Of a stretch of 64,000 nt of DNA, positions 1 through 64,000 are shown in pieces. Position numbers and translations under genes: made by a program. The notes under the pieces are model-generated. The model was not told where the DNA came from and searched no databases. It was given only the letters and a program-made list of their open reading frames with translations. The stretch's first letter is position 1; the number at the start of each line of letters is the position of its first letter. The DNA is from Bigelowiella natans CCMP2755 (taxonomy: Eukaryota; Protista; Cercozoa). Location: NCBI GenBank assembly GCA_000320545.1, contig ADNK01002458.1:1-64000 (forward strand), given 5' to 3'.

Positions 1-1465
1 CAACAAGAGCGTATTGGAGCAGCGTGCGGTAAGAGGACGAGAAGTAGGGAGGACGGAGTTCAGAAATGTGTATCGTCGTCATCATCATCAGCAGCAGCAG
101 CAGCAAGCATCATCTTCTGGTGTAGGCGGAAATATGGTGATTCTCATATTAGATCCATCAAGGCTACAACAAGAAGTAAGTGACATATCAAACTATGCAT
201 TGCTATGTATTGCTACATCATCTTATGTATTGCCATGCGTTACTACATCTAATCCCTTGCATTTGTGCTTACAGGATGACGATTTTAAGTACCTCGCAGC
301 TTGGGAAGAAGAAGACAAAAAAGCATCGTCATTATCATCATCTTCATCAGGACTACGAACAACATCATCATTTATGAAAGAAGGCAAGGTTCATCGTAAA
401 GCTACTACTACTACTACCACTATAACCCAAGAAGTAGTAGCGTACACTGCAACGATTAGCTAATATCCCGTTATTACATCGCTTCTTACTTATACCCTCT
501 TCATCTTCCTTGTATTCCTCCTTTCTTCTGCTTGCTTCTTCACAGGATAGAAAAGCTAGTAGGAATAATGAGAGGCGGAGGAGGGGAAGGAGGAAGATCA
601 AAAAGGGCAAGAATGTAGACAACTTCTACAATGTAGGAGGAGGAGGAGGAGGAGGAGGAGGAGGAGGAAGAACAAATCGTGGTTTGATGGGGAACGATGT
701 GGCTCTTCATGACTACTATACTGGTGACGTCAAAGCTGCTGCTGGTGATGATGATGATGCTTGGAATGCCGCAACATCATCATCATCATCATCATTGCGA
801 CCAGATGGCGCAGGAAGAGGAGGAGGAACTACTTATTTGGACAACAACAACAACAACAACAACGATGACAACGAGGAGGAGGAAGAAATGCTAACTAGTC
901 GTGTTGCTGGTGATGATCATCAAGACCAAAAATTGGCGTTATCGTCGTCATCTTCGTCGTCTCTCTCGCATCATCCCATCATTGGATCTCTTGAGCTTGC
1001 TAAGAAAGGTGTTTGTTGATGATTATAGATGAGCGGCAGCTACTTACACTACGACTGATATTAAAGCAGCAGCAGCAGCATTAATGAAGAACAAACAACA
1101 CATCAGAATTAATATGCAGCATGTATGCAGTTATCTGATGATGGCCATCTGCGAATAGCCCTACCCATCATAACTACATAATGTGCTTCGTCTCTTTCTT
1201 TGTGTGTCAAGAGCAAAACAACTCACTGCTGATGACACTTACTGTTATCATTATCATTCTTCTTCTTCTTCTTCTTCTTCTTCTTCTTCTTCTTCTTCAC
1301 TGACCATTATACTCATCCGCATTCTAACCTTCTCAGCTGGAGAAAGACGAGCTTTGCTGTGTTTGGATGCGAAGAGTGGTCAAGTAGGGGTAGTAGTAGT
1401 AGTAGTAGCAGCAGTAGTAGTAGTAGTAGTGCGTTCTAAAATAATATTGTGTACTTCGATGAAAA

Positions 1466-1510
<45 letters not shown>

Positions 1511-2355
1511 CGCGCAATCGTATAATATACAGCAAAATCACAGGTTTTTGCTGACCAGCAGCCTATTCTCAGAACCCATCAAGAGCATGAGTAAGAAGGC
1601 TATTATCATCACCATGATTATCACGTTGTTACTACTACTTTTCTTGCTTGATGTATGTGATGATGATGATGATGATTGTGCCCGATGATTCCTCCTTTTT
1701 CTTCTTACTTGCGGGAGATCATTATGTGTTGTTTTGTTGATAACAGGCAGCTGTCAATTGTACAGAAAACAGTGAAGCACTTCCATTTGATACTGTTAGT
1801 ACTAGTAGTACTAGATGATGATGATGATCATGATGATGATGATCACTATACTCATGCTCACGATTTATATTTGTGGTACTTTCTTCTTCTATTTTCCTCC
1901 TCCTACTAGTACTACTACTACTATTGTAGCGACTACAGTAGACTGCTATCATCTCTACCACATGTTCAACTTAGAATGAAATCATCATACATTACTGCTG
2001 CTTGATTAGATAATGATGATAATGATGATGATGATGATGGTGACGATGAACATGTTGCGTATTTAGGTATCCTTTTGTGGCCGTGGTTCTTGTCGTCGCC
2101 TATTTTCAGACTGCTTTTGATGCCCAACGCAAAGCACCGCAAGTAACACTTCCTCCTCCCTCCTCCTCCCTCAGTAGTAGTAGTAGAAGTTGTAGTAGTA
2201 GTAGAAGTGGTAGTTAAGAGTTTAGTCTGATGAAGAAATGATGTGTGAAGCAATGATAGCTGCTGCTGCTCCTCCCCCTCCTCCTAAGATGGGTGATGAT
2301 TTCTATCAACAACAGCTACAGGCACAGAATAACCAATTGAGTGAAAAATCAAGGT

Positions 2356-2387
<32 letters not shown>

Positions 2388-2449
2388 CTGCAGATCCACA
2401 ATAATAGTAAGCTAATAAATGAGAGTAGTAAGTATGATGTAAAAGGATA

Positions 2450-2485
<36 letters not shown>

Positions 2486-2716
2486 GGGGGGGGGGGGAGA
2501 TAGAGGGAGGAGTAATGATCAGCAACACTATTCCAACAACAACAACGACAACAACAACAACACAAACCTTGTATTGATATGATCATCATGATCTCATCAT
2601 TAGGGGTGGAGACGATACGGATCTTATACTCATACTGGCAGCTGTTTTCTTCGTTGCTGTTATTCTCATTGTTTGGCTGGTGAGTAGTACATGCATGCAT
2701 ACCTACACCTACATAT

Positions 2717-2753
<37 letters not shown>

Positions 2754-2908
2754 GAGAACAGCCCCTTACTTCGGTTGGGGGACTGATGAGCTCATTACTA
2801 TCATTAGAATAATTAATATATTATCTGTAGAAATATACGGAGTGTGTTGTGTTGTGCTGTTGCAACCCTAATTAACATCATCATATTATTCTCAAACGGT
2901 CGCTGCAT

Positions 2909-2941
<33 letters not shown>

Positions 2942-3047
2942 TCATTCCTACAGATTTATCGATTTAGAGCTGCATGTGAGCGCCTATTTAGAAAGGTATG
3001 ATGATGAGGATGATGAGGATGAAGATGATATTGATGATATTGATGAT

Positions 3048-3081
<34 letters not shown>

Positions 3082-3836
3082 CTAGATAGGTTAGTGTTGT
3101 GATACTTCTGCATCTATTGGCTCGTAATGATGACATCATCATCATCATTGTCATCATCATAACTTAGTTCCTAGTCGTCGATATATTGATGATCTACCTG
3201 TTCGGGGGTGCAAGTATGATTCTCATAGGCCTTGTGAGGCTGCAGGTTGGGTATACTACTACTACTACTACTACTACTGCTACTACTACATGTTGTGTGC
3301 TATAGTGATGCAGGTCACACTCCTAATCATCATCATCATCATCATCATCCAAGGAGAGAAAAACATGAGATTCAATCGCTTGTTGTTTTATGCTGTCATT
3401 TAGAGGCTGATGCTGCTGCTGCTGCTATTGATACTACAACAATTATTCCACATCATCATATCTGTTCTCTCTGAATACTTAATTGTTAGATTTTAGTTGG
3501 AAAAGATACATTCCTATTGCTGTCCTGGAACTTAGTAAGAACCAACACAAAAAAGCACACATGGCCAACATTATGACGACATCTCGAATAACATTGGGGG
3601 ATGGATTTTCCCATTGTTCAAACATCATCATCAAGTTGTTGCTGGGGGGCTATAGAAACACAGTCCTGCTATATGTGTGGTATCATCGAGTGGTAACGTT
3701 TGTTTGTGTTGCGGGTGTGTTGTGTTTGTACTAGGCATGTGGGGGACTAGCTTCCTTATATCTAAAGCTACCTGAAACTCTACGGAGATTCTACTTGGTA
3801 GTAGTAGTAGTAGTAGTAGTGCGTATAAGTTGTGAT

Positions 3837-3871
<35 letters not shown>

Positions 3872-4049
3872 GATACCACGGGTGATGGTGGTGTTTGGAT
3901 GCAGCAATATCCATCATTCTTATAAATAATTATCACCTTAAAGAGAAACATGGTGTTGTTGTTGTCGTTGTTGTATTCAGGTGGTTCTAAGCGCTATAAT
4001 GGCAGTGATGATGGTCAAAACTCCATAGATTGTTCTCATTGTCTTCTTC

Positions 4050-4093
<44 letters not shown>

Positions 4094-4433
4094 TCTCTCC
4101 CTCTCTGTAATGGTGGTGGTTGGTACTCGAGAGCAACAGTACACAACATCATCAAGTTATATATTTCTCGCTACTACTACTCTCATCCTCATCTGACTAT
4201 ATCCCCACCAATACCCAAACCACCAGGTCATCACATTACCATGGGTATTTCTGCTGATATTCTTGTCTCTAGCAGCATTGCTAGATCTCGGATCTGGATT
4301 ACACAGAAGGTAGGATGAAGTAGTAGTTTGTACTCACATAGTAGTATTAGTAGTAGTAGTAGTAGTAGTAGATGATGATGATGGAGTATGCGAAGCAGCA
4401 ATTGACGTGATAGACGATAAGAATCGTTTATCT

Positions 4434-4466
<33 letters not shown>

Positions 4467-5871
4467 ATACATATACATATACACACACACATAATAATAC
4501 ACTCCTCCTCGTTGCGACTCTAGCTACATATATACATGTTAATATGCATGCTTATTGTGGTGTTTGTAGGATGCGAGTGCTGGGAGACTTTATCAGCTCG
4601 GATAGAGACCTCATTCCCTTTGTTACTCCAAGGATCTTTTATGAGGTGATAATAGCTGCAAGTAGTAGTAGTAGTAGTAGTAGTAGCATCTGTAGCTCTG
4701 AATTTTATCACCACCCTAACTCCACCGTCGCATGTTTGAATTGGGAATGTGGTGGTGGGGGGGGTCAAGGAGGAGGAGGAGGTCATCTAATTGAATATAA
4801 ATTCCCTCTAGCTTCTTATAGCTTCTATGACGGCCATTCTCATCATCGTCCTCACAACCATGATTGATCGATGTCATCCATTATTCATGAAGGCCCCTGG
4901 ACTCCGATTTCGATTCGCAAACTTGTTTACCTATGGATTACTGGTTAGTAGGAGGAGGAGCTCCTTTCTCCTCTCAATATTCAACAATGATGATAATAAT
5001 CACCATCATTACATGTACACACATATACATAAATACTTGGTGCTACTATTCGATGTGTATCTGGTGTTAAGCTGCGTGAAAATTGTGTGGTGGTGAAGGA
5101 GGGGGAGGGGGGGAGGAGGAGGAGGGGGAGGAGGAGAATATATGCATAAATTAATTGTTTTCATAAGAGAAGGGACAACGATGATGATGATGATGATGAT
5201 GATGATGATACTGAATGGGTAGGTCGGATGCACTCCTGTGGGGACATCGGTGATGTTCTCAACCTTAACTATGATCGTTGCCGGGTTAGCGTATGGCCTC
5301 TACATTCTTCCGTAAGACATATACGGCGACGATGAAACTGATGATATGATAGAAGCAGCAAAAAAGTAGATGATTAGGTAGATACTGTATCGGCAAGATG
5401 TATTGATGTATTGATGTATGCATACTACGTACTAGTATTAGGGGGAAGATTATCTGTTTTATCATTCACACAGTGTAACATCAGCATTCTCATTTTTCAC
5501 ATCATAAATTAAGTATTATTTGTTTTTGTTTTGCTGCAGTTACCACCAGAAAAGGATTCGGCCTTTACCCCTTTCAATGTTTGGTCTTGTATTTTTTGCG
5601 TACGTTCATTATCCGGTAGGAAACAATAAATGATTCCCAACTCATCGGTAGGGGTGGAGGGGATGGTGAAAATATTATTCCATCGCAAGTAAACTCCCTA
5701 TTCCTCTCCCTCCCCCCCCGCACATAAACCCACACGTACCTTGTTCTTTCTTTCTTTCTTCTTTTAAGTCGAATAATGAACATTTATGAATTTTTTCAGG
5801 TAATCCGGCCTTATGCACGTGCAATCAACTATTTGTTTCCCTTTGATGGTTCAGTAACAACCACGGTATAG
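1..5871 (+). CDS. Presenilin-like multipass membrane protein, divergent and probably catalytically dead; multi-exon, 5' end outside window
   Basis: GT-AG-bounded exons 3735-3797, 3981-4013, 4227-4309, 4570-4645, 4893-~4947, 5223-5311, 5540-5615 and 5800-5871 join to ACGGLASLYLKLPETLRRFYL-VVLSAIMAVMM-VITLPWVFLLIFLSLAALLDLGSG..IPFVTPRIFYE-APGLRFRFANLFTYGLL..MIVAGLAYGLYILPYHQKRIRPLPLSMFGLVFFAYVHYP-VIRPYARAINYLF..*. This is colinear with presenilin TM4-TM9. Upstream exons give TM1/TM2-like YPFVAVVLVVAYF and LILAAVFFVAVILIVWLIYRFR. Confidence 0.85.
1240..5215. repeat. Dense intronic microsatellites ((TCT)n, (TAG)n, (CA)n, (GAT)n, (CT)n, (GGA)n); similar clusters at ~15950-24800, 42140-43580, 49380-51350 and 57300-63080
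   Basis: Directly visible tandem di- and trinucleotide runs inside GT-AG introns. Confidence 0.95.
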
Positions 5872-7398
5872 CATGTTTTTCTTCCTACATCTTTGCTGCC
5901 TTGCAATGAATGATAGTTGTCAACTTCGACCTGAAAGAGAAAGGTTGAGCTTTCAAGCATGAGAGAAAGGATTGTAAAAATTGAGGGTAAAATGCCAAGG
6001 TCTTGTTTGTGCCTAGAGTGCATCATCATGTCTTTATAATTTTATGCCAAGCAACATGTGTGCCGAATCGAACGAAAACCCGTGAATGCGTGTGTCTAGA
6101 TCTAAAGATATGTGCGTGCGCTCTGAAATGTTCTGGCTACGACATCATATTAGCATGGACCTCATTGTCGGCAGATAGCAGTTCTGACAAATCCGTGCAT
6201 GCTCTGTGTGCATTTAGATGCATGCTCAACCTCGCACACAGCGCAGTCACATTGTGACACTAGCTAGCTAGCTGCTAGCTAGAGTGTGGATACGATACGT
6301 GCCACTCCAGCTCTTTGCAACTTTGACATGCTAGCATGGGCTAGATGGGTTCTGATGCTTGCTAACTTGTGTGGCACAATCAGCTGATAACTAGCTAGCT
6401 AGCTAGCTCACATCTGCTAATTGCTAGATTGCCTGAAGCATTTAGACATCTGACATGCATCTCTACATCGCCATTTCGTCCAATCTCACATGGAATCTAG
6501 CTAGCAATCCCTTTAGTCGCCCCCTAGCTAGCTAGCCCTGCATGCTAGCCTGCTGACCCACGTTATTCATGTCCCAGATCCACAGATGCACAACAGCGTC
6601 GGCATGCGCATGCGACGCTCTAGCGCTGCTCTGACACTATAACACGATGCATTCACGGTGTGCATGAAGGTGCGTGTGACATGCTGTCTAGATGCGACTG
6701 GACGTCTAGGTGCGCGACAACAACATGTGTTGCTGGCTAGCTGGTGGTGATAGCACAAGTCTCTCATGCACCATTCTAATCCATGATGCAATGAAAGCAC
6801 ATGGGAGAGCAATGCATACGCCAACGCGATGCTCTCCTAGCTGGCACATGGCTACTAGGCTACAATATTACACATCATTAAATAAAATGAAAAATATCGA
6901 TTCTAAAAGCAATTACATCTAGACATATGATAAGACATACGCCAAGCATTCTTTTGTATTCTCTTCTTGTAGTATTATTATTAATAAAATTTTTCTGCAA
7001 ACATAATTAAGACCTCACATTCTGCAACGCGTTAAACAATAAAAAATGACTGCTTTCCTTCTCAGCCATTCTACAACCTATAATCTATCTAGAAATGTTC
7101 TTCTCTATTCATGTCACTGCTACCAACTGGTCAATATAGAATATCCTAATCCTTCCTCAACATGATGAAAACGTAAACGTCCTCCGATGATTATCTCCTT
7201 TTACACAACCCGAATAACCTGGGCTGGATTGTGGATTAAAATTTTAGTCCGTATTATTCTCTATGAAATATTAGAACAGTTATTGCCATGACTCTATATA
7301 ATTCTTTACAACGTACAGAAGACGTATCCAAGGTACTACTCAGAAATCATGAGAAGCAAGGAATCATTAGGCAGGGTATCATTGATTCTCCGACAACT

Positions 7399-10300
7399 TC
7401 AGAGTGTGGAAGAGCGTAAGGCTTGAGGAGTAGAGGGAGTTGTGGATTCACTTCTTATCGACACCACAGAAGGAGTTGTGGATTCACTTATCGACATCAA
7501 CACATTGTTGGAACAACGTGCAACCATATTACACTGTTGTTGCTCCATTGGCGAAGAACTTGGTTCCTTTGCGGTAAGTTCTACTACAATCACTGCAATG
7601 TTATCTCTGCTAACCTTTTTAGGGCTTGCAGTAGTTATGGTGTTGATGATTATTTGGCAAGCGTCTGATGCACTCCTGGAATTGAGCACCAGTTCTGCTA
7701 CTTTAGTGGAACTTATGTAGTCCCACACACCATCAGATGCAATCACTAAATGGGAGTCTTCCTCTCCAATTTCCGTCTCAGAAAAGTGTGGCTCAGAAAT
7801 CAGACCGTAAGAGGACATACACAAATCACCAAATGCTCGCGTAACGGACAGCATACCCATAAATCTACCACCACGTACATTTCCTTTTTTACGCTCTATT
7901 CGTGCTACTTCAAGCTTATGATCAGGCTTATGTCGGCATATTGTGCTTACTTCCACGGGTCTTCCTTTCCTTATCAAAATAGCTCCAGAGTCACCAACAG
8001 ATGCGCTATGCAACATCTTGATTCCTGTGTGCATATCTTTGCGGACTAGACAAATTTGGCCGGTTGAACCTTGGTATTTACCCTTGTCGCTTAATAAACC
8101 GGTCATCACATCGGCAACACGTACACACGCTCTTTTCAACGCTAGCGCAGGTCCAGATATTATATCCTCAGCTTCGAAGAAAACAACAGGATTTATATCA
8201 TCATCTTGGCACTGTGGGCCAAGACTCATTTCGACGCTGTCCATGTCAGTGGATCTTCGTCTCTTGAGCTCATCATCATTAAAGAAATTTCGGAGGAGAC
8301 CCCGATGTTTGATACGGGTGAGAGTACGCGGTCGAGGAGGGGTGTCAGTAGTTGATGATGCTTTGTTTTTGTGATGAGAGTCAGTATCCATTAGGTCGTA
8401 CATGCTAGAAACCTTCTTATGTAGTGACCCAAGGCTGGGTCTGCCGAGGCCCATCCTATCTCCCTTCAACTTTAATTTTTTCAACTCTTCTTCAAGGAAG
8501 AAAGGGAATGTAGCTGCAGCAACATCTGCTACATCCTTGCCATCATGCCCATCAAATACGGCAAAAAGTCCCATTCCAAGATCACCACAGAAACCATCCT
8601 TTACTATAATTCTGTCTTGATGTTCCTTGATGTCATCCACCATAGCAAAATTCGGTTCTTCTATAGCGCAACAATTGTGAACCGAACACCATTGTCCAGA
8701 TGCGCGCAGGGTGCAAGGTCTGTCTTCTCTAGGCGCGTAACAAGTGGTAACTGTGTACTGTAAAGATGGCGCAGCCGGGATTCCAAGAACATCTCCACTA
8801 GACAAAGGGCACATTTGATTTCCAGAATAAGAAGTGAGATTTTCTGCACTTCTTCTCTCTTTGCTTTCTGTCTTGCCACAGAGGATCACCTTGAAAGAAT
8901 GATTAGCATGCGCTTGTACAACAAGATTCTGATCTTTCAGTCGTAATAATGCGAACTTCACATTCATCGTCTCGGTACCGTCAGTTGGGAACCTAATTCC
9001 GCATTCTTTCGATACTCCTATATCTAAACCTTCACGTGAAGGTATTTTCACTAAAATTTCTGACTCCGATCCGTTACATTTCATTGTAAGCCTTGCACTC
9101 TGACAGATAGAGAAAGAAGAGTATTATACTAGGTATGCTTTTTCATAAGTGAATTAATTATATACCACGGCTGCGGAGTCATCGTTATCTTCAATGATTT
9201 CTCTAAAATTTAATTGAAAATTTTCGCCGAATTCCAAGCAATCGCCGGGACGAATTTGATGCCGTTTCTGAAAAAAATACTAGGAGTGAGGGCTTATTCA
9301 TTTGATTTACCGGCAAGATTACCCGAGTTACGGTCACAACGCTGTCGCAATCAATTGCATGGCAACCGAAGGCGCCATCTTCAAATAAAATCTGCAAAAT
9401 TTAAAGCAGCAGCATATTAGTGAGCTTGGATTTGTCACACTCCGAGGTACATGCATTACCTTGAAGTGTTCCGGAGCAGCTGGGGAAGGCAGCGCAAATC
9501 CTTGTGCAACGTCCTTCACTGATGAACCAAAAAATGCGCCTCCTACTCCTACTGCAAATTCGTCTCTAACTTCGATTTCTGGTTGCTGTTGCTGTTTTTC
9601 ATTTTCTTGTTTCCCATCCTCCTCATCATCACTAGACGTGTCACCCCAATAGCCTTCCTCAGCTTCATCTTCATCATCACTGCTGTTGTTATTCTGAGTG
9701 GAAAGATAATGGTGAACATCACTCTTAACATATTTGAATTTCGCATAATCACCTCGCAAATGCTACCAACCATTGCCACCTCAGGGTCAACCATAGATTC
9801 CTAAGCATGGTCACGATGTTACGATACATTCGGAAGTGTATCAAAACCACGTCGGGATTTTTATCATCAGATTCTAATCTAAAATAGAATACCGTTTCTG
9901 TCGTCCCTTCATTAATGTCGGATTTTGAATCCAAGCCACTGTGATTTCTCGTTTCTAAAATGACCATTAATTTTAGTTTGGCAAGCAATATCATTGAGAT
10001 GAAGCATTACCACTTTCACTACTGCGAGAATCTTCCTTCGAATCAAAATCGGAATGTCTGAACCCAAATTGCATTTGAAATTATGCTTTCGATCTTTACA
10101 AAGATTTCAAAAATTTACCTTGCTGCCTCCTTACCCCGCTTTTCTTCATCTGTTAATGCTCTCTCAAGTATACAGTATTTCCCATCTTGCTGTCTTTGCT
10201 CTTTCTCAATCCTTACCCTGTATAATATGAATAATCACGCCATTAATCATGTTCGATCAAAATTGATGTAAACATAAAACTAAATGGCGGAACACCGACC

Positions 10301-10433
10301 TCGCCTTTATCAATTCTCTTTGCTTTTCATCATGCCGTTGATATCGAGGTCTAGGATCACTTGGATACGATCGGCTAAATTCTTGATTTTTCAACGTCCC
10401 TAATTTTGTGCTGGAAATATTGAGTTTTTCCAT
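7399..10433 (-). CDS. PPM/PP2C-family Ser/Thr phosphatase with N-terminal extension containing degenerate FHA-like beta domains; multi-exon, large last exon 7399-~9100
   Basis: ORF 7399-9084 carries PP2C motifs FAVFDGHDG, SVGDSGAIL, HKPD, LSVTRAFGD, LVIASDGVWD and DNIAVIVV. Upstream GT-AG exons run to a candidate ATG at 10433, which is tentative. Confidence 0.9.
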
Positions 10434-10829
10434 GTTACCCCACTATGGGGAACAGCTCGAAGAACCTCAATCCGCCTTGTTGGAAGGGGGGGATTAAAGG
10501 AAAGTGAGAGTTAAGATGAGGTGGAGGCTGGAAGCAAAGCCGATACTTTACTTTACATTAACAGTGTACGACATGAATTTAGTCATGTCTTTATTAATAT
10601 TTAGTTTGTCATTTTGCTTTTAGACGCTTTCTCTATTTTTATTCCCATTTGAGTGATTTTCAGATTTTAGGGAGAACACATCTTGCGTTAGAATCCCCGT
10701 AAAACATTCTTCCTAAGTTGGATGCGACAATTGAATGTGCAAATGAGACTTCAAAAGTTTTGGCGTAGATCTAAATTGAATGTCGATTCAAGAACCTATT
10801 TTTTCTAAATTTTGACATGGCATCATCTG

Positions 10830-11900
10830 CAAATGTTTTGGGACAAAATGGCCTGTCGCAAACGGGGAAGTGAAACATCCCAATGTCTTGGCCGGAGAAT
10901 CGCAAGTCTAGAAGTGTCCGAATCTAGCAATGTGGCACCCTTCTGGTTTTCCAGTTGGTCCTCACTTTAGCTAGTTCGAGGCACTGCTAGACTGCGTTTC
11001 GCACACTGCAAATGTCTTGCAACATTTTGGAAGTGTGGTTCATCATCATTGTTCATTGTGCGGATTCGCCAGATGGGCGTGGGATTTTCGGTCGCGATGG
11101 ATTGTGTCATGGACGTTTGCCAAGCTAGCAAGTTTGGGAGTGTGGTTGAAGCAAAACATTCCTCAAAGTTTCTTCACCTTTGTTTGTCATTTCGAATGTC
11201 GGATGTGTTTGATGCAATCGAATGCATGACGCATTGCGAAGATCAGAAAAGACTTTTCGTGATCACGACAATGGCACGGTCTAGCGGTGCTAGCGGTGCC
11301 CTGCTAGCTGCGCTGTGGGTTTTTGCCATGTCGTTTTCAACAAAGATTGTTTTCAAAAAAGACACGCGATCTAGGCGATGTGCCCATTGCAATTCCCGCC
11401 ATGTCATTCCAGCAATTCAGTTCGTGAAATTTGCCCACTGACGACCTGCTGCTCATGTCAGCTGCACAGCATGACAGTGGCTAGAGCAGCCAGAGTGGGT
11501 CGTCAATGATGGACACAGTGATACCACATGTAGTACAAATGTGATGTTACATGTCTAGACACAGTAATAGCACATATAGTATATACATGACATTACATGT
11601 CTACAATGTCAGTCGTCAGCAGGCAAATTTTCATGTTGCGCATTTTGGCAAATTTTGCTACTGCGGACAATGGGGAAATGAAATGTGGGGTGTGGCCCAT
11701 GAGCGGCGGCGCTGCACCACAAACTAGCAAACTGTGGAACTAGATGTGGCGCACGATTTGCGTGTTCGATGCAACACTCTACCAGTGCACATGCATGACC
11801 ACCACACACGCAATGTGGTGCGACATGAGTGCGTCATCGTGCCCACGCCATACTGTAGTTGTACTGCACACCCGTACACACATGTGCATGTGACTGAATG
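10830..11900. other. TpA-depleted, CTAG-sparing intergenic zone 1
   Basis: Hand count for 10861-11520 (660 nt): 11 TpA, 10 of them within CTAG. CpG is plentiful. Confidence 0.85.
11423..11635. repeat. Imperfect ~23 bp inverted repeat enclosing ~165 bp (possible MITE-like relic)
   Basis: cgtgaaatttgcccactgacgac (11423-11445) matches the reverse complement of gtcgtcagcaggcaaattttcatg (11612-11635). Confidence 0.5.
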
Positions 11901-11990
11901 AATGTCGTCAACAACACAAGGAATGAGAGTCCGTGTCTTAAGCTTAGATAAATGTCATGCAACTTCGATTGAAATGGCTTGACTCGATTT

Positions 11991-12903
11991 TCATTTGGAT
12001 GCTGCGTACAATTTGCAAAAATCGGGAGCTTTGTCCTTGTAAGTTTTGCGAAGACCCTAATGGAAATGGCAGGCACAAAATACCATCGTTAACAAGAGTC
12101 TTGTGAGTCCCGCTGCACAGGGTATTTTCGGTAAAAATTCGGGGGATTGTTGAATACTGTTCCAAACTGAGATCGAGAAAATTAAAATAGGGCTTTAGGC
12201 CGCTGACAACACTTCATTCATACCGCTTCCAGTTTTCCCCATTTGCCCGTAAACCTGGTAAATGGAAACATTGATAGTCAAATACAAACTGTTTTGACTA
12301 AATTCAGGTGTTTCCTACTTCTCCATTATTTTATCAAGATTTCCCAGCTTTTCAGGACAATTCTGAGAGTAGAATTTTTCCAGAGAGCTTCTGATAAATT
12401 CCGCGGGAGGATACGACTTCACGGTTGCTTTGCTCCCCTCCGTTTCTGCAATCCTCTTCGCACGCTCCCTTGCCTTTTTGTCTTCCTGCAAGAACGTCCC
12501 GACGTTATCATGCATCTCTTACAATCTCAGTTAATATATTTTGAACCAATGTTAGAATAATCATACCAGTGCTTTCAACTTAGCTGCTTTTTCTGCTCGC
12601 AGTTTCATTCTTATTTCACGCTCCTTCTTCGCCTGATATGATGCGTGTCATTTTACCGTCTCTCGAAACATGATCGAATATTCTTACCGCAGCTATCTGA
12701 GCCTCTTGATCAGCGCCTCCCTTTCTGGCCATCATTCCAGCCTTTCCGCCACCACCTTTTCCTTCGGAAGCTTTACGTTTCGCTGCATCAGCACGAGCAC
12801 GGGCGATTTTCGACGCGTTAGATCCCTGAAATCGCCAAATCATCAGCATCATCACTTGATCCTAGTACGTGGATCCTAAGAACGTGATGACCACCTTTCC
12901 CAT
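11991..12903 (-). CDS. Small basic protein: SERF/4F5-like Lys/Arg/Gly-rich N-terminus, coiled coil and a small C-terminal helical domain
   Basis: Spliced product MGK|GSNASKIARARADAAKRKASEGKGGGGKAG..AQIAA|AKKERE..KLKAL|EDKKARE..LEKFYSQNCPEKLGNLDKIMEK|FTGKWGKLEA|GLRKTYKDKAPDFCKLYAASK*. All junctions are GT-AG and in frame. Family call is by resemblance only. Confidence 0.7.
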
Positions 12904-13039
12904 TTCCAATCTTAGTTCGATATGTTCGTTGCCAGCGCTGTCTTGTCAAGGTAGACCCCCCCTGGATTTATGTGAGGCTCAATGTCGATTGCGGTGTTGT
13001 AAAATTCAGGTCAATTTACATCTGCGACATGCTTATAAT

Positions 13040-15200
13040 TCAACGTTCACACTGCGAATGCCATGGACACTGAGGTGAACCTGCAGAAGATTGAAAAGTG
13101 GGTCGCACTTTGGAAATGTGGTTTCACATTTCATCATTGTTCTTGTTCTTGGGTCTTGAATCTTGGATGAGATGCAGCTCGTAGTCCTTTTGTAGTTCTG
13201 CTTTCCCGACCGCTTGAGGCGCATCTAACTTCTTGGTAGTGCTTGTCTGCGTCTTGTTGGAATGTCAAAATGAACACAAATCTTGAATCTTGAATCTTGG
13301 CACCATTGTTCTCACTTGGACACTCCAGCACTGTGAGGAACAGGCTTTTCTCGAAATCAAGAGTCCCTGTGTCCTGGCTCTGCTGCCTGCTCCTCTTTTT
13401 TTGATGCTTCTGATTCCAGCAAAACCAAAGTCCTGCTCACCCGACTGTCTAGCTGTGGATCGGTGCTTGGAAACAATGAAACAATGATGAAAAACTGCAT
13501 TTCCAAAGTGTTGCAAGACACTTGGAAGTGGCCTTCAATCAAGGACTTCCTAGCACGTGCTTTGCGTCGCCGCCACGTTGCTGCTAGTCACACTGCTCCA
13601 TGACAGCCAGTGTGTCGACTTCAAAATCCTGCTAGTTTTCACCAGTCAGTCCTCACTGAAGCAAGTTCTGTGGAGGCACTGCGTTTCGTGCATTGCAAGT
13701 GTCTTGCTGCACTTTGGGAACGTTGTTTTTCATTGTTGTCTTTGTTTTTGTCTTTGTGGTGGTCCTCTCAATTGCACCGCCGTTCAGACCGTGGAAACAC
13801 TTCGTGCAGCAGTCACTCGTTCAAAGACGTGCCAGCGTGCAGAGCTGAATCAATCCGTTCATTCACTCAATCATTCAAACAGCCCTGGCGATGGTTCTTG
13901 TTGGAGAGACTCTCGAGACCACATTGCCTGAACGAATGAACGAACGAGCAAAGGGAAGTGCAGTTTTTCATCATTTGTCTTCATCTTTGAAAGTGCTCAA
14001 TTCAATGTTCAATGTTCAATGTTCCCATTGTGTGGTTCTTGGTGGCGCACGTCTAGACGTGGGAGGAAGTGAACACTTGTCATGTTTCCCTGACGGTCTG
14101 GCGGCACAGTGCTTGCACATGTGCGCGCGTTTGGAGACTGTCACGATGCAAAGTTGAGTGCTCAATGTTCAAAAGGCCATGTGCGTCGCTCTCACTTGCA
14201 TTGCTGCCTGCAGTGTATAAGTGCACGGAGTGCAAAAGAAACTGGCAACTTCGTGAGCGTCGAGGAAAATCAGAGCGTGGCTGTGCACGTGGTCGGTGAT
14301 GTGCATGTGCCTGTGTAGCTGGACGCAGTCTAGCAGTGTGTGCTGATCGATTGCAATTGGCACAGCGCGTGCATGTGCCTCGCGACAATTGAGCATTGCA
14401 TCACTTCATCATTCCGTTGAGGAACGATGTTTGTTCTGCAGCAACGCATTGGACACTCAACAACAACGCAACAAAGCAACGCATCGAGGCGACACGATCG
14501 ATGCACCGTGCGCGGCCCTGCCGGGTGACGCTTCGATTCGCTTTCGCAAGTGGTGTTGTTTGCCCTTCCCGGTCTGCTAGTTCCAGTCGGTGCCCAGAGA
14601 AGCAGGGAAAATTGAGTGTGCGATGCATTCCTAGGTTCATTTGTCGCGCAGCCAGCACCTCTAGATCTGCTGCTTCAGGTGAGCGTGACAACGCATCGAT
14701 CCAGACATTGTGCTGGCTTGCATGCTGATGAACTTTGAATTTCTTTTGTTTCTTTCGGCGTGCATACGTGAGAACACGCAACTCCACGTTCGGAGTGGGA
14801 CCGTTGCCACACAATGCTAGAATGGCAGCTGCTGGCTAGACTGGTTGCATTGCCATTGTTCCCCGCTTGCATCCCTGCTAGCCTGCATTCTAGCATTGCA
14901 GTGAAGCCTGCATGCAATCATCGCAGTCTCGATCAGGCGATGCTGCAGCCAATGCACTACATGACAACCAGCTAGCTGCTTGTGAGAACATCTAGACATG
15001 CATGCACTCCAAATGATCGCCATGGGTAGTCAGTGCGTTCAAATGTCAAGCAAGCGCGTCAGATTTGTTCATTGTATGTACTGCCGCACTCAAGCAGCGA
15101 CGTTTTGCCACCAGTCATTCACAATAGCTAGCTAGCACAGCCCAGCACACGCGACCAATTTTTTCCTTGGATGCATCGCAGCTTGTGCAAAACAGGCCAA
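13040..15200. other. TpA-depleted, CTAG-sparing intergenic zone 2
   Basis: Hand count for 13261-14200 (940 nt): 5 TpA, all in CTAG. For 14401-15000: 11 TpA, 9 in CTAG. CpG, AA, TT and AT remain common. Confidence 0.9.
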
Positions 15201-15334
15201 CATTAGTTACAAATCACACACTGCTGGTCTCATTCCATTAGTTTGTTAGTAACAAATGTGTCACGATGATGTTAATTAGATGCGAGGGTAGCAGCAAATC
15301 TCTGTATTTTCGAACAAATGATTCAGGAGTTCGA

Positions 15335-15944
15335 TTAGTACTCATCAACCAATTCTTTTTCGTCGTAATCTTCTACCCCTTTGTAACTCTGCTCTTTCTG
15401 TGAACTACTTTCTGTTTCGACCACCTCCATCTCAGAATTGTCAGATTCATTCTGGACAGCACCATGATTGCCTTTGTTACTTTCAGTTTCCTCCTTCTTC
15501 TCTCTGTATCCTAAGCTCATATACTTGTCGTAGCTACCGTCAAATAGTGTCTTTGGGAAAGTTTTACGATAGGTCTTTATGAGCATACTTGTGAAACTGC
15601 CGTCATTATGAGCGTCGAATTGATCATCATCATCCTCTCTTAAAAACTTCTTTTGATTTTTGATCTTCAGTGCTTCCGCTACGTTACCCCTTTGGAGGTA
15701 GTACATCAGAAGAATATCCTTTTCATTACGCTCTTCGAGAAACATCTTCAGGTGGTTTTCCTCTTCTGGAGTTAACGCTAACTTGACCAATCCCGCGACA
15801 TCATCCATCTCGCAGAAATGATCGAAGAACACGAAAAACAACCTCCTCGATGTAGCACTTCCATCATTTCCAAGTGAATCCTTTAATTCACATGTATGAA
15901 AATCAGATATTCTAATTAATCATCAGTTAAACACATTTCAATTA

Positions 15945-15987
<43 letters not shown>

Positions 15988-16789
15988 GCAAGGAGATACA
16001 CAATGCACACAACTATTCACTAACATCTTCATCATGGATCTTATACGAAATGATGGTATCTACTTACAAGGAGAACAGTCCTGATATAAACAAGTGCGTC
16101 TATACTTGTCCAATGCTCCAATAAGATTCGAACGCATAATTCATGTTCATGAACTGATACATCATAAGATGATGATAAGGAAGAAACGGATGTATTTCTT
16201 GTCTGTGAAGTAGTTGTTAGGGCCCTAGTCTTGATAGATTCGATGAGCGATCCGACAAACGATGTCGCTATTGCATCCAGGTTCAAGTAACGAATAATCA
16301 CTAGACATTGAAAGGCCTCCGGTAGGAACTTGCCACCCTGCATACCAAGTAGCGCATTTAAATCTTCTGCTCGTTTTTTACTCTCATTATTATCTTCGTC
16401 CACTTCCATCCCACCGTGCTGCAAAAAAAATAACGGAATACACACACAGAAATGGTTACAACAAAGACTATGTAGAAAGAAAACGTACATACACGAACGT
16501 GCGACGATAAAAAACCTCAATAAATTACTGGCAAGAGAGTTTTCAGAATGAAACATTGCTTGCACATATGCATCAAATATACATTTGCATGGATGAATTT
16601 AGGAATCATCGGACAAATGCTGCAACACATTTACTTCTTCGAGACGACGATATCGGCAATGAGAAGAATAATAAGTCTTTGGCGGGATATCCAGTGCGGA
16701 GTCCACAGCATGGAAGCACCTCACTTTCTGCTCATACAACAATTAGTCACGTTGAGAACATCATAAAGGTTGTGTTATGTGCTATGTGC

Positions 16790-16820
<31 letters not shown>

Positions 16821-17189
16821 TACAAGTGGGGATGTATCTATGTACTGATTGTAGTAGTAGTAGTGTTCGATCTCATCTTGTTTCCGTCCTACATACATGC
16901 AGAATGTATGATACAAACTACACATCATCATCCTCCTCATCATCATCATCTCATTTTTCTTCTTTTTCATACATTCTCCAAGCTGGGACTCACGACGAAA
17001 GATCGTACGAAATCGGACGACGAAAGCTGGGCCCTTTTCTCATTTTTTCCATGTTTTCTATCAGATTTCCCCCCTAGCTGCTCTAAGTCCAAGAGGAAGT
17101 AAAGCACTACTGCATACAGCTGATCCAGGCTCTTTCGTACCCAAAGCTGCGATGTATATCACCATATATGTGTATAAATAAAAATATAG

Positions 17190-17229
<40 letters not shown>

Positions 17230-17789
17230 TTATAAAGAATTATTTTTATATATGCATGCATACATTCATTTCCGTCATCATCACCATCGTCATGTTCATA
17301 GATGCAGGATTGAGTAATTTTCAATTTTTAGTCAACACATAATGGAGGAAATCAGAATACCACGTCACAAGACAACACACGCACAAGTTAATAATAAAGT
17401 ACAAATCCTCATACGATGAAGGGCAGTAGTGGTGAAAGAGGAAGAAAGGATGATTCAGAGGTGGATACTCCTACTACTCTACCTGAATGACTTGATCTTC
17501 ATCTTTGGCATTATCATCATCATCATCATCATCATCATCATTTTTGTAGTCTTCTGAACCACAGCCCTCCATGGCGTGCTTTAGTAACGCCAAGACGCTA
17601 TCAGCCCCGTTAAAGGGGTATATAGAAGAGGAAGAAACAAGTGAGGGGAGCAAACGCTCCACTAGTAGCGCCTCTACTTTCTGACAGAAATAATATATTT
17701 GATTTCACAAGAAGGAAGCCAGTAATGAGATCAAGAGATGAGGAATAATTCAACTGTGGGCAGCTTCACAGGTTAGAAATCTTACTATT

Positions 17790-17824
<35 letters not shown>

Positions 17825-18816
17825 CTGGTACTAGTAAGAGAAGGAGGAGGAGGAGGAGGAGGAGGAAAGGAGTAAACAATATCATACCTATAAAAAAATT
17901 CCTTTCCCAATTTCTACTACTATTATCATATTCTGTGCTGATTGTGCTATATGGTACCAGATAAATTGATTTCCTCCTCCTTTTTTCATCCTCTTTCGAA
18001 CCTCTCCCATTTCGCTCTCCATTTCTTTGCAGAAGACTTGTTGTACCACCCCCAGCACCGCTTGTTCTCCCGCTGACTATATTTACTGAATCACGGTCCT
18101 CAAGGATGATTCTCTGTTTCAGATTCATTGAATCCTCCTCATCCTCCTCAGAAAGGTGCTGTCTCTGGCTTGGTATCCCTGTCATTTCGTGAATCCTGCG
18201 CTTGATCGTGCCCACAGTTACTACTCCTCCCCGTCGAGTGGGAAACTGATCATTCTCGTTGTTGTTGTTGTTGATGTTGTTATTGTAAAAAGGGACTATA
18301 AGTAGGCCATTGTTCTCAAACCCCTGTCCTTCAACCAGTATTTTCGCTTCATCGATAAGATTAACTTCCAGAGTTGGTGTTGATTGGGAAGATAATAATG
18401 AGTTGTCACGACTCCGAGTAGCTGCTTTGAGAGCTTTTAGCGCCGCTTCGGTCCTTTTTTTGTAGCGAGTACGTAGATGATCATAGTTGCTACTGCTGCC
18501 ATGATGATGATGAGCTTCATTAAGCCATGAGATCACACGCAGGTACTCATGCAGCACACGGCATTTTGCGGATAATAATGCGTGGGTTTGCCTGTCCTCC
18601 AGATTGAGCTTGTTAACATTGATAGACTCTAAGAACTCGAGCAATAGGCGGGCTTCTGAAACTGATGTCGGTGGAACAGCAGCAGCAGCAGTAGAAGAAA
18701 CATCGCCAGTGTATACCTTTCTCTGAAACAAGTGATACCTGTTCATGGTAAGCAAAGAAAGTAAGGTCATAATGGATCAGTATCATCGTTGAACACCGCA
18801 GCAATCACGGGAGAGT

Positions 18817-18850
<34 letters not shown>

Positions 18851-21223
18851 AGATATTCTCGGTATTGAAAAGGATGATAATAAAAAAAGATGGAGGAGGA
18901 ACGGTGGTCACAAAAATACTCCTCACACAAACAACCTCGTTCACTGTGAAAGAAAGGCTATCATCATCATTATGTAGATTGATGCATTGATTGACCAACC
19001 CGTTGTTGGTGCCTGTAGCTGCGAGAAGTTCTGTATCTGTGAGATATTTCGCAATCACTGCGGGCACTTTGACTTCGCCGAGCTCCTTATCATCAGCAAA
19101 CTTATATGTGGAAGATTTTTTATCTATTTTGATATCTTCTTTATCCTTGACAGTGAGATCTGCGCCCCGCTTACCCACTAAGAAGTCTCCACATGAACCC
19201 ATTATTGCTGCCCCTTTGGCTGGTTTTGTCCAAACCAGTCTTTCCCCATGGAGAACAGGTCTGATGATGATAAAAACCCAGAAAGAGAAAGAGTATTGAA
19301 ATGAAGAAGAGAGATTCTAGATGGTGGTAATCATTGTTTATTCGCGAAAATTTTTATTAGGTGAAATGCTTTGCGTATATTCTTGTCCCGTCATCCCACT
19401 ACTACTTTGTCTACTCTTCATGTCTATTTCCGCGTATTATGATGTGACTACTTACACTTCTGAAACTAAGCTTTCGTCGTGCATCTGAAATATGCAAAAA
19501 ATCGCTTCGCCGCGCTTTGATCTTTTCGTCGGGTTGGTTTTCATTGGAATAATCTTTAAGATTTCGCCCCCATGATGCCCTTGATGGCTAAATGATTTTT
19601 TTTTTGGATCTAGGGCGACGAAGAGAATAGATCCTAGTGTTGAGCCTATCAAAGCATAGTCTCCAGACACTCCTGCCGTATTTAGTTTGAGACATCTGAT
19701 AATGATGATGATGAGAAGGAGAATAAGTAAGGGAGTAATATGATCACAATGGTGATAATGATGGATTTTATTTTAAATTCATGAGGTTATTCAACTTCAC
19801 TCGTTTTTTCTTTTCTTTTCACCACCAAGTTACATCCGCAATCACCATCACATCTCTCCTGTTTCCAATGCTTCTTCTTCAATCTCATATTCATTATCTT
19901 ATTCTTTAGTTTATGTTATGTCTCTTAGTAAAACCTCCGGAGGGTGAATTGGCCCTTTGTTTGGAGATTGAATTGGCCTCCATCTGGGACTTTGTGGAGA
20001 TCATAAGCACCGTGTTTGAATCTTGCGCCCGTGCACCTAGGTGCTCCCCCCAATATTTCTTTAAAGTGGAACTTTTGCAGCAAACCTTCTTGTGTCACTA
20101 GTAGAATTCTCTGTGGTATTGTGAAATTTGGAGGAGAAAGAAAAAAACAGAGAGCGAAGAGAGGATATGGGACTACGTAAGATTTCATTATCCAATCCGC
20201 TAGGTGATGTGTTAGTAGAGGGAGTTTCCTACGTTCAAAAAGCACCACCAACACCCAATATACCTCGTCTAAGGGAGAGAATTGAGACATGGATGTGACG
20301 ATCGAATCACCGCATCGAATAGTTGCCACAGCCCCTTTTTCCTGAGGCCCGGCTAAAGGACACACGTGCAACAACCCTCCCCTTCTTCTTCTTCTGCTTC
20401 TTCCTCCCCCTCCTCCTCCTACTTCTTCTTCATTATACTCTAAAATGCTAGCTTCGCTGCTCTCAGTATAACTACTGCTCACGATGATAAAACGCTTCTC
20501 TAATTTTTCCTTTGAATCTTGCACAATAATTTCGGTCAGACAATGAATCTCTTCCTCCTAATTTTGATAGAATCACCATTCATTTTACAAGATTAGTAAT
20601 GAACCTATGTACTATATTTGAGGGATTTGATCAGTAAAATAACCATCATGAGTTTAGACTTTACTACCGGAAAGGTCCATGTTGACGCTAGGGCTCCGGT
20701 GATGAGGTTGTAGGTTGATACCTCTGAGTCACTCACAAGCCAACCATAGTCCCCCTTAGAGCAGGCTCCCAATATTTTGACTTTCTGTCGTTCCATACCG
20801 CCCCCCTCTAGAGTAATACAATGTTCTTTCTCTTCAAATTTGAGCTCTGCCTCTCGTTTTGCAGGTGGATCTTCTTTTCTGAGGACTCTATCCAGCAAAC
20901 TAGAGAAGTTTTGTTCTCCCTTCTTGAATTCATCCTCGATCGAATTCGACCCACCCGCACTAGATAATACCTCCCGCTCACGCCTATTAAAAAATTAAAT
21001 CATCGGAGTTAATGAAGTACAAAAACTTGTCAAGAAATGCGAACACGTGTCGGCCTCGCACAAACCGATCCACGCACTTTGTGACCGGCCATGTGTGAGG
21101 ACAATTACAGCCTATGCAAGGTAAATACAACTACGTGCATGCATACATATACCTGACGGAGATGACAGATTTCGGGGTTAGGAGATGGAAAGTCGGTGTT
21201 CCCATCCTCGCCCTTTCCGCCAT
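15335..21223 (-). CDS. ELYS/AHCTF1-like nuclear pore assembly protein (beta-propeller plus ELYS helical domain); multi-exon
   Basis: N-terminal GACSKGDYGWLVSDSEVSTYNLITGALASTWTF resembles the first ELYS propeller blade. C-terminal LVKLALTPEEENHLKMFLE..DILLMYYLQRGNVAEALKI resembles the ELYS domain end (LPL.xEEE..L..LQR....AL). Candidate ATG at 21223, stop at 15335. Confidence 0.75.
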
Positions 21224-21790
21224 TCTTCGTAGATGCGCTGGAGCTGTTCTGTTAGCTTTGTTGGTTTTCAGACTTAGAATACATTGCTAAATGATATAAA
21301 TATCGTGAACACACAATATCTGTCTTCTTCTATTTCATTCATATTCATGTCGTAGAGTATAATTAGACCCTCATGTCCATTTATTTTCCACTTGGAATCT
21401 GAATCCTTTGGCTTTCTCCCGCCAAATACTGAGCTGCGCTTATGATCCATATTACATCCATAAAACATCCTATCACCATGTAATACTGTTATGCTTTTGG
21501 ATTTGTTTATTTACGTTCCTTACGATAAGATCATCATATCTTATTTACTATCGATGAAATATTTAATTTTTATTATCAGAATGTAAGAGGAAGCACAATC
21601 GTGCTCGTTACTGTTGTTGCTGGTGTATCGCAGCTCTGTACTCAAGACACTTTTTGCTCGGATAAATATTCAAACTTTTCAACATTCTAACTTCGAAGAA
21701 GAATTCCTTTGTCGCATAAAGTAAATTCCCATGTATTTGTAGCGCGTCGATTACAAACCATAGAAGACACGTGCTCTGAGGAGGACGCGA
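21224..21790. promoter_or_regulatory. Probable bidirectional promoter between the ELYS-like gene (-) and the SOUL gene (+)
   Basis: 567-bp AT-rich gap between divergent start codons. No specific motif identified. Confidence 0.5.
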
Positions 21791-22906
21791 ATGATGCTGA
21801 GTGGCCGTCTTCGCTACCCCCTCCTCTCCACCCTTTTATTTGCATTATCCTTCCCCGTCTCCGTCCAATCTGGACGATTGAAGAATGTGCGACAACCTCT
21901 GCGAAGTATGATTAGTTTGCGAAGGGCCGGAAGAGGTGCCCGAAGAGCCATCAAAATACATTCCGCGACGTCTCCTCAACTGTCCATGCAGCCTCCAGCC
22001 TCTAAAACGAAGGAGGAGGATCCAGAGATTGAAAGACTCAAGGAGACGATTCTTACTGAAGCGAAATCCTTCTTCGATCCCATGGATCAGTAAGAAGAAG
22101 AAAAAAAATAGGAAGAAAAAGAAGAAGAAAGGGAATTATATTGTTCAAAGATATCCAGAAATTTTAAGGAGTGCAAGGGAAGAGATGAGGATGAGGATGA
22201 TGATAATGATGATAATGAAGAAGAAGATGATGATAATGGTAGCGAATGACAAACATGTTGTTTTTGTCGGTACAACCACTAGATCAATCTACGTCCCAGA
22301 TGTAGAGTTCAATGATCCTCTCAACTCCTTCAAAGGCATTGATAAGTATAAGGTATAGATGTGTCATCTCTACGGCATGGTATGCATATCACGAAACTAC
22401 TGAATGATACTATTGAGCAGCTGCAAATCAATTTTCACTGGCGATAATTTCCAGAATTACCACAAATATTCTGTCTGCGTGACTATGTAATAATTCAGGA
22501 TAACGTAGACATGCTGGGAGGAAGGACGTTGCTTGGGATGTTTGCTTTCGACCAGACCAACCTTAAAATACACGACATCAAACAAGAATCAGATCGCACT
22601 TTGGTCACAAGATGGACGATGGAATTTAGGGTGGGTGGGAGCTCCTTTAGATTGATATTATTAAGCGTTAGTGCCATATTAATTAAAGGCTCATATCATC
22701 AACATATCATTAACGTGATCGGAATTCCATCATCTCACAATGTGACCATTATTATCATCATCATCACCATCATCATCATCATTATGATCTATACCCTGAC
22801 TACCAATAGTTCAAACTGCTTCCATGGAAACCAACTGTGGTATTCACCGGTATCTCGAAGTACACCCTCAACGACAACTATAAGGTGGGTGGCTTGCTTT
22901 AGAGAA

Positions 22907-22956
<50 letters not shown>

Positions 22957-24557
22957 AGGGGAGGGGGGAGGGCAAATACAGACGATGATGACAATGGTGA
23001 TAAACAAGAATTCTGCTGCTATCAGGTGCTAAAACATGAAGACTACTGGGACTCTGTCAATATAGGCCCTGAGTATGATGATGAAGAAAAAGAAGAAGAA
23101 GAAAAAGAAGAAGAAGAATTACATGTATTACTACCTGAGACCATGAGAGACGGTATGTAATGATCATCACGACAATCATCACCATCACACGAAGTACTAC
23201 TTCACAGTGGGACGTACGTCAAGATGCCGCTAGTTCAAGGGCTAAAAGACTTCGTTGCACAATTATTCTCAAAGTAGTACTTATGTACATATGTATATGT
23301 ATGTATGTATGTATGTATGTTGAAGGCTCTTATAAGAAGATAGTAGTGAATGAACGACTTGATTTCGCTTACTTCTTAAGCACTTCTCGTTTGTGTATGT
23401 GTATTTATCTATTTGTAAAACATCATATTATATAATTGGACTTTCATTATATCAAGTTTCGTTGATGTTGTGGACGAATGCTCTTAAGAAGCCGCACAAT
23501 TTGTTTTTTCACCATGACATTATTATATCCTACCCGCCCATTAATTTTCCGAATTATAACTCTGAATAACTTGCATAGCCAAGTCGCTCCTGCCTTCTCC
23601 TCCACGTATTCTCCTGTTTCTTCTTCTTCATCATCATCATCATCATCATCGTCTTCTTCGATGGCGGGGGAGATGCCATACACATTGCTGCGGAGGGGAG
23701 AGAATGGGTATCAAGTGCGATCATATCCTGGATACGTAGCAGCTCAAGTCTCTTCCTATTCTAAGCGTTCGGAAGCATGGGAGCAGCTTGGGAATTACGC
23801 TGCCCAAGTAAACATCAGACCTTTTGCCCCTTCCATTATGGAAATTGAACGCCGAGGAGGAGGAGGAGGAGGAGGAGGACAAGGGGGAGAAGAAACATCG
23901 GGTAATAAGTAAGAACGTGTAGCAAACAAAAGGCTGCTATTACCTTATAACACGAGGATCTGGTTGGGAGCTGGGGGAGGAGGGGGAATATGGTTTAGTT
24001 TCATCAGGGGCATCATCATGTGAAATACATGTGAATAGATGGATGATGGGAATATCGGTTATTAAAATCTTCACATGCAATTTATCTTTGATTTATTCAA
24101 TAATGATAGCCTCCTCCTTAACAAAGAAAATGCATTGGCCAATGCACCTTTCAACGTGTGTACTACGTACCTACTGCGTACCGACTATGTACCGATTACT
24201 GCTGCTTACAAAAAAGACTCATCAGATCTCTTTCTTTTTTCTTTCACAGATACACCACTTTGTTTCTACTACCTAGAACTGGTCATCAATCATGTAATCT
24301 ACGTCTCTACTTCCTTTATTTTGTGTGGCACCAGTACCAGTCAGCTCCCTCAAGATGATTATGATGATGATGGGAACTTCGCTGTTGGGTCTTCTTCTTC
24401 TTCTTCTTCTTCTTCTTCTTCTTCTTCTTCTACGCAGCTTGTAGAGATTCCTCCAACAGTTTATGCGGTACTACTACTTGCTATAGCTATACATGCATAC
24501 TGTATGATTGCCCAATTACTCTTCTATTCATGTATTATAAACTAAATAATATATATA

Positions 24558-24603
<46 letters not shown>

Positions 24604-25276
24604 GTGTGCGTGTGTTAATAGTATATACCTGTTTTCTTCTTCTCCTTCCAACAACATAAACATAAAACAACCAATAATAGGTCAAGACATTTTCGGAACC
24701 TCTTACAGAAGACACTGTTGAGGCGATGCATTTGGAATTGATGGCCCAGGTTTAATGCTTGATATTCACGTGTGTGTGTGTGTGTGTGCTACACTTTTCA
24801 TGAGGTCGCAGTAAAAACGGTAACACCAACAGTAGACATATACTGCTTTTGTGTATTGTTGTAGATCTCCCTGACTTTGCTCAATATTGATATTCTCAGC
24901 TAAAGAAGGAGGGATTACGTCCAAAAAGTGATGATGAACCTGGTCTCGCGAAGAGAATATTTGTTCAGGTAGAGAGGAGAAAAAAAAAATAGAACATTAG
25001 AAATACAGTAGTTATAATATTTTGGGGGAAAAATGTTTCCAAGTGCATCTGATCGTTTCCTCTCTTTCCGAGCATTATTGTTCGCCATGTTTTGTTGTTT
25101 TACTGTAAGATCTTAGTCTATCTATGTTAAGTCGGAGTAGCATTAGAATATATTGCTACACAAAGAATATTTAATTATGAAAATTCCTTTGGTAGTTTGA
25201 CGAGCTATACAGTCTCAGAGACCGTAGAAATGAAGTTTGGATTCCTTTGGAAGATCATCTTTGGCCTAACGAATAG
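21791..25276 (+). CDS. Plastid-targeted DUF2358 (SnoaL-like) plus SOUL heme-binding protein; multi-exon
   Basis: Signal-peptide-like MMLSGRLRYPLLSTLLFALSFPVSVQS is followed by an Arg-rich transit-like stretch. DUF2358-type segment: SIYVPDVEFNDPLNSFKGIDKY..TRWTMEFRFKLLPWKPTVVFTGISKY..HEDYWDSVN. SOUL-type segment: PYTLLRR..YQVRSYPGY..AVKTFS..RRNEVWIPL. Confidence 0.88.
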
Positions 25277-25884
25277 ACTGAATAGCGTGTGGCTTAGATA
25301 AAATGAATATACACATGCATGATTATAATATACATACTGCAATAAAGCTATAAAGCGATGCTTTAGATCGGCTTGCTGAATGTATTAGCTGGAAGCAATC
25401 TAATACGTAGTCTAGGTAGTAGGCGAACTGCATGAGCGTATCTCCTATCGCAATTATTTGCACCACTAGTCCGGCAACACGCATGTTATCATTCATAGCC
25501 TAGCGCTAGTAGCGATGGACACGAACATTAACTGAACGTGACCCGTCTTTTAGGCTGCGTGAAGTTTCGGTGTACGCATGCATACGTCAAAGGAAAGCGG
25601 TGGGCGCGTGGAGGCATGTGCATGATATAGCATGCTCCATGTATATAAATGCAAAGAATAAGCTACAGCAGGATATGATGATTGAAAGAACTATTTAATG
25701 ATTCATTACATTCGTCCCATAAGCGACCTACCTTTGCATATTTTTGTTTACTGCGCGGCAGTACATATAATGCTAGAATGTATAGTCTGCATAGCATATG
25801 CGTATGTGGTAGCGGTCATTGACATCAATGTATACTAACGTCTGACATATAGGATGTAATACTACAAAGGTAAAAACATTGAAG

Positions 25885-27712
25885 TTACTGCCTGCGAGCG
25901 AGTTTCTGGGCTTTTTTGACTCTTTTTTGAACCTCAGGTGCCAGTCTCGCGATAGCTTCCGGCGTCATACTCAGCAACTTTTGTATCATTTTCTAATTAT
26001 AAGGCATGAGAGCTTATTTAGGGCATAACTTGATAGAAAATGGTATAATAATTGTAACCTGCTCAGCGAGTTGCTTCGGTGTTGGATTGTTTAATCTCAG
26101 AGCTCTGTTCGACTTATTTGCTGGTACTGTAGCAATAGAATAAGAAGGCGGAGGACCACTCAGAATGTTAAGTACATTGAAACTCAGAGAGAACATTCAT
26201 TCAGCGTGATAGAACCAACCTGACATTCTCGCGATACGAGAGGGATGCATGCCATTGATGAGTTGTGATTCTCCTCCTATAGTCGATGATGCCGCAGAGG
26301 TGTTTGATGGGTGTTGCATTGCCGGGGCTCCTGCATTTCCACCGTACCAGTTATTATTCGCTCCTGCTTGAGAAAAGGGGGCTACTGAATGCTGCATCGC
26401 CGGGGGTCTTGTCACTGGATGTTGTACTGTTGTTCTCATCCCTGCTGCTTTTCGTGTTGGTCTTCCTTGCTGTTTCTTGTGCTCCTTGTAGAGCAATTTA
26501 ATTTGGTTGTCCTTGACTAAACCTAATGATGATGCGGAGGTGGAAATTGAGGATGAAAGTGTGTATGATGATGATGATGATAGAGTGGTGGTGATGGAAA
26601 TTGATGATGAAGAGTGGACGTGAAGGGATATTGTATGCAGACCAAAAGCCAACTGGATTTGGAGCAACATTTCAGCAAGTTGAGGAGATTCTATAAGCAA
26701 CTGCCGTGCTCCTGCTCGATCCTGCAATGGTGGTGGTGTACCATGCAATCAATCAAACCGCTGCTGCTACAAACAATGACAGTCATAGTTCTACCTTTGC
26801 AGCAAATGCCTTCATTTCAGACAAAATCGTAAGCATCTGGTCTTGTCCCAGGTTTGAGACGTAAGAGGAGATATCCTGTTTCGTCTGCCAGTTTGTCAAC
26901 ATTCAGTCAGCAAAATGAACTTTAGCTGTTTCGACAATGCACAAACCTTTCGCTTATTATCAATAAGACTCGGAACAGAGCCAAGCGGTTTAGTATTATT
27001 CGTGACTTTTTTTGCAGTCAATGGAGCAGATTGCGTCACCCGGATGGTTGATGATGATGCAGATGGTTTTGGAGGAGGAGAAGGTTTTGGTTGTTGAGGA
27101 GGGGGTGGCAGCGATTTCAGCATATTTGCAAACTTGGCACTACCAGTGTGGATGATATATTATTTTCTCAGTATTACGACCAGAATCTAATTAAAATGAA
27201 CTAATTGCGGACCTATGTTGAGGGCTATCAGCTGCTTCGATCCGAAGAGGCCTTCCATGGAAGTCACACTCCTTCAGATTGCGAACCGCACTCCTAGCTG
27301 TGCCTAACAATTTGAATTTGATCAGGATGGTGATGTAATGTAATTGATCAATAATTACTTACTCGCATCAGCGAACTCGCAAAAGCCATATCCTTTCGGC
27401 TGCCCTGTTTCCTCATCACTAATGAGCCTATGCATCGAAGTAGCACCATCTTAGATTGAACAACCAGGTGAAGCTTTAAATGGAAAGGAAATTAAAGGGA
27501 AAACCTAAAATCCTTGACTAATCCAACTTTTCTTAAGACTTCTATGAGCTGTTGTTTCGTGGCGGCGTAGGGAATATTTCCAACTGATTATGTATGGGAA
27601 GAAGATGATGGTATTATGGATGACATAACTAATCAATAAGTAACAATGTACCGTATACGCAGCGTTTAGGATCCACTTGTAGAAATGTAGAAGATGATGA
27701 GGATGCCTGCAT
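25885..27712 (-). CDS. CSTF2: Cleavage stimulation factor 64 kDa subunit (CstF-64/RNA15): RRM, hinge and C-terminal domain
   Basis: RRM RCVYVGNIPY..LISDEETGQPKGYGFCEFAD..SAVRNL...FHGRPLRI. Hinge ISSYVSNL..ILSEMK..ARQLLIESPQLAEMLLQIQL. C-terminal MIQKLLSMTPEAIARLAPEVQ. Confidence 0.92.
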
Positions 27713-28960
27713 TGATGAAGGGTCGCCACTCCTCGTATGTATGGGGCAGACGGGGACGGGCGGCAAGGCTTGTGCGATTTACTCGTATTTCGTAAATCCT
27801 ATAGGGTTTTAATATTGCGACATGCTCCAATCGACACTGCTTAGAGATTTCCTGAAGCATTCTCCCTTTTGCTCCTCAATTCAACGGGTTGAAGCAATAT
27901 CAAGAAATTGTTAGAAGTCCATGGAAGTACTTAGGACAAAATAAGAACAAGAGTCGTAGATCTTTTATCTTGTCAATAATCTGCACCGAACGAACCTGCT
28001 GAAACAAATGTTTTTGTCGGGAAACCTTCGATCGATCCCCGATACGGAAAGTGCTGCAAGAACAAAGTTAGAATGCGGGAATACTTTGTCATGAGACAAG
28101 GGTTTTTTATCAAAATGAATCCGAGATCCGTCCATATTCAGCATATAGAACCACATTCATTCAGGAACAAACAGACTGAAAAGGTGATGATTCTTCCTGA
28201 TGGTAGTTTTTTTGCCCTGACATCAAGGGAATATTCTTTAAGTGCCTCTCAAGCGGGTTCCAAAAAGTCCTTAGTAACATGTCAGGCTTAGCTCGTACGG
28301 AAAGCGAGACTGTGCAGAATCAAAAATGGCCTACAATTTTCTGAAAAGTGTGGTCTTTTTGAAGTGGCGTCATGACGAAAATTGGAAATATCCTCGCAGA
28401 AAGGGTATCTTCCAAAGTCCTTCGTCGAGCAAGGCTGATTGCTACTTCTTCAGAACACTATCTGTCCGGCCCCCCCTCATCGATCCACTCTTGCCTCGTC
28501 CTACCGAATCCTGATACATTCAAAAGGAAAGGGCATATACTGGATCGGGGGGGAAAGATAAAGTCTCTGGCATCACTTTTTTCCCCGTGGGCTGTTAATA
28601 GGGCAAAAAGACTTCGGAAGAGAGGTTGGAAGGATACTAGAATTTTCGACGGGGTGAAGTGAAATGATAAGTGTGATCTCTCTGTATCAGCATTGAGTTC
28701 CTTCTCTTCACCCTTTTTTTTATTTAATCGATATGATATTTTCAAATTTGACGATCGATCAAAAGAATCCACTCCACGGGAGCGAATTTTCCGGACATTC
28801 CGATTGCGCCCGACCATATTGCTGTCGAGTCGAATTGGCGCACAAATGCAATTACCTTGACGAATTGTAATGCAACATGTATTGAAGACGTCGGTGCATC
28901 TTTCGACACCGCTCATTTGATATATAACATGCAGTATTTCACGTAAATTGACACAGCATA

Positions 28961-31202
28961 ATGGGAGCTGGAGTGCCATCTAGGGAAGTTGCTGCAGTTG
29001 GGGGGGGCGCTGAAGAAGCTGATATTGCAGGCGATATAGAAGTTAGTTCTTTTACTGATGTGTTATGTGGGTATTGTGAACATAAGAAGAAAAGATCTCA
29101 GCTAGCTTCATTTCGCAGGATGACCAGCAAGTAATATTGCAAACAAGGGCGCCCGGCGATCTAGATGAAGCCTACCAGGATCTCCTTCAGGACGGCTTGA
29201 TCGTCCGGTATGACTCATACGTCAAGAAAAAAAAAGATCGGCAAATGCGCAAGGTCAGGACATTTGCTTTATTAGTTTGTAATGAACGCCTTCTAATGAC
29301 CAATTACGATCTGTTCGACAGAAAATGGATAGCAAAGTTGTCCTTCAGAATAGCATCACTGAACAGCCTTCGGAATCTCATTTTCGCAGGAAGCATTTAA
29401 AATGTCTTCAGGTATATTACAAGAGATTTATTAATTTCATTGTATTAATATCTCCGCATATAATCAGCGAGAAATGTCGTTCCTAGCGCAACCAGCAGAT
29501 CTGTATGCAGATGTCATGGGAGCTCGTGAACAAGTCATATTTCGTATGGCTGTAGCATTTCAAAGAATTCTTGCTTATGAGAAGGTAACATACAAGAACC
29601 AACTTCGGATATTAGATATGGGGACATAATCCGTACTTCGTAGCATCTGTTTAGATTTGCTAAAACGCATTAATATATATTTGCTCAGAAAAATGGGAAG
29701 TCCTACCAAAGTAGCACGGATGAAAAGGCAAGATGCATAGAACATTTTCTGAAGAATATACCTACTGCCTTCGGCGAAGAGGAGGAGGAAGAGTCTAAAA
29801 GTAAATCAGATGGAACTACCAAATCAAAAGATAAAATGGAAAGTAGCGATGGTAAGACACCAACTGACAAGGGAAACGCGGAGGAGAAGGACGATTCTAA
29901 GAATGTAAAAGAATCAAAAGATGAAAGGGAGGTAAAGGAAGCGACATCAGCAAGGGAAAACACCACCAGTCAAGACACAGCAGAGGAAAAAACCGTAACT
30001 ACTGATGAGGTATCCACTGGTTCTCAAGTAGATGCTGGTGAGAAAGATGCTAAAACGGTTGAGAAGCCTAGCGAAATCCAGGAAAACAAGCAAAAGGGTA
30101 AGAATGCAAACGTGCCAGAGCCAATCTACTCCATGGACAGTAAGTTTATAGAAGAAATGGTTCAATTTGCGGATACGCTGCCTGAGATTTTCGGGTCTAC
30201 TGGCCTACTCGCCAGACCGCGAGACACTGCCAATAGCAGTAGAGTTAGCAAAGCAAATTTGGGAGAAGTGTTGAACTCGTTGCAGTCGGTAGGGAATAGG
30301 CTTCAAGGAAGCGCACGACTTCGATTCGAAAGTAACATCCGAGATATCTTCAGTTTAGCCCGTCAAGGGGGGGTCGAATCCCTTGGAGATGGATTGTCTG
30401 AAGTCATCGACCTTATAGACCGTGACAATGTCGACTTGGATCAGATATTATCGGGAGGATTCCCATTCCTCAATCCAGGGATGCGTCAATCTCGAGGAGG
30501 ACGAGGAGGAGGAGGAAGAGGAGGAAGAGGAGGAAGAGGAGGAGGAAGGATTGGGCAGAGAACGCAGCGTGGTGGTACACCTTCCAGAGAAGTTAGGCAA
30601 GTAGAGCTGCAGAGAGCTCTGGAAGCTGCAGCCCAATCACTCGGGATATCTTCAGAACGAACTTCTCTTGTATCTACGAACACATCAGCTTCTACGCCAG
30701 TAACTTCTCTTGTACACGGTACGCCTGCTTCTAGCTCTGCAGCTGCTTCACCTAATTCTAGTGCTGCTGCCGCTGTAGAGGATTCTAAGGCGGGTTCTAT
30801 TGAAAATGAATCAAAGACGTCCTTAGATTCGAAATTATCGCCAGAGCCAACAGGAGAAACAATCGCAGAGTCTGGTGAATCCCAGAGCGGTAGTGCTGCT
30901 GGGGAAGATGCTGTGGAAAGCGAAGCTGAGGCCAAGAGTGAAGGAAAAAGTGGGGATGAATCAAATCCTGGAGGTGGGGCCGAAAGTGAGGCTAAAGGTG
31001 ATCATCATCCTCCTAGAAGCGAAGCTGGGGAAGGAGGCACTACAAGTTCGAGAGGAAATGCAGAGAGTGCTACAACCACTACAGCTAGCAGCAGTACTGG
31101 TGTATCAGCATCATCATCAGCCCCGACAACAAACACGGAACAACCTTCTGATGCAAAGGAAGTAAAGGAAGTAAAGGAGAGTAAGGATGATGCTAGTAGT
31201 AA

Positions 31203-31234
<32 letters not shown>

Positions 31235-34200
31235 ACCAAGCTGCGAACGAGGAAAGCAAAGCTCAGCAGACTTCTAATGCTTCTGGCGGTAGTCAGCCTT
31301 CCGCCACACCCCAGTCCTCCTCGGGAGGTAGAGCAGCAGCAGCAGAAGCTCTGAGCTATGCAGCAGCAGTAGCGGCAAGAGGAGGGGGAGGAGGAGGGGG
31401 GAGCACATCGTCAAGCAGCCGAGGGGGCCCACGTGATGCTTCTAGCTCCCCTCCTGGATGGCTAAACCATTTGGTGAGCAGTATGCCATCTTCTTCGAGA
31501 AGCAGCAACAGCAGGAGAGGAGGGGACTCAAAGGATTCAAAGGAAACTAAGACATTCAAACAAGACGCCCATGACTGGGACTTCCGCTCCGAAAAGCTTC
31601 TCATGAGACTCATGGAGAGGTACGCTTTTCCTTAGAATCTACTTATGTTTCCTCATTTTTTGTTAATCTCGCTCTCCGTTCAATAAGCTTTCTCCTGTAC
31701 CTATCTCATGCGAATAATCATGTATCTAGATGTACTAAGGATGCTAAGGACAGTCTTCGGGTTGTACTTGAATCAAAAGGCTCCAAAGTGAAGATGCCGA
31801 AAGCGTTCATCCAACTTCATCCTTGTGCAGATTTGCTATGGTTCCTCCAAATGGATCTATTCAAGAAGTGTGTTGGAAGGAAGGAAGCCACCCACCCTGA
31901 AGTTCAAACGCTTATTCGATACTTGAAAGAATTACTTGGAGCGATCACAGAGCTACTCCAGATCGCCGCTCCTTTTTTGCAGAAGAAGAAAACCGATGCG
32001 AAAAATGACGACAAAGAGGAAGAAACTAAGAAAATAAAGGAATCAGGGGGAAATGAGGAGAAGGGGGCAGAAAAGGATGATTCTTCACAATCACTTGGGG
32101 TCGCGAGCGTCTCAAAGAAAGCACAAAAAAATTCCCCCAGTGTGGATAAGTCATCAGCAGTACATGGAATATTGTACGACTCGTTGGCAGGTGACATTGG
32201 GCAAATGGCTGTGGTTGTGATCGCATCTTCGGTCCTGCACCCAGTGTACGGTACACATCTCTCTGAAGCGCTAGTAGACTCTGTCATGGCTTTGCTCGGA
32301 GTTCTAGATAAAATCTCAACTTCGAGCAATACCACCCCCGAGGCTAAGTTTGAACGAGAACTTACCAGTAGGTTCGACGCAGCCTCAAAACTGCATGCAA
32401 ATCCTGTGATGATTGAGACTCCGCACACGTATTTCGCACCTGAGCCGGACAAAGTGGTCACCATTCCTGGGGCCACTCACTTAAGCCTGGAATTCGACCC
32501 ACGATGCAGTACAGAGCGTGGAAGAGATTTTCTCACAATAACTACGCCTTCGGGTGAATCTGTCTGTGATGAGTTACATGGACGACCTGACACCTGGCCG
32601 GATATGCCCATCCTTGTTCCCGGAGACACAGCTATATTCCGTTTTAGACCAGACACTCCAAACAACTACTTTGGATATCGCTGTCTTGTAACAGGACTTT
32701 ATCTTGGCCCTGAAGACGACGATAAAGTTGATGACGACAAGAAGGGAGAAACAAAAAAGAAGCATGGAGTCACAACGAAAACACCTGTGCCTTCGAGAGT
32801 GGAGCGTGGAGTATCTTCCACCATCACTAATGCACCCTCCAAATCCACAAATACAAACAGCAATGCAGAGTCAGAGAAGAGGAAGGAGAATCCCGACGAA
32901 AAGCCTCAGGAGAAGGTAATGACACAATTTTTGAAAGCTGTACGTGGTGACCTGACCACTCGATGTTGTTATCATTATTATTATGCACTGTCGTTCAGAT
33001 TGTCAAGGAAGAGAAGAAAGGGACCCTTACTTTTGTTGAGCCCCCAAAAGGTTGGGTGATAGAATTAGAGCGCGCCTCGGCATGTGCGCTTGGCCGTTGC
33101 CTAAGGGCATTGTCGATTGGCCCGTCGGTTTCCCCGGAAGAGAAAAAGGCACATGACTGGTTAGCTTCACCACTTTTCGCTGGGGGCGCTGAAGGCATTG
33201 AGGTCACAATAAGATTCTAAGCAGCTCCAAGATTACTGAGCAATGTGTGACATGATGACTTTTTAATGTTGACAGGAGAAGTTGGACGTGGGTAGTAACC
33301 CCAATAGCGATGAGTTGAGTCTGGAGGATTTGGTTGAGGATAGAAAAGGTTCGAGCGCAGCTAAATTGTATGCTCATATGCGAATGCTTCTGCCCAAGAA
33401 ACCACATGAAATGATGGGAGGTACTGCGGTAAAGAAGACTGTGCGCAGATTTATTGCAATAGTATTGAAGCATCTTGGTTTGTTACCGGTTGCGGAAGAC
33501 TATTTGCACGAGCTTCAGGAAGACAGCAGCAGCACCACCAGCACCAGCAGCAGCTCCAAAAGCAAAGTAGTAATGGCAGTGGATCCAGTGCAAGCTCTTA
33601 TGCGAGAAAAACTTCGTCAAGTGTGGGAATGCGCTCAAGAGTTTCACCTAATAATCTCTAGGGATTTCAGGCAGAACCAGATGGAGTTTTACGCTCGTGA
33701 GGAGAAGATGAAAGAGACAAAAGAACAGTGGGACGAGAAGGAACTTGAGAAGGCCAAGGCCAAGTTAACGTGGGAAGGATTCTGCAAGTCTATCAATGAT
33801 CGATGCCTCCTGCTGCTCTCTCAACGCCCATTTTTTGAGGCATCGAACTCCGCCCGTGCTCTACTTATGACTCCCCCAAGGTTAACTCGCGTCAGTAGCG
33901 CCTACAAGCCCGCCAGTGGAAGCAGCAATGTCCACAATTCGCTAACAAGTCTGTATTCGGCATTCGACGTAGTTCATTCCTCATCTATAGATGACAAGGG
34001 AGAAGCGCCCACAGTCGATATGCAGCAGGAAGCCTTTAATCAACTCACAGATCTGGTAATCCAATTTCTATCGGCTCCAAATCCGGTGTCTAAGTTCAAG
34101 AAGATGATGGAAGTACATGGCTGCCGCGCAAGACAGCGCATAAAGGCAATCCACACTCTCCGAGGTGCGTTGAGCTCGATAAAGCTCGAGTCCTGTAAAA

Positions 34201-37200
34201 TCAGCATTCTTAGCTCATGGAGCACACCCTTTCGTCAATATTCTGCTTATCCTCGCAGTGAAGTAGAGAAATTAGCTCCCAGAGGAAGTCACTATTTACG
34301 GAACATTGAATCCTCTGGTCCTAAGCTTATAACTGCCGTACACGACGAAGTAACTGGCCTTTACAGGGAGCTCTCTTGTAGTATTCGCGACAACGATGTG
34401 TCAGAGCAGATGAAAGCACTGGCGATCGATAGCTGGGCTATTGATCTCCTCCCACACGATCACACATTCCTACTTAAGACAGGTATCTTGGGTGTGCTTG
34501 AGAAGGTTGCTGGCGCTGAAGCTAAGAATGGAGCTACTTCGCCATCATCAACTCAACCTAAAAATCTGCTGCTGGCACGCATGGCCGCAAAAGCGTTGCG
34601 AGTACTTCACGTCAATGCTTTAGATTGCAGCCCAACACTAGGAACGGGTGCAACCCAAAATACGTTGAACAAACTCCAGGTCCACGTTTTGAACCGCACA
34701 CTCGTTGATCTCCAAGAAGGGTTGAGAGACCTTGACGTTCTTCGTGAGAAACTCAGCGATGTTCGAATCACCAATGTTCGCTTGGGACATGACTTCTGTG
34801 TGAAACCGAAATCCCTCGAGGAGAAATTACTTTCCGATGTCTTGAAGCAATCTTTAGGCAACTCTGGCGTCGCTCATTCTTCTTCCTCAGAATCTCTAAA
34901 TAGCACCAACGACAGAAAGGGAGCCCGAAACGTCCAGAGATACATGGACAAGGAGCAGCAAAGCTTTGATGCTCTCGCAATGATGTGCAGTACTCTTGGA
35001 GGGTTTGCAACTCAGGGAGCTGCAGCATTCCTTTCCAAGAAACCAGTATTGGAGTGTTTTATCAAAATTCTCTCTCGGGGCACCCTTAGGATGCAGAGAG
35101 TAGTTTTTCGAGTCTTTCGTGTTCTCCTGCCTAAGATCGGCCCATCACTCATCGATGGACTATGCGAGAAGGTGGGATGGGGATCTCAAGCGGAAATTGC
35201 TCAAGTGAAGAAGGCCGGGAGATTCACACGCACTCTATTTATGATCGTTGGAAATGCCTTAATTACGCAAAAACCTGCGGGGCTTATCAACCAGAGCCCT
35301 TTCGAATACCGAAATGGCCAATCTGTGCTTGCCCATGCCTCTGATGCGTTGGCCTTGCTCAGAATCCTTGGTGTTGTAGTGCCCACTACTCCATCCTCCT
35401 CAGCTTCTGAGGATGCTCAAGACAATGGCGAAGACACAAAGACTAAAGAGGAGGAGGATGAGAAGGAAGAGGAACGACTTGCTGCGGAAAGGTCTGTCTC
35501 ATCCCTTGAATGGGAAGCGCAAGTTCGGGCATTAATCGCTTACGGGTTCCGTCAGCTACCAAAGCTCATCAACAAGTCACAAGGGGGAATGAACGCTGAT
35601 CATTTAAGGCAGAATCCATGTGATCTGCCATATGCTATGGCCGCCTTCAGCATTATTGGTGGACATTCGCCTCAGCTTACGATTGGCGGGAGGGTGGAAA
35701 TTGTGCGATCGAGTTCAAGTGGTGATGATGAAGGAGCCATGCGAGAAACAGGAGATCTTGTATATCTGGACCGATCTTCCAATATATGCCGTGTGCGATT
35801 TGACCACACGCCAGCCCGTGTGGTCGAGTGCGAAATATCCAAGCTTCGGGCTATTGATCCAGTTGAGTTCGACCCAAAAGCTTTGTTTACCACCACCACT
35901 CTTACAAAGGACTTCATCTCTATCTTCCAGCTTTTCACGCAGGTCTTGAACGAGGACGCTACAGAGCAGGTCAAGCGCAAGGAAGAGGAGGAGAAAGCGA
36001 AAAAGGTGCAAGAGAGCGAACGTAAGGAGAAAGAAGCTAAGCGGATACAGCGGGAGAAAGAAGCAGCAAGCGCGACATGGGATTGTCAGATATGTACCTT
36101 CATTAACCAGCCGAGCGCCAAATCATGTGCCATGTGTGGTACACCACGTCCTGCAGCCCTGCCCAATCTCAACACTGATGATCTCAATGATGACAACGGC
36201 CAAGAAGAGGGTGAAAGTAAGGCAACGGAGAAGGAAGCAAGTGAGGATGCATTGCTATACCGCCAGCTACGTTCTGTAGCGCTTGAATCGCTTTGCAGCC
36301 TCATGAAATCTGAGGAAGTCAGCAAGCTGTTGATCGGGTCCTCCTCCATGCTTCCAGCTCTTCTTCGCCTCGCAACACAACCAACAACTCTTGACAGCTA
36401 TAAATCTGTTCCGCAACTTCACGCGGAGCATGATAGGCTGCAGGAGCTGCTGCTCCAGGCTAGAGATTCTGTCATTGATTATTTACGGGTCTTCAAGCGT
36501 AAAGCTAAAGGCATTACCCTGGATTGCTCGCCTTTCAAAGGTTTGCAGGTACAGCTCCCAAATGCCCTTGATGCTGCTTCATCTCGTGCAATGACCTTTG
36601 TGGGTGATGACGACCTTACAACTGCTACCTTCAACGCAACGAAGCTGATGGGGACCATGCGCTCAAACCATGCTATTCCAAATTCGCTGCTCGCTTACTA
36701 CTTCGAGATTACAATCGAGGACGAAGGTGTCTCTCCAGAGCTCGCTTCAGGGGCTGCGGGGACCGATAAATCCAAAGAAATTGAAAAGAAAAAGAGTAAT
36801 GGGTCGTGGGGAATAGCCTTCGGTCTCTTCCGTGCAGGAATGCAAATGGACGGGGTGCCAGGAAGCTATAACTCATACGCATTTAACTCCACTGGAGAGC
36901 TTATTTCGACCATCTCTCGTGTACCTGTTAGGAAGGAATTTGGCGAACCATTTGGAAGTGGTGATGTCCTTGGATGTGTGTGGGAGATCAGGAGCAAGCG
37001 TGTCTACTTCACAAAGAATGGCTCTGTGATCAAGTCTAAAGACGGTTCTGAGACTGCCTTTACGAACGTTGACGGGTTCTTTCACCCCATCGTGTGGTGT
37101 CAAAATGCGGGTGCAAGAGTCAGCGTCAATTTCGGTCAGAGCAAATGGCGATTTAACTTTAAGCAAACGCTCCCCGCGCACTATCTCCAACAACTAGCGG

Positions 37201-40200
37201 ACGCAGAGAAGAAGGGCGACAAGATGAATTGGAAGGCCAGCGAAGCAGAGATCCGCCGCAAAACTATGGCAGAGGAACTTGTTGTAATGATGGGTATATT
37301 CCCTACAGAGCTTTGTGAGGTCGCCCTTGAACGATGCCAGGATGATATGGAACATGCTGCCAACTGGCTCATTGAGAATGGACGCAGAGAGCTTGAGATT
37401 ATGACAAATAACGCAATTCGTGCTTCAGGTATGTCACAAGTATTTTCTCTTTTTTTCCGATGCTTGTGTTAAGCTTCTGTGCCTTAAAAAGAGTTGTTGC
37501 CTATTGCTTTCATTTTTATTTTTTTGTACTGTTCCATGGGAACAACGTTGATTTGGCACTTAATATCAGAGATGATGCACGAATCCAAGCAAATGGAAGC
37601 TGCAGGTGTAATTCAAGACAGAAATCGTGGCGCTGGCGAAGACGACAGCGACGATGAAGATCTAGCTGAGTGGCTTGTGGGCAACGGTAACGTCTCCAGC
37701 GATCCAAGTTCTCAACGTAGAGCTGCAGCTGCAAGCTTCTTGGACGACGAGATTGAACAGGACGTCCCTGTAGGAGTGGAGCGAAATGAAATCCGCCGCA
37801 ATGGCGATGCAGAAGCCAGAGAGCACGGGGGACAGCAGAATCAGCATGTAGCTTCTCAAGCTAACGAAGATAGCGTTGATATCGTTTACGACAATCTTAA
37901 GATTGAGGATGTACATCCTGGGCAGATGGTGACGGTGAATCCTTTGGCCCTTTCTATTATTGGCGAAAACTTTCTCACACATGGCCCTCAAAGAGAACAT
38001 ATTCGAGCAGTTGCAGGAAGAAGTGGTCTTGTAGCTAATGTTGAGGTCAATTGTAAAGCCGTGCAGTTGTTATTTTCCAATCTAGATCAAGGAAGCCAAC
38101 ACTGTTTATGGCTCCCTCTGAACGTATTGCTTAGAGCTTCTGGACAATGGCAAGATCCATGCCCTCAACAATACAGTGGAGAGTCTTGGGGTAAGCTGGG
38201 TCATAAGTTCTTGGACTGTGAGCAAGCTCTATCTGTACGAAAGGTTCGCAGCGCTGTTGTCGGCTTAGTTGCTCAGAAATGGCCAAAAAACATCCCGTTT
38301 GGTCTTAAGCAGCTTGGAGGTGCGGAAGCTGTGATGTGCATTTTACAACTCACCGCTGCTGAAGTACTGTCGACGGTCCTTGATGATAAAATTAATTCGT
38401 CTGCGCTCGACTCCTCTGTTCCCCTTCTTGATGCTTTCCGCGAAAAAATCCTTCGAATCGTCGAAAATGAATGGGAAGCGGTGAAGAGTCGACCCGAGAG
38501 CAGCCTGCCTGAGCTGCACCATCACCCCGAGACTTTGCATAAGACTATCTCATCAGGAGAAAAATTCGAGCACAAACGGGATTATCTCTCGAAGTCATCC
38601 TGTCCATTGATTCAAACGTTACTTGAGGAGTGCATAGTGCATTTTGCCCAGGCTGTGGACCACCCCCCCCCCGTCTTGGTCTATAAATCTAAGCATCCAT
38701 ATGCCTCTCATGACGAAGTGCGTGAGGAGGTTCACATCCCAGGAGCCAACAAACTCGTAGTTACGTTCGACTCGCGCTGTCATCTTGGTAATGATATTTT
38801 GACCAGACTGAGTTTCTACAGAGACCCCGACTACCAAGACTTGATCTCTCAGCATAATGGTCGTGGTGCAGCACGGTATCCAACTCTGGTTGTACCAGGG
38901 GACCGATTGTTCTTCAAATTCACTTCCCAGAACAACAATGGGCTATGGGGCTATAAATTCAAGGTGAAACCTCTAGAGTACCGCCTTGACGACCAGCAGG
39001 CGCTTAACAGCCACAATTTTGAGCTTGGGAGGTGGCTTTTCGAGCTGTTCCTCACTCAAATGCCCCAGGAGATCACGGAGAGATATATTGTTGAACTGTA
39101 TGACGCAATTACCCTCTACGTCATTCATGCCCGTCCCTCCACGAAAATAAAAGGCGTTAAGTTGCTGATACAATTTCTCCTACATGTGCACCGTATACCT
39201 GCGCTGAGGTTATCGCTCTTGCTAGGCCGCATGGCCAAGGTACCAGATCTGAAGAAATTAAAACCTCTCACTCAAGAGATGGACGCTGTCATGGGGAGCC
39301 TCGACGTGAATCGCACCATCCATTCACAGACACTGCAAGCGCTAATGGAGCTTCTTGCAACTGCTGACCTTGTTCAGAAGGACTTCACCATTGGTAAGCG
39401 ACGACGTCACCATCTGGACACTACAAGTAGTAGCCGTGACTCCAAAGAGGAGAAAGAAGAGAAGGACAGCAAGGAAGAGGATAATAAGAATACAAGGGCC
39501 GGTACAACAGCAGTAGCAGTAGCAGCGCCACATACTTGTAAAATTCATTTCGGCCAAAAAAATATGGCCGATATTAGGAACTATGGACGCAGAAGACTTG
39601 TGATTCTAGAAGCAAAATATAGCTCTGGTGCTACAAGCGCAGCATCATCATCGTCATCCAAAAACTCCAGCAGCAGCCTCGACATTACCACGAGTCTTCA
39701 GGCTTATCTAAATCGATGTGGAGGAGCTGATCTTGTGCTTCCTGTATCGTTCAAACTCCTCTCCGAACTTAAGCCATTTGGTGTGGACCCCGACCCAAGC
39801 TGCGACAAGAAAAAGCTCCGGATACTCTATCGCATAGAGCGCGAGGAGTACGTTCCTGGGAAGGGTGCTGTCATGAATGTTGTCAAGGATAAGCTCGAGA
39901 GAACATTAGTTTTCCGTATGGGTACTAAAACCCAGCCAGCAGTGGGCGATGGAGAACTTACGCATCATACAATAAGTTCATCACCTTCGATGTTTGAGCA
40001 GGTGGTACGTATATCTAGATTCACTCTGCAGGCCCAAGTGGCAGCACCAGAAACATCATCATCATCAGCCACTGTCACCACAGATTCGAAGAATAAAAAC
40101 AACCTCAAAGCTGCTGCTTCTTCTTCTTCTTCAAGCGATGGAGATGTTAAGAAATCATCATCTGCAGGATCTCCTCGAGGTGTTGCTACTACTAGTACTA

Positions 40201-43200
40201 CAAGCAGTCCCTTTGGTAAGGGAAATATCGTAGCGACCGATGAATTACTGATCGAAGCTGTGCGTCTATGGTCTCTCGAGGGATCTTACACCCAGCTTGT
40301 TCCTCCCACAGGGGATGGAAAAGAGCTACAGCCTAAGACGGAATTAGGCTTTGCAAACCCAGGGCACTTCTCCAATCAATTTACGGCTTCTATGTGGATC
40401 TTCTTGAAGAAGGAGCCAAGCAAGAAATCGACGGCAGCTCCTCGTGCTATCTTACACCGAGGTTATCATATCACCACAGGAGACCCATCTCCACAAAAAT
40501 TCGCGTTCCGCCGAGTGAAGCACGATACTTCACGCATGTTGTTCATGATACTGATGGATGCTCGAGATAACTATATCCAGGTACACTGTGATGCCTCCAG
40601 CCACGGCGCAGCTCATATCATCAAGAGTAAAAAACAGGTTCCAGTGAGGAAATGGACGCACGTAGCTGTGGTGTGTAGAGGGCATGCAATCGAAATCTTC
40701 ATTGACGGCAAGATAGATTTCAAGGGCAATCTCCAAAGACCAATGGCAGGTAACGTTGACCCTATAATACTTGGGCGACCCACACCAGGATTTCGTGCAG
40801 CTGGTCTGCCACCTTCTAGGCCTGGTGCTCCAACTAATGCAGCAACACCCGAAGCACAGATGCAAAGCGTTGAGGCTGTGGTCAAGGACGTACGATGGTA
40901 CGTGCGAGATCTTTCTGAGAAGGGCGTAAAGGCTATCATGGAAGATTGCAAGCCGAACAACCGGAAAAGATCTTCGCAGAAAAACTTCACGCTACAATCA
41001 CCTAGCAGTTTGGGTGGTGATTTCAAATCTCCAAATATGATTAACGAAGCTCATCTAGATGCAATAGATGCACTCTGCACAGGGAGAAGGGTGGCAATCG
41101 AGAGTGCGGACAGCAGCAGCAGCAGCAGCAACAACAGCAGCAATGCGGGAGGTGATGTAAATCCAAGCATATGGAAACACTGGCACCAGTGGACACCGAG
41201 AATGGACATGCAGCTCATGAGGCTATTCACCGAGATCGCTGAACACCGACAAAAGGCCATGGGCATCTTCAAGCGAGGCGCCTTGCCAAGCCTGATAAAC
41301 CTACCTGCAAGGATGGTAGAAATACCAGACAAGCTACTTCGCCCCTACCCTCTCCTGAGAGGTATTCCAAGGGAGTGCCTCAGGATGCGCTTCCTCTTTA
41401 TACAGATTCTGAATGTCCGCATATTGTCTGTGCTCCCGATGGTGGATTTTTCGCAGGCTCTGTCCCCTTGGAGCCTAGCCCACCGACTCTCTGCTCTTAG
41501 TCACCTGATCTTCCTCGAGATCAAAAACATTGCATGGACTCATATTCTCCAGCAAACAGCGACTGGTCGTGGTCACTACGTCAATATCAATCTCCCTCGT
41601 GCAAAGAAGGCACAAGAGCGTGGCGACACCAGCGGGCGCAAATCTGTTTTCTTCCAGCTCTATCTTCAGCTGCACTTCGTAAAGCCCTCCCTGCTCCGTG
41701 TGGATGGGGGTAGTAGGCCTTGGGTGGTCAGCTATGCAGGATTCGGAGGCCAAGACGCTGGTGGGTTGTTCCGTGATTCTGTCTCGACACTGTGCACAGA
41801 GCTGCAAAGCAAATGGGTGCCGCTCTTCATACCAGTGCCCAACTCCAGGGATGGGGGTGTCGGGGATAACCAAGAGAAATGGCTGCCGAACCCCTCCTCC
41901 CGCTCCGCACTCCACATCTCCAACTATGCTTTTGTCGGAAAGCTGATGGGAATTGCAGTAAGGGGCTCTCACATGCTTAATCTTGATCTACCCTCCCTGG
42001 TATGGAAGCCTCTAGTGGGTGATACGGTCACCATGAGCGATGTTAAGGCGGTGGACGTCATTGCACATGGAAGGATAGAATCTCTTGCCAAGGCACTCGT
42101 CTCTGCTAATGCTGCTGCTACTTCTGGGTAAAGATTAGTAGTAAGAAGGAGGAGGAGGAGGAGGGGTTCAAGAATAACATCAAAAAGAACATCAACAATA
42201 TCACATCGTCATCATCATCATTATTTGTTTTAAGCGCTTGTGGTTTCTTTCTACTAGGAGCATTAATAAGGAGAGTTACATGGATCTTGTTCCGAACAAG
42301 TTTATCATGATAGGTTATGATGGCAAGGAGGTAAACATACAATATCCACAACAATAACAACAACAATACGAAAGATATGTTTAAAATTCACAGCGTAGTC
42401 ATCATCATCATAATCATCATCATCATCATCGTTACACCTTATTATTATTATCATCATTGCCTCACCTACTTAGGTCGAGCTCAAGGAAGATGGGAAAAAC
42501 ATTGATAATACATGGGAAACCCGTGAGGAGTATCTTTCCCTCCTCAAACAGGCCAAGCTAGCTGAAGTGCGCCCTCAGGCACAGGTGGTGGTCCATTGTA
42601 GTACTACTACTAGTAGTAGTAGTAGTAGTAGTAGAAGTAGTTGTAGTAGTTGTAGTAGTAGTGGTACTATGATTTACTACTCACATCATCATTATTTTAA
42701 CTTTACCTCTTCCACCTCATAGTAGTAGTAGTAGTAGTAGTATCGTGTTGTTTCCGCTGGGACTGTGGTTCATTTATTCATTGATTGATTCATTATCTTG
42801 ATCATCTTGTTATTGATTCACAGGCGATCAGGAAAGGATTAGGCACCATTGTTCCTATCCAACTCCTACCTCTCTTCACGTGGCAGGAACTGGAAATGAT
42901 GGTATTATTATCATATAAGAGCGAACGGCGACAAACAACGACGATGATCATCAACGAACCGAAGAAGAAGAAGAAGAAGAGAGAGAGAGACGAAGAAGAT
43001 GATGGCTGACGAGAATAACCCAGAATAAATGTTTCTTAATATTATTCATTCATTGGACGACTCCTTCGTACTATTCTTATGCTTCAAGAAATGTTCGCAT
43101 ATAATAATAATGAATAATAATAACATATGGTCATCTAGGTTTGTGGGAAACGGGAGATAGACATCGATTATCTAAGGGTAATAAGTTTTAATTCATTAAC

Positions 43201-43256
43201 ACATGCAATAACGATGTTGATTATAGATGTTCGATATTTATCCTTTAAAAAATAGT

Positions 43257-43293
<37 letters not shown>

Positions 43294-44063
43294 GGGGTCT
43301 TGCATTACTCATCTCTCCCTCCTCCCTCCCTACTTCCTACAACTCCTGAAAGGCAAACACTCGATACCGTGCTCCTGTGAAAGGAACCGATCCACACGTT
43401 AAGATGCTGTGGGAAGTGTTAGAAGACTTCAATCACGAGGAAAGAAGGCTATTTCTTCGCTTTGTATGGGGACAATCCCGGCTGCCGTACAATCCTGCGG
43501 TAGTAGCAGTAGCAGTAGTAGGAATAGTAGCAGAAACAGCTCACTTCACCACGTTGAGATGATGATGATGATGATGATGATAGTGCTTGCTTGCATTCGA
43601 GTGAAATGAATGGTTGATGCTTCGTGCATTCTAGAACTTGGAAGACAAATAACAATAACTATCCGATTTTTGTTTTCCCTTTCCTTACCACACATTCATC
43701 CCGAAAGAAACCCAACAGGGACACATTTGAAGAATTTTGTCTAACTGCCTTATAAACTCAGGACTTCACCCAAAAGTTTGAAATCTTGTCATCGAGGGAT
43801 AACAACGATGGGGTTCTACCAGTTAGCCGTAAGTTTCAAATCAATCAATCACATTTAATAGTTTTCGTCTACTCTGAAGTGTGATGTTGATGATGTTGTT
43901 TGTTGCTAAAATATTCGCAGATACGTGTTTCTTCTCCGTGGAGCTTCCGCGTTACACGAACAAGGCGTCAATGAGAGAGAAGATTCTCTATGCGATTACT
44001 AATTGCCACTCGATTGACACAGACCATGCAGCACAGAACGTCGATTGGGACGACGAATCTTAA
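28961..44063 (+). CDS. Giant HECT E3 ubiquitin ligase (HECTD4/HERC-like) with two CUB-like domains, RanBP2 zinc finger, SPRY, UBA, LamG-like and HECT domains
   Basis: ORFs 29836-31635, 31788-33059, 33282-37472 and 37494-42131 plus small 3' exons. Motifs: [24 protein letters not shown]; [25 protein letters not shown]; [23 protein letters not shown]; [22 protein letters not shown]; WTHVAVV..IFIDGK; [49 protein letters not shown]. Catalytic Cys codon at 43926-43928. Start codon is tentative. Confidence 0.93.
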
Positions 44064-44959
44064 TTCCGTGTAAAGATGATGAAGCTGGCTTAATATGCGC
44101 TCAGCCAGCAATTTACAGCGATATATGTTCTCTTCTATGACCAGCCATGATGTCATCATTACTCGACATTAATTAAGTAAGAGATTGTCTATATGCGCAT
44201 GATACGCGTCGATTGGATATTGCTCATGCCACACGATTTTGATCTAGTGATGCATATAACATGTATGAAACTCTCTTCATTTGTTATTTTTGTGTTAATG
44301 TGCGGCGCCTACGTGACACGCTAGGCACACTAATATCTAGATTGTCTGGTATATGCAATAGATACATCTGGATGTTTCACATGTCCATGCTAGATATAGC
44401 ATATCATCATGCTAGCATGTATTACTAGATAACTAGGGGAGACATCTCTAGCTTAATCAAATATCCAGGCATCAAACGTTAGCAAGCATAATTAGTTAGG
44501 CTAAGCGTGCTTTAGCTAGTTAGGTCACCGTGTGTTTGCCATATATCACATGATCAAGCGGGCAATATGAGAAGAAAAGGACACCCTGATAGCCAAGTAG
44601 CTTGGGCGCTTTGTAGCTCTCTGTTTCTAATAGAAAATGTAGTGCATGACACATGCTAGCCATGACAAGCATGCTAGCATGCAGCATTGCAGTGACTTAT
44701 CATTGCTCTAGATCTAGAGATGCTACACAGCATAGCTAGACATAGCTAGTATAATTGAACGCTTTGCTTAAACAATTGCCGTGTACCGACGTATTTTGTC
44801 ACAAGTATGCTTACACTATGCCTTATCGAGCATCTAGACACGTTAATGAATAAATGTGTGCGTACATATGCAGCTTATTACATACGTCACAACAAACGAA
44901 CCCTGGATCGAGTCATCAATAGCTGAGATATATATTGTATTTTAATTAGTATTACTTCT

Positions 44960-46536
44960 TTAACATTTCTTTCAAATTTTGGATTCCCCCGGATGTCTGA
45001 GCATTATTCCACAACATAGCAAGTATTTGTTCAAGAAGCATAATGATGTATATCATTACGTTTAAACTTGTGCCATGCTATGCGAACGTACAAACTACCT
45101 CAATCCAAGCTTTAAATAACTCTTTTGTAGCTCTAGAGCCACGAATTTGAGCCAGAAGAATCTGAGACATAGAACATAGAATACAAAAATCAATAACTAC
45201 GAACGCACATGTAACTACAAATTGTTATTTGAACGGTGGAGATGGTTAAAATTCGATACTCTCGAAAACCAAAGGCATACCGCATCGTCACCCATAATGT
45301 TGACTCGCATTGGATCAGCCTTTAATTCTAGGAGCCTTGTAAGAAATGGAAACATCCCTGATCCTTCGTTATCGTGAGCACTTTCGCCCTCGCTCTTATC
45401 TCCTCCGGCTCCATCTTCAATAGCTTTCATGTCAAGTTGATCTCCGTTTTCGTCAATTTTCTTGTTCACTATTGAACCTACATCATTATCAATCATCGCG
45501 ATAGGAACTGCAAAGCTAGGCTTAGTAATGACAAGACCTGAAGGATCCAATGGATATCTCCCTACCATGAGCATTAATGGTGTGACCTACAAACACCTCT
45601 TTTTGTTGCTTCCATTTCTTTGCTGGAAATTATGTATCTACCCCTTGAATGTCAGCCTCAGAAGCCAGATTTTTAATGTTTTCCTTCGTTTCGATGGTCA
45701 TTTGCGAGAATTGCTGCAAAATAATTTACATCATCACGATTTTACATTTGTGCTGACATTCTGGAAAATACTTCAAACAATTTCTGACGATCTGCAGATA
45801 CACCATATTGCAGGATCCCTTCAAGCACGTAGTGTAGACCAGTTCTTCCTATGCTATCTTTTGCTATTGGATTCGCTCCTTTTGCTATTAGAAGTTGCAC
45901 CATTCCAAAGCACCCTGCCTGTACGGAATAATCCAAAAATTAGGCGAAGTTCTAAGACGTTCTTTTCTTACTTGGGCAGCTAGAAGCAGTGGAGTAGCAT
46001 AAACCCGATTTCGACAATCAATTCGAACTTCGTGCTCATTGAGTATGTTCCTTACTTCCTTAACAGTCAGTTCCACATAAGCTATATGAATCACAAAAAT
46101 TGTAGCTATTGGGACCTTCAATGCGGATGCTTGCTTTTTGTCGCTTTGGAGGATATCCCTCACACTGGCCTGAGGGACTCCAACAATATCATCCCCAGTC
46201 ATAGGTGAACAAGTGACCAAATCGCATACCAAATCACACAACTTGCGTTGTAGGTCTCCCATTTTCTTACTTCCACTACCGATACCGCTTGGTTTATGTG
46301 TGCTCTGGAGCGTGGTAAACATGCTGTGTTTCCAGGACGCGACAAGGTATTTATGATTGTCGCAGGACCAAAACCACAAGATATTCCCCCATAATCATCG
46401 GTGACCATGTATAAGTTCAGTAATAATGGGTTTTGAAGCATCAGCATTTTGTCATCTGGAGACCTCGTGGTGATGGTGGTGGTGATGATGATGGTGATGA
46501 TGGTGATGGTGATGGAGATGGTGATGACGCTGCCAT
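44960..46536 (-). CDS. Ankyrin-repeat protein; multi-exon
   Basis: IDCRNRVYATPLLLAAQ|AGCFGMVQLLIAKGANPIAKDSIGRTGLHY and LLELKADPMRVNIMGDDA|ILLA are ankyrin repeats. Ser/Pro-rich N-terminus from ATG 46536. Both ends are tentative. Confidence 0.8.
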
Positions 46537-46599
46537 GAGGACAACAATAGTATGGATATTGAATGCGTTATCCGTATAATCCATCTACTTTCAACAGAA

Positions 46600-47429
46600 G
46601 CTTCGCATTCGCAAGTCGTGTGAGGAGGAAAGAGGAGGAGGAGGAGGAGCAGGGATGATTAACGATCTCCTGACTCGTCAGCCACATACATGATTCTTCG
46701 CTTCCTCTTTGTGACGGTAAACATTATCAATTGGGCTTAGAGTCGTAAAGTATGTAGGAACAATTTATCAAGGGCCATTAGAGAGAGGCGCATGGGTCAG
46801 CAAGGTTGGATGATGATGATGATTGAACATCAGGGTTGCCTGATGATTATCGGAAATGCTGGTTTGGTACGACCGCGCGATGAAACATTCTCCCTAAGTG
46901 GGTACGAAGAACCGGTGGAGGTGATGATTTTGTGCATCATCATGAATAGCCATAGCGGTCATGAGTGGTGTTGGTCGTTTTTAGGTTCCTGTGGACATAC
47001 ACGATCTTTTCAACATTTACGACCGCGTGTACTTCAGCAGTGCACTCACAAATGCAGGGGTTGAGGTTAAGTGGGGATCTAAGATGATGACAAAGTAATA
47101 AGATTCCATGTGCATAAATGGCCTTCACACTACTATTTAGTCTCATCTTGTTGTTGTTGTTGTTATAATTGTCGGTCATCATCAGGTGTGCTGGGATGTG
47201 TGAATATAAAGGCAGGACAGCCAGCATACAGATCAGACTCTCTCCTTCGCTTCTACAATATCGATCGTACAATCTTAATTTCTATGTTGCATTTCCTTCT
47301 GTTCCTTACTGCAGTGATGCCGCCCCCTCCTCTCAAAATAGAAACGCCGACGTGAAAGATACCCTGCTGCACGAGATGATCCATGCTTATCTCTTTCTGG
47401 ACCACACCGAAACTGACAGGTGAGTCATA

Positions 47430-47465
<36 letters not shown>

Positions 47466-48350
47466 CCAAAGCATGAAGATCATGGGGACGATGACGTTTT
47501 AACGTCGACTCCAAAGAAAACAGAGTGCTTATGATTACAACGAACTAGAGATGGACATGGAGCTCACTTCCACCGACATATGAACAGGATAAACAATATC
47601 AGGTTGGTGGAATTTTCACAAAAACAGGATAGGACAGGAAACACGTTCTCTTTCAGATTTTCCACGTTTACAAACGGGGAGTGAGAATTTTTTGAAAATC
47701 TTGCCTTACGCTTACACACCATAGAAACCCGAACGATCCTTACCGGCCATTTGGAGGCTATAGAATAACAGTATTCCACAGCTTTATCAACGAGGTCCGA
47801 CACCTTCAGGTAATGCTCATGGATGATTAGATTGAATTTGAACATGTTGATGACATATCCTTCGTATTAATATGAGGAGATGATTTTGTATTGAAATCTT
47901 GCAGTAAACGTATTACAATGTGCAACAAAAATGTACTATCTTCCACACTTAGACTCACGTGTGGAAGTGCGAAAAGTGCCATCATGTAATCAGAAGAGCC
48001 ATGAATCGTCCACCCTCTGAAAAGGATTGTCGTGCTTATCGGTGAGAAAACTCGTTGTATGAGCGGAATAAATAGAGATAAACGATGAATTTCCTGTAAA
48101 CATCATATTTTTTTCGTTGCATAACTACCACTCGCTGTTCAGGAAGGATCTCTCGGGCTGGACTTTTAGTATAGACTCGCCACGTAATCGATGCGGAGAT
48201 AGGCGATGCTATGTGCACAACCACATCCGGATGTGTGGGGGAGCTTATAAACGGCTGACTCCAGAGCCTCCTGCAAAGAAAAAGAAAAAAAAATGTAGCA
48301 ATGTTTCCCGACATCTACAGCAAATAGGGCCCTCATCTGGAAAAATCTGA
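46600..48350 (+). CDS. SPRTN: SprT-like zinc metalloprotease (Spartan/DVC1-like); multi-exon, start uncertain
   Basis: PVDIHDLFNIYDRVYFSSAL..VEVKWGSKMMTKCAGMC..IRLSPSLLQYR..KDTLLHEMIHAYLF..DGHGAHFHRHMNRIN..HVWKCEKC..IRRAMNRPPS..HIRMCGGAYKR. This has HExxH, HG and the zinc-binding subdomain typical of SPRTN. Confidence 0.88.
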
Positions 48351-49225
48351 GGATTTCAACCATCTGAAGGTCTTGATCTACGCGACAGTTATGTTGTACT
48401 TCATGCAGAATGGAAAACAGCAGCACCAGTGCCGTGAGAGCAAGAGATATGTTGATAACAACAAATTCCGACACCATGCACATGTTTGGGTGTGATCGTA
48501 TCGAGTGTGTGCATGTGCGCATGCTAGCATGTTGGATTCATGCTGTCTAAAATGAAAGTCGCTCATCGTTCAATCGACTTTGCTGCTACGTAGCAGTCTG
48601 TAGTGTCTTAGCCAATCTAAGCAATGCTGCATGCATGTGCACAAACATGGGTCGCATATGGATATGCACTACATTGGGATGACCATTGAACAGGACAAAT
48701 TTATTTGATTAACTACACCCGTCTTATACTACTAGACTAGCTAGCTAGCACATGGACACTAAGCGACGTTCATCGTGCACGTACACACATGGCTAGATGG
48801 TGCTGCTGCTTCATTGTTGATCTAAATAAAAGAACAATCTTCGCAACAATTCGATCTTACATCCATCGTCGTGACCATGCGAACCAAAATGCCATGATGA
48901 TGGAAAACGGCAAGCTACGCTCTAGCTGATGCAAGCAAATAACGTGGCTCATACGCAACCATTTTCTTTCACATGTGATGGCATAAAATGCATGCAATTT
49001 TGCATATGAATTCTCGCGCCGTGCCTCCAATGTGATGACACTGCTTCTCTCACCATGATAACATAGACACAAACATCTAAAACACCTGTGCAAATCGTGC
49101 AATCATTCCATTGTTGACTGGACAACATGCAAAACAATGTGCAAGCCGAAATGATGTGCCAAGCTTTGGGAACATCACCGCACTGCTTTCAGTTTTGATA
49201 ATTGCTTACGTCTCATCCTGGATCG

Positions 49226-50275
49226 CTAACTGCAGTCGCAGATGATTGCTGTGATGCGCTTGCCGATGACACAGTTATCCTCTACATCAGAGGAGGGAAA
49301 ATCGATCAGCTTTGCACCGCTTATGAGAAATTCCTGATGATCATTACAATGCAAGCTAATCAACATCAACATCAATCAGGATCAAGTACATCATCATCAT
49401 CATCATCATTATCATCGCTCATCTTCCTCCTCATCATCATATGACCTTCAATCTACTTGAATGGTCCATCGTATAGACCATTTTAATCGGCGACTTCTTG
49501 CTCGTTAGCATTGAATAAAGTTTCTGCCGACTCGCATAGAAGAGCGCTCGCTTTGTGTATTTCTTGATGAGCTCCCTTAAATGATTTAAGAAGCAATAAG
49601 CAAGCTGCGAGTGAGTTCACGAAGATGACGACGATGATGTAAGCAAGCTGCGAGTGAGTTCACGAAGATGACGACGACGATGATGTAGTACCCAGTGGTG
49701 AGCAAGATGTAGCAGCAGCGCAATAACAGTAGTGGTAGTAGTAGTAGTAGTAGCAGTAGTAGCAGTAGTAGTAGTAGTAGTAATTGAAGTGGTAGCAACA
49801 GTGCTATGCAATATTTCTTCTTCATCATCCTTTATGAACATACAAGTATTAAAATTATTTATATCATTATTACTACTACCTCATTTGTCTGAATGTTGTC
49901 TCTTTTGGTATATAAGGCACATACTGGGGTACCGCTAGATGGTTCCACCTAATCAGATCATTGCTCTTAGTAGTGCGCCAGGTACCAGCAGTACCATTAT
50001 CAGCCATCATGTAAGATCATACGTAGAAGTACAAACACACACACACACACGCACACACCTGCTGCTGCCCTTTTGAGTCTCATCACGAGAAGCAATCGTT
50101 AGCACCACATACTGCTCCATTGATGAACTCTCCCTTTAAGCAGCAAAGCATGGTACTTCACAAATCGTGTATAGATACACATATATAATGTAAATGCAAT
50201 ATTTCATTCCCACAAATCCCGATGATGTAAGTACAAAATACAGAAACATCAGGCTAAACCAAAGGCAAGTATTAC

Positions 50276-50309
<34 letters not shown>

Positions 50310-52033
50310 AAAGCACTAAAATCAATATTGTGATAATGGAGAGGTATCCACCTCAAAATTCTCCTCAGAATGCGTGCGCTCTTCATGGGCTCTTCTTCGT
50401 GAACAATACCGTTTGCGGTGCCGCAGAGTGCTGCTGCTGCTGCTACATCATCGCCCTGACCCTCTTCTATATGAATGCTCATCTTTGCCCAATTGAGGTC
50501 ATTATCATTGGTCTGTTTCCCTTCTTCTTCCTTTTCTTCTTCTTCTAGTTGATGCTTGGTATCATCGTTAATACCACCACCATCATCTTCTCCTACTACT
50601 GAGTACAATTTCTCTATGACCCGCAACATCCGGAATGGCCAATGGTATACCGATCTATATTAGACAGCAGCAGCACCAACAGCAGACACAAGGCATGCAA
50701 TGATGGTGATGATGATGGTGATGATGATGACGACTTATGCTAACAACATCACACAACTACTACTTCTTCAGATTTTCCAGATGTGCAATGAAAGAGGATG
50801 GAAGTCCTTGCAAGTCTCTGATGATGATAAAAGAGGAGGAGAAGGAGGAGGAGGAGGAGGAGGAGGAGGAGGATACGACAGAGGGTAGATGTCATTTGCG
50901 CCCAACATGCTTTATGAATCTTCCAGGAAATGTTGATTTAGAAAACAGCAGAGAGCAATCACCAACATGTCTGACGGTGAAGAAATATGGTGTTTGTTCG
51001 AGTAGCAGTAGCAGCAGCAGTAGCAGTAGTAGTAGTAAGAGGGATAAAGATTGAGATGCTTATGGTCCTATCCAAACAAAAAACTACTTACTACCACCAC
51101 CACCACCACCACTACTTGTAGATCTTCTTAACACGAGCTCTCAGCTGAGGGGTTTCGTAGGCGATGATCGTGTTTCTTGCTGCTGCAGTTGATGGTGATG
51201 ATGATAGTATCTTATCGTCGATGGAGACCTGCTTGAACATGTCACCCTCCACTTGCCTGCAATTGTATCATCATCTCTTTTTCATCATCATCATCATCAT
51301 CATCATCGTCATTATCGTCCATTTATGGTAACATTTTGTACTACTACTACTACCTCAGGAGGATATGCAGCTTTGGTAGCTTGAATCGTTCTGCAAGCTT
51401 CACTATCACGACACCATAGTCCATATCCCTGACAACAATCGATGATGCCGATGTTAAGATATGATGAGGTGATGATTATCCTCATCAATACGTGAGGTAA
51501 TGACATCATAATTCCAACCACATTAAACATGTTCGTATGATGAATGCTACTCCTTAATCTTGTACAGCTATCCATATGTGTAGCTGCACTAGCTTTGGTT
51601 TTCCAACGCAGCTTTGCAGGTTGCAGGTTGTTGTTAATATTATTACTCTTCGAGAGGGATGGAGATTTTGACGGGCGGTAGCTTTGCATCAATAGGTACA
51701 AATAGAACGGGTAGCATCCTGGAGGTGATGCTGCTGCAACTGTGGTGATAATCACCCTCATCATCCTCGATGTGAGTTTTGATAGGTAGGACCCGTCGAG
51801 CCACCTTCGGTGTTCGGTCGCTGTCCTCTAAAAGTAGTAACAGATGAATAACATATGTTAAGTAGTCTGAGTGGGAAGGAATAAATGATGGCAACAACGG
51901 CAAAGATTAAACACCGTAATATATAAGAAGGAATAAATGATAACAACGGTAAAGATTATGCACCGTAAATTCCCCGGCGGCGCTTCCTTACCAAAGAGTC
52001 GTTGGCTTCCTGCGTGTGAAAATGATGCCCCAT
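49226..52033 (-). CDS. Hypothetical multi-exon protein with a USP-type internal ubiquitin-like segment; no USP catalytic boxes seen
   Basis: Spliced MLPVLFVPIDAKLPPVKISIPLEE|DMDYGVVIVKLAERFKLPKLHILLR|QVEGDMFKQVSIDDKIL..IIAYETP resembles the UBL insert of USP4/11/15. Last exon EFLISGAKL..ICDCS* ends at 49226. Middle exons are unresolved. Confidence 0.5.
49597..49686. repeat. Intronic 43-bp tandem duplication
   Basis: taagcaagctgcgagtgagttcacgaagatgacgacgatgatg occurs at 49597 and again at 49640. Confidence 0.9.
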
Positions 52034-52240
52034 GAAAATGATCAAATGGATGAATACTTTAGACGCAGCACTTGAGCAAAACTTGTGTCTTGAATAAGTT
52101 AAATTACTGACAAATGTAATGTTTTTTTGAATAACGTATGCACAACCTCCGCCATTTGTTTGTTTTCCTGCAATTTGGACGATGATAAGATTTGTCCCCC
52201 CGAGGTGATCATTCTTTAGTCCCTCTGCAGAAGCAACTTT
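52034..52240. promoter_or_regulatory. Probable compact bidirectional promoter between the USP-UBL-like gene (-) and the CEP131-like gene (+)
   Basis: About 207 bp between tentative divergent ATGs. Confidence 0.4.
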
Positions 52241-54946
52241 ATGGAAAACAAAATGAGCAACGACCAGAGCTCAGGCTCAAGCAAGTAAGTTTCGTCTGTT
52301 CGAGTAACATAGAAGAAGAAGAAGACAACCGCGATAACAAATTAGAATATATTACAATCAATAAAATACAGCAAAAGCGTGTCTCATTCCAGTGTTTTAA
52401 TCTTTCTTATCGCTAAAAAAGAAATCGACGAGAGAAGCGCAACAGATAGCTACGCCTCCATGTTCAGCACACCAGAGGAGGAGGAAGATGAATTCTTGTT
52501 GACCGTTATAAATCCGTTCCATTTTATGAGTGCGACAATGATATTTTCTCGATAAAGCATGCAGCTTTTTGACCACGTACAGCTGTGCTCCTGGAAAAGA
52601 GAACATCGCACTTCGATCTTCCATTCAGACTTAAAGTGGGAAATGGTTGCTGAAACGGTGTGATTTTCTACGAAGAAATACTGATCTATTTTGGAACAGC
52701 GACAACGTTTATTGCAAGAAATCAAAGCACAACCGGCACTCATCTCAGTGGAGAAAGAATGGCTGATGACCCCCAGGAACCCTTGGACAAGTTCGGCTTT
52801 GGTGATCTAATATCAAAAGAATTGTGTTTGAGAGGTACTTTTTCTCAGAGCCATCATCAGGCGAAAAGGTGGTTTTAATCTCCAAGACTACATGAGAATC
52901 AGACAGGTGAGTAAGGGAAGATGGTCTCTCATTCCCAGCAGCCACTCATTCTAGCCGTTGATTTTACGAAGGCGGATTACTCTCGATTCGAAGATTTCTC
53001 ACAAAACGTATACAAATTGATATCAGGAAGTCGAGAATCTTGCTAGAGAAGAATCTAGATTGCAAGAGGGTAAAAGGAAAATCGATTTGGTCACCACACT
53101 CCCACCCAAGCACAAGGAGAAAGACCACGAACGAAATGATCGTCTTTCTTCATCAACCACCCCAAGCACAGGGAGCGACGTTCTTCAACAGGTAATCAGA
53201 ACATTTATGTTCAAGAAACTTGACCAAAAGGATTGTGTCGTTGGGAAATTGTTTACATCTGCTTAGCTCGAGGCTGTAGGGAGCATGCTGCTAAAAAAAC
53301 TGGAGGCTTTTGGAATTCGGTGTGATATAGCTATCAGATTATAACAACTAACTCGGACAAACATCGGCAAACATGCTGTCACTAGTTTTCAACGATTTGT
53401 TATCCTGGATATATCATTTACTAATGTAGTGATTCTAATAGAGGCTATTATGTGCACAGATATCAATGCGATGCAACAGTCAAGTTTGGGATGTCAGAGA
53501 TAAGACAAGCATTTTGCAAATCACGGGCACGAGTACTTACAACATAAAATGTTACCCTTGTTTTCTGTTGATTCATTTTGCAAACATTGTTAGTGGAAAT
53601 CAGCGTACGAAAATGCTACCAAAGAGATTGGGGACCTTTCAAAGACACTCGAAATCCAGGTAGAACATCGTTCCTGCTATTATTCTATTTTTTTTACCAT
53701 ATGTATATATTTGTATGCACATACATATTTAAGTTTGTGCGCATGGAAATAAAAAGGAGTCCAAATTTAAGAATACGCTCAAAGAACTTACGAATTCACA
53801 TGAGGAGGTAGTAGTTTTGATGAGATTGTCTACTCCTTTCCGTTGAGGCAGCAAAATGCATGATGCAGAGTCTTTGTCTACCAGCAATACGCATTGCCTT
53901 CTACATATACCACAGGAAAAACTCAAGTTTCATAAAGAAGCAGAAGCTGCGAGAGCCAAATACCTCATCAGCCTGAAGAAGGTACAACTTGGTAAATTAA
54001 GAATCAAAGCGTAGGCAACTTGCGATGTGAAAGAAAACAAATTTAATGAGTGAATCCAGCGATGTGCCAACACAGCAACTATCTTCCTCATTCCTACAAA
54101 ATCTATGTTTGATGAACGACTATACTACTCGTAGGTCAAATCTACAGATAAAAAAAGTCGGGACTCGGATTTGAAGGTAACGAAGTTGTGTGTGGTTTTA
54201 TCGTCTTCTTACACTGCTACTCCTACACCATTATCATTATGATCATATTGAGATCAACGTTTTTACAACTGCTAAAGGTGATACTGATGGCAATGCTGTT
54301 TCATATCACATTTATTTAGGAGTTGGAGGCAAAAATGAAGGAGGAGCACGAGCAGAGCATGAAGAGTCTCGAAGCTAAACTGAAAAGTGACTACGAAGAC
54401 CAAATAAAGCAGGTATGAGTGTTGGTGGTTGAACGATGGAGCTGCTTCTTCTTCAAAACAGAGAGTGTTTGATGCATGTATTTCCGGTCATTTGGGAGAC
54501 GACATGAAAGTAGGTTTTAATCTGTAGATTCGAGTGTATTGTTGAGCACTAAGATGTGCCGGAGAAGACGAAATGAATTGCAAAAATAATGGTGAATGTC
54601 TAGATCCAAGCTGAATGTGCAGAGAAACTTCGCAAAGAGCAAGAAACGAATACAGAGAAACTTCGTAAAGAGCGAGAGGAGAATTCAAAGGCAATCCTTT
54701 TTTTCACACAGACTCATATAAATTCTACTCGGTGTTTGAGCTGTTGTTGGCCTTGAAAATCATCGTGCTTGTACTTGCTTCTCCTCCCCCTGATAATTTG
54801 CCACTCTTCCCACAATTAGAAATCTCAGAGAATCTCAGCGCAGTTGGTGCAGCTTGAAGACCAAGCTGGGAAGGTATTTTATCTTGCTGTATGCAATCAT
54901 TAAAAATGCTAATAGCATGAAATATATTAAGATATGCGTTGTTCGT

Positions 54947-54979
<33 letters not shown>

Positions 54980-56238
54980 TACCCTGCTGTTAATACTTGA
55001 TTCATTCGTATAGGAGATGCATATTATTGTTCTCACATTTGATTAAGAAGGTGCCTTCTCCCCATTCAATTCCTTTTGTCTATTGTTAGATGCTGAAGCG
55101 AAAATCTGAGAAGCTAGCCACAGCTCTCACACGTGTGAAGGAGCTCGAAGACGCTCTGGCAAAACTACACGAAACGTATGATGATGCACTGTTATCAGTC
55201 GAGGAAGTATTGCTATCAGCACCAGCCTACAATCTGCGTTCACTAATTTAGGTGCTCATCGGGACAAAAAGAGATCCGCAACAAACTTGCTGAAGAACGA
55301 AAAAAGGTATTATTATTCTTCGAGGGATGAAGCCTCAATCGACTGTGTTTTGTCTTAACTTTAAATGTTTCATCTTCTTCTTCTGTTTCTTCTTCTTCTT
55401 CTTCCCACGATTACATCAAATCGACCATTGAATACGCTCGTAGGTGGTGGATTGATAGATATAAATATTGATCTTTTCTCTTTCCCTATCATTTGAATGG
55501 GATTCTTCATCATTATCATGACAGACTAGAGCCGCATCGAAACAAGCCGATTTATTGAAGGATAGACTGGAAGCACAGACCAAGTAATGTCTGCCAGAGA
55601 ATACTATTAGCAATTCAATATTCGCTGCTTTGGTAACACAATATCTGAATAATTAGGGAGGAGAGAAAGAGGAGAGAGAGTGAAGCTACCGCTGCTGAAA
55701 AACTGGCCGAGCAACTAAAGGCCTGGACTCTGAATCTTGACATGACTTAACGAAAAAACATATGTGGTGACATTCGATCTTTCCTCTTCTTTCTCAGATT
55801 CTTGATCAAAGGCGAAAGGACGAGACCAAACGTCTAAAACAGAAGTACCGCGCAAGCAACGAATTCATTTTAATATGAGTAAAAGTGGTGAACCAGCTCA
55901 TCCTCCTTCTTGTAGGCACCAAGAAGAGCTGAACATGATTCATGAAAAGATTCAACACGGTATTGCAAAAAACAGAGTATACACGATAATTCCATCATCA
56001 TCAGTATGAATAACTTATTCTATTTAACAGTCATAGAAGGAAAAGACACTCAAATTCGCTCCTTCCAGAAACAAGCTGAACGGCTAAAGCTGAAGGTCTC
56101 AATATTTCGTGGATTTCGCACAAACTCAGAAAAGTGCTCACTATCTGTTGGCATATTAATCATTCTCTACGTTATGTGTTGACAATCCAGGTCGTAAAAC
56201 TCGAACAGTATCTTCTTGCGCAGAAGGACAATTTATGA
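52241..56238 (+). CDS. Long coiled-coil protein with a C-terminus resembling CEP131/AZI1; many short exons
   Basis: Glu/Lys-rich heptad exons such as ELEAKMKEEHEQSMKSLEAKLKSDYEDQIKQ. The terminus HQEELNMIHEKIQH|VIEGKDTQIRSLQKQAERLKLK|VVKLEQYLLAQKDNL* resembles the CEP131 C-terminus. Confidence 0.55.
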
Positions 56239-57213
56239 CGAATCGTACACCCACGAATATCTACTGCCAGTATTATGTCCGTGAACATGTTCTAGTGTTG
56301 TGAATATGCGCTAATGTTGAGAAGAACTATGGTTATTGGAAGACTATACAGCAGTGCTTTATGCAATGACAGGCGTCGCCTGACTTTATAGCATGCTGGT
56401 CATGTACTCTCATAAAAAGCGAAATGAATGTATTAAATACTATCTTACAGTTGACATGTGGCAGAAGCCAACAGCCGAAGGTGAAGAGAAAAATATTTAC
56501 AACATTATTTCTATCTTTCCAACATGCAAGCAGCATGATCAAGTGTACATATAAGAGACGGATCTTACCGCCAGCAAGCAGCATGATCAAATATGCTAGC
56601 TAGCTAGTACGCACACATCTAGACATCATATGCGCTAAATGCGACATACGCATCACGTCATACTGATAAGGCTAGCAGGCTATAGCAGGTCCGCGATACT
56701 GAGTTGCGTTCAACGTACGTACGTGCTCATTTCATTGTAGCTGACAACTGCACCGCCTACTGCTAACAGGTGCCACATGGCTAGATGGCTAGATGAGGCT
56801 ACATGCGTGCACCGCAGCTTCGGGTCGAGCTGCATCAACATTTGAATACACACAATGACGCACACAAACTGCTGGGCGCACATGTGCTAGCTAGCTAGTT
56901 TGTGTGAAGCACGAGATCGAGCAGGCTACAGCTGGATATTACATACTAGCATACTAGCATACGCATATGCATCAGCTGCATGCATCAATCGCCGGACAAG
57001 ATTTCTTGCAGTCCTGCAATTGCATTAAGAGCGTGCGCTAATAATGCCTGCTGCACACATGAAACTTGCGTTTTGCGATGTTGCTTTCCAATGTTTTACA
57101 TGTTCATTTTCCTGTAGTTGTTCCGTGCTTCATTTGGCGAAATATGGATGTGCATGCATGCTGCTCTATCTATGCCACTTTAGGATTTTTGTGACAACTA
57201 CAGTGTTGCTAAC

Positions 57214-57625
57214 CTAAGACGTATTAGTCGGATTGACTTCCAGTATTTGCGGTAGCTCTACTCGCCTATATTCATCGGGAAGCTCAAACATCGATTGGGG
57301 TACCTAAAGATAACAACGACGAAGATGAAGAAGAAGATGATGATAATAACAAATTTGAAATCTATTTCCGTTTTGCCTTTCGATCGAGGCAGCATGTGGC
57401 GACTAATAGGACATATGGACGACGTTCATAGTAGAACTCTCAAAGACTAATCATGCAACTATGGTTGAATGCAATAATAAGTTTCCGTAGAAGCAAAAGC
57501 AATGATTCTTTGTGCAGCCAGCGGGGGGAAAGTAGTGAGTTACACAAAAGAAATTCTGTGACAGAATCCGATAAAATGGGATATAGTTTGTTGTTGCACA
57601 TAGTGGTAGTTGAGTGTAGAGCTAT

Positions 57626-57656
<31 letters not shown>

Positions 57657-57806
57657 GCCAATGGTAAGCAACCATTTCAGTGCCAATGTCACATTCTGCG
57701 AAAGTCACATCCGCAGATATTGTAGGGAAGACTGGCAGAGTCAACTTAATCGGAAACCCCTCTATGGATAAGGAATAAGGAGGAGTGGTGGGGTCGTGAG
57801 GATGAT

Positions 57807-57848
<42 letters not shown>

Positions 57849-57964
57849 GGGGGAGGAGGAGGAGGAAAGGAGGAGGGACTAGCACAACATTAAACGCTAT
57901 GATGACGAGGAGCCATGTATCGAGCGAGCCGGAGGTGATCATTTCTCGCAGAATATCCATTCCC

Positions 57965-57995
<31 letters not shown>

Positions 57996-59952
57996 CAGTG
58001 TTTGTACAGGAGGTGTAGTAGTAACATGTTGCTGCACGCATCCTCAATTCACAGTAGTACCTGGCATCTTGACAGTAAGAAAATTACGTAGCTTACTGAT
58101 GTTTGGATGGTGTGGTGCAACCTATATCATAATTATCATCATTATCATCATCATCATCATCACCATACCGATGGCGAAGGAAGACATGAGCTCTACAAAT
58201 AGGTGCTACATCCATTCTAATAAGTTGTGTAAAGCGCTCACAGGCGCGCACACACACACAAACACACAAATACACAAACACACACCACATGCGACGATGC
58301 ACGTAATGCGCACGTACCAGATCTAGCAGGGTAACGACCATGTTCTTGGTAATGGGAAAATCGTCTATACCGAGCAACAATCAATCAATGTGTCAAGATG
58401 ACGATGATGATGATGATGATGATGATAATGACGATAGTGATATGATGATGATGGAAGTAGTACTGCTATTGATTCTAAGCTTCCTCCCTCTTTTGCTACT
58501 TCTTCTTCTTCTTCTAATCTGTCCTTTTTATCATCAATCTCACATGGACGACTGACTACTGGCGAGATGAGTTATTGCATACCACACATATGGATCTCCG
58601 GTTTAACTTCACGTGTGTTTGACTCCACGATCCTCCTCCTACTCAATGCCTCTATTGCCTGTTGTTTGATTGCAGAGCTCATTAGGGGAGGGAGAGACGT
58701 TCTGGTGGTGGGCCGTGTGGAAATAATACGCCAAAAACGAGGGTCTTGATTAAGCTTTTTTCTAACAAATGGTGATCCACGCAGATGTGAGATGATCAAC
58801 ATCAACTTACTTGCTCTCTAGCCTTCTTTAGTTGTTTCTGTTTTTGTTTGTCATTTCTGGTGCTAACAGTAGTAGAGGGGCTGCTGCTGCTGCTGCTGCT
58901 GCTCTCGCCGTTAACTCCGACATCAGTGGCTCCCATCATCCGTCCTTCTACTAGTCCCACGTCGCTGCTCGCATACTTGAGATAGGTATCCATCTGCCTC
59001 TTGGAGGGGGGATGGGGAGGGGTAAGCGAATCGTGTGGCTCAAAGTCGCTGTCATCATTGTCTTCTTCGTCACTGCCTTCTTCTTCTTCTTCTTCTTCTT
59101 CTTCTTCTTCGTTATTGGGGTTGTTGCCAATGTATTGCTTCGAGTTCACGCCTTGGAGTAGCATGAAAGCAGCAAGTGTGAAAAGGACAACGACGATCAG
59201 CACACACACACACACACACACACACACGTTCATACAAACGAGGAAGTAGAATGGAGGAAAAAGTGAGGAGATGATCAGAGGAAAGAGTCAGAGGAATGAG
59301 AAGACAGCACTGCCAGCTTTCAATGATACATGAGTGATAATTGCGCGCACACACACAAACCTCTCTTTCCAGTCCTCTCCTCCTCATCTCTTTCTAACAG
59401 TTTCTGGAGGAGAGATGAGAGTCAGTGAGTGAGGGGGAGATTGAGAGAAAGAGAGAGAGAAATAATGAAAACAAAATATCCCATTCCTTGTTGAATTTGG
59501 TAGACAACCTCATTTTCCTCTTCTTCTTCTTCCTCCTCAGCCTTTGCTTTGGCTTCACTGGATACGATTAAATATCTCCCTCACAACAATCGATACAATT
59601 CAATTCAATTCGTTGGAATCACAGAACAAACTGACGGCAGCAGCAGCTAGTACACTGCTTTGTGTTGTAAATGGAGGAACTTGCACACTTTCCCTCCCCC
59701 TTCCCCTACTCCTCCTCCTCATCATCATTATCATCGTCATCATTCTCATCATTATGCGGCAGGAAGAATCTTACCGAAGATGTTGCGTCAATTCTGTGGC
59801 GGAAGTCGGTCCATTTGAATTCTCCTTGAACGCCTTAATGACGCGTGATCATGATAACATTATTCTCCTCCTCCTCCTCATCATCATGTTGTACGATATT
59901 AGCACCACCATCATCATAACTCCTCCTCCTCCTCCTCCTCCTCCTCCTCCTG

Positions 59953-59986
<34 letters not shown>

Positions 59987-60591
59987 GCACCTTGATCTCT
60001 TCCGAGCTCATATGCTCCATACGTAGTGTCTGTTGCAAAACAATAATACGCCAACAACAACAACAACAACAACGCAGTCGTAAGAACAACCTTAACATCG
60101 TCATCATCATCATCATTGTCGATCTAAATGCTTCTCCTCCTACTACTACTACTACTACTACTACGACTACTCTCGTTCCATCCTCCTCCTCCTTCCTCCC
60201 CCTCCTCCTCCTACTACTCATGTTCGCTGTTTGAATGTATTATTATTAGTAGTAGTAGTAGTAGCGGTAGTTAGTTGCTGGTACGTGTAAGATCTGAAGC
60301 TTGAGCACGTTAAAGACTCTCGTGTCATAGTTGCCGACTTTGCCAGTCTAATGATGATCATTTTATCGATAAAATAATAATAATATGATACTCATTTCTT
60401 CGTGCTGCTTGCACACGTGTGTATCGATAAGGAGGAGGAGGGGGAGGAGGAGGAGGAGGAGGAGGAGAAGGAGAGGAAGGGGACTTCGTGAAGCAGCAGA
60501 GCAGAAGAATACAACCCACCTTTTCCGACGTGAATATCATGCCGCTAGTAGCTCTTTGGAATTGCAAGTGACCTTGATGAAACGGTGATGA

Positions 60592-60624
<33 letters not shown>

Positions 60625-60884
60625 AACGATGCCGTCAGCTCTGCTGCTATTATTGTGTTTTTATTGTTATTGTTGTCGTTATCATCATCGTCGCTATTAT
60701 CACAACCAATCCATATAATTGCTATGACTCTATCTTTCTAAAGTTGCTCGCTCTTGCTTTTTTCTTAGCAGCATTGTGCGACAGTGAGAGTAGTAAGAAT
60801 TGTAGCAAATGATAGCAAGCAGGACCAGGAATAAAAGTCCTTTGGTTTGGATTGCTCATAAAGGCAGATACCTAGAGAGAAGTG

Positions 60885-60915
<31 letters not shown>

Positions 60916-61267
60916 GAGGAGGAGGAGGAGGAGGAGGAGGAGAAGGAGGAGGAAAAAAAGAGAAGAAGAGATCATTGAAGCAGCAGGTTCTATCATCGTT
61001 GTTATACTTTATCTCATTTTTATCTCATTGTTATCAATATCAGAGCAGTATTAGATTCTCATCACCATCACCTCCTTATCTATGATCTTCTCCCAATGCT
61101 TTCCCATTTTTTCCTTCTTAAGCCTATCGTTTTGCTGCCCCCCACCCCCTCCTCCTTGTATGACAGCGTATGTCTTAGCCTCATTGTTCATTAAGAGGCC
61201 ACTAAACTGCTTTCCACGTCGGAAGTTAAATAGGAATGCGATGTTTCCTCTAAATAATGTTTATGAA

Positions 61268-61306
<39 letters not shown>

Positions 61307-61708
61307 TGCGAGGGTGGCTGGTTTCTGGTTGCGCGAGCAACTTGTAAATAGCGTCATCATCATTGTCATTATCATCATCATCATCGTCATCATCATCGAT
61401 ATAGTGATTGTGGTGCTCAGAAATGCCATCCAATTGGGCATGCAGCTATCGAGAAAGAAACACGAATAAAAATGTTATTGAAACATAGGTGCAGCTTGGT
61501 GATGTTACTGCATGTCCAAATGAATGTTATTTAATCTACAACGCCGTCGCTACTCGACTGATAATTGAGCTCGGAGCTCATCATTTGGTTCATAATTCAT
61601 ACCGCTGCCAGCGAAAAGATTTGAGGCCGATTAACGTAGCTTGCACACGCACCGAGTTCCCTGCTCACCACCAGAAAGCAGCAGTCGGTCCTCGTGATAA
61701 TACATGAT

Positions 61709-61749
<41 letters not shown>

Positions 61750-62196
61750 AACATATGCGCTCTTCTTCCGCTCAAGATGATGCACGTCTCAGCGCTGATA
61801 GATAGCAACAACCTCTCTTCCAGATTTGAATTGTATCAGAAGGGCAAAACGATGACAAGAACGGAATCCAAGACCTAAGAGCAACAACAACAACAACAAG
61901 TAGAAGCTGACAATGAGACCTCATTCCTAATGCATCGTTCAGGCAAAGATGCGCTATGACAGCTGACTGACTGACTAAGTGAGTGAGTGAGTGAGTGATC
62001 GCCTTCTGCTGCTACTGCTGCTCAATTGCCACACTACTGCAACAACAGCAGCCACAACGATTTTCTGCTGCTAATACAACTACCCACTACTACTCACCGA
62101 AAACGCCAATCAAGACGGATGTAGAGGTCCTGCGTCGTGTGATTGATAATAGACCAGAATGAGGATGATGATGAGGAGAAAGGATATGTCAACGAT

Positions 62197-62237
<41 letters not shown>

Positions 62238-62631
62238 CAAGTAGGTGGTGGCATACTAAGACAAAATACTCATCATCGAGCACTGATATGTGGAAAGGGA
62301 AAGGAAAGAGGATGATGATGATGATGATGAAATGATGGGCATCACACCTTGAGCCTCTCGACGCTTTCTCGGATTTGAGTGGCCCTTACTCGGATATCAT
62401 CGCCAACCTAGGAATCAGACGACAATTACGATGTTTTGGATGATAATGACTGTAAAGGATAAGTATAGCACAAGTAGCAGTATACAAATGCCGATTATAT
62501 CAAAGATGGCGTGTACCTGTTTCTTAGCTTCAGACCAGAGAATTCGAATGTTGTCTGATATATTATTGCGTAGTATATTTGAAAATCAAATTGGAAGACG
62601 ATGGAATGATACGCTGTAGTAAATAAATAAA

Positions 62632-62675
<44 letters not shown>

Positions 62676-62940
62676 TATAATATGCTTGCTTGGGATGTGA
62701 TATATGTATCAGAATCCTACCATCATTTTGTCCCAAATGTGGCATTCATGATCAATACTTAGTACTACCGAAATTTCCATAGCTGATAGCTTCATTTAGG
62801 GCAGACCAGCCTTCTTTATTTCCTTTCGAAAAGAAGTTGTGTATTTTTTCCTAACGTTCCCGTGTTGGTCCTCCTCACCGTCACTCAAAAGTGTCTTCAT
62901 GTGCAATGAAAAACCTTACGCTCTCACGCGCGCGCGTGCG

Positions 62941-62990
<50 letters not shown>

Positions 62991-64000
62991 ATTTGTAGCC
63001 AGGGAGCTGATTATTCTCTTTACTGTATGCAGAAGAGCATGGTAGTAGTAGTAGTAGTAGCAGTAGTAGTAGTAGTAGTATGTTCACTTACTTTGTTTGA
63101 TTTTAGCTCCATGCTTAATCAAAATGATGATGCATTCGGTTCGGCCTAACATCGCGGCTAGCACTAGCGCCGTGTTTCCATAGCTAAACCGGTTTGTTAT
63201 ATATAGATTAATGTTAGGAGGAACATTCTAATTTTGAGAAATCAAAAATATATCGAGAAGGGGCGACCTATCTTGAGAGTTAACATCATATTTTTGCTCT
63301 TCCAATAGTTTCTGGATTAGCAGGCGTAGAGGCAATAAATAGCGGATGTGAAGAAATGACCAATCATACATGATTTTTGTGCAATGACGGCTGTCTACTA
63401 CAGTAAGTTCTGCTACCACCTTGAGAGACTTGGCATCATTCTCACAAACCATCCTGTGCATTCGTAGCGTGCGCTGATATTCGCGAGGAAAAATTGACAC
63501 GGAAACACAAAACGACGATTTATCATGGTCATAGGTCCATTTTTTCCCCTTGCCATCATCGTCGTGGTCTTGCAGAGGTGCCTTTACTAGGTAGCGATCA
63601 ATCTCCTAAGGTGCAGCAAAGGTAATGACAACGACGATGACGACGACAGGGCTAGTTGTTAAGATTTGTGCGTGCTCTGCATCACTCCTGCCAAAGGAAC
63701 GATGAGGAAATAAGGAGGGTATTTTATGTGTCTGCCCTTGTGGTGTTGCTCATCATGGTGGTACAAAAACAACAACCGAAAATGCCCTGAAATCGTAGAC
63801 GTCTTTTGATTCAAGAAGCAGCTCTTTTTTCTTCCCAGATTTCAAAGCTGCGCCGTCGACGAGATCGATACTCACTGTAACCTTTGATATTGATATGATG
63901 GCGCATATATTAGAGTTCGAAATGAAGTAGAAATTCAGCACATACAACTTACCAATGGGTAGGGGACAACAACATCGTTTTCATCTTCATCCAGGGTGCC
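57214..64000 (-). CDS. ANKRD13-family protein (ankyrin repeats plus GPCR-chaperone domain); 5' end outside window
   Basis: Exons give GNTALVLAAMLGRTECIIILIKHGA, NKEGWSALNEAISYGN, DLYIRLDWRFR|SWIPFLSSFCPSDTIQIWKR|GNSVRVQATLIGLKSFRWQR|GNIAFLF, RMEHMSSEEIK, DDFPIT, GFPIKLTLPVFPTISADVTF and MFELPDEY. These match ANKRD13 motif order. Confidence 0.88.

Follow-up and report, generated by a model that had tools for sequence, protein, structure and literature searches.

Why a presenilin fold should be kept once the motifs of its active site are gone is the question raised by a gene at the start of a 64,000-nucleotide stretch of DNA (the window) from Bigelowiella natans, a chlorarachniophyte of the Rhizaria. 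The first-pass annotation had described bases 4227 to 5871 as a non-catalytic presenilin paralogue, with a scaffold role or an ion leak as possible functions. The gene does not start at 4227, however, but extends from upstream of base 1 to 5871, and the annotated part is its C-terminal end only. It corresponds to B. natans gene model jgi/Bigna1/141746 (P0002), which shares a cluster with P0001, a protein of 451 amino acids retrieved using one upstream exon as query. The gene is composed of numerous short exons separated by microsatellite-rich introns, and a 20-exon model on the + strand from 2 to 5871 (Table 1) has GT-AG introns throughout, zero internal stops and P0001 contained in it letter for letter. 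The intact frames and splice sites claimed earlier were therefore found both in the six stop-free exons of 4227 to 5871 and along the whole model. The public JGI model P0002 is flawed in that it omits exon 1-175, exon 2954-2995 and a Cys/His module described below.

Table 1. Exons of the presenilin-like gene, by position in the window, with the domain encoded and the basis of each assignment.
Feature	Position	Strand	Basis
Exon entering from upstream of the window; low-complexity sequence linking the membrane part to the F-box/LRR/Cys-His module (outside the window)	2..175	+	Open frame; joint 175 to 275 in 4/4 runs
Linker exon	275..388	+	Transcript joints; present in P0002
Low-complexity linker exon	546..1008	+	Joint 388 to 546 in 3/4 runs; 681-1008 on the same contig as presenilin exons in 2/3 contig runs
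Exons 1337-1389 and 1544-1590: family-specific soluble R-A-L-L...D domain, directly before TM1	1337..1590	+	P0001 match; R, A and D invariant in alignment A2; 380-nt length match
Exons 1747-1794 and 2067-2142: TM1	1747..2142	+	Transcript contigs, PS1 alignment, gene model
Exons 2316-2353, 2604-2679 and 2954-2995: luminal loop, TM2, next loop	2316..2995	+	Transcript contigs, gene model; 2954-2995 absent from JGI model
TM3 exon with family-specific Asp (D235 of P0001, aligned to PS1 S169)	3168..3245	+	Acidic in 45/46 aligned family rows, 0/50 canonical
Exons 3490-3534, 3735-3797 and 3981-4013: TM4 (W-N-L at the PEN-2-binding NF position) and TM5	3490..4013	+	Transcript contigs, gene model
TM6 exon, first aspartate retained at 4284-4286	4227..4309	+	Transcript contigs, gene model
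Short TM6-TM7 loop exon	4570..4645	+	Joint 4309 to 4570 in 3/3 contig runs
TM7 exon: Arg (4911-4913) at PS1 G382, Ala at G384, Asn (4920-4922) at D385	4893..4943	+	PS1 alignment; 128-letter match in 3/3 contig runs
TM8 exon	5223..5311	+	Transcript contigs, gene model
TM9 exon, RPLP (5559-5570) replacing PALP	5540..5615	+	Transcript contigs, gene model
Last coding exon and stop; 3' UTR coverage to about 6160	5800..5871	+	Transcript contigs, gene model

Splicing is supported by GT-AG joints along the gene in transcript contigs from three runs of three studies. These runs are labelled RNA by guess only and were taken as transcripts because they contain spliced joints; the joints of the first two introns come from a second alignment, with four runs. 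Both joints flanking exon 4893-4943 are absent from the 15 joints printed (24 more are unlisted), so that support for this exon is provided by P0001 and by a length match: exactly 128 letters lie between 4307 and 5222 in all three contig runs, as predicted from exons 4570-4645 and 4893-4943. The 380 nt found between 1009 and 3167 in the contigs also agree with the model. P0001 itself derives from a contig of 2455 nt, compared with a gene span of more than 5 kb, and a single raw-read run gave 110 aligned reads, mainly at the 3' end. No sequence differences were listed at the motif codons in the transcript contigs, and no alternative exon supplying GxGD was found in any frame of 4310-5540 on the + strand. 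Contigs retaining the introns after 388 and after 5615 (275-490, 360-573, 5589-5828) occur alongside the spliced ones; retention of 389-545 would stop the frame ahead of the presenilin part and, if real, lead to a soluble F-box-only form.

Further along the window, a giant and intron-poor HECT E3 ligase gene with RanBP zinc finger, SPRY, laminin-G-like and HECT domains occupies 29674-42131 (+), while an open frame of 574 codons at 7399-9123 (-), encoding a PP2C phosphatase domain (E 7e-37), has no introns in its span among intron-rich neighbours. Weak DUF2358 and SOUL heme-binding matches in adjacent frames at 22448-23912 (+), possibly one gene, are both under the Pfam cut-off, and so is a weak ELYS nucleoporin match at 15335-15919 (-). 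CTAG/GCTAGC and ATGCAT palindromes are abundant in the intergenic stretch 6250-6880, the flanks of which differ and which is possibly a repeat element.

Homology to presenilin was significant, with a Pfam Presenilin (PF01080) match of E 1.1e-13 (51.2 bits versus a cut-off of 34.3) and an alignment to human presenilin-1 (PS1) of E 1.3e-15. As claimed at first pass, the TM7 alignment is gapless and the AAC codon at 4920-4922 puts Asn on the second catalytic aspartate, D385; the GxGD motif reads Arg-Phe-Ala-Asn (4911-4922), PAL reads RPL (5559-5567), and the TM6 aspartate is retained as GAT. Because both defining motifs, GxGD and PAL, were looked for and are absent, the protein does not belong with the active presenilins. 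The best PDB sequence match, 8x52_B from an Abeta49-bound gamma-secretase, carries Asn at the same position, which we take to be a deliberate substrate-trapping mutant. In PS1, APP epsilon-cleavage was absent with the substitutions D257E, D385E, G382K/L/Q/V and P433L/Q (PMC5669866), activity depends on G384 and PAL (PMC2647162), and larger residues at G382 or G384 left almost no activity, presumably by blocking water entry (PMC10290658). Combined with the joint loss of D385, G382, G384 and PAL, these mutagenesis results indicate that the B. natans protein is very likely dead as a protease, and the view of a real, spliced and conserved non-catalytic paralogue was upheld.

A HMMER search of 1.84 billion representative sequences gave 124 matches and was the only search in which relatives surfaced, since a word-index search with the presenilin part returned the protein itself only. 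Fifty sequences in which both TM6 and TM7 were aligned and GxGD was absent were hand-picked as the family set, and a canonical set of 52 was chosen by the GxGD pattern, which makes any count of D385 in it circular; 22 fragments or mis-modelled ends were excluded from both. A FastTree phylogeny with 48 family members and 51 further sequences recovered the family as a single long-branch clade with a support of 1.00, and P0135, initially labelled canonical, is a family fragment placed inside this clade. The long members share one order of parts, namely an F-box, about three LRRs, a Cys/His module, a soluble domain in which Arg, Ala and Asp never vary (alignment A2) and the nine-helix presenilin fold. 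Metagenome scans matched none of 199 candidate stretches with P0001 and only its own contig (L001) with P0126; L001 encodes an 840-amino-acid family protein within one open frame. The named members, B. natans and Paulinella chromatophora, are both Rhizaria, but restriction of the family to Rhizaria is a guess because few members are named. Neither an F-box-presenilin fusion nor a natural family of presenilin pseudoproteases was described in the literature searched, from which subscription journals are mostly missing. A term search of the accessible text of PMC12475580, PMC2770060 and PMC13746701 gave no description of the family, and Bigelowiella is not named in the accessible text supplements of PMC2770060.

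What unites the family is an arginine rather than a lost aspartate. Arg occupies the position of PS1 G382 in all 50 members and the TM6 position is always acidic (45 D, 5 E), while the TM7 position holds D in 35, E in 10, N in 4 and C in 1, such that both aspartates are retained in 31/50. Gly at G384 persists in 6/50 only, Arg replaces P433 in 43/50, and Pro is found at A434 in 47/50. By parsimony on the tree, the TM7 residue changed six times, the TM6 residue twice and the G382 Arg never. The acidic TM3 residue was a further difference from canonical sequences (Table 1). Conservation of the D-to-N change, proposed at first pass as a check, was found in three orthologues with 46-75% identity; the change is nevertheless confined to one branch of four Asn sequences (support 0.999) among the 50 members. 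Asn was therefore ruled out as a hallmark of the family, which is marked instead by G382 to Arg and PAL to RPL. Cys at the TM7 Asp position in P0008 from P. chromatophora and in its 73%-identical relative P0133 represents an independent loss. Loss of protease activity is very likely for the B. natans gene, but activity is conceivable for the 31 members with both aspartates.

The TM6-TM7 loop fared similarly. Its length, given as about 40 amino acids and here 42, was correct, but it is no special feature, because 12/52 canonical presenilins are equally short; it was thus rejected as a sign of inactivity. These 12 (P0050, P0052, P0054, P0067, P0076, P0080, P0095, P0109, P0112, P0114, P0118 and P0120), with loops of 38-52 amino acids, come from unrelated protists. 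Short-loop canonical presenilins, such as those of Polysphondylium, Diplonema, Coccolithus and Andalucia, resemble the family in a loop of about 40 amino acids, but GxGD and PAL are intact in them, the scanned ones gave no F-box match, and the tree places them outside the family. The autocleavage segment appears to be missing from them, and endoproteolysis may not be needed for their activity.

In a Pfam scan of 58 proteins, an F-box (E<0.01) was found in 17 of the 19 family proteins of at least 700 amino acids, 16 of them above the Pfam cut-off, versus 0/13 canonical presenilins. For B. natans, the JGI model P0002 has an F-box-like match of 31.2 bits (cut-off 24.3), located upstream and outside the window. 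This part closely resembles the N-terminus of P0003, an orthologue in which a single transcript ORF contains both halves and the RFAN motif, and which is 66% identical in the presenilin domain. The B. natans frame is open to window base 2 and spliced from 120 onward, and the transcript contigs end near base 80-120. Comparison of the linker with orthologues involves low-complexity sequence, and its score was reached by 45/1000 shuffles for P0003 and 0/1000 for P0005. As judged from sequence, the fusion of F-box and presenilin very probably holds in B. natans as well, with the F-box exons joined from upstream of the window. The F-box of this gene and of its two closest long orthologues is without the first-helix proline found in most other members, so that Skp1 binding could be weak.

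Between the LRRs and the soluble domain, seven Cys and one His are invariant in 20/20 rows of alignment A2, and the pattern occurs in all long family proteins but the JGI model (22/23), and in 0/50 canonical presenilins. The module presumably binds zinc. No PDB sequence match was found for the Cys/His and soluble domains of P0008 at E up to 10, which is no proof of a new fold. The best PDB matches of the family profile were FBXL2, FBXL17 and PS1. The family thus resembles FBXL-type SCF receptors (FBXL2, FBXL17, SKP2) in having an F-box followed by LRRs, both by profile and by fold, and departs from them in having only about three LRRs, followed by the Cys/His module and a polytopic presenilin domain; such a domain is in none of the F-box structures among the matches listed. 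The N-terminal module points to ubiquitin ligation in place of the generic scaffold role proposed at first pass.

A presenilin fold was predicted for the orthologue P0003, to whose model, and not to the B. natans protein, the AlphaFold2, Foldseek and VIA-align results apply. With 59 aligned sequences, AlphaFold2 gave a mean pLDDT of 72.8 and a pTM of 0.66, with a disordered linker and nine helices in the membrane part; the nine-helix count derives from this model, as a strict-threshold hydropathy scan gave six segments only. Foldseek ranked PS1 first (E 1.7e-8), with FBXL2 and SKP2 matching the N-terminus. VIA-align gave Z 18.3 for PS2 (rmsd 3.0, 201 aligned), 15.4 for SPPL2a, 13.5 for archaeal PSH and 13.3 for FBXL2 (rmsd 4.8, 153 aligned). 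Whole-model match lists were filled by LRR and presenilin structures. Folding of P0001 from its single sequence was poor (pLDDT 50.6), and two ESM Atlas searches gave no usable match. Taken together with the alignments, the family shares with presenilin-1 and -2 (A22A, PF01080) the nine-helix fold, the TM6 Asp, the TM4 Asn and the Pro/Tyr of the strand preceding TM7. It differs from them in R-x-x-D/E/N/C for GxGD, RPL for PAL, Asp for the TM3 Ser, the N-terminal F-box module and its separate long-branch clade.

Reading function from this architecture, we propose that the presenilin-fold domain may be a protease-dead, membrane-embedded substrate receptor of an SCF ligase, a proposal to which we give even chances. 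Action of the B. natans protein through SCF seems somewhat more likely than not. Binding of clients in the dead groove, suggested by analogy, is more tentative, and equally tentative is the full picture of a dead site plugged by the invariant Arg and turned into a membrane-helix-reading SCF head, by which 'cut' would have been swapped for 'ubiquitylate' within one chain in Rhizaria. The N-terminus of presenilin faces the cytosol; the N-terminal module would accordingly be cytosolic, and its F-box would bind Skp1-Cullin1. Retention of the F-box among members only 24-45% identical to the Paulinella protein argues for such Skp1 binding. Next, the Arg residues at G382 and P433 would pair with the TM6 and TM7 acids and block the entry of water; this would account for charge (D or E), and not exact geometry, being kept. 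A conserved charge of this kind, with D and E interchangeable next to an Arg that never varies, resembles a plug held by a salt bridge. The old substrate groove, with its gained TM3 Asp, would then grip the TM helix of a client without cutting it, and SCF would ubiquitylate the cytosolic part of the client for removal.

Redeployment of a dead intramembrane protease fold for membrane clients is known from iRhom and from Derlin/Dfm1. Dfm1 has been linked to the E3 ligase Doa10 (PMC11827857). The component parts are already known and the pairing of pseudoprotease and ligase has a rhomboid precedent, but rhomboids belong to a serine clan, whereas the family belongs to the aspartyl GxGD clan and carries its ligase adaptor in the same polypeptide. 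Within the GxGD clan, signal peptide peptidase (SPP) passes membrane clients to the ubiquitin ligases TRC8 and MARCHF6, with which it cooperates, and inactive SPP traps its substrate (PMC11827857), so that a fold still binding TM helices would be the simplest reason for its retention. By contrast to the family, SPP is an active protease and works with ligases that are proteins of their own, and the family fits the presenilin profile, with PS2 above SPPL2a by fold. Against a protease-dead reading of the whole family stand the 31 members with both aspartates, and caution is called for by SPPL2c, long presumed to be a pseudoprotease and later found active (PMC7768045).

Among the alternatives, the one that survives best, although unlikely, is that a dead presenilin sits in a gamma-secretase-like complex through PEN-2, with the F-box tuning the level or assembly of the complex instead of acting on outside clients. 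The Asn of the TM4 NF motif, which binds PEN-2, is found in 45/46 aligned family rows and is followed by Phe in 24, and PAL is dispensable for complex assembly (PMC2647162). However, TM4 of the B. natans protein reads W-N-L and not W-N-F, the Asn may be purely structural, and the C-terminus is without the hydrophobic tail ending that binds APH-1 (PMC7248309). It is also rather improbable that the domain is a membrane sensor, in which the re-charged cavity (TM3 Asp, TM6/TM7 acids, two Arg) would bind a lipid, ion or metabolite that switches SCF activity on cytosolic targets of the LRR and Cys/His module. What is conserved specifically in the family are indeed charges clustered around the old active site, and the LRR and Cys/His module alone is a plausible substrate-binding surface, as in FBXL proteins, but two branches (N and C) do without the TM7 acid.

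We consider it quite improbable that the family consists of atypical active aspartyl proteases coupled to ubiquitylation, cutting first and then tagging, with some branches inactive, including that of the B. natans gene. Both aspartates in 31/50 members and the acidic TM6 position in all 50 agree with this, as does the feeding of E3 ligases by SPP cleavage (PMC11827857), but it has to accommodate the G382 Arg of all members, the lost PAL and repeated D-to-E swaps of a kind lethal to PS1 activity (PMC5669866); nor would it rescue activity for the B. natans gene, which carries Asn. A function as ion leak, or as simple scaffold unconnected with ubiquitin, is very unlikely. Charges line the cavity, and presenilins without catalytic activity can rescue mutants of moss and Dictyostelium (PMC4927835); the ion leak raised at first pass is nonetheless weakened, as none of the PS1 G382 mutants tested could restore the ER Ca2+ leak (PMC5669866), and the conserved F-box would be left unexplained. 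A pseudogene or gene-model artefact, suggested by the exons and Cys/His module skipped in the public JGI model, is hardly credible given that 20 exons stay in frame, that the contigs of several studies are spliced, and that the gene has same-motif orthologues at 46-75% identity and 49 further relatives.

An SCF receptor with a dead presenilin fold in the membrane thus remains our preferred reading. Non-catalytic roles of presenilin have so far been deduced from engineered aspartate mutants (PMC4927835). A presenilin fold apparently kept under selection with GxGD and PAL gone represents a direct test of what the fold does free of proteolysis, and the natural D/D, D/E, D/N and D/C variants allow comparison, albeit in a lineage poor in laboratory tools. 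If the proposal is true, the aspartyl clan would gain its counterpart of iRhoms and Derlins, and an F-box protein with a nine-helix membrane domain would take SCF recognition into the bilayer.
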